A stretch of 64,000 bases of DNA, taken from assembly GCA_907165135.1 (NCBI GenBank), contig OU015567.1, positions 4,588,001 through 4,652,000 on the forward strand. Direction: 5' to 3'. Positions within the stretch are counted from its first letter, which is position 1, and the number at the start of each line of letters is the position of its first letter. The stretch comes from Oikopleura dioica (lineage: Eukaryota > Animalia > Chordata). The position numbers were made by a program, and so were the translations under genes. Of the stretch, positions 1-64,000 are shown in pieces. Under the pieces are notes generated by a model that was not told the origin of the DNA, made no database searches, and was given only the letters and a program-made list of their open reading frames with translations.

Positions 1-1046
1 GTTTCAATAATATTAAGACCAAATTCCAGCGCAGAGTTTCAGAATTTATTTAGGAATTCAGAGATAGTGAACTGGGGTTTCTTCGTAAATCAAGTGCTTC
101 GCCGTTTTGGTGAACAAAGTATTTGATGTGTTTTTATCTTGTTGATCGGCTCAACATCGGAATTGAATAAGCACCAGCAAATTGTTAGCTAAAATTATCT
201 TTGTTTGGAACAATAATTTCGCTTTCCGTTTTCCTTTTTCCTCATCCCTTGATGCAAAATAGACTGAATTAATTGGCCTGCAGTTTTAAATACGAGCTAA
301 AACGGTTACACACAGCAGCTACAGTTGTTTTAATTACAGTATTAACGAAAATATAGCAAGAATTTCGGAAAAATCAAAAAAATTCTCAAAAACTTATGAA
401 AAATTTGAAAAAATGATCTTTTTTTCAATTTTTTTTTCGTTATGCGTCTGATTGAGCCGGGCTGAATAGGTTGCCCTAGTAGCGCGCCTGTGCGAAAGAT
501 TTTGCACTTGCTAGTACAGTCACGGCAGCTGATTCATACCTTTGCTCGAAAATTGATAAGAGCACTCGCCTTCAGTGAATTGCAAGTAAATTTGGCGCGT
601 TTTTCCTGCGATTTTGAAGAAGAGAGTTTATAAGAAAATCATTTCTTGAAAATGGATCGTCGGCAACGGGTAATTACAAAAACTTTATTCAAAATCTCTA
701 CGTTGCCGCAGAGTTTTTTACATTTTTTAATAAAAATGAAGAAAATTAAACAATAAAACAGAAAAGTTTCTTTTAACTGCTTTTTCTTTTTCATTTTTGC
801 CTCATTTTGGGAAGATGAAGATTTTTCATTTTTCATTAATTTATATGATAAAGCAGCTGCATTCAAGATGGAAAGATCAAAACTGATGAAGTAAGACAGA
901 TTTTCTAAGATCTTTTAGATCTCGTTAATTATTATCCCTTTGAAATTTGCGGAAAGGAGATAAAATCGCAGATGTTAATTTGGAATTGAAAAAAATTCTT
1001 TGTGGTTTTTAGAGATGAATTTAAGCAATTGAATATCATTTTTCAG

Positions 1047-4000
1047 AAGTCGAAACTCACCGCTGACGCCGAGCAAAACAACCTCATCGCCAGTTTCGAG
1101 CAGCAACTCGCCGAGAAAGAAGCGAAGAAACAAGCTCGTCAAGAAGCCGAAAGAGCTCGTGAATTCGAGCGAGAAAAGAAACGCCGAGAATTCGAAGCGT
1201 TTCAGCAAGAAATCAACGCGATCTGCGACTCCGACGAAGACACAACTCCAAAGCCAAAAGTTGTTGAAAAAAGCTATGCTGTTCCGATTGCGATTAGTTC
1301 GGTCAAGGGAAGATGGGACAAAGTCGAGCAAGATCGAAAGAAAGCTGAAGATGAGAGGGCAAAGGTAGGAAAGAAGGCTCTAGAAAATTTTTAGTCTTTT
1401 GAAGATTTTGAAAGCAGCTCATCAAGTTCCAAAGGGATCTAGCTCGGCTAACATCCTGACAAAATTACAGATTTTCTCGGTTAGTTACAGTGAATTTTCA
1501 TCCCATTTTATCCCTCATTCTCGAGCTGCATTCCAAAAGTTCCAAAACTAGCGAAAAATGTTCATTTCGACTGCCATAATTTCTGATTCATTTTCACGGA
1601 AAAATCATAAATCTCATCTTCTATTACAGTTTTTCATGGCCTATTCTAGAACGAACGAAAGCAACGAATGGCCAAAGACGCCCAAGACAAGAAAAAGCTC
1701 CAAAAAGAAGAGCTCGAAAAAGAACTCGCCCTCGTCGAGTCCGGCGAGTCCACCCGACGCCGAACGGTTAAAAACACCGCGAAGCCGAAAAAACTTCAAA
1801 TTTCCGAAGATGACCTCATCAAAAAAGCGGAAGAAGAGCGTCTCAAGAAACTTAGGCTCGAGCGAGAAAAACGAGAAGCAGAAGATCGAGAGCGAATGGC
1901 GTCTGAGCGAGAAAGACTGCAAGACGAAGAGGAGGATGAAATCAAGGAGGAAAATCAGAAAGTTGAAAGAAAATCAGTTGTGCCAAAGAAGTTAAACTTG
2001 ACGATGACTGATTTGGAAAAACAGCGAGACGAGCAATTTCGAAAACGAGCTGAAGAAGAGCGGAGAAGACGAGAAGAAGCCGACAAAAAGCTCTTCGCAG
2101 CTGAGCGAGCCCGACTTGCCGAAGAAGACGAGGATGTTGCTGAAGAAATGTCGAATGAGAGGAAGGAAGAAGTGAAAGTGGGAAAGATTCAGCTGGATTA
2201 TGACAAGATTGTTTATGAAAACAACAAGGCGAAAGAAAAAGAGCTGGAAGAGGAGATGAAAGGCAGGATGAAGCAGTTCAGGAATTTGAGGCAGCAATCG
2301 AAGGCCTATCAGGAAGAGGATTACAGACAGCGAGAAACTCAGGTATTTTACCGACTAGACCTTCGTTTATCGATATTTTTAAGGCGCGATCAGAATCAAA
2401 AGCCACCGTCAATGTCTCAAAACTCGACTCAAACAAACTCAATCTCGACAAACACTTTGCCGAATCTGAAAAAGAGTCCGAAAGAAAACTTGCCGAAGAA
2501 AAAATGCGCGAACTCAAAGATGAGATTCGTCAATTCAACGAAGCCAAGGCGAGAATGATGGAAAACGAAATGAAAGATCTTCTTTCGGAGCAAAAAGAAT
2601 GCGAAGAAAACCAACCGGTTGTCAAAAAACTCGACGCGAGCAAGGTCAAATTCGATAAAAACGCTGATGAAAAAGTTGCGAGAGATGCGGAAATGTTAAG
2701 ACTCGAGAGGATGAAAACGCTGAAGGCGGAAATGGTCGCTTTCGAAGCTCAAAGAAAAGAAATGGAAAACGAATTCGATGTCCTCCCGAACTCAAAGGAG
2801 GAAAAAAGTAAAGTTGCTGTTGGAAAACTCGATTCTTCGAAGACCCAATTCGATTCTCTTGAACAACAGAGGGCAGAGAAGAGACTTCAGGAGCTTCAAG
2901 AGCAGAGGATGAAAGATCTTCAAGCTGAGATAGATCGGATGGAGGAAGAGCGCGAAAAATTCGATGAAGAGGAAGAAATGAATGGTAAGAGTCCTCTTTG
3001 ACCGTTTCTTGTTCAAAATTGTAGGTGAAGATAAGAAAGAAGAAGTTCAAAAATCAGCTCCAAAGAAGCTCACGACTGATTTCGAGAAGATGCAGCTCAA
3101 GAAACAGCTAGAAATCGAGCGAGAAATGAAAGATCAAAAGATGAAGCAAATGCAGGCTGAACTTGAAGAGCTCCAGGTTTCTTTCTCTAAAAAAACGATT
3201 CACATATTTTTAAGAAAAAATGGAATGATGAAGAATCTGAGGAAGAAGAGGAGAATCAGGCTCAAAAAATCATCGTCGAGCCCGGAAAATTGAACAAGCA
3301 ACAGCTTTCGTTTGACAAGGTTTTGGTTTGAATGTCTTCAACATGATTTTTATGAAACTTTGGAGTCCAAAGTTTTTCTAATTTGGTCTGTCTGTTTTGT
3401 TTTTCTTACATTCATATTTTCATTAAAACATTGCCATTCGAGATGTCGACCGCGATGAGCTCGGCGGATCAGATGCGTTTGAAATACGCGCGCGATCAAC
3501 AACTCAAGGCGGAAACCGATTGCTTCCGAGATCTGAACAAGATCCAGGCCCTTGTTAAACACATCATCTCATATCTCATCATTGCCATATGAAAATTGAT
3601 TTATTCATTCATGTATTAACATCTGGAACGGAGCAAGAACTCAAATTGCAAACCAATTCTCAGCGACATTTGTACGAAATGACCGAGCATCGGCCGAAAG
3701 AACCGGTAAAGAAGATGAATTCTGTTTCGAAGTTTGAGAGGATGCAGCAGATGCAAAGAGAGGAAGAAGAAAAACGCCTGGAAGAACTAAGGTTTGTTTC
3801 AAATATAGAGCTTACTGACACCCTTATCATCTTTTATTTCTATTTTAAGGATGGCGAGAGCCTTAAAAGAACGCTCAGAAATGATCGAAGCAAAAGAACG
3901 CGAGCTAAGGGAGGAAATGGATGAGCTAGAAGAGGTCTTTCTTTTATCGAAGCTACGACCCTTAATTTTTCTAGGATTCTTATTCTGACGAAGATGATAT

Positions 4001-4369
4001 GAACGGATCTCCAGCATTCCTCGAGCCGCTAGAAGACATCACGCTAAACGAGGGAGACAAATTCAAACTAACTTGCTCTATCGCTGGTTTTCCTCAACCA
4101 AAAGTAGGTTTTGGAGAGAAAAAAAGGTGTCGAGAAGTTTAGGTGATCTGGTATCATAATAAAATCCCCCTGCCAAATGGAGTTGATTATCAATACAAAG
4201 TCAAGGGAACTTACTACTCGCTTCATATGGACGAAGTTTTCAGAGAAGATGAGGGAACTTATGCAATCAGGTTTGTCATCATTTTTGGATGGTATTTAAA
4301 AAGGTTTCAAGGGCAATAAACGACAAGGGGATCGACATGTGCGAATGTTTCGTCAATATCAGAAGTTGA
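1047..4369 (+). CDS. Nexilin-like E/K/R-rich coiled-coil protein with C-terminal I-set Ig domain (multi-exon; 5' end uncertain, possible upstream exon near 855-890)
   Basis: ORFs 1002, 1668, 2504, 2982, 3383 and 3589 join through short introns (e.g. 2344-2382, about 2986-3025, 4104-4142). The last exons read PAFLEPLEDITLNEGDKFKLTCSIAGFPQPK|VIWYHNKIPLPNGVDYQYKVKGTYYSLHMDEVFREDEGTYAIR|AINDKGIDMCECFVNIRS*, an I-set Ig domain resembling the nexilin C-terminus as I recall it (DGEDYQY...EDGGEY..KAVNNKG). A (P/V)(K/G)KL...F(D/E) motif repeats in the coiled coil. Confidence 0.75.
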
Positions 4370-4601
4370 AAGATCTTGCCAGTGTAAATTTGTTCATACT
4401 GTAATTAAAATCGATTTGATGAAGCTACATTTATTTTGCGACAGTATTTTCAGTCTTTTAAATTTTCGTCTACGTCTTCTTCATTTTCTATGTCGTCGAA
4501 TTCGGCAAAAATGTTTGGCTCATATTTGAGCTCTTCGCTCTCAATTGTGAAATTATCTGCGAGCCTAAAATATCGTTGCATTTTATGCTTCAGATTTCAT
4601 C

Positions 4602-7561
4602 TTACGAGATGAGCTCTTCAACGATCATGGTAAAAATCGCACCCAACCAGGCGATACCAAAGAACATCCAAACTTGAAAACAAGGATGAGAAGCCATTAA
4701 AATGGGAAGCCCTTACCGACAATGAGGGAGCGGTAGATTTTCAAGAACTCTGGTTGAAACATGAATTCTGGAATGATTTTCGGTTGGGGAAGATTTTCCG
4801 TGTCGATGTGCTTTGGCTTTTGAAATGTTGGTTCTGAACAGTTTTGCTGTGATGGTTAAAAATGGTAGTACCGTAGTCTCCATATCCGATCGTAGTCAAA
4901 GTAACAACGATGAAATATATAGACGTGACCATGTCCCACCCTTCGATGTCATAAAAGATCGCCAACTGGATTAAGCCCAGAATAACGATTGAAATTGCTA
5001 GGTAGAGAAAAATGCTCCCAACTCGCACTGCCTAAAAATCAGCTTAGAAAGCAATCAAAATAAAGCTGTTTACTCGGGACGGCTTCTTGCCGAAAATTTT
5101 CTTTCTCAAAGCTCCAAGTTTTTCATTGAAGAGTTGAGCGTACATCGCCATTCCAAGAGCTGGACATCGTTATTGAATGATTTTTATTTGACAGTACCTG
5201 TGATAGGAACGCTGATGAGAATAAACACCGACACAAAGATCTTCCCATTGTCCGAGACCGGAAAAGTCGAACCATAACCAACAGTTGTCGCAACTTGAGA
5301 AGCAAAGAAAATCGCGTTCACATAAGTTCCGAAAATGCTTGGACAAGAGATGTTCTCCAAGCACTCATCTATGTCTTCACTTGTGCAGTTCAGATTTTCC
5401 AGCGCTTCGGTCATATTCACGCTTGTTCTTGTTTTCTTCTCATTTTTCAATTTTGGCAAGAGTTTCTTCACGGTCGGGTGTGGCGGTTTCGGCTGCTTAG
5501 GAAGAGGAGAGGAGGAGGATTCAGCGTCTTCTTCAGTTTGGCTGTCCCCGAGCGCCAGATTTTTGAGAAGATCGAAGTTTCCAGAAGCCAGGTCTTTCTG
5601 TTTGTCCAAAATTCCCTCCTCGTCCGCGAGTTCTTCTCGTTCCGTTTTGAATTTAAGCATTTCGATCCAAAGCTCAAGCGCGTTATTTTTCGTCTTTTCT
5701 TGAAGAAGCATAAAGTCTGTTTCCAGTCGGTATCCGGCTATCTCGTCATCGGTGTGGAAAATTTCGCGGAAGAAGGATTTCAGCTCGTTTTCCGATTTTT
5801 GGAGGTATGTTTCGGTGTAATTGACGAAATTTGATGTGAGATCGGCGATTTTTCCAAAATCAGTCGCAGTGTCCTTAATTTTTAAAATTAAAAAAAAGAA
5901 AATTTCACAAAAAGAGTCAAACCTTTAATTCAGTGAATCGAGTCACAGTCTCATTCAACGCTTTCACTGGTATTCCTGTGTCATTTTTACGCTAGAAAGT
6001 TTTTTATCAGAATTTTTTTCTTTGACAGACCTGATTATTAAGCTCGTCAACGACCGTAGTAAAAATATTTTTGTCTATCGAATCGATTGATTTGTATTCA
6101 TAAAGCGAGATGTTTCGCTTGAATTGATAATTTATCATAAAATCCAGCTCGACAATTGAGTTGATTGTTGTATCAGGAATCAATTTGATTTCTAAACAAT
6201 ATCAGCTCAAGCTCTATAAAAATAAACGAAACCATTGACGTTGAAGTCGCTCGAATTCAAGACTTGATTTTTTAGCAAAACGCGGTTGAACCAATCCGTG
6301 TTTATATCACCAACTGCGAGGACCTTGAATATCATTAATTAAAAAAAAAAACTAATTTTGAAGCAAACAATATCTCGTCGCCGATTATCGCTTGGTCGAA
6401 AACGAAGGCTCATCTGGGTGATTTGAAAGATGAAACTGGTGGTGTAAACTTCAGCTACTTCAGCATCAAGAATCGACGGACCGGAATAGTTTTTCTGAGT
6501 ATCGCGGACTTGAAAGAAGTAAAAAGAATGAAAACGCAATTGAGCCTACATGTTCGATGAAATTCGAGACGATCGGTATTATGAGGCGAAAACGGTTCAG
6601 TTGCATTTTCGGCTTCGATGACCGATTCTGGCATTTCCTGGTTGATGACGTTATAATTGAAAATTTTAAATTCTGCATTTTGGTTTTCGATTTCGATGGC
6701 ACGGGGGCCGAGAGACAGCATATCAAGTTCGCCAGAGAACGATCGAGTGAATTTTTCTTGCCCATCAACTGACAAACTAACAATGTAATTGTCATCATTT
6801 CCAGCGCGTTGACTTTATCAAAAGATTATAAAAAGTTATCAATTTTTAGCAAACATCCGAAAATTTTTATGAATTTTTATGCTCTCCTGATTTTCCATCG
6901 TGAAAGCATATCGTTAGTATCAACTGGTAAATCGAATAAATTCATCATCAAAGAGTCATCGTTAACTCGAACAGTTAATGCTGAAGTCTGACCTTGATCA
7001 TTGACCTAAATAGGGTAGTTAATTAATAGTTTATTTATAGTAAGTAAAAATTTAATTTACCTCTAGCAAGATGAATTCAAAAAACAAGAATCGAAATTCA
7101 AAAGTGTCTTCAGGAGAAGAGCTCAATTGGAACTCAAAATTGAAATTGGGGTGCATTTCTGGGCCGCCCATTGTCAGAAAAAAACATTCGTCAAAATTTT
7201 CACAGCTTTCAATTTTTTCATATCCATCTGTTTGCCGTCGTTTTCTTTCAGCTCGATCAGCGCTTTCGAAAAAATCAACCCCTGCTCCGTCATAAAGTCG
7301 CAAAAGCTGCTCTCTCTTCCGTTTTCTCCCTAGCAGCGCTTCTTCCTGTTCCCGTTGTTTTTCCGCAGCTTCTTTTAGTTCCCGAATATTTCGATCGACC
7401 TCCAAGCATTTTTCTCGTTCCGGAGCGCCTTCGATTTCCAAGAAAACGATTCCTCCGACGACGATCAAGATGATGTAGAGAAGCAGCAAAACGATGTAGC
7501 TGACAAAACTGGACCGCAAAAACGGTATCCCACCGCGGCAAACATGAAAACAGGAAACCAT
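4602..7561 (-). CDS. Two-pore-domain (K2P/KCNK-like) potassium channel with a very long M1-P1 extracellular region
   Basis: TM1 SYIVLLLLYIILIVVGGIVFLEIE (ORF 7052-7561). Pore 1 FFASQVATTVGYGSTFP plus M2 (ORF 5184-5711). M3 and pore 2 SIYFIVVTLTTIGYGDY (ORF 4741-5028). M4 VWMFFGIAWLGAIFTMIVEELIS* ends at 4602. Start codon uncertain. Confidence 0.85.
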
Positions 7562-7782
7562 TCTCTCTCTTACTCAAAATTTACATCTGGTTCTTCTTCG
7601 AAACTGAAGTTTACGCGACTTCCTTTATAATTTATTCAATATTCAGCCGCTAATTTCAAAAGAAAAAATAGCGTCAGAATATTCTTCTTTTTTCAAAATT
7701 CATTGTTGAAATTTTCAACTCTCAAATCGACCATCTTTTTTTGAAATGAAATGTTTTATTTACAAATATGCAGAAACAAAAG

Positions 7783-9890
7783 TTAGATACAGATTTCGAG
7801 TTGACCATAATTCGTCTTTTCCTCCCGCTCGTCTATTCTTGCAATGTTACTTTCGAGCTTGGCACCCCATCTTTGGATCATTTGTTGAGCCCATTCTTTG
7901 TCCCAGAGGTTGTTTTCTTCTGCCGGGTCGCATTCGATCTTGTAGAACTCTTTGCTTTTCGGCATGAGTTTCCATTTTCGCCAGCGGATCGCCTGGGGAG
8001 CGAAGTGGACTGCATGAGTCATGATTTCTTCAGGACCGTCGATTTTGTCCGAAGCGCCGGTGAGAAGCGGGAAGAGAGATCGGCTATCTGGGCCTTCGTT
8101 GCATTTTGGCTTGTATTCGACCAGGTCGGAAAGGGTTCTAGAAAAATATCTTCAACCAATCGAGGCTTCAGAGCTTTACCTGTAGACATCGACGTACGAA
8201 ACGATTTTATCCTCGATCGTCCTCGCCGGGAACCCCTTTGGATACCACCACATAAAGGGCATTCTGTGCCCTCCTTCCCAATTCGTTCCCTTTCCTCCCT
8301 TCAGTCGGACGTTTTGGACGCCGTGATCGCCGTTCGTGAGATCGATTGCGTTTTGAGTATGGCCGTAGAGAGCTTCGTTGACGGGCTCGTAGTTGGTTCC
8401 AGCGCCATTGTCGGACATGAGGACGATTAAAGTGTTGTTGATTTGATTGCTTTTTGAGGTTTTAAAAATGAGCGATTTATGCCAAGAGGGCATTTTTCAA
8501 TAAAAATTTTCGGGATTTTCGACCAATCAAAAGCCTCAAAAATTTTTGTGACGAAAAAATAATTTTTTTTTTTCAACCCTTTTCCTTTCTTCAAGCGCTT
8601 TAAACAGCTTTCCAACCATTTCATCCGCCTCCGCAATCATCTCCCCCACAATCCCCACTTCCGTCGTATTTCTAAATTTCTCCTGAGAGTTGAAAGGCCC
8701 GTGCCCAAATCGCATCCCGTAGTACGCAAAGAACGGCTTTTCCGAATCAGCATTGGCTTTGATGAACTCATTGAGCTTCGTTGAAATGGTCAAGTCTTTT
8801 GTTCGCGAGTCGAAATTGGGCTGAGCGATCATGGATCGAGGGTAGTTGTTGGTGAACCGCTCGCCGTAGGTTTCTTCTTTTGGCCAGGGTGCGGCGACAT
8901 AAGCGCCTTTCCAGAATTTGATGCCTGAAAAAAAGCTCAATGGAGGAGAAAGATGAAACGTTTTGAAGAGATTATTTGTTCCAAATTATTCAGCAGGGGT
9001 CTTTTTCACAGAGTGCCCCCCTTAATTCATCTTCTAAGACGTCGAATTTTCTAGTGCCAAGATAAAGCACCTCTACGTACCTGTGTCTAGCTCTCTTTGA
9101 GTAGGTCCTCCTTCTGGAAAAAATCGCTGAATCGCCCACTCAGTAAACGGCTCAACTTGCTTCCCATTCTCAAAGTATCCATTCGGCGAGCAGCAGGGAG
9201 ATTCCGCCGAGAAGGAATAGTCGAAGCCATGGTCGATTTCAGAAAGCATGAAGGTATAGTTTCCGGGTCGGAAAAACAGGCGTTTTTCGTCGAATCGATC
9301 GTTGAATTTTTCCCCGTTCGCGTATGTCTTCTTCCATTCGTTCAATTTCTTCCAGCGAATGTGATCCTCCGACTGGATATCGTTCCTCAGCATCGTTTGG
9401 AAGGGTTGAGTTTTGCCGAAAACGCCAGTTGTGTAGCCAGCTTTTTTGAACATGAGACCAAGATGTGGTTCTCGCCCGGGCTTGATGATTCGTTCTTTAC
9501 TGTCTTTTAGAGAGTATCTTCCGGTGAGGAGCATGTAGCGACTTGGGGAGCAGCGGGAGGATCCAGAGTGCGCATCCTTAATTTAAAAAAATGAGAAAAA
9601 AGGGCAAAAAATAATTTTTTTTTCAGATAAAAATCGAGAAAAAAAGCAAAAAAAATGAAAAATTTTAAAAAAAGTCTCCGTCAATTATGAAAAGTCATCT
9701 TTTTTACCTTAAAATTGACTCCTTCTGTCCCCAATCTGTCAATATTCGGCGTTGGCACTTTTGCTTTAGCCTGGTTCACTTGAAAATCTCCGACTCCAAA
9801 GTCATCTGCCAGAAGAAGAATCACATTTGGTCTCTTCCTTTCATCTGCGAATATTTGTGAAAAAATCGAAAAGTACTTCGCAAGTTTCAT
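7783..9890 (-). CDS. Cys-type sulfatase (S1 family, arylsulfatase-like), multi-exon
   Basis: MKLAKYFSIF...RPNVILLLADDFGVGD...TPNIDRLGTEGVNFK|DAHSGSSRCSPSRYMLLTGRY contains the CxPxR formylglycine motif. Also NTLIVLMSDNG, LKGGKGTNWEGGHRMPF and FYKIECDPAEENNL. Stop at 7783. Confidence 0.9.
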
Positions 9891-10614
9891 TCTATTTTTT
9901 CTAGTTGACTTTTTGGTGGCGCGGCGCACTTTTATGCGCGCCGCCGTATTTTTGGTAGTCGCAAGTGCGCGCTAAAATTTGTGCACTTGCAATAGAAACC
10001 GTGTTTTCTACTAAATAAGGACGCGTCAGCAAGTACGTTTTTCGTCGGGATAAAAATATAAATTACTCGTCCGGCTGGTCCAAAAGTCTTGTCTTATTTA
10101 TGTTTCACTCAATCACCGTCATTTTCAGTCCACGGCGTTTTTTATACTTCCTCAGCACAGCTTTTCTAAAACGCGAATTTCGCAAAAAAAGGAACAAAAA
10201 CGGTCAAACGCGATTTTTTTTTGGTTATTCTTGTGGTTTTCTTGCATAAAAATTTTTTTTCAAAATAATTCATTAATTTCTTCTCACGTTATAATCTCAT
10301 TTATGAGTAGTAAAACATAACGGGTCCGCCCTGTTAAAAACAACTCCACCCAAATGTCTGATATAAACTGATTTTCTCGATAATTTCTCAAATCTTTCGA
10401 AAATTATTTGAAAGCTCGCAAAAGAAAACGTGGCTGGCGGAACATTCAAAAATACTCTTTGCCACTAAAACAAGATTTTTGGTCAACTCGTAAATTTTCA
10501 TTTGAGCAAGAATTTCAAATCGAAAAATTATTCAAAAGAAAATTCTCCAAAATTTGGAAGATCTGATCAAAAAATAAAAGTGCTTAAAAATCTAAAGCTT
10601 TTGGACTTTTCCCT

Positions 10615-10830
10615 GGGCAAGGTGAATAACAAAAAAAAAACTAAGCTTTAAAAATTTTAAGCTTTTTCATTTTTGACATGATTTTTCAGGCGGTGCGTTT
10701 TTAAGGCCGATTTAAACCCCGGTTGGCCGCTGACACCCTTAAAAACGCAACCCCTGAAAAATAATGGAAAAATAAAAAAGCTTAAAATTTTCAAAGCTTA
10801 GTTATTACTTTTTTTGTTAGTTACCCTATA
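10615..10830. repeat. Imperfect long hairpin (MITE-like)
   Basis: Left arm ...ctaagctttaaaaattttaagctttttcatttttgacatgatttttcaggcggtgcgtttttaagg pairs with right arm ccttaaaaacgcaacccctgaaaaataatggaaaaataaaaaagcttaaaattttcaaagcttag. Confidence 0.6.
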
Positions 10831-11305
10831 GAAACATTAAAGAAAAAAAATGTCAACTACTTGAAGCTTTATTAATAGTATTTCGGCAGATTAGCAAAAA
10901 ATTTTGTCTATCATAAACTCATAAAAATCATTACTGATTTCTCCATTAGTATGTTCTTCCAAATTTCCCTCGAAAAGTGATTAAAGTAATTGTCCCTAAT
11001 TGACTTACAAGCGCATAAAACTCGTTTCCGAAGAAAACGTAATTTGTTAAGATTACATGCTTAACGCTACGTGTTTGGTTGTTTCGAATCCAAATTATAA
11101 ACGCCGTTAGACGGTCAGAAGTCATCAATAACAAAGTGGATCGTGGCAAAAATATGTTGCGAGTTTTTATCATAACAATCATTTAATGAAGTCAGCATTC
11201 TAATTATGATCCCCGAGTTTTCTCGTTTTTAACCTCTCTGTGCTTGGCTCAGCAATCTGAGTGGTAAACTGACAAAGAAAAAATTCCTGAGTAAGGGTCT
11301 CTGAC

Positions 11306-11462
11306 GGGGAGGTGTCTGGAACCGACAAAAAATTCGACAAATTTTGCGTGGAAATTTTTAACCAATCAGAGATCTGGATTCGGCTTAGCGGCCAATCGGC
11401 AGCCGAGAAGCCGCCTACGCAAAATCTGTCGAAATTTTTTTGTCGGTTCCAGACACCATCCC
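11306..11462. mobile_element. MITE family B (TIR GG(G/A)xGGTGTCTGGAACCGAC...)
   Basis: Arms ggtgtctggaaccgacaaaaaattcgacaaattttgcgt and acgcaaaatctgtcgaaattttttgtcggttccagacacc are reverse complements. Related copies at about 40681-40815 and 49699-49853. Confidence 0.7.
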
Positions 11463-11543
11463 TCTCTGACTCAGCTTATTTCCATTGACAAGGATAAGTC
11501 TTTCATTCAAATATTTATAGAAACTGAGCTCCTGAGCTCAGAT

Positions 11544-11629
11544 ACCTGTGTCGAAAACCTGAGTCAGGTTTCTGAATAGCTTAAATGAAAAGCCGCACAG
11601 AAACCTGACTCAGGTTTTCGTCAAAGGTT
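11544..11629. repeat. Dispersed palindromic repeat family C (AAAACCTGAGTCAGG...CCTGACTCAGGTTTT)
   Basis: Inverted pair of motifs; also at about 17326-17398, 31615-31840 and 40821-40914. Confidence 0.7.
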
Positions 11630-11801
11630 GCTGAGCCTGGGAGCTCATCCTCTATGTATTTCAAAATATTGAACATATCCTTGTCAATTTATAAATGGTC
11701 GAATAAGCTAAGCGCTTTCTCGTACTGAATTAACGAAATATAATCTTACACTTTTTGAAACACAGAGAGAGCTCTGGAGAAAAGAGAATCATTCTTTGAA
11801 A

Positions 11802-13347
11802 ATGAAGCGAGAAATAATTTTAAGCCTTCTTTTTATTTTCCTGGCGCTGTTTTTTTCAATTGGAAATTATGCGCTGAAAAAACCTGACTCATCAAAAATG
11901 CCGGAAATTCTAAACTCGTCTCTTTTTCGAAGCTTTCCCGAACAGAGATTTTCTGAAGACAATTTCAAGCAGATAAAAATACGAATTGAAAGAGAAGAAT
12001 ATTCGGGGATCATCTCAGTTGATGTCGTTTCATTTTCTGAAGGAATCGACTTTTGTTACTTTTATAAGTTGAAAATGCCGAAGGTTCCTTTTGACATAAT
12101 GATGATCAACGAAACTGATAACTCTCATGCGAACTGGAACCGTGAGTCATTTATTGCTATTTTGATGAGGATGATTTACTATTTATACTATCAAAAAAAT
12201 GTTAAAATAAATAATTACACGCGACACTTTAAGGACCGCCCCCGTCAACAATTTTCGAAAAATCTATTTTCGGAATTTCAAAATTTTGACCCCGGAAATG
12301 GATTCTACAGGTCAAAAAAGAATTTGAGGCTTCTTTTTTGGGGGCCTATCTCGACTCTAACACCCTTAAAATCACGTTTGAAAATCGGACGAAAACTCAC
12401 GAAAAAGTCCAAACTTTGCTAAAATCTCAGATTTTTATTGGTCAAAAAGTACTCCGAACAAGTTTTTATGATAAATTGAACTTCTAGGAACTCTAAGAAG
12501 CCAAAATATGGCTTTTTTGAAATTTTTGGGGTCCTTAATTAATTTTAAAAAAGGGGATGAACCTTGTTCATGCTCTTACTTCCTGCAAAGAGCCCTTTGT
12601 TCATCCTTAAAGCCACGTAACCATTGATTTCTAGAAGGACCGTCAGTTTGGCTCAATGCTTCAATGGACAATCAAGGAAAAATAACAGCATCAGAAGAAC
12701 TCGCACCTCTTCTGGAAAGCTCGAAAAACAAGAACATCGACAAGCCCCTGTTTTTGATGCAGCATCATGATCCGATAAATAAGAGAATACAGACTTGCTA
12801 CTACTTCTTTGACGGCAGGTTATCAGAAAGTTTTTCTTATAAGAAATATCTTTACATTTGCGATGATCATCGATTTCTTGACAACAACAGTTCAACGCCG
12901 GATATCAGAAAAAGGTGGATGAAAAAAAAAAAAATGATTTTTATTATTTTAATTTAAAGTGATTCTCCCGACGAGTTACCTTGCAAGCCATTCATTCTCA
13001 CTGAATTGTTTCTACAAAATTTTATTTACCCAAAACGACTTCGTTGGGGTTTCGATAGCGAATTCTTCAGCGGCCTCACGAGATCTCAATACGCGAAAAG
13101 AGACCATTATGACACAAATATTGAGCTTTGCAATGACGAAAGTAGGTAGAAATCACAATTTCATTACTTTATTTTGACAGCGTATGCAATATACTGGCTG
13201 AGTTGCCGAAACGGGGTGCCTTGTCAAGATGGTTTTGACAAAGAATTTGGAGGTAAACATGCTTTTTTATTTTGCAATTGATTGTCGAATTTAGGCCGAT
13301 TGAAGGTGGTGCAACAGAATGAGTACAAAAGAGTCGTGTGCGTGTGA
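11802..13347 (+). CDS. Uncharacterised protein with N-terminal signal anchor (type II membrane or secreted), multi-exon
   Basis: MKREIILSLLFIFLALFFSIGNY..., followed by exons at about 12640-12828, 12960-13138, 13183-13250 and 13293-13347 (…GRLKVVQQNEYKRVVCV*) with GT-AG boundaries. A TTAA MITE follows the first exon. No family recognised. Confidence 0.5.
12229..12538. mobile_element. MITE family A, TTAA-flanked, TIR TTAAGGACC...GGTCCTTAA
   Basis: Starts ttaaggaccgccccc and ends ggggtccttaa. A reverse-oriented relative at 45319-45658 shares the internal segment (ctcgactctaacacccttaaaatc versus gattttaagggtgttagagtcgag). Confidence 0.7.
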
Positions 13348-13375
13348 CCCTTTTCATTCCGTCGAAGAAGCATCA

Positions 13376-14330
13376 TCAATCGCCACCACTGGACCTGTTG
13401 TTGGTCTCTTCATAAATTTCGTTCACTCTTATGGCAGTTCGCATAAGCAAACCTAAATTTCAAAAGAAATTGTCTCGAGTGGTCTCCGTTTGCCCAAGTC
13501 GCCGTTTGCCCAAGTGGGCAGACAAACTGGGCAGACGGCGACTTGGGCAAACGGCGACTTGGGCAAACGAAGACCACTCAATTGTCTCATTTAAAAAGAA
13601 ACTTACAGAGTTTGATAGGAATTGAAAGATCCACGGGAAAGGTCATTGTTGCTTTGTAGTTGATGTCTTTTACAATTGATAAAAATCCACCATCAGAAAT
13701 ATATTCAATTTGGCTGTCAAGAGTCGCACCTTCCTCCCCATCAACCTTGCTTGAGAAGAGAATTTGTTGAGCATTTTTTCCAGATCGTTTTGGTCGGCTG
13801 ATATCAAAAACCACATTCGACTTGTTATCCAACAGTTGAGCATGAGGATTGCATCCAAAAACCTGCCTGTAAAATTTTTCTAACGACTCTACATTCTAGA
13901 GTCTAGAATCAATGATCTTCCTACCTGAAGCTTCCAAGATGCTCTTGTCCGGCAAAAACACCGATGCAAACTTCATTCTACAAATATTCTTAGCTTATCA
14001 TTGAATAAGAAGTAAACAAACCAAGCAAAAGCAGAAACCGCACCATTGGCCTTTCTCCAAAGTCTCAGTTTTCAAAGCATTTCCAAGAGAAGGATGAGTG
14101 GCCGAATATTGCACTTCGAAATCGCAACAGCCTTTATGATTGACCTTTCCACTGATTTGGAAAAGCTCTTCGTCCTGACTATTCAAAACAGTAACACTCA
14201 TCTGTCCATATTTTTTCCGCGGGTCTTCTTGAAAAATCGCTTTGAATTGCGTTTCTAACAAAATATTTTCAAAAAAAAAATCTTAAGAACCTAAAAAACC
14301 TGTTTTCAAAAACTCAAATTGAGAACTCAT
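13376..14330 (-). CDS. Phospholipid scramblase (PLSCR)-like protein
   Basis: MSSQFEFLKT|ETQFKAIFQEDPRKKYGQMSVTVLNSQDEELFQISG...GCCDFEVQY...WCGFCFC...QVFGCNPHAQLLDNKSNVVFDISRP...TMTFPVDLSIPIKL|CLLMRTAIRVNEIYEE...*. The C-terminal FPxDL motif and Cys-rich central segment match scramblases. Confidence 0.65.
13490..13568. repeat. Short inverted-repeat element in the last scramblase intron
   Basis: ttgcccaagtcgccgtttgcccaag...cggcgacttgggcaaacggcgacttgggcaa. Confidence 0.7.
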
Positions 14331-14547
14331 CCTTTATCTCTCTTTGAAAATCGATCAAAATCGACTTTGTTTGTTGTCAGAATTGCGTTATTTTTACGCC
14401 CGGGTGTAATTGTGGTTTACTTTTATGAGTAGGGTGGAGAGTTAAAAAATGGGCTTTTTACTCGGTTGCTAACGATTTCTACGAAGATTGCTGACAAAGC
14501 TCATTTTTGGTATGCACTGACTACTAGTCAGTGACTACGTTGCTGAA

Positions 14548-14752
14548 CGTCGCTCAATGTCGCCCAATGTCGCCAAATGTCGCTTAACGTCGCCGGATGT
14601 CGCCTAATGTCGCCAAATGTCGCTGAATGTCGTCATTTTATTTTAAAATAGCTCAAATAATATAGTTATTTCCAGCGACATAAGGAGGCATTAGGCGACA
14701 CTCAGCGACATACAGCGACATTCGGCGACATTCGGCGATATTCGGCGACATA
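14548..14752. repeat. Inverted pair of 10-bp tandem arrays (ATGTCGCCxA)n ... (TCGGCGACAT)n
   Basis: About 8 tgtcgc units, an AT-rich spacer, then about 7 gcgaca units. Confidence 0.75.
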
Positions 14753-16047
14753 TGTCAGTTCCAGCTCATTTTTTGAATCTGACCTTGCTTTCATAAATTT
14801 GTTTCTTTTTAATTTATTAATGAAACTTCTCCTTCCGGATCATGGGCAAATGGAAACACGGAGTAAATTATTCATGGTGCTGTATTGTCTCCAAAATACT
14901 GGTCCACTGCCAAATTCGCCGTCACAGTCCAAAGACGCTCCTTGAAAACGCTCGAACTCCTGGCCCGCGGCCCCGTTTCGCGACGTTTGAATTTTTAGAA
15001 TTTGAAGAGAAAAAAATCGAAAATTCAAAATTGAAAAAAGGTTAAATCCTCCTTGAGTCGTTTTTGAATCAGCTCCGCTGATTACTTGAGCCGACTTGAG
15101 CCACTTCGATTTTTTCATTCTCTGAGAAAAAAAACACCCGATATTCGATTTTGCCCCAAATTAGACACAAAGCAATTGACTTTTTTCCTCCGTCGGAGAA
15201 AGAGGATTGAGAAAAAGAGGAGAACATGCCGAAGAAAATGATTCCCGAAGTTGAGAATAAGGTGATTACTGAAATCTTGACTGGTTCTTCTCTCATCATA
15301 AATTCTAGCTTCAAGTCCAAACAATCAACGCCGTGGCGAACCTCCAAAATCTACGTCGAAACGCGAAAAAATCAAGCATCAAATTGAAGAAATTCTTCTC
15401 TTTCAACCGCCACAAAATCCTCGAAAACGAAGAATCCTTTTCCGAATTTCCCTGAACACCAAATATAAACGGTCTCTTCCTTGATTTCAAGCAATTTATT
15501 TCAAGTTATTTACAAATAGCTTCTTATCGGCAGCTGATCGTATATTTCTTCTTGCGGGATAAACGAGGGCTTTTTAATTATTTTAATGAAGTGATAAGTT
15601 CGAGGATTAAAGCCCTTTATCTTGGAGGAAACGAAGCAGAACCAGCATAACCTGGAATCGTGTGATGGCTATAATTTGAGCGTATCGAAGTATGCTCGTA
15701 ATTAACCCGCTTTGAAGAGGCTCAACCAAGTTGCTTTTTGAACAAGAAATCGACAGTCTTTGAGACCTGATCCTGAGCTCCAAGGTGGTTCATTTCCATT
15801 TGTGATAAGGGGATATTTTGAGCATCACAAAAATTTTGATTGTTTCCATACTGATTTGCTGTTGAATAAGGCTGAGTTGCGACGTAGTTCGGGTCTGGTT
15901 GCTTATGATGTTTTTCATAAGAAGAAAAGTGAATTCAAGAGGAAAAAGTATTTTCTAAAATTATTAAAAGCTTACAAAATAAATCATAAGTAAAATTCAA
16001 ATCCCTTTCAAATTCAACATGTAAGTTGATCCGAAAATTGCCCAAAA

Positions 16048-18031
16048 TTAACGATTCTTATCGAATCTTATCGTAATAAAATTCAATATAATTTTTCGAG
16101 AATGCTTTGAAAAACTATCCTTAAACTGCATGATACCAGATGTGTTCCAAATTTGTTGAAGAATATTTGATTGATTCGTATTGTTGTTGTTGCTCAAATT
16201 ATTCTGCTCGAGTGGCAGCGGCTCTCGATTTTTAGACTCGCTTCCTACTCGCATATAAATGAGCGTGCCAATTATGGCGAAGGAGAATAAAACTCCGAAA
16301 GTAATCCCAACGATCAATCCTGGACGTGACTCCTCAGGTGCCAGTTCTCCGCCACGTTCCAAGTCTGCCAGCGCAGGGGATGGAATACCAGTGATTTTGG
16401 AGATTTGCTGATTGCTGCACTTGTGCATCGGGCATTCTTTCTTCAACTGGGCAGATTGGCTTAGTTGAGAATGTGGTGGCGGGTAGAAAATTGCTTCGTG
16501 AGAGCCACAACAGTCTTTGAGTCCACACATTCTAGCGTCAACTGGACTTCCGCTTCGATCAAGACAGATGCGGATTTCTTCGAGTTTTTGAGCCTCTCGA
16601 CGGCGACTTGGCTCGCAAGTACAGTGGATTGAAAAGAACTGAAATAATCTTCCATTTTCCACTTTTCAAAAATCTGAGAAAGCATCAGATAGTGCTGAAA
16701 GCTCACCTTAATAGATCTGATCGCACCAAACGCTTGAGCCCGTTTAATTAACGCCTCATTTATCTGCCTAATTGTATAAGTGTTTCTCTTAATTCGGCTC
16801 GTTCCTATTTCTGTAATTGCTCAAAATAAATACTTTTTAACAATCAATTAGGAAAATCATTTAACATTTAAAGCGCAGCAAAGAGAGAAAAGCCTGTCCC
16901 TCGTGAGCTTTGATCTCTTCCAGCGCCAGAACATCGGCAATTTTGAATCGTTGGGCGATTCCTATTGTTGCTTCTTTAAAAATCGGATGAGATAATCAAA
17001 GAACAAAAATGATGACTCAGCAGAATCAGAAAAGATCGTCTGTCCGCCTTACCCCCGATTGTCAGCTTCAATTAATTTTCATTGAATAATTTCACCCGTT
17101 CCAAAATACTCATATGCATTTCTGAATCTTTCCGGTCTGATGGCTCCGAATTTGCACCAGCTCTGAGCCCAAAGCCATTCGGATCCATATTCCTCGCATC
17201 TTAGTCCTCTCTTCTCCCTGTTGTTCATATTTGGCCACTGCGAAAGGAGCTGATAGTCCAGGTTTCCAGTTTGATTTGAGCTCAGGCGGGTGTAGATGGA
17301 ACAGCCTGAAACTTGGCTCGGCAATCTGTATAGAAAACCTGAGTCAGGCTTTGAAGAGCTAAAATGAAGAGCCGCAAAGCAGATCTTTAACACAGGTTGC
17401 CGATCCCAGGCCTGAACCCATCGTGTCGACTGGCCAAAAGCCCTTGATTTTCCAGCTGTTGAAATCGACGGCTTCGTCCATTGAGCATTCGCAGTCATTT
17501 TCATGCGACTCGTTTATCGCCTCACAAGTTGACTTTTGGGGATTCAAAAAGGCCCTTCGAGGAATAAGTCAGCTAAGTTTGACGTCTAAAAATGGAAAGA
17601 ACGATTATCGTGGAAGAAACTTTCACGTTCTTTTTCGCTTTTAAAATCCATGACTGGGGCCATTGTAACGCGAGAACATAATAACCACGGTCTGTGTCAG
17701 CGGTGGGAAAGCTTTGAACTTTACCGTTGTGGGTTCCAGGACGGCCGATGATCTTTTCGACAGGCTGAATCATTGTCTGTTTCTTTCGAAGGTTTAATAA
17801 GAAGCATTAGTGACTCTTCCTCAAACACTCACAAGTTGTGAGTCATAACTATATTTTTGGACTTCGCGTAATACTAATTTAAAAATGTGGTTTATCCGAT
17901 TACAAAAGAAAAAAATTCCCTTCTGAAAAATTTTTTTTTGTATTTTCAGCCTTTCACGGAACGTCTGCTCGACAAAAACGTATTTTTCCAAAGAGTGTAA
18001 AAATCAATAATCTTCCAAGTTCCGGCGCCAT
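16048..18031 (-). CDS. RNase T2-family protein with degenerate active site and C-terminal transmembrane helix
   Basis: Putative leader MAPELGRLLIFTLFG; GYYVLALQWPQS; CAS-I-like WKIKGFWP; LDYQLLSQWPNM; CAS-II-like WLWAQSWCKFG; AYEYF; QKLEEIRICLD; TM GLIVGITFGVLFSFAIIGTLIYM. Several exon junctions and both ends are uncertain. Confidence 0.75.
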
Positions 18032-18535
18032 ACTCTCTACGTCAGTATCAAAATCATATCTACTTCTATGCGCATTCGCTTCGGGGCTAAAAGAAATCGC
18101 GCTTCCGCCTGCCCAGTGATCCTCGCTAATGGAAGTTGTTTATGCTTCATTTGGAAAGTGAAATAACAGTTCGAAATCGGATCACCATTTTCGTCACTTG
18201 CGAAAGAACAGATTTTTTTCAATGAAGGAATAAATATGCCTGGAGAATCCTCTCATTGTCACATATAAAGACAAATTGACATTATGGTTGTTTTTGCACC
18301 CGAATGATTTTTATTGTAAAGTGCTTTTTTTATTCGATGGCTTGATTCTCTTTCATGTTGTCAATAATAAAGGCCTTAGTGTGACAGTTTTGAAAATATA
18401 TTTTTCTCACGTGATTGTTGACAACTTGCGCTTTCATCAGTTTTCTGGTCGGTGCAATTATTTTCAGGTACCATCATTAATATTTTGAATTTATATGTTT
18501 GTCTCGTGACGCTCTTGCGCCATCCCATGTTCGCA

Positions 18536-18543
18536 TATATAAA
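18536..18543 (+). promoter_or_regulatory. Candidate TATA box upstream of the secreted-protein gene at 18759
   Basis: TATATAAA about 215 bp before the ATG, in the intergenic region between divergent genes. Confidence 0.3.
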
Positions 18544-18758
18544 GCCAGCCCGTCGAGGAAAGTCCCACGAACTTCTCTTGAGTCTAAAAGACGATTCTCG
18601 ACACGAATTATCGAAAACAACGTGAGCTCGACGTGGAACGGTCAGCTCCGCTATTCGATTTCAAGTCATCGGACGCGGGGATTAAAAGCGACTGTAACTT
18701 AAACTTTGCCGGTAGTCGAGTATTCATCTAAGTGGCGTGAAAAAAAAAATCGAAGCAA

Positions 18759-19335
18759 ATGAAGATGATTGGACTCATAATACACTCAGTAGTATTATTA
18801 CACTCAGTTACAGGCAGATTCATTACGGCCCAGAGAAGGATGTTTAATGATCATCACAAGGTAAGATCGACAATAATTTCTTGCAACGATTTCATCATTT
18901 GTCCTTTCATAACTCAATAAAACCTTATTCTAGAGAGGAAATGTCAGACAAGCAATCTACACAAATTTCCATACAAACAACCTTCGCTCTCCCCAAACCA
19001 CGCCCCAATTTGTCCATTCAAAATGCCCAGAAATCATCCTTCACTCTTATCAACAGTACCTGCCGCTTTTTCCCGAATGTTCTGAAGAAGCACTTCAAAT
19101 CGAAAAAGCGAGAAATGCCGTTTCTCATCTTCGATCAAGCTCGAAAAGCCAGACTCGGAAGAAACTTGTGAACGGCTGCTTGGATCTTTCAAAAAGCCGT
19201 TTTGTCAAAAATGAGGACAAGAGAAGCTGGAAGAACTACTGTTTGAGCTTTGTGGAAAATATTCAAAAAGAGCGAGATCCTTATAGGAAAACAAATGATG
19301 TTTCAAATGTTTATCGCCGCTATATTACTAATTAA
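18759..19335 (+). CDS. Small secreted orphan protein (about 170 aa, 2 exons, 4 Cys)
   Basis: MKMIGLIIHSVVLLHSVTGRFITAQRRMFNDHHK, GT-AG intron 18861-18933, then RGNVRQAIYTNFH...CPEII...FPECSEE...NGCLDLS...KNYCLSF...YRRYITN*. The spliced frame is open. Confidence 0.6.
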
Positions 19336-19452
19336 TCTTTTTCGATATTTCTGCTTATTTCTGTATTCTAGTAAATAAACCATTTTTCAGTAAGCTTCTG
19401 AGTAAATCCCCTCTGGTGTTTCGATGTTTATTTTTCGCAGAACGATGTAATT

Positions 19453-22400
19453 ATGAGAGTTGTAGCGATTTTTTCGGTCAATATCAGTAATATGCAGCCA
19501 AGAGAATTGAGTAGAGAAAAAAATAGAGGAATGGCTTCTCAAATTTTTGCCAAAACTCAAACGAACCACCACTAGAACAGCAAAATGTCAATTGATTGCT
19601 TCTGTTGAAAGAACCGAATTTGCTGAAGATGGACACTCATATAAATGGGATACTTTGGCTTTCAACGGAGATTACGTTTGTGTTGGGGAAAAGGGTCTCA
19701 AAACTCTTCATTATGCGCATCCATCTCCCTTACAGAAAGAAATAAGAAAAAACAATCCGAATTTTTACAGAAAAAATATCAGTCGCTGGGATATTCTCGA
19801 AGAAAATGGTTGTTGGGTGGTCGACCGCTCGATGAAAAATGATTTTTTATCAGAAGGTGGCGAGGCATTGGTAATTACAGCAAAATTTGGAGACCTCGAG
19901 ACGGCAGTTAGAGTTCAAGCATTTGATCCTTTCGTTTTCACTGATAAATTTCCTTACACGGAAATCGAGTTTGAAATTCATCTTGCCTCTGGTAAATTGG
20001 GATGAAAAAATTACAAAGACAATTATGAATTTAAGATTTCAGAAACAACCAAGAAGATGTTCGATTACATGAATTTCCTTCACATACCAATATTATTAAA
20101 AATTATGTGAACATTGAACTGTTTCATCCATTGGACGTCGAGCGCTTGGATTGTCTTGGATGGATTACAATTATGGAAAAAGGAGAGACTAATTTACGGA
20201 AACTTCTGAAGGACGGTAATTTATCGATTGAAAAGAGACGCGAAATTGCACAAGGAGTAAGATCAGCGATGGACTATTTGTACGTCAATGGCACCGATCA
20301 CCTCGACCTTAAAATGCAAAATGTTGTTATGGTTAATGGGATACCCAAACTTGTTGATTTCGGGCTGGTGGAAAGTCGCCACAAAAAAATTGGTTATCGC
20401 AAGATGGGCTGCACTCGGCGTAGATCAAAATACAGATTTTCCCCCTCTATTTGTAATCATTTGCAATTTTGACAAATATGATCGTTTTTTAGTCGCTGGG
20501 ACTCCCGGATTTTCATCTCAATGTCAGCTTACGAGTGGAAAAGGTTTCAATTTGGGAACAAATATATTTAGGGTTTTTCACGGAACGGCGCGGCCCGCTC
20601 TGAGGTCCATCCACGAATATTAAAAGTCTTCTATTGAAGCGAAATTTATAATTCAAAAAATGAAACCGACTAATTCAAGGGAATAGATTCATAATATCGC
20701 ATTAGTTTTCCATTCGAATGCCAGAATTCGCTGTGAGACGGTTTTTCTTACTAAATTTCGATTTTTCAATCTGAGTACATCAAAATACACTCTCTATTTT
20801 CAAATATGTAAGATATAAGATGTTTAATTTTTAGCTCACAAAATTTGGGATTTCGGAAACATTCGGAAGGTGTTCAAATCGTCAGATAAGTGAGTGAAAG
20901 TGACTGCGCGCTAGTGCTTTACGCCGCTGCGCGGGACGCCCAAAAAACATTAGCGCGCGCCATAATCCCAGCGGGTGGTTTCTCTGACCTAATATCCGAA
21001 ATCTGATGCGAATTACACCGGGTGATTTGCATAAACAATTTCCCGGAAGTGTCAAGCTTAGTATTTGAGATGAATTAGACGGCTTTATATCACTCGGGAC
21101 AACAAAACTGATGAGATCCTTTTTTATCTTCCTTATCATTATTGCACCACCACCAGGTCAGAATTTGATAATTATTTTCACATATTTGAAATCAGCGGCT
21201 CAAGTAACACTTATTTAGAAATTTTAAGGCCCATTGAATGATATACCACTTTCCGTGAAAAACCCTAAATATATTTATTCATATTTTTTGCGAGTGGAAT
21301 ACTGGGTGGACGCTTCTTTATAAACCTCTTGACAAGGAAGAAAAAAAGAGAAATAAATAAACTCATCTCGGTAATATCCAGTATGCAACCTATAATTATG
21401 ATTATTAAAAGGAATGCAAGGGAACTCCTATCAGAGTTTTTGAGTACAATCGGGACAGCTTCTTCGAAGACACTCCGCTTTTATCTTTGGAAAACTCGAG
21501 CGATCAATTCGCCCTCAATGACGAAGTAATGACCCAGTCTTATCAAATATCTACTTTGAAGCAGAATTTAACCAAATTCGTCAAACAGAATGTCCAAAAT
21601 TTGAGCAAAAATGTTCGGGACCAAAAGCTAAGCAATCTCTGCGTTTCGTTCTCTGTCACCAATCTTATTCGATATGCGATGAAAAATGATCTAGGCTTCT
21701 TCGATCTCAATCAATCGCACAAATTTGAAAATATCATGTCTTCTCTTAACTTGGTTATCTATCCAAGAAGTATGGCTGGATTGAATTTGAATCCGAGTCA
21801 ACGGGAGCTAGGAGACCAACTGTCAGATATTGAAGTTATTCTTAAACGTGTCTGCATGGGAACTTATCTGATGCCGAGCGGTTGGCATATTATCAGGATG
21901 CTTGGTCATTTTACCGATCCCCGCCCAGTTGAATCAGACTGTATTTGCAAAACAGGTTTCTTTATTAACCCTGTCCGCATATCGACCTAGGTGTAGGTTA
22001 ATTTACTTTTAAACGAAATTATACTTTTGGAAAAACGACATTTCTTCACAGTTGACATTTGAAATTTGATCGTGTCCAGGAGATAGCTCAGCCTTTAATC
22101 TTTCCATTCATGTCCTTTCGAAATTTTTATCACGACTGAAAGACCCTCAAAAGCCCGACCTACGCGTAGGTCGATATGCGGGCAGGGGTGACAAATTTTT
22201 CATGCGGGCAGGGATTAAAAGATAAAATTATTCTACGGTTTTAGTTTATCTTCATCATGATTATCAATTTCACAGACCTTTGACTGTAACTGGAGTTATC
22301 TTGAGAAAAAATGAGACTTATCCGATATTCCACCAGATGACGCTCGATTCTATTCAAAACGGATGTTTTATCCTTAAGAACAGTCAATCGAGTGACTCGA

Positions 22401-23035
22401 TGATAAGAATAAGAAGGACAGATCCATTTTACGTTCATGAAGAAGAGTACTTTCGACTTTGTCACCAGAACGAAGGAGCCTTTTATTGGCAAGACAATTC
22501 CATGGTTGAAGTCATAAGTTTTAATCAAATGGACACTGATAAATGGTATCTTCTTCCTCAAGCCTTCTCCCTAGAACTCAGACCAAGACGAATTTCCTCG
22601 TTGTTTTGGATAGCAGCGGTACCATCGGCAAAATTATCCCGTACATTAACCTGGTGGAAATACTTCAAATTTGTTCTCTTCAATGATGTTCCCGATTTTA
22701 TGTTGGGAGTCTTAGAATCATGGAAACTTATAAAAGAAGACCCTCTTGCTCGCAAAAGCAATAATTTCTTTGAAATCGTTAGAAACTTCGATAATTTCAA
22801 AAATAGGGTGACAAAAGAGACACAGATGGGACTGTCAGATGCAGAGACATTCCTTGCCTTTAACGAAAAAATAAACGCTCGTTATGGATATATGGGACCG
22901 CCTTATCGAAAATTTTACAAAAAACCAAGAGTTGACTGTCGAGTACGAAATGGTGTTCTGACCATAGGACATTATCCGCTTCAAAAAGAACAAGAAGTAG
23001 TGAGACCCATTTTTCGACTCGTCTTGAATAACTGA
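19453..23035 (+). pseudogene. Protein-kinase-like domain fused to papain-like (C1-type) cysteine protease domain; interrupted by a hAT-type MITE in this assembly
   Basis: Kinase motifs FLSEGGEALV, TAVRVQ, HTNII, HLDLKMQN, LVDFGL, AGTPGF. Protease motifs VRDQKLSNLCVSFS, FHQMTL, FILKNS. Introns 19992-20035, 20435-20492 (GA-AG), 21371-21411 and 21897-22275 (GA-AG). TE 20569-21267 lies in an exon. Two +1 A homopolymer shifts in this copy (about 19520 and 21345) are absent from the second copy. Confidence 0.7.
20569..21267. mobile_element. Non-autonomous hAT-type DNA transposon (699 bp)
   Basis: 17-bp TIRs TAGGGTTTTTCACGGAA (20569-20585) and TTCCGTGAAAAACCCTA (21251-21267). 8-bp TSD AATATATT at 20561-20568 and 21268-21275. 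No transposase ORF. Confidence 0.85.
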
Positions 23036-23435
23036 AATCTGCCGAGTGCAGTTATTTTGTGATTTGAAATCACTGATTTCCGGACCCATAAAAGGCTTTT
23101 CGATAATCCATATCAATAAAAGAATATTTATTCATTTTTCTCATCTGAAAAAGTGTCTTCTGAATAAATGTCGACTTACTGCTCAGTTACATTGGCTCGG
23201 TGAAGTTGTGGGCGACCGCAGCGTAAAATCAGCAAAATTTAGCAAATTTTCTCATCACGAAAATGGTGTATTGTGTGTGATGGCCGCAATTTCGCGTCGC
23301 CTAATTAATCCATCAGCCTCCCTTACCTTCCGCATTTCAAGGCATTTGCATAGCTGTACATTTTCACGTCAAACGCATAAGATTTTTTCTTCCTGATTCT
23401 AGAGCAACACATTCTAGAGATACTAAATATTTTCT

Positions 23436-26138
23436 ATGAAGACCTTTATATGGATGCTTGGCGCGATAGGAACGAGTTCAGATCATTTATGAAATTATTT
23501 TTCTATAATTCAAAAAATACGACAAATTTTTATTCAACTGAAAATTTTTGAAAGATAAGCTTACTCAAAACTCTTTATCAGGCGTTTCAAGCTTCAATCT
23601 CGACCCTACTCCACCCAACAACTACACCACCTCCACCAAGGGTTGTCCCTGTTTCTTCGATCAGAAGAAAACCACTGAATGCCCTTGCTGCGTCGATGAA
23701 AATTCCTGCCCATGCTCCGTAAGTGCCAATGCCTCCTCTTCCTAGATGGATTATTTTTCAAATTCAGTGGCCTTACGACGACAGATGTGGAGATTGCAAT
23801 ACCGGACACGGTTGCCTTCCGGAGCCGATCAATATTGATACGCTTTCCGATCGCGGTTGCACTTGTCAGGATGACGATATTTTCGGGCTAGAGAAGGGGA
23901 GCTGCGCTTGTTGTACACCCTACAGTCATTCCGGGAAGCACATTTGTCCCTGCGCATATCCTTATCATGTAAGCCTGAAGCTCGAAAATAACCTCCTAAA
24001 TCTCTATCTTAGCATATGTGTGTCGAGTGTAGTGAAGCCCAAAGCTGCGGAAACCACATCGAAGCCGCTCTGTACCAAGAACTGTACCCAAACTACTTCA
24101 AACCAGTCCAAGCATCGGAATCACTAATGCTCTCTGACGTGAGATCCGATCGTGAAATCGCGCCGGGGTCGAACATCTGCCACGAAATTCCACACAAGAT
24201 CGAGAACGGTTTTACAATTTGCGACAAAATCCCAAAAAAGGGAAAAGCATGCGTGTTCTTCTGCGATGATGGTTACCAAAGAGTGGGAAATTACAGGAAC
24301 GAGTTTTTGATGTAAAGACTTTTTGAGACTTCTTCAGCTTTTATTAATCTTTTCTGATAGTTTTATCATCGCCATAAACTTGATAATAGGGCGGAGTGTG
24401 TGTGCTCGGAGCTGGGATGTAACTGGAATGATGAGCCGGGCTATGAGATGCCGTATTGCGTCAAGGATGCCTGTGCAGATGAGCCTTGTCAGAATGGAGG
24501 CACTTGCAAAGCTGATGAAGGAAATGTTTGTATAGAAGCATTGATATTTTGACTATTGTAACTTACAATTTGTAAGTATCAAAGAAAATCAGTTGAACAA
24601 CATGAAAAAGATGGATTTACTTGCGATTGTAAGCCGGGATACCTTGGAACTCTCTGCGAAGTCGAACTGATGGCGGATTTTGTCGGCGGTCTATTCGGCG
24701 ATGATATCATGGAAGAACCAATGAGCTCACCAACCGACGCTCCTGAGTTCCGTGTCGTTTCTCCTCAGACCACGACTACTGCTGTAAGAGAATATGACGA
24801 AGAGGAAGAGGAGGAGGAAGAGGAAGATGTTCAATCGACTTCTGTTGGGCGATTCGCGAGACGAAAAAAATTCGGAAAGAATAAAGATCGAAATACGTGC
24901 CCGCCCTTGGACGGCGGCGAAAATGGAGGACTCAGGTGCACAAAAGGCTTTAAAAAATCTTCTACTTGTCATTTGGTCTGCGATGACGGTTTTACTCCGT
25001 CAAATACGAAGTTCTCTAAGCCCAGATGCATCTGCAATTCCAATAGGAAAGAGCGCGAAAACCATTTCTCTTCAATAATTGTTATGATAATTTTCAAGCT
25101 CGAAGAAAGATGCTCCTGGGACCGGTCAAACTCGTTCAAGCTGGCAAAATGCTCCGCTTGGCCAAAACCAGAAGGCGAAAACGTGAACGACGCGATTGTC
25201 AACAGCGATAATAGTCAACGAATGTTCGTTCAACAAACGAAATGCCCTCCTCTGACAAAACCGGCGAATGGAAATGTTCGTTGCACAGAAGTCAACAAAG
25301 ATGGTAATGAAGCATGTCAAGGCAGCTTTATAAAGAAATTTAAGGGTCTCGATGTCAGTTTTTGTGCAAATCTGGATTCAATGTTTCGAAAGCTAGATTT
25401 GCCCGCTGCGCATGTGTTGATGGCAAATGCATGTGGAACAAGGTTCGTTTTGGCTCTAGAAAAAGGCGTGAAGAAATTTTTTAGGAAGAATTTTACACAG
25501 AACCACTTTGCGAGGACAAAGATGAATGTGCTCTTGGAAATCATAATTGCGCCGCGGACATGCATTGTGTCAACAAACCTGGATCATTTTTTGTGAGTTT
25601 TCATGATAAAAGAAAGTCATTTCTTGACAATTTTTCAAGTGCGTGGAATCTGATTCCCAAGTCCTCCGACGATGCGATTCAAATCCTTGCGGACGAGCTG
25701 GAATTTGCTCGATAACTGCCGCGGGCTACAGATGCGAGTGCAAAGATGGATTCAGATTTGCTCAAGGAACATGTGTCGATGTTGACGAATGCGAAGTTGG
25801 CATTGATAAGTGTTTTTCAAAAGCGATGTGTGAGAACTTCGAAGGTGGCTATTCGTGCAGATGCCCATCCGGCTATGGTGATGGTTTGACCGAGTGCTTA
25901 GGGTCAAAGTAAGCGACTTTTCCAAAATTATCCACCGAAAATGAACTTCAGGGACGATTTGACTTGCACTCAAAAACGCAGTTTCCGAACAAATCCCCTC
26001 CCAAACTACGTTGCTCCCAACGCTTGCTGCCTTTCCACCCCGTTCAACACCGATTTGAACTGCTGCTGCGAAGGAAAATTGCACCCAATTGATGGCTGCC
26101 CCTGCATGGCCGCCGATTATTCTGACATTCAATATTAA
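23436..26138 (+). CDS. Secreted modular protein: 2 Cys-rich repeats, 3 CCP/sushi, EGF and cbEGF modules, C-terminal CC..CC motif
   Basis: Signal MKTFIWMLGAIG; KGCPCFFD...ECPCCVDENSCPC and RGCTCQ...SCACCT...ICPC; sushi CHEIPHKIENG...CVFFCDDGY, CPPLDGGENG and CPPLTKPANG; EGF CADEPCQNGGTC and CDSNPCGRAGIC; cbEGF DVDECEVGIDKC...CENFEGGYSCRC; ends ACCLSTPFNTDLNCCCEGKL...QY*. Confidence 0.8.
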
Positions 26139-26339
26139 CGACTCATTGCATCCACTGTTTCACTTCGAAATAAATTCGGAGTACATGAAGAAAAAAAAAT
26201 ATTTTTCTCTCTTATTGTAAATAATTTCAATAAACGTTTTCTTCCTTATAAAAATTCTGGATTTATTTCAAAAGCCTTTAAAAGTACAGATTTTCATTGA
26301 ATGGGCAGTGTAAATATGATGCAGAAAGCAGTTAATGTT

Positions 26340-26597
26340 TTACTGTCGTCTGTGATAATGCGAAAATTTTTCAATTCTATATCCATTTTTATCGTCGCCG
26401 ACGACTTTTCTGTAGCTCTGTTCTCGGATCATTTGCTGGATCTTAGCGTACTGTCGCTGACTCAACCCTCGATTTCGTTGAGTAAACCAGCCGCGGGGGC
26501 CGCGTTTCAAGTGACTGTGGCTGGCTCTTCGTACTGGAGTGGCGGCGATGATGGCGAGGAGGGTCGAAAGGATGAAGAAGATTTTCTGGAAGTTCAT
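26340..26597 (-). CDS. Small secreted cationic peptide precursor (85 aa)
   Basis: MNFQKIFFILSTLLAIIAA signal followed by TPVRRASHSHLKRGPRGWFTQR...HYHRRQ*. TATAAA on the minus strand at 26687-26692 and AATAAA downstream at about 26262-26267. Confidence 0.6.
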   Translation of the reverse strand: MNFQKIFFILSTLLAIIAATPVRRASHSHLKRGPRGWFTQRNRGLSQRQYAKIQQMIREQSYRKVVGDDKNGYRIEKFSHYHRRQ

Positions 26598-27084
26598 TTT
26601 TTCGTTTCTTTTCTTTGGTTTTTCAGTTTTCGAAGTTTTTTGGTTCAAGATTTTTTTGGTTCTGGTTTACTCGAGTTTCGAGCTCGTTTATAAATGCGTC
26701 AGGGATCAATATAATTAATCAAGAATATTTTCGCGAGAAGAATATCACGGTCATTTTCAATACGTCTCAATAGAATCATCCGACGACCAGCTTACAGAGA
26801 TCAACGAGGACAATGGCAGAAGTCAAGTGATTTCCACTGATCAATAATTTAACAGTTAACGGAAACTATAATTGTGGTTTCATTCAAGAAGAATTTTATT
26901 TTCTGAATTCTAGAAAGGTCAATCATGAGCATCTTCGTCTTCGATCTTTTTCTGTTGGCAACTTTCTTCGGTGTCTCCATCTCTTAGTGATCATATCAGT
27001 AGGAAGCTGAGGAAAATTATTGATTCTTGTTTTTTGAGGAATTTTCTAACAGAAACTTTGCTTTGATTTATTTTCCAGAAAGTA

Positions 27085-28023
27085 TTAGAGATCAGTGAAT
27101 GTGTTGAATTTGTACCAGCCCCGATGGTGGAAACGAAGACATTTGACGGCATTGTCGATCTCAGATTGTTCTCGGCGCTTGAAATCTATGACTTGAGTCA
27201 TGTCACGATTGAGATTCGGCGCAAGAAAGACAGGCCAGATGTATCGAATTCGACCCGGGTTGCTTCTTACCCGGTGATAAACCGCTAAAATATATGTTTT
27301 GATAAAACCCCGTGAAGATCGCTACCATTTATTTTTCCATCGGAAAAGTGTTCCATCAAGTTTCCGAAATTAATAAATAAGCAATTTACCATTGGCTTTA
27401 CCGGGTACCACTCGCCGTCATACTGTATTTCAAGGCCACCGGTAGAATCTTGCTTTAAAATCGTCATCATACAGTTGTCATAATGGGACTTTGTTCCCAT
27501 TTTTCCAGGGGGAGTTTTCTCATAAAAAAGAGCATCAAGGATAGCTCCATTGGGATCATTATTGTCGAGCAAACTGCCAGAAGTGAAGTTGAGGGCTTCT
27601 TCACAGAGCTCTAGAAGAGAATAGCCGAGATTGGAAATTGCTTTCAAATAATCATAGAAGACGGTGTCAACTTTGTTTTCGTCCAATTTGATCGAGTTGT
27701 TTCTATTCAAATATAATGCCTTTTACGCTAATAAATACAAACGGTGAATTTTTGAAAGCTTCATCTTGAAAAATATCGCCCTCAGCTAACAACTTCCCTT
27801 GAGAATCCTTGATTTTCATCCTTTGCTCGTCTGTTGCTCTGTAAATATTCTCAGAAGCAAGCTCCAAGCGTTTGGTAAGAGTTTCCGGAACATCGTGATT
27901 TTTGAGGATAAAGAAACCGAATTCGCTAAGTGCCCTAAAAAGTTGCTCTCGAGTTTCTTCATCTCTCTTTTTTAAGAGCTCAAAATCGATAATTGGAATT
28001 TCAAAGGATAAATACTCTGACAT
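27085..28023 (-). CDS. 2-oxoglutarate/Fe(II)-dependent oxygenase (IPNS/DIOX_N-type)
   Basis: IPIIDFELL...SEFGFFILKNHDVP (DIOX_N), then KSHYDNCMMTILKQDSTGGLEI...WYPVKP...INFGNLMEHFSDG|AVYHRV, giving the HxD...H iron triad. Confidence 0.85.
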
Positions 28024-29353
28024 GGCGTTTTTTTTAAAATTGACTTCCGGTTTGACTCTATCAAGGAAAATAGCGATCTACAGTGATGATCCAAGTAGAG
28101 ACCTTACAATAGGGTCCAGGTTGGAATTTGACTCGGAAGGAAGGTTTGGGTTTAAAGGTTGTAAAAGCAGTCGTTATAAGTAAAAGTGGCTGGTCCCGCT
28201 GAGATCTGTCCCTCTGGTGGCGCGTACCACTCGCGTGTCACCGATAATTGCTCAGCACTTTGCGCTCCGAGCAGATTTCAGATTGAAGAGAGAATTTGGC
28301 CTTTAGGGTCAAGCAAGACTCAGTTTTCATCATGTCATTTGTCAACAAAATTTATAGAACGCTATCAGGTTAGATCAAGTTTTTGAAAAACAAAAAAAAA
28401 TCAACAAGAAAATCCAATTTTTTTTTGTGAAAAAAATCAAAAAAAAAATTAAATTTTTGCGAAAATTATTGCGTAAGCATCTTTAAAATGCACTTATCAA
28501 CCTGCTGTTTTACTATAAAAAATTGGTAATTAAATTAAAGAATATTTTTGAAATTATCATTTATGCATTTTTAAAGCAAAAAAATACATATGTATATGTT
28601 TATGTTCTATAGAAGACGTCATTACTGTCAGCTTTATGCTGAAAAATAAGCAATTTGAGTCATTTCTACACATATCAAAAAGATTCAAACGGATTATCAT
28701 CAATTTTTCAGGTCGATCAAAAACGAATTGCATCGCCGTCCTCCTCCCGTTGACATCAGTCGTCGACGAAGCCGTCCTGGATAATCGCTCAAAGGGAAAT
28801 TGTCAAATTGTCTAGGAATCTAGTAATTAAGTAGAGATCGTTAAGTATTTTTTTCAAATGGACTTAACTTCCGTAGAAGCATTAATAAGCCACTAAAGAG
28901 GCTACAAAAGTATTTTATGATTGTCGCGAGATTGGCATCTCGCCCTCGCTGTCTGAGGAATGTTATTCCTTTTCGAGGCCTCGTTAAAAATATTCAGCAA
29001 GGGCGCTCTTTTTGTTTCGATAACTGAGTTTCGATAACAATGAAGAATAAATTGACACCTGCATTTCGTTATTTTCAAATAACTTATCAAAAAAACGAAG
29101 TCTGTTAATAGGGACTACCTTTGAAATTATTCGTTAAAAAAAATAAGAATATAAAATAATCATAATTATAAAAAATATCATTTTAAAAAAATATTTTTTA
29201 AAATTTTTAATTTTTTTAAAAAAATTATTTAAAAAATTAATTATCAAAAATATTAATGAATAATTTAAAAATATTTTTGACAAAATTATCACAAAATTTT
29301 TAAAATTTGTAAAAAATATTTTTTGTATAATTTCTTTTGACAACACAAAATAG

Positions 29354-31099
29354 GAATTCACGGCCTACAAAAAAGAGCTAGAAAATGACATGGTTCGAAT
29401 CCTGGAACAAGCGCCTGGATTAGCCCGAGTTCACATTTTGAACTTTCAAACGACCGATCAGGGCTCAGAAGCCAGGTTGTACTTATGGCTCGTAAAAGCA
29501 CGATTTTGCGTATTTCTCCGCAGAAAAATCGTCCCAAATGAAGCTTGAATGTCAAAAATTATTTCAGGTTGAATTTCTTCTTTTACAAAAAAGACACCGA
29601 AGAGGCCGAGGAAAAATCGTCACTGACCCTTTCCGAGGCTTTGACACGCTGGTTCGAGCTTGAATGGGTGAAAGAAAATTACGAAGCAGCGAGCAAATTT
29701 GGCACTCCCAAAGTTATGGCAGGTAATCCTTGTTGATTTATTCGGCGAGATTGTATTAAAGCCGTTCATTAGTTGAGGACTTAAAAGCGGAAGAAATTGT
29801 CAAGGAAGCGATCAAGGAGGCGCAGGAAAAAGCAGCCGATTCCTCAAGTTCTTCAAGCAGCGACGACTCAAAATCATGTTGTGAAGACCAAGCTGCTCAG
29901 GAAAATGACAAAAATTTTGTCCTAAAAATAATTAACCACTTTCAATTATTTCAAATATTGTTGAAATTGGCATCCAAAAAAGGAACCTGAAGAAAATACC
30001 GAGCCCGTTCCCGAGCAAAAGTCTGAACCCGAGCAAGCAATCGTCGCTGAACCAACACAAACCTCTGAGCCCGAGCCTGTGCCAGCCGAACCAGAACCAA
30101 AACAGCAAGAAGAAGCCGAACCAGAGCAAGAAACACAAGAAACTCAAGAACAAGAAGCCGTCAAATGCGATTCAAAATCATCATCAAACTCTTCGTTGTC
30201 TTCAAATTCCTCCGGGAGCTCTAAAAAATCCCAGAAACTATCATTTCTAAAAAGAGATTGGCTAGCTTGCTGTGGAACCAAGGAACCAGCGGCGCCAGTT
30301 CAAGAAAAAGCAGTAGAAGAGAAAATTGAAGAAAATGTAAATTTTGTAGTTATTTGCTACTTATTTCTTGAGCGAATTTTTCAGGTCGAAGAATCCCCAG
30401 AAATAGAGCCAAAGAAACCGTCTTTTTTCCAGAAAGATTGGTTCGCCTGCTGCAGCGGTGAGAAAAAAGAAGATCTAGAAGGAAACAAGCAACCAGAAGA
30501 AAATGGAAAGCCCGAAGTTTTGCAAAAACTCGACGAAGCAGTCGAAGATCTTCAAAAGACCCAAGAACCAGAAGCAGCCCAAGAGCAGGAAAAATCAGAA
30601 GAAATGGTAAAAACTGAAGAACCAGAGAAACAAGAGCCCGAACAAGAGCCAGAACCAGAACAAGAAACGAAAGATATAGAAGTTGCTGAAAATGCCCCAG
30701 AAAAAGAACAACCCAAAAAAGGTTATTGCATTACTGTCATCTCTTCCTCAATTTAATCATCTTTTAGAGTCGACCTTTGGCTGTTGCGAGCTCAGAAAAC
30801 TCATCCGAAAAACAGAGCAAAAATCAGAAGAACCGAAAGCCAAAGAACCAGAAGGACCAGAACCAGCTGCACCGGAAAAAGAAGAAAGCAAAACAAAAAT
30901 GACCTGCTGCGGACTCCGCCAAAAATCAAGCCCCGCTACTGACAAGCGAGAACAATCAGAAGACCCGGTAGAACAGAAAGAATCGCTCATCGAAGTTCCC
31001 AAACTCGAACCAATCAAAGAAGAATCAAGAACCGGATCGGAGCAGCTAAAAACCGACATCGCATCTGAGCAAGTTCAAAAATCTCAAACCACCAAATAA
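29354..31099 (+). CDS. E/P/K/Q-rich low-complexity protein with repeated Cys-Cys motifs and a possible SEA-like segment (5' end uncertain)
   Basis: Exons at 29354 (EFTAYKKELENDMVRILEQAPGLARVHILNFQTTDQGSEAR), 29568, 29771 and ORFs 30079 and 30683. Motifs KSCCED, WLACCGTK, WFACCSGEK, FGCCEL, MTCCGL. Confidence 0.55.
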
Positions 31100-31614
31100 T
31101 GCCTCAGTTTACCACTTCTTTTTTCCTACTAACTCGTTTTTTAAAAAATAAATATAAAAAAATCTCAAAAAAATCCGCTTTTTCAATGACGCGTGGCAAA
31201 AAACAGTTCATCATCGATTTTGAATTTGATGAATAATTTGCTTTTTATGCGATTTAAAATTCACCATCGTCTCTTTTTCAACCGTCATAAACCTCTCGTA
31301 ATTTCACGTAATTAGAAACTCCTCTAGAATTTTAACCACCAGGCAGTCCAAATAACTTTCTTGCCGCTAAATTATATCTTTTCCAAATTTTTCTGTCTTT
31401 TATCTTTCTAGGAGGATACTCGATTCGATTTGATAAGTTGCTATTACAACATAACGGTAACGGACGTGTCTCGCTTTTATATCTCTATTTGAGTTGCCAC
31501 GAGTTCAGACGGTTGAAGTTCAGAAAGGGTTAAAAAGGCTGAAAAAAGCTTCAATTAACAGGAAAAATAACAAAATAAGGGGGGAACAAAGGAGGGTAAG
31601 CGCTGGGCGGGGAA

Positions 31615-31840
31615 CCCTGTTTACAAAACCTGAGTCAGGCTACATATAAAGAAGCTTCAAATCCTGACTCAGGGTTAGGTCTGGGCAGGGAACCCTGTCT
31701 AGAAAATCTGAGTCAGGCAAAATTTAAAGCTGCTTCAAATCCTGACTCAGGGTAAAGTCTTGGCGGGTTACCCTGTCTTGAAAACCTCAGTCAGGCTTTA
31801 CAGAAAACTGCTGCAAACCCTGACTCAGTGTTTCTAGACT
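31615..31840. repeat. Family C palindromic repeat, three tandem units
   Basis: Three iterations of aaa(a)cctgagtcagg...cctgactcag. Confidence 0.7.
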
Positions 31841-33488
31841 GGTCTTTCACAGGTCAGTTTTTGTTAATAATTTATTGGCCGATCTTATAAACTATAATTC
31901 ATTATGCTACAACATACCTATTTGCTAATTTTTGAGAGCGGGAAATAACAACAAGAGTGCGGAATTTAGTAACTTGAAGAATCTAACTTACAAAAATACG
32001 AACAAGGATTGAGGCTTCAAAGCAAAATTCTCCACTCCAACTCTCTTTTCTTTGAAAAAAGAGTTTTTTCCCTTTGAAGATAATAGATTTGTTAAATCTT
32101 CGGCGAAATATTGAGCATGTTCCGTGGCGCGCCACGTGACAGCGCTTGAATGCGCGCGGGGCCAAGATCGCTCCTTGACCCAGCATGCTCGAAAATACCG
32201 ATGCCAGCCGTTTAGACATTTCAGTGAACGTTTTCGCTTCCGTTTTTACTCACCGCCTAAAAATGTTCTCTTTTACCGAGATTTTTGACCTTTCAAAACA
32301 ACGTTTTTTGAATTGCACGTGAGCTGGTCGAATACTGATAACCTTTTTGGTCGGAAAAGATAAGAAACAGGAAAAAATAAATAAAAAAATTCTTTACTTT
32401 TATTTAATTTTTTTATAAAAGAAAATTATTTTAAAAAGCGATAGTAAAATTGAAAATCTGGCTTTAAAGCCAATCAAAGGGTTCATTTTTGTTTCCTAGC
32501 CAATCAAAAGGGCGGAAACTTGGAATTTTTATATGAACTTCTTTTTATCATTTTTGAGCATCTTTAATTTTGAAGAGTGGTTTAGAAAAGCGCGTGGAAA
32601 TCAAAACTCTGAGCTTCTCTCAAAAAACGAGTTTCCCACTTTGTCCAAACGGTGGCTTCCGATTACCGGAAATCTCGAATAATAAATCATGCAGATTATT
32701 ATGCAGGCAATCAACGATGTCATGGCCGAGGTCACGTTCTAAACAACCTTTCTTTTTTTACAAATTCTGCAAATTACAAATTTTAAAATTTAATTAATTG
32801 AATCGAAAAATTGACGATTGGCTTGGAGGTTCCACGAAATTGAACACGAATGAAAAGAAGAAGAAGCGTAAGTCAATGATTATAATGGACTTGTGATTTG
32901 TTGAGCTTAGGGGTGTTCCTCGAAGCTGAAGCAGCAATTTGGCACGGACGGCGGCAAAGCGGATAACAGGCGGCTGCAAAGACCGATCGCCACCCGCTGA
33001 TCAAATATTCCACCAAAGCGCTATTTTTTCACTGACTTGGCGTTTTTTAATGAATAATAGCTCTCAAAAATTTTCATTTGAAATGAATTTAGAATAATGA
33101 ATAATCATGTATAAAGAGTTAATTTGAAACTTCATTTTTTTAAAATATGAAATAAAATTGGGGATCGAAAATTTCATTCACTTTTATGGTTTTTCTTTTT
33201 TTTTGAAGAATGAATTTCGATAAAATTTTGTTGAGCAAAATTAACCTTATCCTCGAAAAAGCAACTTCCGGAAGTCCTAGTGGCCAGCCGCGAAACAGTT
33301 AATCCAATAATCATTGTCTCCCTTATCCTCGAAAATTCGTGCTTCCTCTGAGGGCGCTGTTCCGCGGCCCGTTCCGCGCGGAACTTCGACGCTGCGTCGA
33401 GTTAAAGAACTGTCTCCTGAAGCTCTACCATCTTCAACTGAAACTTTTTGAAAGGAAAAGAGAAAAATCGAAAGCAGAATTTTCGATT

Positions 33489-36400
33489 ATGAAGATTTCA
33501 AATTTTATAGCATTGTGTATTTCATTTGCAGCGGGAAAACGAGAGTATCGGATTCGTCAGAGATCGCTAAAGGAGGTCAAAGGTAATATCAAATCGTCTC
33601 AAATTGCTAAAAAAGAGCCGATTGCGGCTTTCTTTTCGTAAAAATTGGACCTCGACAAAGCCGCGCGCGGCTTTTTGTCAAGAAAGTAACTGTTGGAGCG
33701 AAAAGATTCGGGTCGAATATGTTTTTTTTCGAGTCGAAAGCCGCAATAAGCTATTTTTGGATCGAAAGCCGCGCGCGGCTTTTTTGGAGTTTTTATTCGA
33801 TCAAGAAATACCAAAACTAGTCACTAAAGGTCTTCGTTATTCATTTTTTGTATTCTTTAACCAATAGATCTTCATAAATCACATTCATTTCTAGTGAAAC
33901 GAGACGGGCTGATGTACCAACCAGCTGGAGGCATGAACATTCTACAAAGAAGCACAAAATTTCTCAAACGAAACGGAAAAGTCAAAACTGGCGAAGTCGA
34001 CAACATCAAGGTCCTCACTCAAGGAACGGTCTTATTTTGAAAAAAGGTCAAACGAACAACCTCTTATTCTCGCACCCTGACCTTGAGCTACTTTTCTAAG
34101 CATTAGTGAAGCAAACTCTGGGTAAATTATCTTTCTGGTCAATAGAAAAATGACAAATGTTACGTTTTTCGAGAATTTCTAACAGAATTTTTCAGATGAT
34201 TTTTTTTCTAAAGCGAAAATTGTTCAATAAAAAAAGACCTCTTTTCCAGCTGATAAAGACGTTCTGGTGGCATCTGCGAATTTGCGTCGCGCGGCCGTAA
34301 AGCCCCGTCCCGCAAATATGAAATATGTGACTTGGGATGAAAGGTAACTCTTCCGCTGATAACTCAGATTCCCAAAATCTGATCCAGCTTCTTGCTCATT
34401 TACTCGCTCAATCATCTAACGGAACACTTGTGTTCAAACCAAACAGAATTACGAGCAATCAATCAGTTTTGCTCAATTTATCCTTACACGTTCTTTCTTG
34501 TTTCAAAATGTATCCAAATCGAGAAGCCGCTTGCGGCTTTGAGCAAAATGAAACAATAAGCCGTGCCTCGCGCGGCTTAAGAATTTCAATTTCAGTTTCG
34601 AGTATTGCGGCTTCGAGATAATTAAAATTTTGAAACCGCGCAGAGCGCGGCTAATTGTTTTGTTTCGCTCGAAGCCGCAAGCGGCTTCTCGATCTGAATC
34701 TATAAAAAATCTTTTTTAAAATTATCTTTGACAAAAAATTTTGAAACTTTTTTAGCCTTGCCTCATCCGCAGCAGAACACGCTCGTCGATGCCAATTTGG
34801 CCATTCGACAGCCGACCAGCTTCGCCACTCGAAATGGGGCTACACGATTGGAGAAAACATCGCGGTCTTTAGAGGCCCAAAGACCTTCGAAACGGACCAT
34901 TTCGTCTGGGTCACTGATGGTTTTTACGACGAGCGAAAATACTACAACTACGAAACGGGCCATTGCGAAGCGCAATGCGGCCATTACGAAGTTCTCGTTC
35001 ACGCCGAACAGGAAGGCTTTTCATCTCAAATTAAACGTTTCAGGAAATTTTTGAAGCTAAATTGGATGTCTCAAAATTCTTTTATAAACCGAGCCAAAAA
35101 AATCCCTTTCTGGTTATTTTCGGAGAAAATTTATTTAAACAATTTATAAAATTATTTTCTCAATAAAAAACGCGTATAAAAAGCTTCTCAGGAAAAAATG
35201 GGCTGCGCGGTCTCAAGTTGCACCTCAGTCGTCGACGCGTTCATGAAGCTGAGCCGGGTTGAGCTCGGAGAGAACCCCTTTCACGTTGTGGTTTGCCACT
35301 ACGCACCTGTCGTCATGACGCCAAGTTTATACGAGGTAAGTTAAATTAAATATACTAATACGCGCGATAAGAACAGCCTGTTTTCATAAATGACCGATAA
35401 AACTGAGCGATAAATTAGCATCTCACGCGTTTTTCGATCCAATTTTTGACACAAAAAATTGCCTTAAAAATCAAGATTTCTCTAGAATTATCGCTCGAAA
35501 ATCGAAAAGTCGCTTACGGCTTTGAGTTTGAAAAAAAGGAGCCGCGCAAAGCGCGGCTTTAATTTTCATCCGACTCGAAGCCGCAAGCGGCTTCTCGATT
35601 TTTAGCAAAAATTCTAGAGAAACCTAGAGAAAGAAGGAAATTTTCAATAATTTCTTCAGAAAGGTGGTTTCTGCGGAAAATGCCCAAGAGGTTGGAACGG
35701 TGGTTGTATTGCAGGACTTTGTACTTCAGAAAGGCAAGGCTCACGAAAACAAGAAATCAGAATTTCGCAAAAGTCGTTGACATTTACAAGCTCGGACTAT
35801 CTTGAAAAGTGTCAGGCGCAATTTGCAATTGTGAGAGAATGCGAATCCGAAAGTGTCCACCTGTCGTTGTTTTCGTGAGCGTTTATAAAGTGAACCTGCT
35901 CCGGCGCCGCCAGCGCGGCTTATCGCCGGCATTCGCACGGACTCCGGATTGACTGACCATGATTTCGACAGGTAAACACAAAGAAAACATGTTAGAAATT
36001 TCTAGAAAAAAAAATTTTTTTTTGATTATTCACATCGAGAAGCAGCTTGCGGCTTCGAGTCAAAAATTTTAAAAAGCCGCGGCTCAGCGCGGATTTTTTT
36101 CTATAAAACTCGAAGCCGCAAACGGCTTCTCGATTTGATTAGCTTACCTGTTTCAGATCCGTCTTTGAATGGTCCGAATGGTCATCCTGCACCCGAACCT
36201 GCGGAATCGGAATCAAATGGCGTTTCCGAATGTGCGAAGGTTGCCAAGGCCCCGAAGGTGAGATGCAGCAATGCCGAGTCGCTCTCTGCCCAGCGAGCTC
36301 TTCAAGCTCTTCAACAGCGGTTGCTTCGAAGCCGAAGTTTTTGAGCTGGTCGAATTGGTCGGCTTGTGATAAAACTTGCGGATCAGGTAGGAGGATTAGA

Positions 36401-37379
36401 AATAGAAAGTGTAGCAAGCCGTGGGGATGCTCTGGGGTAAGTGCTGAGGCGGAATCGTGCTGGGCTGGAATGTGCAACTCTTGGGGAGCCTGGGGAAGTT
36501 GGAATCAGGAAAAGGGTTGAAAAAATTTTTTTCGGCAAGATCTTTTTATCGGGCAATTTTCGACTCGAAATAGTGCAACGTCAAATGTGGCTCTGGAACT
36601 CAAACTCGAACTCGAATTTGCGTTGGTGGCAATTCTTGCGCTGGTCCTCGATCTGAAACGAAAATTTGCGATCGACCATGTTCCACTTCGGCTCCAGCTG
36701 GTTTCTTGGCAAGAGGGTTGGCGACATTGAATGGCAACTGCGCTTTTGATATGAAGAGAAGAGAGCTTGAGTGCAAAGGAAAGCGGATTTTCTTCCTTGA
36801 TATCATGAAAAAAATTGAAAAATAATATTTTTTCGGTGAGATTATCCGGAATCAAGGAAGAAAATCCCAAAAAAGCGAGTAATCTTGAACATATTCCTCC
36901 TTTTGAGCGCGATTTTGCTAGCCGACAAGGAAAACAACAACGAATCAAGCTCATGAAAAATCTCAACTTCGAAGGAAACGCCATAGAAGATCTCGGACAC
37001 CTCAATGGCTATTGCAAGTTTGCGAAGGGAAAGGTAACCATTCATCTCATTTTTCACCTTTTCAAATTATGCTTTTTGAAGATCGACACGATCAATCTCG
37101 CGAAAAACAAGCTAAAATCTCTCCGCGCCGCCGATTTCAGCTCTTGTCGCCAAATCAGGGAGCTGAATATTTCAGAAAATCCACTTTCTTCACTCGATAT
37201 TGCAGCTTTCAAAAACATCAGAAAGCTATCAAAGCTTGTTGTTTCCAAAGATTTATCTAGCTGCTGGGGCATTCAAGGTAAAAATTCGGAAAAATATCTT
37301 CAGAAACTAACTTTTCAAAGATGTTGCTGATCTAATGATGCTTTCCAATCGGCTTGGAATGCAACTTGAAGTTGTATAA
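33489..37379 (+). CDS. Secreted CAP (SCP/PR-1/CRISP) + 3x TSP1 + LRR protein
   Basis: Signal MKISNFIALCISFAAG. CAP: PRPANMKYVTWDE|SLASSAAEHARRCQFGHS...IGENIA...FYDERKYYNY...CGHYEVLVH|EKMGCAV...VVVCHYAP; hinge GFCGKCPRGWNGGCIAGLC. TSP1: WSEWSSCTRTCGIG, WSNWSACDKTCGSG, WGAWGSW|..CNVKCGSG. LRRs: LNFEGNAIEDL, INLAKNKLKSL, LNISENPLSSL. The junction near 35830-35890 is inferred. Confidence 0.7.
33600..33800. repeat. Intronic repeat family D (GAAGCCGC/GCGGCTTC inverted units)
   Basis: aaagccgcgcgcggctttt and gaagccgcaagcggcttctcgat units recur at about 34520-34695, 35500-35602 and 36040-36134, all in introns of the CAP-TSP1-LRR gene. Confidence 0.65.
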
Positions 37380-37639
37380 TAAAAGCTCAAGGAGCGTTTT
37401 CTGTATATTGCAAAACCTGTCACTGTAAATTTCAAAATCCGTCATTCCCAATACAGTCCAAAACTTATTATTTGATGTTGATTTCTCAAACACAAAGAAA
37501 CTTTTATTGAAAATTAAGTTTGATAATTTACTTGATAGTCTGAATCTTAGATGCGGCTGATCATCCCTTGGGGAGGAAGAGCTCGCTAAGCGCGATTATT
37601 TAGTTTCCAACTTTTTAAATTTTTAATTTGGCACTTCAA

Positions 37640-39937
37640 GATTCCCCGCCTTTTCTTCTTCTCGGGCTCCGGTTTACAGATATTTTGCCGCAAAAGCAAG
37701 AATTAAAGAGAAAACCGCTTCCTTCAATTAAATGTCTCAAGGTATATTTGAATTTTTGGTCTCAGCATCAATAAAGCTTGTTAAGACTTGGAGCTAGAAT
37801 GGGACGATCACGAGACATGTACAGATTTGGTCGTTGGCTCTGTTTTTTCACCGCGAAATTCGACAATAGAGCAATCTTTTTTTGAAAATCCGATGACGCC
37901 AAATGAGCTTATGAAGATCCTCAGGGAGATCACCCTCTGTAAGTTCATCCTATGTCAGAATGAGTCATCATATTAATACTGGTCTAATAATAGCTGCTGA
38001 CACGCCGCCGACGACGATAATGAGATCGCTGAAGAAACTCAATTTACTGTCACATACTGAGATTCTTTTATGAGAAGGAAAAAAACAATGAAAAGGATAC
38101 CGCGAAGACCAAAGATTATGGCAAATTTTCGAATTGGGATTTTGAGCAAATTTTCGAGAAAACTTCTGTCTAAATCATCGGTCTTTGCGGTATCTAATTC
38201 GTGAAAAAATAAATTTTATGAAGATTTCGACAAAATCGACAAATCTTCCATTTTTTTCTGTCAATTTTAAATTCAACAATCTGACCATTTTTCTCATTCA
38301 AAAATCATCCCTTCTCGGTTGCGGGACTCTTCATTATTTTTCAGAGAACGAGTGCGCTTTATGAATTTATAATCTGCTGTTTTCGATCACAACGAATTGT
38401 GATATAGATTTTTTGTTCTGAAGAGATGACAGGAATTCTTACGCTCATTTGTTTACTCGGCCGCTCACGCTTTTGCAAAAAATAAAACAAATTCGTTCTT
38501 TGCGCTCTGATTATGACGATCTTGGTAAATTGAGTTATAAGTAGCGGCATTTTTAACTAGTCAACATGAATAGAGACAACTGCGAATACTATTCGCCGAA
38601 TAGAGAGATTCGGCGATTTTTGAAATCAAGGAAGAGATTTTTTCGAAGAATAATTTTGATATTTTGAAATTAACTGATAGTCATTACTGCTACCTTATAG
38701 TCATAAGACCTGAAGAAAGAATGGAAAATAAATTAATAAAAAGCCAATTTTAAATTCCCTTTTTTATTTTTTTTTTCGGAATTTTGGTAAAATAGCAATT
38801 TATAACGCACAAAATCTGTCTTTTCGAGAAAGATCTTGAATCTCTTTCTTTGACATTTTCCTTTATTCTTGCGGTTTCAAATTTGCATCAAAACACCGTC
38901 GACGACACGCGATACGCCCATCTTTCAATATGTCGCCATGAACTTGCATTAAAAATGCACTAAAATGAACTTCAATAATCTACCCTGTTTTCAGGTCTTT
39001 TGTCTCTTAGATGAGCTGAGCCTTCCTTTCTTCGACCTGTTTTTTCTTTGCATGTCCATTAATCTAATTACACCTGGCGCATTCTAAGGGAGAATTTTTA
39101 GACAAGAACTGATGTGATCGTATAGAGAAAATTTCCCGAAAAAGAAGAAATGAGAAAAACAAACTAGAAAATTTGAAAAATAATGGAATCAACCATCAAA
39201 AATGGTAAGAAAATTTAGCTTTTCAGTAAAAGGGTGGGCAAAATCTTCAAAATCATTGGTGACAAGGGGTTATGGTCTTCTCTCAGCCAATCAAAAGCCA
39301 GTATAGTTTGTGTCAGCCAATCACAGGCGAGAAAACCCTAGCCTTGAGGCCCAAGAACTCCCTCGATCACCCAAGGTTTTGCCAACCCTAGTTATGGTAT
39401 TTTCGATTTGATCAATTTTAACGGTCTTTTTTCAGAAGAGCTACTAAATTCACAGATTTATCTGAATGCAACTGTACAAAATTACGAGCTTGCAGGTAAA
39501 TTTAAAACAATCGACCCTCTTTAACTTATTTTTAGCTTCAATTCTTCCATTCTTACTGGTGTTCGGTGGCGTAATAATTTTATTCTTAGGATTGTGCATT
39601 TACTTAACTTGCGTTTGCCCAAGGATCGTTTTTTCTCATTCGCTCAGCGCTTTGAAAAAGCGAGTTCAAGAAGCGGAATCGTTGATTTTGTTAACCCTGA
39701 CTGATCTGGGGTTGCGAAATGACTCGGAAGGAAAAACAAAGCAGCGTTTTGAGAAAAAGCACAAAAAGCTTCATTCGTGACTTGAGCCTAGAGACGAAAT
39801 CAAACGGCTCAGAGGACTCAGATGATGAGTCGGGAACAATGACGACGGACCTTAATTCTTCAGAAGCGTGTAAGTTCAATCGATTTTCTTCAAGTGACCT
39901 TTTGACGACGAATCAAACTGGAAATAGAAAATTATGA
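37640..39937 (+). CDS. Putative single-pass membrane protein, poorly resolved
   Basis: Short GT-AG-bounded open segments at about 37640-37740 and 37786-37940, a hydrophobic stretch FNLFLASILPFLLVFGGVIILFLGLCIYLTCVCP (ORF 39466) and an S/D-rich tail (ORF 39719). Linkage not established. Confidence 0.3.
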
Positions 39938-39948
39938 TCAGTACTGAA

Positions 39949-40161
39949 AATGTCACGAATGTCACGAATGTCTAAAATGTCAGAATGTCACAAATGTCAG
40001 AATAACACAAATCTCAGAATATCACAGATGTCGCGAATGTCACAAATGTCACGAATGTCACAAATGTCACGAATGTCACAAATGTCGCGAATGTTAACGA
40101 CACAATACGAATGTTATCAAAAAGAAACATTTTCTCGTGACATTGGTGACATTTGTGACAC
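39949..40161. repeat. 9-bp tandem array (ATGTCACxA)n with a short inverted GTGACAT arm
   Basis: aatgtcacgaatgtcacaaatgtc... about 14 units, then gtgacattggtgacatttgtgaca. Confidence 0.75.
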
Positions 40162-43100
40162 TTTTTTGCACTGTCAAAAATGGTTTTTTCTTCGTAAAGA
40201 TCCCTTTTTAAAATCTCTTTTTATTTTCGAGAATGATCGAGAATTTCTTCCGCCGTGTGGAATCTAAAACAAGTTGAGTGTCCACAAACGTGATTATTTT
40301 TCGCGAGTAGCTGGCTTGAAAAGAAAGCGGAATCTGATTTAGGTAGCATTAGGGTTAAAGAGCTCCGTGTTCTGCGGCGCGGCGCCAGAATCCAAGACTG
40401 AACTTTGCGGCCATGTCAAAGGCCGAATTTTTCACTTCTTCTAACGAAAAATATGCAAGTTGGGGCAAAATCTTTTTCGCTGGAAAAGGTCAAAAAATGG
40501 TCGAAAATCGTCGAAATCAGTGTAATTTCTTCTTTTTAGATGTTCAAGGAACAGAGATGAAATTCCTCGCCTAGACGATTCAATCTGCTTCTTCAATTTA
40601 TGAAGCTTCTTCAATCATCAAATTTCTGTCTAAAAAACGAAAAATATACGTCTAGGTCGTAAAATAGAGCTTGTCGATGAGGAAGCGTCAGAAACCGACT
40701 AAAAATTTCGACAAATTTTTCGTGGGCGGCTACTCCGCTGCCGAATCAAAGCTTTTGATTGGTTGAAAATTTCCACGCAAAATTTGTCGAAATATTCTGC
40801 TCCTGACACCTCCCCTTGTCAACCTGTATAGAAAACCTGAGTCAGGGTCAAAAAAGCCGCGACGTTTTTATTCAAGCTCTCGTTAGACCCTGACTCAGGT
40901 TTTCTTCACAGGCTGTTGCGCCCAGCCGGATTCTTCTTATGAAATTTTTTTAACATAAAAAAAGAACAAGAAATTAATCGACCGTGGAATTTATTTTCTC
41001 AATTTCGCGGTAAAATTATCAATGAAAATTATCTTCCGATAAGAAATGAATGTTCCAGAAATAGGATATTTGATGTAATAAGATGTTCACAAGGTTTTTT
41101 TCTGTCGAAATTTTGACTTTTCCGACTCGGGGAAGATTATGGTCTTCCAACGCGTCCCAAATCCAACCACTGTTGTCTTGCACTTCCGCTTTTCTCGCGG
41201 TGAGACACGTAGTGGCATGAATTTTCATACCGAATCGCAATAAATAGACCGAACGCTAACCGAGTTGTTAGCGTGTTTGATTACTTGTTGCGTTTTTGTT
41301 TGTTGACTTTGGAACAAGTCGACTTTTGAACATTTAGAAACATTAACAAAAACTTTCTTGTCCGCTTATTTAGATCACAAGAAATTAAACTTGCCTCTAA
41401 TTCAATAATTTTCAAGGACCTCTCCCTAAAGTCAAGTAGTATTTTTTCGAACAGTGATTTCGGAGTGTTCCCGTTAAGATTTTGAAAATTTTATTTGTCT
41501 ATGTTTTAGTCCGATCATTGGTTGAGGGCAACTGAAATAAAATCACCCGCGTCCACTTCTTAAGGGTGTCAGTACAATAAATGAAAGTGACTAACATCGA
41601 TTTCCGCTTACGATCACGAAATATTTTACTGACCACTTTATTCAAAAATCCTTAAGGATCCACCCCTCAATTCGGCATTTTTTTCAAACAGCAATTTCGG
41701 AGTGATCCCCTTAAGATTTTCAAATTTTTTTAACCGTTATTCCAGCCCGATAGTCGCTTTAGGGCAAGCGAAGAAAAAACACTCTCGTCTACTTCTTAAG
41801 GGTGTCACTACAATAAGTTAAACTTTCAAAGATCGTGTTTTTCCCTAAAGCACCGTAAAATGTCAGTACGTAAGAGCTTCGCGCTTTGGAGCCTCCGTTG
41901 CGTCTGAGAACAAAAAGCTCTGTTATTGGCATTTGCCGCTTGTCTGTAAGAGTTACAGGAGCAAGGAGGAGATTAACAACGTGCCGACCACAATCTAGGC
42001 TGGCGATCAAACGTGCCGAACGCGGGGATAAAGGTGACCAAATTTGGTCGACGGAAAGACCGAAAGTCTATTAAACATTTTAGATGGCAAATTCCTGCCC
42101 TTACTAATACAATAGTCTTAGGCTTCAATTTTTGAAATAATTTGTCCTTTGATTTTTAAAAACTACATCAGGTTGTTTTTTCTCTTAAAATTTAGATTTT
42201 TTATGATTCCAAGAAAATAAAATCACGATAACTTTGGTACATAAGCCTTCCATTTTAATTTTATATATAAAATCGCAAAGTAAATTAGTTAAAAAGATGA
42301 TATTTATTGAAAAAATAAAGATTTTATGGTTTTTATCCTGAAGTTTTTAATCTTTGAAATTGACTTGATTTTTTGATAATATGAAAAGCCCTAAAATTTT
42401 TTCCGAAAACTTATTTCCGAGCCCTCGAACCCCATAAGAAACCAGATATCGGCCCCCGCGCAAGCAAAGAAAAAAATGCTCCTGGATGGCGCTCGCGCGC
42501 GAATCGCGCGTTCTCATGATTTTCACCGCTCGTTTTGTTTCACCAAAGACTTTCCATCTGTTCACCCCTTTTTCTGACCTGAGATATTTTGGGAAGACGC
42601 TTTTTTTTATTTTTCTAGAAGAGAACTTTGAAACATCTGATACAGAAAGAATCAAAGAAATTTTGTGATAAGAAGAAGAAGAAGAAGGAGAATGATAAGA
42701 ATACTTCCCCTACTGGGGTTTTTGCACATATCACATGTAAGTTACGAAAAGATATAACATAAAAAATATTTCAGATTGATGGGTAGAAATTTTTGTTGAA
42801 TTTTGATAATAAGAATTTAACTTGGTGCGTCAAAAATTTCTCAAAATTTTGAAGATTTTTTTCGATCTTCTTAAGCTCAAAAATTATAATTCAAAATATA
42901 ATAAATTAATTAGAAAAATAAATATTATTAAAATAATTTATTTAATAAATAAATAATTCTAGTAATAAAAAATTATAATTATAAAAATAATTATTAAATA
43001 ATAATATATTATTAATTATTTAATTTTATTTAATTATTTTTCAAATTATTATTAAATAATTTTTTTCAAGGACCAAGAAGTTTCTGTTTTTGACCAAAAT

Positions 43101-45318
43101 TTTTGGCAGCTCCCTTTTATATCCAACCCTATTAAAAATCATGAGTAAGTCCTCTCATTTCGTATTTGTATGAAAATAAAATTCCATATCATTCTTTTTT
43201 GCTTTCTAGTTTTAGTTTTGATTTGATTAGTTACCCTACGTAGTTACCAAAACAGGAAGTAATATATATACACCGCCAAATCATTTTTCTGTTGTCAAAA
43301 ATAATCGGAAACTGGAGTCTTGTCATTTGAATCGCGGCGAGTGTTAACTCATTGTTGTAAAGCGCGTCTTAGTGAGCCGCTTTGAGCGATTTATAACGAC
43401 ATTAGAAGACTCATCGACTCAGGCCAAATCTCGGACTCTCTTTTAAACAAACTCAACTTCGCTTCAACTGATAAGGCGACACCTAACAGCTTACTACTTG
43501 TATTATCGAGCAGGAGTAAATATTCTTAACCCCCTGACGATTTGAGGTATCTCAATTCTACTGTGAACTTTTTTGGCTTTTTTCCGATTGATTTTTTGAA
43601 AAAAAATAAAAACCATAAGTAGGCATTTCGATTTAAGAAACAATAATTTTTTAAACTTATTTCTAGTCGACGATGACTGCTTTCACTTGATATCCTATTT
43701 ATTGATCAGAATCATATTTACTTGAATTAACCTGAATCCATTATTACATATCAAACTGGGTCATCGGCAATGACTCATTGCTATATTTTACAGGAAGACG
43801 GAGAAACCCAACCGGGAGTTCGAAAAAACTCGTTGCGCTGGATAATGTCTAGTTTTCTAGCGCGCACGAGCGATATTTTTATAGATGTTTTGCTGGGCAT
43901 TGATAACGTTCACCACCGGATTCAGACACTTTCCGACTTATAATTTTTATTTTCATCTTTTTCTCTCTTTCAATTTTTTCTTATTTTTTGATCGAGAATC
44001 AAGTTCAATTTCAGTTTTTATAACGTGAAAGAGCTCGTTTTTGTCATTGAATAAAATTTCTGTAGAAGCAAAAACACAAGTAGAAAGGGGGTTGAACAAG
44101 GCTGGGAAGTGCGTGAGAGATTCAATTAGGCGACAAGCTGCCCAACGTGAATACTGCTCGGCCGCAGGAACACGCTCAAATCTCCAAAAGCGGAAAAAAT
44201 CCAGTTTAGATTTTTTGAAAATCAATGTTGGGCCTTTTCCCCAAGATCGACATTTAAGATTCTTTACCGGAAAATTTTCCTCTTTTTCGATAAAAATAGG
44301 AGAAATAAGCCTAAATCTGTCAACACAACATTTTTCCCAGGGTACGTCCTTACTTATGGGCGTAAGTGGGTTAGGATCTTGACCGATTGATTGCGAGATC
44401 AGAAGCTAAAAACATTTCTCAAACGCAAGGTTGACAAGATTTTTAAATTTCCAAACTCAATTTCGACTCTTGATGTGTCTCAAAACAACGAATTTGCTTG
44501 CCTGATTTTTGATGAATTTTGTAAAAAAGGGCGGAAAATTGAACGTGACTTTTATGTGTATGAGCTCTTGAAAGCGCAAAGTAAGGACAATAATTACTCG
44601 CCAATTAGAAGCTCAATATGCAAATAGAGCTAGGACCGCAAATCTGTCACTGACCGAGCAGACGGATTCCGAATTTCAAGGACTGGGAATAATTCTTCAT
44701 GCTTTTTCTTTTCAACTTGACTTTTGAAAGTCGAAGTTTCCAGATCATTCTTCTTCGTTGGATAAGAGCTATGAATGGATGAAAGTTCTAAGGGGGATAT
44801 CTCGCTTTCGATTGGCTGATTGAAAGAAAACTCGACTCTGATTGGCTGATAAGGCCCCAACTATCAGGATTTCACCAACTCTAGAAGCATGTACCTCTTT
44901 TCTTATAACCACAAAAGACCTTGTTGTTTACCGACTTAAGATCAAATATTTTCCTTTTTCTACGAAATGATAGTTATAAAGATTAAATATTTCAAAAGAC
45001 GATTATCAAATTGGCAATGCTAAAATTGAGAGCCGATTTTTTCTGCTGAAAATTATAAAACAAACCCATGAATTTGAAAACGCCTGCAAATTCGCTCACG
45101 AACAAGCCACCATGGAAGGCCTCGTTTAATTGGAAACACATGTCGAGTGGTTCTGCTCAGTGAATCTGCTTTATAGGATTAGTTTTCTAAGGATCTCGAT
45201 ATCCGTGAAATGAGCGCATTTATTGATTCGATAAGACATTGCCTGATTTTCTCGATAAACCTGTTCTTTCTCGAATAAATACGGAAGTTAAATGTGATAA
45301 AATTTAATTTTTACCGAT

Positions 45319-45658
45319 TTAAGGACCCCCTTAGGTTTTTCCTTTTAAAATGAAAATTTAAAAACAACATATTTTTGGTCCTCAGGTTAAATTTGCTTCA
45401 AAACTTGAAAAGAGAAATGTTTGACCAAGATTCTTGGTCCAAAAATCAATACTTTTTCCAAAATTTGGGTGAATTCGTCAATTTTCGGCGAAAAGTCCAA
45501 TTTTCAAACGCGATTTTAAGGGTGTTAGAGTCGAGATATACTCCCAAAAAATAGAGCCTTAAAATCGTTTTTTTGACCCGAAAAACCATTTCCGGGGTCA
45601 AAATTTTAAAATTCCGAAATTTGATTTTTTGAAAAAAGCTGACGAGGGGGGTCCTTAA
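45319..45658. mobile_element. MITE family A copy (TTAAGGACC...GGTCCTTAA)
   Basis: Begins ttaaggaccccc and ends ggggtccttaa; reverse-complement similarity to 12229-12538. Confidence 0.7.
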
Positions 45659-45799
45659 ATTTTCCCGTGTTTAGTTCATTCCCAAAGATCTTGAGTTTGA
45701 TACAGCATTATGCTAGCAAAAATTAGTGTTCACGGTTTGGATTTTCCGTTTGTTAAATCCATCCTGCTCTCAAGTAACTAATTTCGCCTAATCTTTTAG

Positions 45800-48700
45800 G
45801 CAGTGTTACAATGCAGTAAATCAGCGACAAACGCGACGGAGGCGATTCAACAGCGCATCGCAGCGGAGAGAGAGGATATTCATGTGTTCATTGGTGGTGT
45901 CAATGTCGATGGCGAGTTTGACAAAAATGAAAGAGAAGTTCAATAATGACGATTCGGATAATCATTGTTTTTGAAAGAACTGTAATTCAAAAGTGGGTTC
46001 TTCTGAGGGATAAAGATCCAAATTAGCATAAAATGACAAGGTTTTTGACGCATTTTCGCCTTCAAAAATGCATAATCAATTCATTTTCGTCTCAAAAATT
46101 GCCAACAAAAAGTATTATCGAACTCGATCTGAATAGAGCCCAGCATTTACGACGGCCAAAAAGTCAAATGTGGGCAGTTTTCCTTACAGTGTCCAAATTA
46201 ACTCTTGTGTCGGAGACGATTGTAAACAATGCGGAGGTGCAATTCTTCACGGCGGAGAGTTTGTTCTGACCTCTAAAAACTGTTTGAGGAGGGATTCTGG
46301 AGCAACGATAAGGAAAATGGAAAGACATCATGTCGTTATGACATTTGAAACTTGACATTTGACATTTGACATTGACATTTGACATTGAAATTTGACGTTT
46401 TACATTTGACATTTGTCATTTGTAATTTGACATTTGCCATTTGACAATTGACATTTGACATTTGACAATTGACAATTGACATTTGACATTGACATTTGAC
46501 ATTTGACATTGACATGACATTTGACAATGACATTTGACATTTGAGTTCATAAGTTCATCCAGAAGAAATTCTATTTGATCAGTCTCTTAATTTAATCTTT
46601 TTCCCGTTGTCTTTCCTCAATTAGCGTCATCATTAATGGTTCCCCTGCCCGAGTTCGTCGGGTAATCGACCATCCTGATAGCGTGGACGTGTCTATGATT
46701 AAACTTGCCCGCGAGTCGTCAACATCCATCTGCTTGCCTCCTCCATCATTCTGTCTGGACGGGAAGCCATCCACATGCGTCGTTGTCAGCCCCGACGGAC
46801 AGACGGAAACGCAAATCGAGCCGATGGAAGAAGAAAGATGCAATGTTCGCCACGGCTACAACGTCAACATAAACGGCCTCTACGAAAACTGCGCTCGATC
46901 TGGCTCATTTTCCCAGAAACAAGGGTGTTCTTTGCTCCTGGAAGCCCAATCATGTGCCGATTTCCTCAAGACAACACCTGGGTCCTGTATGGAATCGTCA
47001 ATACTGTCAAAGAATGTGGCGTCGAATCGGCCTCCGTTTACACCAAATTCAAGACCGTGAGCAGCTGGGTGAACCAATACCAATCCATTGATTCTGGCCT
47101 ATCCGAGCCGAACGAAGATGAAATATGCGACTATAACCAGCAGGAGTAGTGCGGGCCTCAAGTTGCCGGACAATGAAGACGCAAAAGGCTGGCAAAAAGA
47201 GGGAATTTGCGGTGTTCCAGATGTTCAGGAAACGGTCACGTGACCTACTTTTTGACCCAGAGGAAAACTTTATTTTCTTTCTAAAAGAAGAGAAATGTGT
47301 AGTTATAGTAACATTTTCTCCTGGAGAAAAAATTGCGGAACATGGGTGGAGCATTATGTCAAAACTCGTTCGTGATATGCGCTAAATTTCACGTAACCGT
47401 TCGAAAGCCAAAAGCACCCCAGTGGAATTCTCCGGGCGAATTATCGGCGGAGAGCACGCTGTTAAAAATTCTTGGCCTTGGCAAACCTACATCGTCTCTT
47501 GCCAACAGGATGGCTGCATGACTTGCGGAGGGACACTGATTTCGCCGTACTGGGTTCTGACTGCTGGCCATTGTGTTCCGACTGGATATGGGGCGCAAGG
47601 ATATGCTCTTTTTGGCGCGCATAAGATTTCGGAGAAGAAAGAGCATATTGACTCGATTGATATTCGGGAGTTCGTGATTCATCCATCTTACGAGAGGTAA
47701 ACAAGAGACCATAACTGACGTGTTATTTTCATCTTTATAAATTTTTCAATACTTTAATTACTGACTTTTCTATTCAAAAGTATATACAGAGTTTCTTCAT
47801 TACAGTTCTTCTTAAGACGAATCCTAAAACACGATATCGCTCTTGCCCGTCTTGTCAAGCCAGCACCAATGGGAGATCTTTCCGAAGTTCGACCAATCTG
47901 TCTACCAGACAGCTCAATTTGCCTACCGGAAGCGCAGGAAAGTATTGAATATTTCATGACTCTAGAATGGAAAGACCGAATTTGGGTTTCTCAAAAACCT
48001 CAAAATAAATGACAAGGAAGGGTCAATTTTAGAAAAACAGAAACAGAGGATGAAAGGGATAAATCGCAGCAGCGGAAGCTTAAGGTTCCCTATTGTGGTC
48101 CCTTTGAAATAAAAGAGAATCAGGGCGTTCTGCGCGGCACGTTATGTGGCGCGGCAGCCACGTTTTTGGGTTCTTCTAAGCTGGATTGTGGCGGGGGATT
48201 TTGGGGGCCGAGTGGCGTGACTTTTGCTCGGAGCCGTAATTGGGAAAAACGTAAACCTGTAGCGGGGAGAAGGGATTTTCGTGCAGCAGGGGAGACGAAG
48301 TGGCTATTAAGTTAGTTGAACTCGAATCGATTTTATAACTCGATTTTCACGGCTCTAGAATGACTTCTTTTATTATAAAAACTTGGAGATTGGACCCTCT
48401 TTTCAAGTAAAAGAACCTTTTTATGCTACGTTATTTGTGTGCAAAATAAACTTCACCTCCCTAACTCCGTCTTTACAAGCCTTTAGCTGGACCCTTTTCG
48501 ACTCAAAAAGTGGGGAAAATCTGCTGGTGACGTAGACGACACGTTTGTGGTCTCTTGAACAAGTCGAGTTTATTTTCAAAACCACTTTTGATCTCGCTGT
48601 CCATTCTCTCTATCCTAGGCCACTGCTAAGATTCAATCACAACAGGTCTGACAGCGGCAATTCAAACTCATTTTCTGACCTCCAAATTTGATTCCAAAAA

Positions 48701-49680
48701 AGGGATGACATCATATCCCTTCCCGGCATTTTTCAATACGGAAAAAGAAATGCGTCGCAGTTGGCTGGGGCGTCACGTCAGAAAACTCGGATCAATCGTC
48801 GGACATTTTGATGCAGGTGTCGGTGCCGCTCATCCCTCGATCCAAGTGCGTCAAACTGCCGAAGCCCTACAATCTCGTCTCTCCATATGCAATCTGCGCT
48901 GGGTAAGACTCCAACTGTTTTTGGACAAGTTTTTTATCGCTTGTTGAATTGAAACATTGATAACATGTACTTTTTATCACGAAAATTCAGATTCGATGAG
49001 GGCGGACAAGATGCTTGCACTGGCGACTCAGGTGGACCCCTTCTCTGTCAAACTGGCGAAGAATCGCCCTGGATTGTTTATGGCGTCACCTCCTGGGGAT
49101 ACGGCTGTGGCCGCGCTGGCAAGCCCGGAGTCTACACCCGAGTCAATTTGTACAACAAATGGATCACCAGCGTCACCGGCATCACTCCATCCATCAACGA
49201 CGATGATTACCCAAAAGTCTCTTGCGACGATGAAAACGAGAGCGAGCGTTTTTGGCGACAACCACAACCACGACCACCAGCACAACGACAACGACGACTA
49301 CAATGAAGCCAACAACAGAGCCTCCGACTGAGAAGCCCTTGCCAGAAAATCCACAGGATCTGTCAATTTGCTCGAACCCAGCTTTCGCTCCTAGAACATC
49401 CCTGTTTAATCAACTTCCAGCACACAGAAGGCGGCGACAAGCCAGTTTGGGTGCGAACTTCTTTTCAACAATTATCTTCCTCCAACCTCTTCCGAAAAAA
49501 AAGAAAGGAAAAAGCAGAAAAACAAAGAGCCCAAGTGCAGCTTTTTCTGAACTATTCGCCCTCAAGTCGAAAAAGCGACGATTCCAGAATTCGTCGAAGA
49601 TCCAAATTTTAAGCGAATTGTTGGTGGACAAGTTGCACTCAAAAATTCCTGGCCTTGGACTGTTTACATCAAAATTTCGA
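45800..49680 (+). CDS. Multi-domain trypsin-family (S1A) protease, polyserase/ovochymase-like, truncated before the gap
   Basis: Degenerate domain IYDGQK...[19 protein letters not shown]...APGSPIMC. Active domain [16 protein letters not shown]...TAGHC...HDIALARL...[13 protein letters not shown]...GVYTRV. Thr-rich linker, RRRR site, then another domain start [18 protein letters not shown] at about 49610-49680. 5' end uncertain. Confidence 0.85.
46340..46543. repeat. (T)TTGACA minisatellite in a protease intron
   Basis: About 28 units of ttgacat/tttgaca. Confidence 0.85.
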
Positions 49681-49698
49681 GTAAGTTTTTATAAAAAA

Positions 49699-49853
49699 GG
49701 GATGGTGTCTGGAACCGACAAAAAAATCGACAAAATTTGCGTGGGCGGCTACTCGGCTGGTGATTCGCCAGTTTCCGAATCTAAGAAAATTTCTTGTTGA
49801 AAATTCCACGCAAAATTTGTCGAAATTTTTATGAGGGTTCCAGACATCTCCCC
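49699..49853. mobile_element. MITE family B copy in the protease intron
   Basis: gggatggtgtctggaaccgac...gggttccagacatctcccc. Confidence 0.7.
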
Positions 49854-50000
49854 AAAAACGCATTTTCAATGAAATTTTGAAAGGGGTTCTTTGAAACTCC
49901 TGTAATTAGTATGCGAAGTTGTTTTTGTAAACCGCTGTTGTATTTATGTTATCTGTATGTTCAAACTTGGCGTTCAGGCATTTATCTTGACATGGGGTTT

Positions 50001-50500
50001 NNNNNNNNNNNNNNNNNNNNNNNNNNNNNNNNNNNNNNNNNNNNNNNNNNNNNNNNNNNNNNNNNNNNNNNNNNNNNNNNNNNNNNNNNNNNNNNNNNNN
50101 NNNNNNNNNNNNNNNNNNNNNNNNNNNNNNNNNNNNNNNNNNNNNNNNNNNNNNNNNNNNNNNNNNNNNNNNNNNNNNNNNNNNNNNNNNNNNNNNNNNN
50201 NNNNNNNNNNNNNNNNNNNNNNNNNNNNNNNNNNNNNNNNNNNNNNNNNNNNNNNNNNNNNNNNNNNNNNNNNNNNNNNNNNNNNNNNNNNNNNNNNNNN
50301 NNNNNNNNNNNNNNNNNNNNNNNNNNNNNNNNNNNNNNNNNNNNNNNNNNNNNNNNNNNNNNNNNNNNNNNNNNNNNNNNNNNNNNNNNNNNNNNNNNNN
50401 NNNNNNNNNNNNNNNNNNNNNNNNNNNNNNNNNNNNNNNNNNNNNNNNNNNNNNNNNNNNNNNNNNNNNNNNNNNNNNNNNNNNNNNNNNNNNNNNNNNN
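50001..50500. other. Assembly gap, exactly 500 N
   Basis: The round-number N run is typical of a fixed scaffolding spacer. Confidence 0.98.
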
Positions 50501-50530
50501 TCATTGTACTTCGTTCAGTTACGTATTGCT
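50501..50530 (+). other. Untrimmed Oxford Nanopore ligation adapter
   Basis: tcatTGTACTTCGTTCAGTTACGTATTGCT matches the ONT adapter top strand AATGTACTTCGTTCAGTTACGTATTGCT. Confidence 0.93.
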
Positions 50531-52016
50531 TCCAGCGCCATTGTCGGACATGAGGACGATTAAAGTGTTGTTGATTTGATTGCTTTTTGAGGTTTTAAAA
50601 ATGAGCGATTTATGCCAAGAGGGCATTTTTCAATAAAAATTTTCGGGATTTTCGACCAATCAAAAGCCTCAAAAATTTTGTGACGAAAAAATAATTTTTT
50701 CAACCCTTTTCCTTTCTTCAAGCGCTTTAAACAGCTTTCCAACCATTTCATCCGCCTCCGCAATCATCTCCCCCACAATCCCCACTTCCGTCGTATTTCT
50801 AAATTTCTCCTGAGAGTTGAAAGGCCCGTGCCCAAATCGCATCCCGTAGTACGCAAAGAACGGCTTTTCCGAATCAGCATTGGCTTTGATGAACTCATTG
50901 AGCTTCGTTGAAATGGTCAAGTCTTTTGTTCGCGAGTCGAAATTGGGCTGAGCGATCATGGATCGAGGGTAGTTGTTGGTGAACCGCTCGCCGTAGGTTT
51001 CTTCTTTTGGCCAGGGTGCGGCGACATAAGCGCCTTTCCAGAATTTGATGCCTGAAAAAAAGCTCAATGGAGGAGAAAGATGAAACGTTTTGAAGAGATT
51101 ATTTGTTCCAAATTATTCAGCAGGGGTCTTTTTCACAGAGTGCCCCCCTTAATTCATCTTCTAAGACGTCGAATTTTCTAGTGCCAAGATAAAGCACCTC
51201 TACGTACCTGTGTCTAGCTCTCTTTGAGTAGGTCCTCCTTCTGGAAAAAATCGCTGAATCGCCCACTCAGTAAACGGCTCAACTTGCTTCCCATTCTCAA
51301 AGTATCCATTCGGCGAGCAGCAGGGAGATTCCGCCGAGAAGGAATAGTCGAAGCCATGGTCGATTTCAGAAAGCATGAAGGTATAGTTTCCGGGTCGGAA
51401 AAACAGGCGTTTTTCGTCGAATCGATCGTTGAATTTTTCCCCGTTCGCGTATGTCTTCTTCCATTCGTTCAATTTCTTCCAGCGAATGTGATCCTCCGAC
51501 TGGATATCGTTCCTCAGCATCGTTTGGAAGGGTTGAGTTTTGCCGAAAACGCCAGTTGTGTAGCCAGCTTTTTGAACATGAGACCAAGATGTGGTTCTCG
51601 CCCGGGCTTGATGATTCGTTCTTTACTGTCTTTTAGAGAGTATCTTCCGGTGAGGAGCATGTAGCGACTTGGGGAGCAGCGGGAGGATCCAGAGTGCGCA
51701 TCCTTAATTTAAAAAAATGAGAAAAAAGGGCAAAAAATAATTTTTTTTTCAGATAAAAATCGAGAAAAAAAGCAAAAAAAATGAAAAATTTTAAAAAAAG
51801 TCTCCGTCAATTATGAAAAGTCATCTTTTTTACCTTAAAATTGACTCCTTCTGTCCCCAATCTGTCAATATTCGGCGTTGGCACTTTTGCTTTAGCCTGG
51901 TTCACTTGAAAATCTCCGACTCCAAAGTCATCTGCCAGAAGAAGAATCACATTTGGTCTCTTCCTTTCATCTGCGAATATTTGTGAAAAAATCGAAAAGT
52001 ACTTCGCAAGTTTCAT
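50530..52016 (-). CDS. Sulfatase, duplicate copy, 3'-truncated at the contig start
   Basis: Matches 8397-9890; a one-T homopolymer loss near 51570 shifts the frame. Confidence 0.7.
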
Positions 52017-53927
52017 TCTATTTTTTCTAGTTGACTTTTTGGTGGCGCGGCGCACTTTTATGCGCGCCGCCGTATTTTTGGTAGTCGCAAGTGCGCGCTA
52101 AAATTTGTGCACTTGCAATAGAAACCGTGTTTTCTACTAAATAAGGACGCGTCAGCAAGTACGTTTTTCGTCGGGATAAAAATATAAATTACTCGTCCGG
52201 CTGGTCCAAAAGTCTTGTCTTATTTATGTTTCACTCAATCACCGTCATTTTCAGTCCACGGCGTTTTTTATACTTCCTCAGCACAGCTTTTCTAAAACGC
52301 GAATTTCGCAAAAAAAGGAACAAAAACGGTCAAACGCGATTTTTTTTTGGTTATTCTTGTGGTTTTCTTGCATAAAAATTTTTTTTCAAAATAATTCATT
52401 AATTTCTTCTCACGTTATAATCTCATTTATGAGTAGTAAAACATAACGGGTCCGCCCTGTTAAAAACAACTCCACCCAAATGTCTGATATAAACTGATTT
52501 TCTCGATAATTTCTCAAATCTTTCGAAAATTATTTGAAAGCTCGCAAAAGAAAACGTGGCTGGCGGAACATTCAAAAATACTCTTTGCCACTAAAACAAG
52601 ATTTTTGGTCAACTCGTAAATTTTCATTTGAGCAAGAATTTCAAATCGAAAAATTATTCAAAAGAAAATTCTCCAAAATTTGGAAGATCTGATCAAAAAA
52701 TAAAAGTGCTTAAAAATCTAAAGCTTTTGGACTTTTCCCTGGGCAAGGTGAATAACAAAAAAAAAACTAAGCTTTAAAAATTTTAAGCTTTTTCATTTTT
52801 GACATGATTTTTCAGGCGGTGCGTTTTTAAGGCCGATTTAAACCCCGGTTGGCCGCTGACACCCTTAAAAACGCAACCCCTGAAAAATAATGGAAAAATA
52901 AAAAAGCTTAAAATTTTCAAAGCTTAGTTATTACTTTTTTTGTTAGTTACCCTATAGAAACATTAAAGAAAAAAAATGTCAACTACTTGAAGCTTTATTA
53001 ATAGTATTTCGGCAGATTAGCAAAAAATTTTGTCTATCATAAACTCATAAAAATCATTACTGATTTCTCCATTAGTATGTTCTTCCAAATTTCCCTCGAA
53101 AAGTGATTAAAGTAATTGTCCCTAATTGACTTACAAGCGCATAAAACTCGTTTCCGAAGAAAACGTAATTTGTTAAGATTACATGCTTAACGCTACGTGT
53201 TTGGTTGTTTCGAATCCAAATTATAAACGCCGTTAGACGGTCAGAAGTCATCAATAACAAAGTGGATCGTGGCAAAAATATGTTGCGAGTTTTTATCATA
53301 ACAATCATTTAATGAAGTCAGCATTCTAATTATGATCCCCGAGTTTTCTCGTTTTTAACCTCTCTGTGCTTGGCTCAGCAATCTGAGTGGTAAACTGACA
53401 AAGAAAAAATTCCTGAGTAAGGGTCTCTGACGGGGAGGTGTCTGGAACCGACAAAAAATTCGACAAATTTTGCGTGGAAATTTTTAACCAATCAGAGATC
53501 TGGATTCGGCTTAGCGGCCAATCGGCAGCCGAGAAGCCGCCTACGCAAAATCTGTCGAAATTTTTTTGTCGGTTCCAGACACCATCCCTCTCTGACTCAG
53601 CTTATTTCCATTGACAAGGATAAGTCTTTCATTCAAATATTTATAGAAACTGAGCTCCTGAGCTCAGATACCTGTGTCGAAAACCTGAGTCAGGTTTCTG
53701 AATAGCTTAAATGAAAAGCCGCACAGAAACCTGACTCAGGTTTTCGTCAAAGGTTGCTGAGCCTGGGAGCTCATCCTCTATGTATTTCAAAATATTGAAC
53801 ATATCCTTGTCAATTTATAAATGGTCGAATAAGCTAAGCGCTTTCTCGTACTGAATTAACGAAATATAATCTTACACTTTTTGAAACACAGAGAGAGCTC
53901 TGGAGAAAAGAGAATCATTCTTTGAAA

Positions 53928-55459
53928 ATGAAGCGAGAAATAATTTTAAGCCTTCTTTTTATTTTCCTGGCGCTGTTTTTTCAATTGGAAATTATGCGCT
54001 GAAAAAACCTGACTCATCAAAAATGCCGGAAATTCTAAACTCGTCTCTTTTTCGAAGCTTTCCCGAACAGAGATTTTCTGAAGACAATTTCAAGCAGATA
54101 AAAATACGAATTGAAAGAGAAGAATATTCGGGGATCATCTCAGTTGATGTCGTTTCATTTTCTGAAGGAATCGACTTTTGTTACTTTTATAAGTTGAAAA
54201 TGCCGAAGGTTCCTTTTGACATAATGATGATCAACGAAACTGATAACTCTCATGCGAACTGGAACCGTGAGTCATTTATTGCTATTTTGATGAGGATGAT
54301 TTACTATTTATACTATCAAAAAATGTTAAAATAAATAATTACACGCGACACTTTAAGGACCGCCCCCGTCAACAATTTTCGAAAAATCTATTTTCGGAAT
54401 TTCAAAATTTTGACCCCGGAAATGGATTCTACAGGTCAAAAAGAATTTGAGGCTTCTTTTGGGGGCCTATCTCGACTCTAACACCCTTAAAATCACGTTT
54501 GAAAATCGGACGAAAACTCACGAAAAAGTCCAAACTTTGCTAAAATCTCAGATTTTTATTGGTCAAAAAGTACTCCGAACAAGTTTTTATGATAAATTGA
54601 ACTTCTAGGAACTCTAAGAAGCCAAAATATGGCTTTTTTGAAATTTTGGGGTCCTTAATTAATTTTAAAAAGGGGATGAACCTTGTTCATGCTCTTACTT
54701 CCTGCAAAGAGCCCTTTGTTCATCCTTAAAGCCACGTAACCATTGATTTCTAGAAGGACCGTCAGTTTGGCTCAATGCTTCAATGGACAATCAAGGAAAA
54801 ATAACAGCATCAGAAGAACTCGCACCTCTTCTGGAAAGCTCGAAAAACAAGAACATCGACAAGCCCCTGTTTTTGATGCAGCATCATGATCCGATAAATA
54901 AGAGAATACAGACTTGCTACTACTTCTTTGACGGCAGGTTATCAGAAAGTTTTCTTATAAGAAATATCTTTACATTTGCGATGATCATCGATTTCTTGAC
55001 AACAACAGTTCAACGCCGGATATCAGAAAAAGGTGGATGAAAAAAATGATTTTTATTATTTTAATTTAAAGTGATTCTCCCGACGAGTTACCTTGCAAGC
55101 CATTCATTCTCACTGAATTGTTTCTACAAAATTTTATTTACCCAAAACGACTTCGTTGGGGTTTCGATAGCGAATTCTTCAGCGGCCTCACGAGATCTCA
55201 ATACGCGAAAAGAGACCATTATGACACAAATATTGAGCTTTGCAATGACGAAAGTAGGTAGAAATCACAATTTCATTACTTTATTTTGACAGCGTATGCA
55301 ATATACTGGCTGAGTTGCCGAAACGGGGTGCCTTGTCAAGATGGTTTTGACAAAGAATTTGGAGGTAAACATGCTTTTTTATTTTGCAATTGATTGTCGA
55401 ATTTAGGCCGATTGAAGGTGGTGCAACAGAATGAGTACAAAAGAGTCGTGTGCGTGTGA
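53928..55459 (+). CDS. Duplicate of the 11802-13347 signal-anchor protein (frameshifted at homopolymers)
   Basis: Same sequence at offset about 42126-42112. Confidence 0.45.
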
Positions 55460-55487
55460 CCCTTTTCATTCCGTCGAAGAAGCATCA

Positions 55488-56442
55488 TCAATCGCCACCA
55501 CTGGACCTGTTGTTGGTCTCTTCATAAATTTCGTTCACTCTTATGGCAGTTCGCATAAGCAAACCTAAATTTCAAAAGAAATTGTCTCGAGTGGTCTCCG
55601 TTTGCCCAAGTCGCCGTTTGCCCAAGTGGGCAGACAAACTGGGCAGACGGCGACTTGGGCAAACGGCGACTTGGGCAAACGAAGACCACTCAATTGTCTC
55701 ATTTAAAAAGAAACTTACAGAGTTTGATAGGAATTGAAAGATCCACGGGAAAGGTCATTGTTGCTTTGTAGTTGATGTCTTTTACAATTGATAAAAATCC
55801 ACCATCAGAAATATATTCAATTTGGCTGTCAAGAGTCGCACCTTCCTCCCCATCAACCTTGCTTGAGAAGAGAATTTGTTGAGCATTTTTTCCAGATCGT
55901 TTTGGTCGGCTGATATCAAAAACCACATTCGACTTGTTATCCAACAGTTGAGCATGAGGATTGCATCCAAAAACCTGCCTGTAAAATTTTTCTAACGACT
56001 CTACATTCTAGAGTCTAGAATCAATGATCTTCCTACCTGAAGCTTCCAAGATGCTCTTGTCCGGCAAAAACACCGATGCAAACTTCATTCTACAAATATT
56101 CTTAGCTTATCATTGAATAAGAAGTAAACAAACCAAGCAAAAGCAGAAACCGCACCATTGGCCTTTCTCCAAAGTCTCAGTTTTCAAAGCATTTCCAAGA
56201 GAAGGATGAGTGGCCGAATATTGCACTTCGAAATCGCAACAGCCTTTATGATTGACCTTTCCACTGATTTGGAAAAGCTCTTCGTCCTGACTATTCAAAA
56301 CAGTAACACTCATCTGTCCATATTTTTTCCGCGGGTCTTCTTGAAAAATCGCTTTGAATTGCGTTTCTAACAAAATATTTTCAAAAAAAAAATCTTAAGA
56401 ACCTAAAAAACCTGTTTTCAAAAACTCAAATTGAGAACTCAT
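55488..56442 (-). CDS. Duplicate scramblase-like gene
   Basis: ORFs 55699 and 56110 are identical to 13587 and 13998. Confidence 0.6.
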
Positions 56443-58159
56443 CCTTTATCTCTCTTTGAAAATCGATCAAAATCGACTTTGTTTGTTGTCAGAATTGCGT
56501 TATTTTTACGCCCGGGTGTAATTGTGGTTTACTTTTATGAGTAGGGTGGAGAGTTAAAAAATGGGCTTTTTACTCGGTTGCTAACGATTTCTACGAAGAT
56601 TGCTGACAAAGCTCATTTTTGGTATGCACTGACTACTAGTCAGTGACTACGTTGCTGAACGTCGCTCAATGTCGCCCAATGTCGCCAAATGTCGCTTAAC
56701 GTCGCCGGATGTCGCCTAATGTCGCCAAATGTCGCTGAATGTCGTCATTTTATTTTAAAATAGCTCAAATAATATAGTTATTTCCAGCGACATAAGGAGG
56801 CATTAGGCGACACTCAGCGACATACAGCGACATTCGGCGACATTCGGCGATATTCGGCGACATATGTCAGTTCCAGCTCATTTTTTGAATCTGACCTTGC
56901 TTTCATAAATTTGTTTCTTTTTAATTTATTAATGAAACTTCTCCTTCCGGATCATGGGCAAATGGAAACACGGAGTAAATTATTCATGGTGCTGTATTGT
57001 CTCCAAAATACTGGTCCACTGCCAAATTCGCCGTCACAGTCCAAAGACGCTCCTTGAAAACGCTCGAACTCCTGGCCCGCGGCCCCGTTTCGCGACGTTT
57101 GAATTTTTAGAATTTGAAGAGAAAAAAATCGAAAATTCAAAATTGAAAAAAGGTTAAATCCTCCTTGAGTCGTTTTTGAATCAGCTCCGCTGATTACTTG
57201 AGCCGACTTGAGCCACTTCGATTTTTTCATTCTCTGAGAAAAAAAACACCCGATATTCGATTTTGCCCCAAATTAGACACAAAGCAATTGACTTTTTTCC
57301 TCCGTCGGAGAAAGAGGATTGAGAAAAAGAGGAGAACATGCCGAAGAAAATGATTCCCGAAGTTGAGAATAAGGTGATTACTGAAATCTTGACTGGTTCT
57401 TCTCTCATCATAAATTCTAGCTTCAAGTCCAAACAATCAACGCCGTGGCGAACCTCCAAAATCTACGTCGAAACGCGAAAAAATCAAGCATCAAATTGAA
57501 GAAATTCTTCTCTTTCAACCGCCACAAAATCCTCGAAAACGAAGAATCCTTTTCCGAATTTCCCTGAACACCAAATATAAACGGTCTCTTCCTTGATTTC
57601 AAGCAATTTATTTCAAGTTATTTACAAATAGCTTCTTATCGGCAGCTGATCGTATATTTCTTCTTGCGGGATAAACGAGGGCTTTTTAATTATTTTAATG
57701 AAGTGATAAGTTCGAGGATTAAAGCCCTTTATCTTGGAGGAAACGAAGCAGAACCAGCATAACCTGGAATCGTGTGATGGCTATAATTTGAGCGTATCGA
57801 AGTATGCTCGTAATTAACCCGCTTTGAAGAGGCTCAACCAAGTTGCTTTTTGAACAAGAAATCGACAGTCTTTGAGACCTGATCCTGAGCTCCAAGGTGG
57901 TTCATTTCCATTTGTGATAAGGGGATATTTTGAGCATCACAAAAATTTTGATTGTTTCCATACTGATTTGCTGTTGAATAAGGCTGAGTTGCGACGTAGT
58001 TCGGGTCTGGTTGCTTATGATGTTTTTCATAAGAAGAAAAGTGAATTCAAGAGGAAAAAGTATTTTCTAAAATTATTAAAAGCTTACAAAATAAATCATA
58101 AGTAAAATTCAAATCCCTTTCAAATTCAACATGTAAGTTGATCCGAAAATTGCCCAAAA

Positions 58160-60143
58160 TTAACGATTCTTATCGAATCTTATCGTAATAAAATTCAATA
58201 TAATTTTTCGAGAATGCTTTGAAAAACTATCCTTAAACTGCATGATACCAGATGTGTTCCAAATTTGTTGAAGAATATTTGATTGATTCGTATTGTTGTT
58301 GTTGCTCAAATTATTCTGCTCGAGTGGCAGCGGCTCTCGATTTTTAGACTCGCTTCCTACTCGCATATAAATGAGCGTGCCAATTATGGCGAAGGAGAAT
58401 AAAACTCCGAAAGTAATCCCAACGATCAATCCTGGACGTGACTCCTCAGGTGCCAGTTCTCCGCCACGTTCCAAGTCTGCCAGCGCAGGGGATGGAATAC
58501 CAGTGATTTTGGAGATTTGCTGATTGCTGCACTTGTGCATCGGGCATTCTTTCTTCAACTGGGCAGATTGGCTTAGTTGAGAATGTGGTGGCGGGTAGAA
58601 AATTGCTTCGTGAGAGCCACAACAGTCTTTGAGTCCACACATTCTAGCGTCAACTGGACTTCCGCTTCGATCAAGACAGATGCGGATTTCTTCGAGTTTT
58701 TGAGCCTCTCGACGGCGACTTGGCTCGCAAGTACAGTGGATTGAAAAGAACTGAAATAATCTTCCATTTTCCACTTTTCAAAAATCTGAGAAAGCATCAG
58801 ATAGTGCTGAAAGCTCACCTTAATAGATCTGATCGCACCAAACGCTTGAGCCCGTTTAATTAACGCCTCATTTATCTGCCTAATTGTATAAGTGTTTCTC
58901 TTAATTCGGCTCGTTCCTATTTCTGTAATTGCTCAAAATAAATACTTTTTAACAATCAATTAGGAAAATCATTTAACATTTAAAGCGCAGCAAAGAGAGA
59001 AAAGCCTGTCCCTCGTGAGCTTTGATCTCTTCCAGCGCCAGAACATCGGCAATTTTGAATCGTTGGGCGATTCCTATTGTTGCTTCTTTAAAAATCGGAT
59101 GAGATAATCAAAGAACAAAAATGATGACTCAGCAGAATCAGAAAAGATCGTCTGTCCGCCTTACCCCCGATTGTCAGCTTCAATTAATTTTCATTGAATA
59201 ATTTCACCCGTTCCAAAATACTCATATGCATTTCTGAATCTTTCCGGTCTGATGGCTCCGAATTTGCACCAGCTCTGAGCCCAAAGCCATTCGGATCCAT
59301 ATTCCTCGCATCTTAGTCCTCTCTTCTCCCTGTTGTTCATATTTGGCCACTGCGAAAGGAGCTGATAGTCCAGGTTTCCAGTTTGATTTGAGCTCAGGCG
59401 GGTGTAGATGGAACAGCCTGAAACTTGGCTCGGCAATCTGTATAGAAAACCTGAGTCAGGCTTTGAAGAGCTAAAATGAAGAGCCGCAAAGCAGATCTTT
59501 AACACAGGTTGCCGATCCCAGGCCTGAACCCATCGTGTCGACTGGCCAAAAGCCCTTGATTTTCCAGCTGTTGAAATCGACGGCTTCGTCCATTGAGCAT
59601 TCGCAGTCATTTTCATGCGACTCGTTTATCGCCTCACAAGTTGACTTTTGGGGATTCAAAAAGGCCCTTCGAGGAATAAGTCAGCTAAGTTTGACGTCTA
59701 AAAATGGAAAGAACGATTATCGTGGAAGAAACTTTCACGTTCTTTTTCGCTTTTAAAATCCATGACTGGGGCCATTGTAACGCGAGAACATAATAACCAC
59801 GGTCTGTGTCAGCGGTGGGAAAGCTTTGAACTTTACCGTTGTGGGTTCCAGGACGGCCGATGATCTTTTCGACAGGCTGAATCATTGTCTGTTTCTTTCG
59901 AAGGTTTAATAAGAAGCATTAGTGACTCTTCCTCAAACACTCACAAGTTGTGAGTCATAACTATATTTTTGGACTTCGCGTAATACTAATTTAAAAATGT
60001 GGTTTATCCGATTACAAAAGAAAAAAATTCCCTTCTGAAAAATTTTTTTTTGTATTTTCAGCCTTTCACGGAACGTCTGCTCGACAAAAACGTATTTTTC
60101 CAAAGAGTGTAAAAATCAATAATCTTCCAAGTTCCGGCGCCAT
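58160..60143 (-). CDS. Duplicate membrane-anchored RNase T2-like gene
   Basis: ORFs 58160, 59191, 59471 and 59685 are identical to the first copy. Confidence 0.7.
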
Positions 60144-60868
60144 ACTCTCTACGTCAGTATCAAAATCATATCTACTTCTATGCGCATTCGCTTCGGGGCT
60201 AAAAGAAATCGCGCTTCCGCCTGCCCAGTGATCCTCGCTAATGGAAGTTGTTTATGCTTCATTTGGAAAGTGAAATAACAGTTCGAAATCGGATCACCAT
60301 TTTCGTCACTTGCGAAAGAACAGATTTTTTTCAATGAAGGAATAAATATGCCTGGAGAATCCTCTCATTGTCACATATAAAGACAAATTGACATTATGGT
60401 TGTTTTTGCACCCGAATGATTTTTATTGTAAAGTGCTTTTTTTATTCGATGGCTTGATTCTCTTTCATGTTGTCAATAATAAAGGCCTTAGTGTGACAGT
60501 TTTGAAAATATATTTTTCTCACGTGATTGTTGACAACTTGCGCTTTCATCAGTTTTCTGGTCGGTGCAATTATTTTCAGGTACCATCATTAATATTTTGA
60601 ATTTATATGTTTGTCTCGTGACGCTCTTGCGCCATCCCATGTTCGCATATATAAAGCCAGCCCGTCGAGGAAAGTCCCACGAACTTCTCTTGAGTCTAAA
60701 AGACGATTCTCGACACGAATTATCGAAAACAACGTGAGCTCGACGTGGAACGGTCAGCTCCGCTATTCGATTTCAAGTCATCGGACGCGGGGATTAAAAG
60801 CGACTGTAACTTAAACTTTGCCGGTAGTCGAGTATTCATCTAAGTGGCGTGAAAAAAAATCGAAGCAA

Positions 60869-61445
60869 ATGAAGATGATTGGACTCATAATACACTCAGT
60901 AGTATTATTACACTCAGTTACAGGCAGATTCATTACGGCCCAGAGAAGGATGTTTAATGATCATCACAAGGTAAGATCGACAATAATTTCTTGCAACGAT
61001 TTCATCATTTGTCCTTTCATAACTCAATAAAACCTTATTCTAGAGAGGAAATGTCAGACAAGCAATCTACACAAATTTCCATACAAACAACCTTCGCTCT
61101 CCCCAAACCACGCCCCAATTTGTCCATTCAAAATGCCCAGAAATCATCCTTCACTCTTATCAACAGTACCTGCCGCTTTTTCCCGAATGTTCTGAAGAAG
61201 CACTTCAAATCGAAAAAGCGAGAAATGCCGTTTCTCATCTTCGATCAAGCTCGAAAAGCCAGACTCGGAAGAAACTTGTGAACGGCTGCTTGGATCTTTC
61301 AAAAAGCCGTTTTGTCAAAAATGAGGACAAGAGAAGCTGGAAGAACTACTGTTTGAGCTTTGTGGAAAATATTCAAAAAGAGCGAGATCCTTATAGGAAA
61401 ACAAATGATGTTTCAAATGTTTATCGCCGCTATATTACTAATTAA
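60869..61445 (+). CDS. Duplicate small secreted orphan gene
   Basis: Same as 18759-19335 at offset 42110. Confidence 0.55.
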
Positions 61446-61562
61446 TCTTTTTCGATATTTCTGCTTATTTCTGTATTCTAGTAAATAAACCATTTTTCAG
61501 TAAGCTTCTGAGTAAATCCCCTCTGGTGTTTCGATGTTTATTTTTCGCAGAACGATGTAATT

Positions 61563-64000
61563 ATGAGAGTTGTAGCGATTTTTTCGGTCAATATCAGTAA
61601 TATGCAGCCAAGAGAATTGAGTAGAGAAAAAATAGAGGAATGGCTTCTCAAATTTTTGCCAAAACTCAAACGAACCACCACTAGAACAGCAAAATGTCAA
61701 TTGATTGCTTCTGTTGAAAGAACCGAATTTGCTGAAGATGGACACTCATATAAATGGGATACTTTGGCTTTCAACGGAGATTACGTTTGTGTTGGGGAAA
61801 AGGGTCTCAAAACTCTTCATTATGCGCATCCATCTCCCTTACAGAAAGAAATAAGAAAAAACAATCCGAATTTTTACAGAAAAAATATCAGTCGCTGGGA
61901 TATTCTCGAAGAAAATGGTTGTTGGGTGGTCGACCGCTCGATGAAAAATGATTTTTTATCAGAAGGTGGCGAGGCATTGGTAATTACAGCAAAATTTGGA
62001 GACCTCGAGACGGCAGTTAGAGTTCAAGCATTTGATCCTTTCGTTTTCACTGATAAATTTCCTTACACGGAAATCGAGTTTGAAATTCATCTTGCCTCTG
62101 GTAAATTGGGATGAAAAAATTACAAAGACAATTATGAATTTAAGATTTCAGAAACAACCAAGAAGATGTTCGATTACATGAATTTCCTTCACATACCAAT
62201 ATTATTAAAAATTATGTGAACATTGAACTGTTTCATCCATTGGACGTCGAGCGCTTGGATTGTCTTGGATGGATTACAATTATGGAAAAAGGAGAGACTA
62301 ATTTACGGAAACTTCTGAAGGACGGTAATTTATCGATTGAAAAGAGACGCGAAATTGCACAAGGAGTAAGATCAGCGATGGACTATTTGTACGTCAATGG
62401 CACCGATCACCTCGACCTTAAAATGCAAAATGTTGTTATGGTTAATGGGATACCCAAACTTGTTGATTTCGGGCTGGTGGAAAGTCGCCACAAAAAAATT
62501 GGTTATCGCAAGATGGGCTGCACTCGGCGTAGATCAAAATACAGATTTTCCCCCTCTATTTGTAATCATTTGCAATTTTGACAAATATGATCGTTTTTTA
62601 GTCGCTGGGACTCCCGGATTTTCATCTCAATGTCAGCTTACGAGTGGAAAAGGTTTCAATTTGGGAACAAATATATTTAGGGTTTTTCACGGAACGGCGC
62701 GGCCCGCTCTGAGGTCCATCCACGAATATTAAAAGTCTTCTATTGAAGCGAAATTTATAATTCAAAAAATGAAACCGACTAATTCAAGGGAATAGATTCA
62801 TAATATCGCATTAGTTTTCCATTCGAATGCCAGAATTCGCTGTGAGACGGTTTTTCTTACTAAATTTCGATTTTTCAATCTGAGTACATCAAAATACACT
62901 CTCTATTTTCAAATATGTAAGATATAAGATGTTTAATTTTTAGCTCACAAAATTTGGGATTTCGGAAACATTCGGAAGGTGTTCAAATCGTCAGATAAGT
63001 GAGTGAAAGTGACTGCGCGCTAGTGCTTTACGCCGCTGCGCGGGACGCCCAAAAAACATTAGCGCGCGCCATAATCCCAGCGGGTGGTTTCTCTGACCTA
63101 ATATCCGAAATCTGATGCGAATTACACCGGGTGATTTGCATAAACAATTTCCCGGAAGTGTCAAGCTTAGTATTTGAGATGAATTAGACGGCTTTATATC
63201 ACTCGGGACAACAAAACTGATGAGATCCTTTTTTATCTTCCTTATCATTATTGCACCACCACCAGGTCAGAATTTGATAATTATTTTCACATATTTGAAA
63301 TCAGCGGCTCAAGTAACACTTATTTAGAAATTTTAAGGCCCATTGAATGATATACCACTTTCCGTGAAAAACCCTAAATATATTTATTCATATTTTTTGC
63401 GAGTGGAATACTGGGTGGACGCTTCTTTATAAACCTCTTGACAAGGAAGAAAAAAGAGAAATAAATAAACTCATCTCGGTAATATCCAGTATGCAACCTA
63501 TAATTATGATTATTAAAAGGAATGCAAGGGAACTCCTATCAGAGTTTTTGAGTACAATCGGGACAGCTTCTTCGAAGACACTCCGCTTTTATCTTTGGAA
63601 AACTCGAGCGATCAATTCGCCCTCAATGACGAAGTAATGACCCAGTCTTATCAAATATCTACTTTGAAGCAGAATTTAACCAAATTCGTCAAACAGAATG
63701 TCCAAAATTTGAGCAAAAATGTTCGGGACCAAAAGCTAAGCAATCTCTGCGTTTCGTTCTCTGTCACCAATCTTATTCGATATGCGATGAAAAATGATCT
63801 AGGCTTCTTCGATCTCAATCAATCGCACAAATTTGAAAATATCATGTCTTCTCTTAACTTGGTTATCTATCCAAGAAGTATGGCTGGATTGAATTTGAAT
63901 CCGAGTCAACGGGAGCTAGGAGACCAACTGTCAGATATTGAAGTTATTCTTAAACGTGTCTGCATGGGAACTTATCTGATGCCGAGCGGTTGGCATATTA
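61563..64000 (+). pseudogene. Duplicate kinase/papain-like fusion gene, cut by the window end, with the same hAT MITE
   Basis: ORF 61563-62114 is open from the ATG here; reads ...LDKEEKREINKLIS| in frame at about 63440-63478. Confidence 0.65.
62678..63376. mobile_element. Duplicate of the hAT-type MITE
   Basis: Same TIRs and AATATATT TSD (62670-62677, 63377-63384). Confidence 0.85.

Follow-up and report, generated by a model that had tools for sequence, protein, structure and literature searches.

Gene structure of the locus

The window is a stretch of 64,000 nucleotides of Oikopleura dioica (assembly GCA_907165135.1, contig OU015567.1, positions 4,588,001 to 4,652,000), and positions are given here from its first letter. 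Between 7561 and 4450, on the minus strand, 13 exons, separated by 12 introns of 38-74 nt (11 of them GT-AG and one GA-AG), join in the spliced model as a single frame of 856 codons. The upstream neighbour, a sulfatase gene, ends in a separate stop codon and has separate poly(A) signals. In its own genome no paralogues of E1, E3, E4, E6 or the insert part of E8 were found, and the gene, from an Oikopleura-type larvacean, is intact, present in one copy and under selection.

Exon E1 (7561-7061, 167 codons) starts with the ATG at 7561, which is preceded by an in-frame stop, and encodes a short cytosolic N-terminus and the first transmembrane helix (M1). M1 is followed by a long, charged segment of helix type (residues ~44-95), then by a linker with a Cys-x5-Cys motif and by the beta-type strands with which a beta-rich region begins. 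A GT-AG intron of 55 nt separates E1 from E2 (7005-6887, 39 codons plus 2 nt), which carries a further part of this region; the remainder, a ConA/LamG-like lead, is in E3 (6812-6550, 87 codons), together with an acidic linker that has a conserved sequon. The four small exons E4 (6508-6353), E5 (6313-6233), E6 (6191-6031) and E7 (5991-5923), with 51, 26, 53 and 23 in-frame residues, respectively, make up the middle module (6508-5923), which is conserved and has about 155 residues. E8 (5873-5198) has 225 codons in one frame and sits in a 246-codon open frame. It begins with about 108 helical residues followed by a Pro/Lys-rich linker (~5549-5424). A segment with three cysteines (~5423-5334) precedes the pore helix, and the exon ends with the first pore domain (P1) and most of M2. 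E9 (5159-5074) and E10 (5031-4872) complete M2 and continue through a short loop in the cytosol to M3 and P2, while E11 (4833-4717) and E12 (4672-4606) encode the P2-M4 loop and M4. The last exon, E13 (4564-4450), encodes a 38-residue acidic cytosolic tail and closes with a TGA stop (4452-4450), downstream of which there is an AATAAA signal at 4435-4430. All these exons lie on the minus strand.

The original prediction, which was made from the letters of the window, had placed the end of the gene at 4602 with an almost absent cytosolic C-tail, and both points have to be revised. The TAA at 4602 falls just inside intron 12, a GT-AG intron of 41 nt, and E13, which is conserved, moves the end of the gene to 4450 and provides a tail that is short, of about 40 residues. 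In metagenome contigs from related Oikopleura lineages (L007, L010, L011 and L012), which form the comparison set used throughout, E13 is found in L007 with donor and phase unchanged and with 62-70% identity.

The junction between E2 and E3 is the least certain of the gene model, because it needs the GA-AG intron (intron 2, 6886-6813, 74 nt) and because there are rival in-frame options at GC 6907 and GA 6895; the GA-AG option is the one that keeps most of the coding sequence. GA-AG introns are frequent in O. dioica (PMC7072748). In L012 the counterpart exon of E2/E3 is uninterrupted and of similar length, and the support that it gives to the junction is positional only.

From the genomic sequence, we infer that the 13 exons would be connected on one mRNA. 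A model that is built from genomic sequence and has one non-canonical junction could be an artefact, with two genes or an assembly error strung together by splicing. This is highly improbable, since the exon order is shared, within about 3 kb, by independent contigs of several lineages, none of the insert exons brings a start codon, a signal peptide or a stop, no other M1 is available for P1, and the sulfatase gene upstream is closed.

Membrane core of the channel

Searched exon by exon, the protein matches the Ion_trans_2 PFAM model (PF07885) twice, in E8 (3.4e-9, E8 residues 183-225) and in E10 (6e-9). Four hydropathy peaks are found at residues 23-41, 662-680, 711-729 and 795-813; the first of them, with a peak value of 3.31, is M1 (~7495-7439) and is the sole transmembrane segment upstream of the pore. 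The first selectivity filter, TVGYG, is found at residue 647 (5285-5271) and the second, TIGYG, at residue 751 (4893-4879). Both are identical in L007, and hydropathy and filter positions together satisfy the order M1-P1-M2-M3-P2-M4. The two Ion_trans_2 matches, the four transmembrane helices and the canonical filters identify a K2P channel, as had been predicted, and they support a subunit of about 856 residues with an ordinary membrane core and short cytosolic ends. [quoted passage not shown] P1 and P2 thus match solved K2P chains of different subfamilies, and no single subfamily is indicated.

In principle, the K2P fold could serve only as the membrane anchor of a non-conducting adhesion or scaffold protein. 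In favour of this, the genome has another K2P-like gene, with thrombospondin repeats (C5, ~10.355 Mb), in which 270 non-channel residues are fused to Ion_trans_2 and the first filter, read by eye in the open reading frame, lacks the G-Y-G triplet. A non-conducting anchor is nevertheless unlikely at the present locus, where both filters are canonical and are kept unchanged in L007, and where few parts of the gene are as constrained as the pore and transmembrane exons.

Extracellular M1-P1 linker

The loop between M1 and P1 has about 590 residues in one frame (about 600 from M1 to the first filter), in agreement with the insert of 550-600 residues that had been proposed, and the two peptides quoted from it in the original prediction are both recovered across splice junctions, the first across E2/E3 and the second across E5/E6. 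The usual K2P cap has several tens of residues. Among 81 matches with at least two pore motifs, the first filter-like motif lies, by a crude measure, a median of 24 residues and at most 119 residues after the hydrophobic segment that precedes it, and the loop is roughly ten times the usual M1-P1 size. No paper was found in the literature that has a K2P cap enlarged to such an ectodomain of about 590 residues.

The loop has ten N-glycosylation sequons and seven cysteines, and hydropathy gives no hydrophobic stretch between residues 60 and 620. Nine of the ten sequons have counterparts in the L007/L012 alignments, and all nine are kept in L007 despite differing flanks. The E6 sequon is absent in L012, and the tenth sequon, which is the E4 site, lies among the 46 residues that are identical in an alignment of 48. 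Because the sequons are kept across lineages and no transmembrane segment interrupts the loop, its predicted location is outside the cell, where it would be glycosylated; the extracellular placement first proposed is thereby supported.

The insert apparently has at least two globular regions, and no fold is assigned to any part of it by PFAM or PDB searches per exon or by AF2 models of the L012 exon and of E8, whose pLDDT of 42 and 37, respectively, is too low for a fold search. PFAM searches made exon by exon give no match outside the pore domains, and PDB sequence searches with E1 (first 67 residues), E3, E4 and E6 return nothing meaningful. An HMMER search of the full library with E8 gives a single fragment, P0001, as a match to the insert part and no full-length annotated protein, and word-index searches with E3 and E4 give no candidates. 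By sequence, M1 is followed by a charged segment of helix type, and a model of low confidence places a short helix ahead of P1; residues 2-108 of E8 are modelled as helical by AF2 (pLDDT 37).

The first segment of the insert had been described as LamG/ConA-like, and for this identity there is only a lead. It shares with Laminin-G, pentraxin and other ConA-like sandwiches a pattern of short beta-strands and a W...VDG...LG-type motif, and the nearest clusters of E3 in a protein language model (ESM) include Laminin_G_3 (7 of 30 at 0.95) and Pentaxin. The L012 counterpart has weak language-model neighbours only (0.85-0.88), including GH43_C2 and 3keto-disac_hyd, which we take to be ConA-like folds, and L012:186-593 is modelled by AF2 as all-beta with eight strands (pLDDT 42). 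Unlike those sandwiches, the region has no PFAM or PDB match exon by exon, and its models are of low confidence: the Laminin_G_1/2/3 and Pentaxin profiles do not match E1, E2, E3, the E3 open frame or the L012 exon up to E = 10, for a domain that is split over three exons.

The second region, which had been called SEA-like, is within E4-E7 and is split over four small exons, none of which has a PFAM or PDB match of its own. A G-S-V-V-V type autoproteolysis site is present in many, not all, SEA domains. The region differs from the SEA domains of membrane-tethered proteins in that this cleavage motif is absent by direct reading of E5-E6, in which the corresponding turn has no G-S and is P-D-T-T-I-N-S.

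The insert is physically tied to the pore, as 180 of its residues and P1 are encoded within the same exon, E8. Both the end of E1 and the start of E8 are in phase 0, and E2-E7 total 849 nt, so skipping of these exons would keep the frame and join E1 directly to E8, the loop then being about 300 residues long. In that case the long form could be a minor or tissue-specific product, or the insert exons could mainly serve a second, non-channel protein anchored by M1. Such products are rather doubtful as the main output of the gene. The beta-rich region has its first strands in the tail of E1 and continues in E2-E3, so that skipping would leave half a domain; E7 continues in frame into E8 with no stop. 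In addition, a signal scan of the gene's strand between 7030 and 5188, from E2 through E8, finds no AATAAA, and therefore nothing that would terminate a separate transcript before the end of E8. Even in the form joining E1 to E8, the loop would be about five times as long as usual. The AATAAA in intron 8 (5188-5183) was considered as the signal of a truncated product and rejected; it is not kept in L007 and is taken as a chance occurrence.

Conservation in related lineages

The metagenome contigs cover the gene in overlapping parts. L010 has a homologue of E1 followed by E2, whose start is conserved, L012 extends from the tail of E1 through E7, and L007 extends from E3 through E13. E1 is 88% identical in L010 and 51% in L011. 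The C-terminal 48 residues of E3 are 38% identical to L012 in a codon alignment, and tblastn gives 38-43% to L012/L007. Identity to L012/L007 is 96% for E4, 79% for E5, 47-50% for E6 and 83% for E7. Compared with L007, the insert part of E8 is 65% identical and its pore part 89%, and the exons that follow are 82% (E9), 92% (E10), 84% (E11) and 95% (E12) identical.

Silent sites are saturated across the insert (pS 0.74-0.92), while pN is 0.045 in E4, 0.10 in E7, 0.17 in E5 and 0.23 in the insert part of E8. The corresponding values for the pore and transmembrane exons are 0.04-0.08 (E8b, E10, E11 and E12), with 0.14 in E9, and the E4 protein is as constrained as the pore despite its saturated silent sites. 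Since silent sites are saturated and the protein is conserved, the insert is coding and under purifying selection. Conservation of E4 as a DNA or RNA element was also considered, and is rejected by its pS of 0.87. The beta-rich region, of about 140 residues, is fast-evolving: E2 and the first half of E3 are no more similar to their positional counterpart in L012 than shuffled sequences.

Proposed architecture and comparison with known systems

The best explanation of the locus, to which we give a probability of about 0.72, is a selected single-copy gene for a K2P subunit with an ordinary core and an extracellular linker ectodomain of about 590 residues. From M1, the linker would run through the charged helix, the beta-rich region of about 140 residues, the conserved module of E4-E7, the 108 or so helical residues of E8, the Pro/Lys-rich linker and the short three-Cys segment, to reach the first pore helix. 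The first and last of these segments may still form the cap above the dimer pore, and the remainder would be a glycosylated ectodomain at the cap apex. The channel presumably still conducts potassium, and the ectodomain may bind matrix or a ligand outside the cell and so position or gate the channel. Purely by inference, the channel might have a receptor-like, tethered or mechanosensory role.

The protein is similar to known K2P channels in its four transmembrane helices, two pore domains, T-x-G-Y-G filters and short M2-M3 loop, and, much as the helices of the known cap do, a charged segment predicted to be helical follows M1 and a second one of helix type may lead into P1. It differs in the linker itself, which in known K2P channels is a two-helix cap hairpin (PMC4906011) and here has the ten sequons and seven cysteines described above. 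The cap is a hallmark of the family whose function is still poorly understood (PMC4906011). If the protein is made as modelled, the cap apex would be an insertion site for a large, selected and glycosylated ectodomain with the canonical pore kept, and the channel would be a natural test case for gating of the filter by forces or ligands acting on the cap, which sits directly over the pore, as well as a template for the engineering of ligand-gated leak channels.

The extra domains of yeast TOK1 include additional membrane helices. TOK1 is a member of the wider K2P family that departs from the compact four-helix plan (bioRxiv 10.1101/2025.11.12.688043); in contrast, what is added at the present locus would be a soluble ectodomain within the M1-P1 linker.

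Taken with the other giant-cap K2P-type gene of the genome, the one with thrombospondin repeats, a protein made as modelled would suggest an expansion of channel architecture that is specific to the larvacean lineage. It is possible, as a tentative extension, that larvaceans have a class of "receptor-type" K2P channels with adhesion- or lectin-type ectodomains in the cap apex, of which the present member, with its intact filters, would be a leak channel gated or anchored by a ligand or matrix, such as house or tunic material, through the action of the cap helices on the selectivity filter. The two genes differ in that the other has TSP_1 repeats and shows no detectable similarity to the insert described here, and their pore regions are not close paralogues. 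Both have a giant ectodomain before P1, a long helical, sequon-rich stretch in the exon of the pore domain, and a Cys-Pro motif just before the pore helix.

Channel core and gene model

The window gene is modelled as 13 minus-strand open segments (E1 to E13) spliced into a single frame of 856 codons, running from an ATG at 7561 to a TGA at 4452-4450, and the probability that its architecture is as modelled is put at about 0.7 to 0.8. The encoded protein is, by its sequence, a K2P channel, as the original prediction held, and it is given no subfamily placement. Pfam Ion_trans_2 matches it twice (E8, 3.4e-9; E10, 6e-9), hydrophobic helices in the joined model number exactly four (residues 23-41, 662-680, 711-729 and 795-813), and both filters are canonical, TVGYG (residue 647) and TIGYG (residue 751). 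The nearest solved chains to the P1-M2 piece are those of TWIK-1 and TWIK-2.

The window sequence is eukaryotic, with very short introns. The 12 introns of the gene measure 38-74 nt and 11 of them are GT-AG, the sole exception being intron 2 (6886-6813, minus strand), which is GA-AG, a class that is unusually frequent in Oikopleura dioica (PMC7072748). Intron lengths, splice-site types and genome size are all in keeping with that species. Both peptides quoted in the original prediction are recovered, each spanning a junction of the model (E2/E3 and E5/E6). The weakest link is the E2/E3 junction; several donor/acceptor pairs keep the frame there, and the backing from L012, a metagenome contig of a related Oikopleura lineage, is confined to position and length, because its 136-codon exon resembles E2 and the first half of E3 no more closely than shuffled sequences do.

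The gene had been thought to stop at a TAA at 4602, leaving almost no C-terminal tail. This stop sits just within a GT-AG intron and is followed by a further exon, E13 (4564-4450, minus strand), and by an AATAAA at 4435-4430, so the tail is short but present, an acidic stretch of 38 residues. Its counterpart in the related contig L007 has an unchanged donor and phase and is 62-70% identical. The Asp/Glu runs of this strongly acidic cytosolic tail (4453-4563, minus strand) are retained in L007 and may act as a di-acidic motif for export or binding.

Conservation among related lineages

Searched against the full library, E8 matched no full-length protein, only fragments called on metagenome contigs; the contigs of these fragments, and one JGI contig found using E4, form the comparative set. 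L010, which is 89% identical to the window in nucleotides, holds E1 followed by the beginning of E2. L012 carries the tail of E1, an uninterrupted exon of 136 codons replacing E2 and E3, and then E4, E5, E6 and E7, while L007 spans the second half of E3 to E13, and these two are 93.6% identical in nucleotides where they overlap. Exon order and strand are unchanged across the three contigs.

Between the window and L007/L012 the silent sites of the insert are saturated (pS 0.74-0.92) and replacement change is low, with pN rising from 0.045 in E4 through 0.10 in E7, 0.17 in E5 and 0.23 in the E8 insert part to 0.29 in E6, so the insert exons are protein-coding and constrained. The pore and transmembrane exons E8b, E10, E11 and E12 have pN of 0.04-0.08, which the constraint on E4 equals, and E9 has 0.14; the K2P core is intact and under selection. 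In the more distant fragments L013-L015, with P1 identity of about 50%, sequon-rich coding sequence lies upstream of P1 on contigs shorter than measurement of the loop needs, and L015 has a Pro-rich motif resembling that of E8.

The alignments indicate intron turnover among lineages, including the single exon that replaces E2 and E3 in L012. In L007 an extra short intron with an apparently non-GT donor (2044-2105) separates the Cys-Pro motif from the P1 helix, about 62 further bases lie within E1 of L010 (685-746), and in L011 an intron follows the conserved N-terminal motif (57-108). Positions 1-310 of L007 have no match to L012, and their translation repeats a pattern of Ala/Pro/Leu/Arg/Ser, the result of either a mobile element inserted into the exon-3 region or chimeric assembly of the contig.

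The M1-P1 loop

From the end of M1 to the first pore helix the joined model has about 590 residues, within the range of roughly 550-600 originally predicted. In a crude survey of 81 matches with at least two pore motifs, the first filter-like motif is separated from the hydrophobic segment before it by a median of 24 residues and by 119 at most, against about 600 from M1 to the first filter in the window gene. No hydrophobic stretch is found within the loop (maximum 19-residue Kyte-Doolittle mean 0.91), which contains ten N-x-S/T sequons and seven cysteines and has a net charge of -37. Nine sequons have readable counterparts in the L007/L012 alignments and all nine are retained in L007 despite differing flanks, which places this large, selected loop outside the cell; the E6 sequon is kept in L007 and lost in L012, and the tenth, in E4, falls among 46 identical residues of 48 aligned. 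Such retention looks like selection on glycosylation.

Within the one open frame of E8 (5873-5198), 180 insert residues lead directly into P1 and M2, and the only membrane helix upstream of this exon is M1, in E1. Exons E2-E7 (7005-5923) might instead serve a separate protein that shares M1, but they supply neither a start nor a signal peptide nor a stop, and AATAAA is absent from the gene strand between 7030 and 5188. A shorter isoform with a loop of about 300 residues is conceivable, since E2-E7 total 849 nt and their skipping retains the frame, but it would leave the E1 tail as a half-domain. An AATAAA at 5183-5188 (minus strand) overlaps the stop that follows E8 when intron 8 is retained, with M1-ectodomain-P1-M2 as the product; this signal is probably due to chance, because it is not conserved in L007.

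In the single-gene model the loop begins with a charged segment of heptad-like hydrophobic spacing (residues ~44-95, conserved Cys at position 52), which may be an extended first cap helix, and continues through a linker carrying a conserved C-x5-C to short alternating strands across the E1 tail, E2 and E3 (residues ~137-275). An acidic linker then precedes the best-conserved part, E4-E7 (residues ~295-450), which is followed by residues 451-558, helical by AF2 at low confidence, by a linker rich in Pro/Lys and by a three-Cys segment, kept in L007, whose terminal Cys-Pro lies immediately before the pore helix.

The original prediction likened the first part of the insert to LamG and the second to SEA. 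Exon-by-exon Pfam and PDB sequence searches of the insert gave no match, while a language-model search with E3 returned Laminin_G_3 clusters in 7 of 30 matches (score 0.95) and Pentaxin (0.92). The L012 counterpart has only weak neighbours in this search, including GH43_C2 and 3keto-disac_hyd, which we take to be ConA-like folds, and AF2 gives it eight strands at pLDDT 42. A beta-sandwich of the ConA/LamG kind is thus a reasonable lead for the beta-rich region and is to be read as no more than that. The strand and helix pattern of E4-E7 agrees by eye with SEA; the region is divided among four small exons and the G-S cleavage turn is absent from it.

The first and last loop segments would still build the cap, with the two ectodomains of the dimer placed at its apex, where they might bind matrix or ligand and so localise or gate the potassium leak. 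Control of gating by the ectodomain is considered rather unlikely.

Genomic neighbourhood and K2P family

A sulfatase gene on the same strand (7783-8493, minus; Pfam Sulfatase 2.5e-10 at 8179-8493) lies ~220 nt upstream of the channel ATG and ends in a separate stop at 7783, with AATAAA signals of its own at 7760-7755 and 7636-7631; the two genes are possibly in an operon. On the opposite strand, two exons of an immunoglobulin I-set domain (3999-4319, plus; Pfam 1.4e-5 and 5.3e-6) are part of a gene that is convergent with the channel gene at its 3' end.

Searches of the 64.3 Mb assembly, in 19 pieces, found at least 78 Ion_trans_2 matches, many of them paired 300-400 nt apart, which implies many K2P genes and suggests a large family in a small genome. 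The closest pore paralogues of the window gene are only 45-50% identical, and no second copy of any insert exon was found in the assembly. In the published literature we found no K2P channel whose M1-P1 linker holds a large domain, and nothing on Oikopleura K2P channels.

One K2P-like paralogue (C5:10.355 Mb; 3413-5776 of the locus C5:10352000-10360000, minus strand) has a 390-codon frame in which 270 helical, sequon-rich, non-channel residues are fused with an Ion_trans_2 domain; two TSP_1 repeats lie in the next frame upstream. Unlike in the window gene, G-Y-G is missing from its first filter, as judged by eye, while the Cys-Pro before the pore helix is common to both.

What the first reader, a model, noticed from the sequence alone, without database searches (positions are those of the whole stretch)
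19453..23035. Hidden kinase-papain protease fusion gene
Seen: four separate ORF fragments join into one reading frame of about 783 aa once four introns, the hAT MITE and two homopolymer A's (absent in the second copy) are removed. The N-terminal half carries kinase motifs (FLSEGGEALV, AVRVQ with Arg at the VAIK lysine, HLDLKMQN, DFG, AGTPGF). Through a 41-nt phase-0 GT-AG intron (21371-21411) it runs into a domain with VRDQKLSNLCVSFS (Cys at 21640) and FHQMTLDSIQNGCFILKNS (His 22331, Asn 22379). Established: papain reads VKNQGSCGSCWAFS, with the same Gln-to-Cys spacing, and His159-Asn175 are 16 residues apart, as here. Inference: a cytosolic protein with no signal peptide that couples an atypical kinase to a possibly active C1-like cysteine protease, an architecture I do not know from characterised animal proteins.
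Basis: partly seen in the sequence, partly recalled or inferred. Interest (0 to 1): 0.82.

Follow-up and report, generated by a model that had tools for sequence, protein, structure and literature searches.

The report
MITE-broken kinase–papain-fold protease fusion gene
This is one transposon-interrupted copy of a large, unstudied gene family of the tunicate Oikopleura dioica, in which one protein joins an unusual protein kinase to a very divergent papain-type cysteine protease. The family is real and I found no paper on it, but its function is untested and this copy is probably disabled.

Summary
This requires removing a 699-bp MITE plus one 8-bp target-site duplication, and two extra homopolymer A's.

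- **Kinase half:** it passes Pfam Pkinase, and a relative folds as a protein kinase. The beta-3 lysine is Arg family-wide, while HxDxKxxN and DFG are invariant.
- **Protease half:** it matches no Pfam model. A paralogue's AlphaFold model aligns only with clan-CA cysteine peptidases (50 of 50 top chains, best Der p 1, Z 9.2). Gln, Cys, His and Asn are conserved and present here.
- **Fusion:** paralogues carry both domains in one uninterrupted ORF, and 75 of 77 protease loci have the kinase exon just upstream.
- **Family:** at least 120 loci in this genome (OKI2018_I69). Named relatives are all O. dioica. I found no paper.
- **Ubiquitin hint:** two members carry UBA tails.

Caveats:
- The MITE sits inside a conserved kinase exon.
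- The "second copy" belongs to a 42-kb repeat that differs only in homopolymer lengths, so it is not independent.
- The 148-aa tail is an orphan.
- No RNA data could be obtained.
- C1 membership is not shown by sequence.

The scan has already noted this family on other DNA of this genome (18 notes).

The parts
19453..19991 (+). Exon 1. It holds the N-terminal conserved region and the kinase N-lobe (SEGGEA glycine-rich loop, AVRVQ with Arg at the beta-3 lysine position). An extra A in the run 19511-19517 breaks the frame in this copy only. A second in-frame ATG at 19492 is the likelier start by comparison with paralogues.
19992..20035 (+). Intron 1, 44 nt, GT-AG, phase 1.
20036..20419 (+). Exon 2, the kinase core: HLDLKMQN catalytic loop and DFG. 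Pfam Pkinase scores 43.2 bits against a cut-off of 31.7.
20420..20492 (+). Intron 2, 73 nt, GT-AG, phase 1.
20493..20568 (+). Exon 3, first part (AGTPGF ... GTNIF), cut off by the MITE. It ends with the left copy of the TSD at 20561-20568.
20569..21275 (.). Non-autonomous transposon of 699 bp (20569-21267) plus the right TSD copy (21268-21275). It has a perfect 17-bp TIR (TAGGGTTTTTCACGGAA) and an 8-bp TSD (AATATATT), so it is hAT-like. It sits inside the conserved kinase motif FxFCDW. Removing these 707 nt restores the family sequence exactly.
21276..21370 (+). Exon 3, second part (IHIFCEWNTGWTLLYKPLD..., the end of the kinase C-lobe). An extra A in the run 21335-21341 shifts the frame in this copy only.
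21371..21411 (+). Intron 3, 41 nt, GT-AG, phase 0, between the kinase half and the protease half.
21412..21955 (+). Exon 4: a conserved linker (LSLENSSDQFALND...) and the helical lobe of the papain-fold domain. Gln is at 21622 and the candidate nucleophile Cys at 21640 (DQKLSNLCVSFS).
21956..22244 (+). Intron 4, 289 nt, GT-AG, phase 1. It is lengthened by an inverted-repeat element whose 15-bp perfect arm cores lie at 21975-21989 and 22167-22181. In L005 the gap between the two ORFs at this position is about 75 nt.
22245..22588 (+). Exon 5, family part: the beta-sheet lobe of the papain-fold domain. His is at 22331 (FHQM) and Asn at 22379 (ILKNS). It ends with WYLLPQAFSLEL, where the compared public models either stop within about 3-5 residues (five) or carry a short tail (P0007).
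22589..23035 (+). Exon 5, orphan tail of 148 codons plus the TGA stop (23033-23035). Its only match in the genome is the duplicate copy. Pfam and the ESM Atlas find nothing.
61563..64000 (+). The same gene in the second unit of the ~42.1-kb repeat; it runs off the window. It lacks the two extra A's but carries the same MITE.

Best explanation
The locus is one member of a family of at least 120 loci in Oikopleura dioica. Each encodes a single chain made of an N-terminal conserved region, a eukaryotic-type protein kinase domain and a very divergent papain-fold (clan CA) cysteine peptidase domain.

**Shown here**
- The exon model of this copy.
- The kinase fold and the papain-type fold, each predicted on a close relative.
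- The fusion in one ORF in paralogues.
- Family-wide conservation of the peptidase Gln/Cys/His/Asn and of the kinase HxDxKxxN and DFG, with Arg fixed at the beta-3 lysine position.
- A MITE inside a conserved kinase exon of this copy.

**Inferred**
- The C-domain is an active, intracellular, site-specific cysteine peptidase.
- Because two family members carry a UBA tail, its substrates are most likely ubiquitin or ubiquitin-like conjugates, or specific proteins, rather than bulk protein.
- The kinase-like half binds nucleotide and regulates or targets the peptidase. It may phosphorylate weakly or atypically.
- The tandem arrays and 35-55% identity between copies suggest a fast-diversifying role such as defence or conflict.
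- This particular copy is probably disabled. The MITE interrupts the reading frame, and no canonical splice removes it exactly. The two frameshifting A's are most likely nanopore homopolymer errors rather than mutations.
For: **Gene model**
- Exons, phases and GT-AG introns were worked out.

**Kinase half**
- Pfam Pkinase scores E 4e-11 on exon 2.
- An AlphaFold model of a full-length relative's N-half has pLDDT 84.2 and pTM 0.83.
- Foldseek gives at least 500 matches at E <= 0.001, and all 46 listed are protein kinases (GAK, TTK, PKR, CDKs, IRAK4; E about 2e-7, probability 1.0).
- Conservation: S-x-G-G-E-A 24/24; Arg at the beta-3 position 25/26; catalytic-loop Asp, Lys and Asn 32/32 each; DFG Asp 31/31.

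**Peptidase half**
- The AlphaFold model of paralogue L020 has pLDDT 71.9 overall, with most 10-residue blocks of the core (81-339) at 83-93 and loop blocks at 45-65.
- VIA-align against 48,161 chains: all 50 listed chains are clan-CA peptidases or papain-fold domains. Der p 1 gives Z 9.2 over 163 residues; calotropain, xylellain, cathepsin B and caricain give Z 8.3-9.1; C39 PCAT1 gives 7.8.
- ESM Atlas fold search: 7 of the 10 rows are named C39-like, C70 or C10 peptidase clusters; the other three are unnamed hypothetical proteins.
- In the model, Cys lies at the N-terminus of helix 88-104, His on strand 235-245, and Asn just after strand 248-252, as in papain.
- Conservation: Gln 49/49, Cys 49/49, His 33/36, Asn 29/34. 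All four are present in the window.

**Fusion**
- Paralogues L013, L014, L016 and L017 have both domains in single ORFs.
- 75 of the 77 best protease loci have a family kinase exon 0.6-2.7 kb upstream on the same strand.
- Public 640-707-aa models have both domains.

**Family size and state**
- 126 protease-exon matches and 116 kinase-exon matches were found, most without stop codons.

**Ubiquitin link**
- 2 of the 11 UBA (PF00627) matches in the genome lie directly after family C-domains, and both score above the Pfam cut-off.

**MITE and sequencing errors**
- MITE anatomy and copies.
- The homopolymer-only differences fit a nanopore assembly (PMC8008620).
Against: - No sequence model places the C-domain in any peptidase family. 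Peptidase_C1_2 reaches only E 0.006 (15.9 bits against a cut-off of 22). 25 of 26 members have no C1 hit at all. A PF00112 scan of the genome misses the family. A PDB profile search finds nothing. hhalign against O. dioica cathepsins finds nothing.
- Foldseek alone gave no match below E 0.001. VIA Z values of 8-9 are only modestly above the tool's stated background.
- The fold model is of a paralogue, not of the window's own spliced protein.
- Lys-to-Arg at beta-3 usually abolishes phosphotransfer, so the kinase half may be a pseudokinase.
- No RNA evidence could be obtained, so the splicing, expression and status of this copy are untested.
- The window copy deviates at 11 of 121 family-conserved positions, including Pro-to-Ser next to the Cys.
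- The link to ubiquitin rests on two UBA-tailed members only.
Confidence: 0.7

Rival explanations
1. This copy is a working gene. The MITE is removed from the transcript by splicing, so a slightly altered but in-frame kinase-peptidase protein is made.
For: One in-frame GT-AG pair exists around the element: donor at 20573 inside the TIR and acceptor at 21294 after a T-rich tract (722 nt). It leaves no stop codon. MITE-derived introns are noted elsewhere in this genome by another reader (item 4; not checked by me). All other exons are open, and the catalytic residues of both domains are kept.
Against: That splice would delete IHIFCE, which includes the acidic residue of the FCDW motif (Asp or Glu in 25 of 27 members), and add one Arg. 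No shift within the TSD gives an AG 3' end for exact removal (read directly). There are no RNA data.
Confidence: 0.2
2. The C-terminal domain has the papain fold but is not a protease. It could be a binding module (pseudo-peptidase) or carry out another clan-CA chemistry such as transglutaminase, acyltransferase or amidase.
For: No peptidase sequence model matches. The paralogue pair L014/L015 has Ser instead of Cys. The papain fold hosts several chemistries (general knowledge), and 'a shared fold shows no function' (tool note).
Against: Gln, Cys, His and Asn are kept in nearly all members, with papain-like spacing and papain-like placement on the secondary structure. The best structural matches are true peptidases.
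Confidence: 0.2
3. The many copies are the cargo of a mobile or selfish element rather than a host gene family.
For: There are more than 100 copies. Transposons are active nearby.
Against: Copies are only 35-55% identical in protein, and no high-identity bursts were seen apart from assembly duplicates. They lie in tandem arrays, for example C1 16.1-16.6 Mb and C2 11.6-12.7 Mb, as multi-exon genes with short GT-AG introns. Pfam scans of the paralogue ORFs found only kinase-type domains, no transposase or integrase.
Confidence: 0.05
4. The kinase ORFs and the downstream ORFs are two neighbouring genes, and the joined frame is a coincidence.
For: In the window the parts are separated by a stop-containing stretch, a MITE and frameshifts.
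Against: Four paralogues have both domains in one ORF. 75 of 77 loci show the same order and strand. The phase-0 GT-AG intron joins the two frames exactly.
Confidence: 0.03

Closest known systems
Papain family, MEROPS C1A (cathepsins L/B/K, Der p 1, caricain)
   Same: - They are the best structural neighbours (Z 8.3-9.2, 150-167 residues aligned).
- The residue order Gln, Cys, His, Asn is the same, with Gln-Cys spacing 6 and His-Asn spacing 16.
- Cys is at a helix N-terminus, and His and Asn are on a beta hairpin.
- There is a local [FY][IV]LxN[ST] motif like YILIKNSW.
   Different: - There is no detectable sequence homology.
- There is no obvious signal peptide, no matched propeptide, no CGSCW or GCNGG motif, and no Trp after the Asn.
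- It is fused behind a kinase.
- The genome's ordinary cathepsins are separate genes.
Bleomycin hydrolase / aminopeptidase C, MEROPS C1B (Pfam Peptidase_C1_2)
   Same: - It is the only peptidase model with any sequence signal: E 0.006 over profile positions 32-97, which span the active-site Cys.
- C1B enzymes are cytosolic and lack a signal peptide (general knowledge).
- Yeast Gal6 appears in the fold list at Z 5.2.
   Different: - The score is below the curated cut-off (15.9 against 22 bits).
- Only 1 of 26 relatives shows even a weak hit.
- The structural score is lower than for C1A.
Clan-CA ubiquitin/UBL proteases (UfSP1/2, ATG4, ZUFSP) and C39 double-glycine peptidase domains (PCAT1, ComA)
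   Same: - Same fold class: C39 Z 7.2-7.8, UfSP 6.0-6.3, ATG4 6.2, ZUFSP 5.3-6.1.
- The Atlas neighbours are C39-like.
- These are intracellular, site-specific peptidases.
- Two family members carry a UBA tail.
   Different: - They rank below C1A.
- There is no sequence match.
- The third catalytic residue here is Asn, as in papain.
- Ubiquitin binding was not supported or refuted by any test here.
Eukaryotic protein kinases with a non-lysine beta-3 residue (KSR-type pseudokinases with Arg; WNK, which has no beta-3 Lys); nearest structures GAK, TTK, PKR
   Same: - ePK fold.
- HxDxKxxN and DFG are intact, and a glycine-rich loop is present.
- Arg replaces the beta-3 Lys, as in mammalian KSR (my own knowledge, not tested here).
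   Different: - Only profile positions about 75-160 of Pkinase match.
- The C-lobe is short and APE is replaced by TPGF.
- There is a conserved 140-residue N-terminal extension.
- It is fused to a peptidase.
- It is not an orthologue of any named kinase family.
hAT-superfamily MITEs
   Same: 8-bp TSD, short perfect TIR starting TAGGG, 699 bp with no long ORF, and several near-identical copies.
   Different: The superfamily is inferred from TSD length and TIR only. No autonomous partner was sought.

Membership tests
Peptidase C1 (papain family; Pfam PF00112 / PF03051) | Sequence match to the family model above the curated cut-off | tested here: not met
   PF03051 scores 15.9 bits against a cut-off of 22 (E 0.006) on the window exon. 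PF00112 shows no hit. 25 of 26 relatives have no C1 hit. The genome scan with PF00112 finds only ordinary cathepsins. hhalign against O. dioica cathepsins finds nothing.
Peptidase C1 (papain family; Pfam PF00112 / PF03051) | Papain fold: a helical lobe with Cys at a helix N-terminus and a beta lobe carrying His and Asn | tested here: met
   Tested on the AlphaFold model of paralogue L020. The top 50 of 48,161 chains are all clan CA, and C1A is best at Z 9.2. The test used a paralogue and the family alignment, not the window's joined protein.
Peptidase C1 (papain family; Pfam PF00112 / PF03051) | Catalytic Gln, Cys, His and Asn in this order and conserved | tested here: met
   The window has Gln 21622, Cys 21640, His 22331 and Asn 22379. 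Family counts are 49/49, 49/49, 33/36 and 29/34.
Peptidase C1 (papain family; Pfam PF00112 / PF03051) | Proteolytic activity dependent on the Cys | not testable with these tools
   This needs biochemistry.
Clan CA (papain-like fold) in general | Structural similarity to clan-CA members well above unrelated folds | tested here: met
   No non-clan-CA fold appears among the 50 best VIA rows. In the Atlas fold search, 7 of 10 rows are named C39/C70/C10 clusters and the other three are unnamed. Papain-type peptidases (cathepsins L/K/V, staphopain) make up about half of the weak Foldseek rows.
Eukaryotic protein kinase (Pfam PF00069) | Sequence match above the curated cut-off | tested here: met
   43.2 bits against a cut-off of 31.7 on window 20107-20469. 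Paralogues score 29.6-44.8 bits, four of five above the cut-off. Only profile positions about 75-160 are matched.
Eukaryotic protein kinase (Pfam PF00069) | Bilobal kinase fold | tested here: met
   The model of P0005 residues 1-420 has pLDDT 84.2. Foldseek probability is 1.0 to GAK, TTK, PKR and CDKs. The test used a relative 41-48% identical to the window exons.
Eukaryotic protein kinase (Pfam PF00069) | Beta-3 (VAIK) lysine | tested here: not met
   The window has AVRVQ. Arg occurs in 25 of 26 members and Lys in one.
Eukaryotic protein kinase (Pfam PF00069) | Catalytic-loop Asp and Asn, and DFG Asp | tested here: met
   The window has HLDLKMQN and DFG. The family is invariant at these positions, 32/32 and 31/31.
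hAT-like MITE | 8-bp TSD, terminal inverted repeats, multiple copies with the same ends, no transposase ORF | tested here: met
   TSD AATATATT and a perfect 17-bp TIR. Four other copies covering 1-699 at 94-95% identity. The longest ORF inside is 85 aa with no family hit sought. The superfamily assignment itself is an inference.

The most novel reading that the evidence does not exclude
The family is an appendicularian invention in which a nucleotide-binding, kinase-like switch controls a ubiquitin- or UBL-directed papain-fold peptidase in one chain. It has expanded to more than 100 fast-diverging tandem copies as a defence or conflict system in an animal with a very reduced genome. If so, it would be a previously unknown type of animal signalling or immune effector.
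Probability: 0.12. Interest if true: 0.8.

Novelty: new variant of a known kind. Interest (0 to 1): 0.55.

Why it matters
Both domains are of known kinds, but I found no description of a protein kinase fused to a papain-fold cysteine peptidase. Three full-text searches gave nothing, and no Pfam model matches the peptidase half.

A family of more than 100 such genes in a chordate with one of the smallest animal genomes implies strong selection for an unknown function. Intact members could be tested directly with activity-based probes and with kinase and ATP-binding assays.

For genome annotation, the result gives a fold and candidate catalytic residues to a large set of deposited 'protein kinase domain-containing' or 'uncharacterized' O. 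dioica proteins. This locus adds a dated example of a MITE hitting a coding exon. It also flags a probable 42-kb assembly duplication and homopolymer frameshifts in OKI2018_I69.

Tried and rejected
- **RNA evidence:** No reads could be laid, and splicing and expression remain untested.
- **Joined spliced protein:** Every search, alignment and fold used single exons by reference or single-ORF paralogues. The length and frame of the model rest on phase arithmetic.
- **Sequence route to C1:** the Pfam scan of 26 C-domains, a PDB profile search with A3 (the one row, an acyl-homoserine-lactone synthase at E 0.32, is noise) and hhalign of A3 against thin O. dioica cathepsin profiles (Neff about 2, so a weak test) all gave nothing. 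My first PDB profile search was swamped by kinase columns in the alignment and says nothing about the C-domain.
- **Failed alignment:** a mixed cathepsin-fragment alignment (A4) was misaligned and I discarded it.
- **ESM Atlas by features:** the best rows were unnamed Bdellovibrionota clusters at 0.91 and a fucose isomerase cluster at 0.90. Peptidase_C1 clusters scored only 0.88-0.89. This is a lead at most.
- **Tail 22589-23032:** there is no paralogue, no word-search hit, no Pfam hit and no Atlas hit.
- **Rfam on 19000-23500:** no match.
- **Complex prediction, paralogue C-domain with O. dioica ubiquitin:** the verdict was 'no answer'. This is no evidence either way.
- **Exact splicing of MITE plus TSD:** none of the nine registers within the TSD ends in AG (read), so I rejected it.
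- **Transposon-cargo reading of the family:** rejected; see the rivals.
Full report
**Where we are**

The window is G000:C5:4588001-4652000 of a 64.28-Mb, 19-contig genome. A family member found later carries the name Oidioi.mRNA.OKI2018_I69.chr2... on a 16,158,756-bp contig. The published OKI2018_I69 assembly of Oikopleura dioica has 64.3 Mb in 19 scaffolds and was built from nanopore reads (PMC8008620). The organism is therefore O. dioica, Okinawa lineage.

**The observation**

I rebuilt the model exon by exon:

| Part | Coordinates | Note |
|---|---|---|
| e1 | 19453-19991 | |
| intron 1 | 19992-20035 | |
| e2 | 20036-20419 | |
| intron 2 | 20420-20492 | |
| e3a | 20493-20568 | |
| insertion | 20569-21275 | 707 nt |
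| e3b | 21276-21370 | |
| intron 3 | 21371-21411 | phase 0 |
| e4 | 21412-21955 | |
| intron 4 | 21956-22244 | |
| e5 | 22245-23035 | ends in TGA |

All four introns are GT-AG. With one A removed from each of the runs 19511-19517 and 21335-21341, the phases close and give 808 codons. The frame rests on phase arithmetic and on each exon being open in its frame.

**The insertion**

It is a 699-bp element with a perfect 17-bp terminal inverted repeat (TAGGGTTTTTCACGGAA) and an 8-bp target-site duplication, AATATATT. Four other copies cover positions 1-699 at 94-95% identity elsewhere in the genome. This is a non-autonomous transposon, and 'hAT-like' is a fair inference from the 8-bp duplication.

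The element sits inside the family-conserved kinase motif. The window reads GTNIF|IHIFCEW, where the family has NxFYFLFCDW. Removing the element plus one duplication copy restores the family sequence with no residue missing. The insertion is therefore recent and hits coding sequence.

**The second copy**

Window 8388-21892 matches 50522-64000 at 99.8% identity. Fetching the genome beyond the window shows that the repeat continues through a whole unit of about 42.1 kb.

All differences but one substitution in the first 13.5 kb are homopolymer lengths, and copy 1 is always the longer. This is what unpolished nanopore sequence, or an assembly duplication, looks like.

Copy 2 is therefore not independent evidence. 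It does make it likely that the two frameshifting A's are sequencing errors rather than mutations. Both copies carry the MITE.

**The kinase half**

- Exon 2 passes Pfam Pkinase (43.2 bits, cut-off 31.7), though only profile positions about 75-160 match.
- I modelled the N-terminal 420 residues of a full-length public relative (P0005) using a 40-row family alignment that included the window's exons. The model has pLDDT 84.2 and pTM 0.83.
- Foldseek returns at least 500 matches at E <= 0.001, and every one of the 46 listed is a protein kinase. The nearest are GAK, TTK, PKR, CDKs and IRAK4 (E about 2e-7, probability 1.0).
- Across the family, S-x-G-G-E-A is invariant (24/24). The catalytic-loop Asp, Lys and Asn are 32/32 each, and the DFG Asp is 31/31. 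The beta-3 lysine position is Arg in 25 of 26 members.

It is thus a real kinase fold under purifying selection on its catalytic loop, with an unusual ATP-site residue. From general knowledge, Lys-to-Arg at this position normally cripples phosphotransfer. Whether these are weak, atypical kinases or nucleotide-binding pseudokinases is open.

**The C-terminal half**

No Pfam model reaches threshold. The only hint is Peptidase_C1_2 at E 0.006 over the stretch holding the Cys. Only 1 of 26 relatives shows even a weak hit to it.

I modelled paralogue L020, a single 339-codon ORF that is 49% and 39% identical to the window's two exons, using a 52-row alignment. The model has pLDDT 71.9 overall. Most 10-residue blocks of the core (residues 81-339) score 83-93, with loop blocks at 45-65, and the first 80 residues are poor.

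- Foldseek found nothing below E 0.001, though papain-type peptidases (cathepsins L/K/V, staphopain) make up about half of its weak rows.
- The exhaustive VIA-align search of 48,161 chains gave 50 listed rows that are all clan-CA peptidases or papain-fold domains:
  - Der p 1: Z 9.2 over 163 residues at 3.7 A.
  - Calotropain, xylellain, cathepsin B, caricain: Z 8.3-9.1.
  - C39 domains: Z 7.2-7.8.
  - UfSP, ATG4, ZUFSP: Z 5.3-6.3.
- The ESM Atlas fold search gave 7 of 10 rows from named C39-like, C70 and C10 clusters; the other three were unnamed hypothetical proteins.

The Z values are moderate, but the uniformity of the list is telling. In the model, the conserved Cys starts helix 88-104, the His lies on strand 235-245, and the Asn follows strand 248-252. 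This is the papain arrangement.

Gln, Cys, His and Asn are kept in 49/49, 49/49, 33/36 and 29/34 aligned members, and all four are present in the window copy.

My conclusion is a papain-fold domain with a plausible catalytic set, closest in shape to C1A. Membership of family C1 by sequence was tested and not met.

**Is it one protein?**

Yes, for the family.

- Searching the genome with the window's exon 4 gives 126 matches. Searching with exon 2 gives 116.
- For 75 of the 77 best protease loci, a family kinase exon lies 0.6-2.7 kb upstream on the same strand (my comparison of the two lists).
- Paralogues L013 (655 codons), L014 (669), L016 and L017 hold the Pfam kinase hit and the protease match in a single uninterrupted ORF.
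- Public O. dioica gene models of 640-707 aa have both halves and are labelled only 'protein kinase domain-containing protein'.

**Relatives elsewhere**

- A profile search of 1.84 billion representatives found 205 proteins at E <= 0.001, mostly short fragments.
- Of ten checked, every one with a name is O. dioica. The rest are unnamed ENA or JGI contigs.
- Three literature searches found no description of the family.
- The scan itself has noted this family on other DNA of this genome 18 times, and follow-ups reached similar conclusions. I used those notes as leads only.

**Function**

Nothing is measured; this is what the anatomy suggests.

The family is large and lies in tandem arrays (for example C1 16.1-16.6 Mb and C2 11.6-12.7 Mb). 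Most copies are free of stop codons, and copies are only 35-55% identical. This is a diversifying gene family, not a burst of a mobile element.

Of 11 matches, 2 lie directly after family C-domains, and both score above the curated cut-off:

- C5:4552582-4552656 (-), only 35 kb from this window.
- C1:7141428-7141505 (+).

In each, the exon reads MGFEEE... after a short intron. By my rough estimate, chance would give about 0.015 such coincidences.

I therefore favour an intracellular, site-specific peptidase acting on ubiquitin-type conjugates or specific proteins, regulated or targeted by the kinase-like half. I hold this loosely. A fold-based test of ubiquitin binding gave no verdict and counts neither way.

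**This copy**

- The MITE interrupts a conserved exon. No register within the duplication gives an AG acceptor for exact removal.
- One in-frame GT-AG alternative (20573-21294) would delete six conserved residues, including the acidic residue of the FCDW motif.
- The copy also differs from the family at 11 of 121 conserved positions, including Pro-to-Ser next to the Cys.
- Its last 148 codons have no relative anywhere. In the compared public models the protein either stops about 3-5 residues after WYLLPxAYSLxL or, in P0007, runs on into a short tail.
- By my own estimate, an open stretch of 148 codons at this base composition has a chance probability of about 4e-5, so the tail is probably coding or was until recently. 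What it is remains unexplained.
- I could get no RNA data.

I rate the copy as probably disabled (about 0.7), and the family as real and functional.

**Verdict**

The finding is a new domain combination built from known folds. It is undescribed in the literature I could search, and it is of moderate to good interest.

Noticed in passing
window 8388-50521 versus 50522-64000 and beyond (L033, L034): A whole unit of about 42.1 kb is repeated in tandem at 99.3-99.95% identity. The differences are almost all single-base-run lengths, and the first unit is always the longer in the stretch compared base by base (8388-21892). It is probably an assembly artefact or a very recent duplication. Every gene in it appears twice.
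   Followed up: partly
window 20873-21077 (positions 305-509 of the MITE): The G+C-rich middle of the MITE matches about 30 other loci at 73-84% identity without the MITE's ends. It may be a second repeat family nested in, or shared with, the element. Rfam finds nothing there.
   Followed up: partly
window 21969-22187, inside intron 4: An inverted-repeat element, with 15-bp perfect arm cores at 21975-21989 and 22167-22181, lengthens this intron to 289 nt. In paralogue L005 the gap at the same position is about 75 nt. I did not count its copies.
   Followed up: no
window 22589-23035: An open 148-codon tail follows the point where the compared family proteins normally end or carry only a short tail. 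It has no relative in the genome, Pfam, the word search or the ESM Atlas. AATAAA occurs at 23115, 80 nt after the stop.
   Followed up: partly
L036:756-857:- (G000:C5:4552582-4552656) and L037:2629-2763:+ (G000:C1:7141428-7141505): Two family members have a UBA-type exon (MGFEEE...) just after the papain-fold domain. These are 2 of only 11 UBA matches in the whole genome.
   Followed up: partly
L014:2666-4672:+ and L015:2527-4248:+ (G000:C4 around 3.23 and 3.285 Mb): This pair of near-identical paralogues has Ser in place of the candidate catalytic Cys (AQRERFLSVPFSV). Both are followed by the same neighbouring 458-codon ORF, so the pair is itself a local duplication about 55 kb apart.
   Followed up: no
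family alignment A2, residues 28-80 of L020; window 21480-21615: The segment before the peptidase core (ISLxxxSxxFCLDDPNLTKSxQMSxLKQ) is among the best-conserved parts of the family, yet it is modelled with pLDDT of only 42-45. It could be a docking, autoinhibitory or self-cleavage segment.
   Followed up: no
P0003, P0004, P0005 (public Bergen-lineage models), residues 1-30: Some full-length members start with a 15-residue hydrophobic stretch followed by a basic cluster, which could be a membrane anchor or signal sequence. The window copy and most Okinawa paralogues lack it.
   Followed up: no
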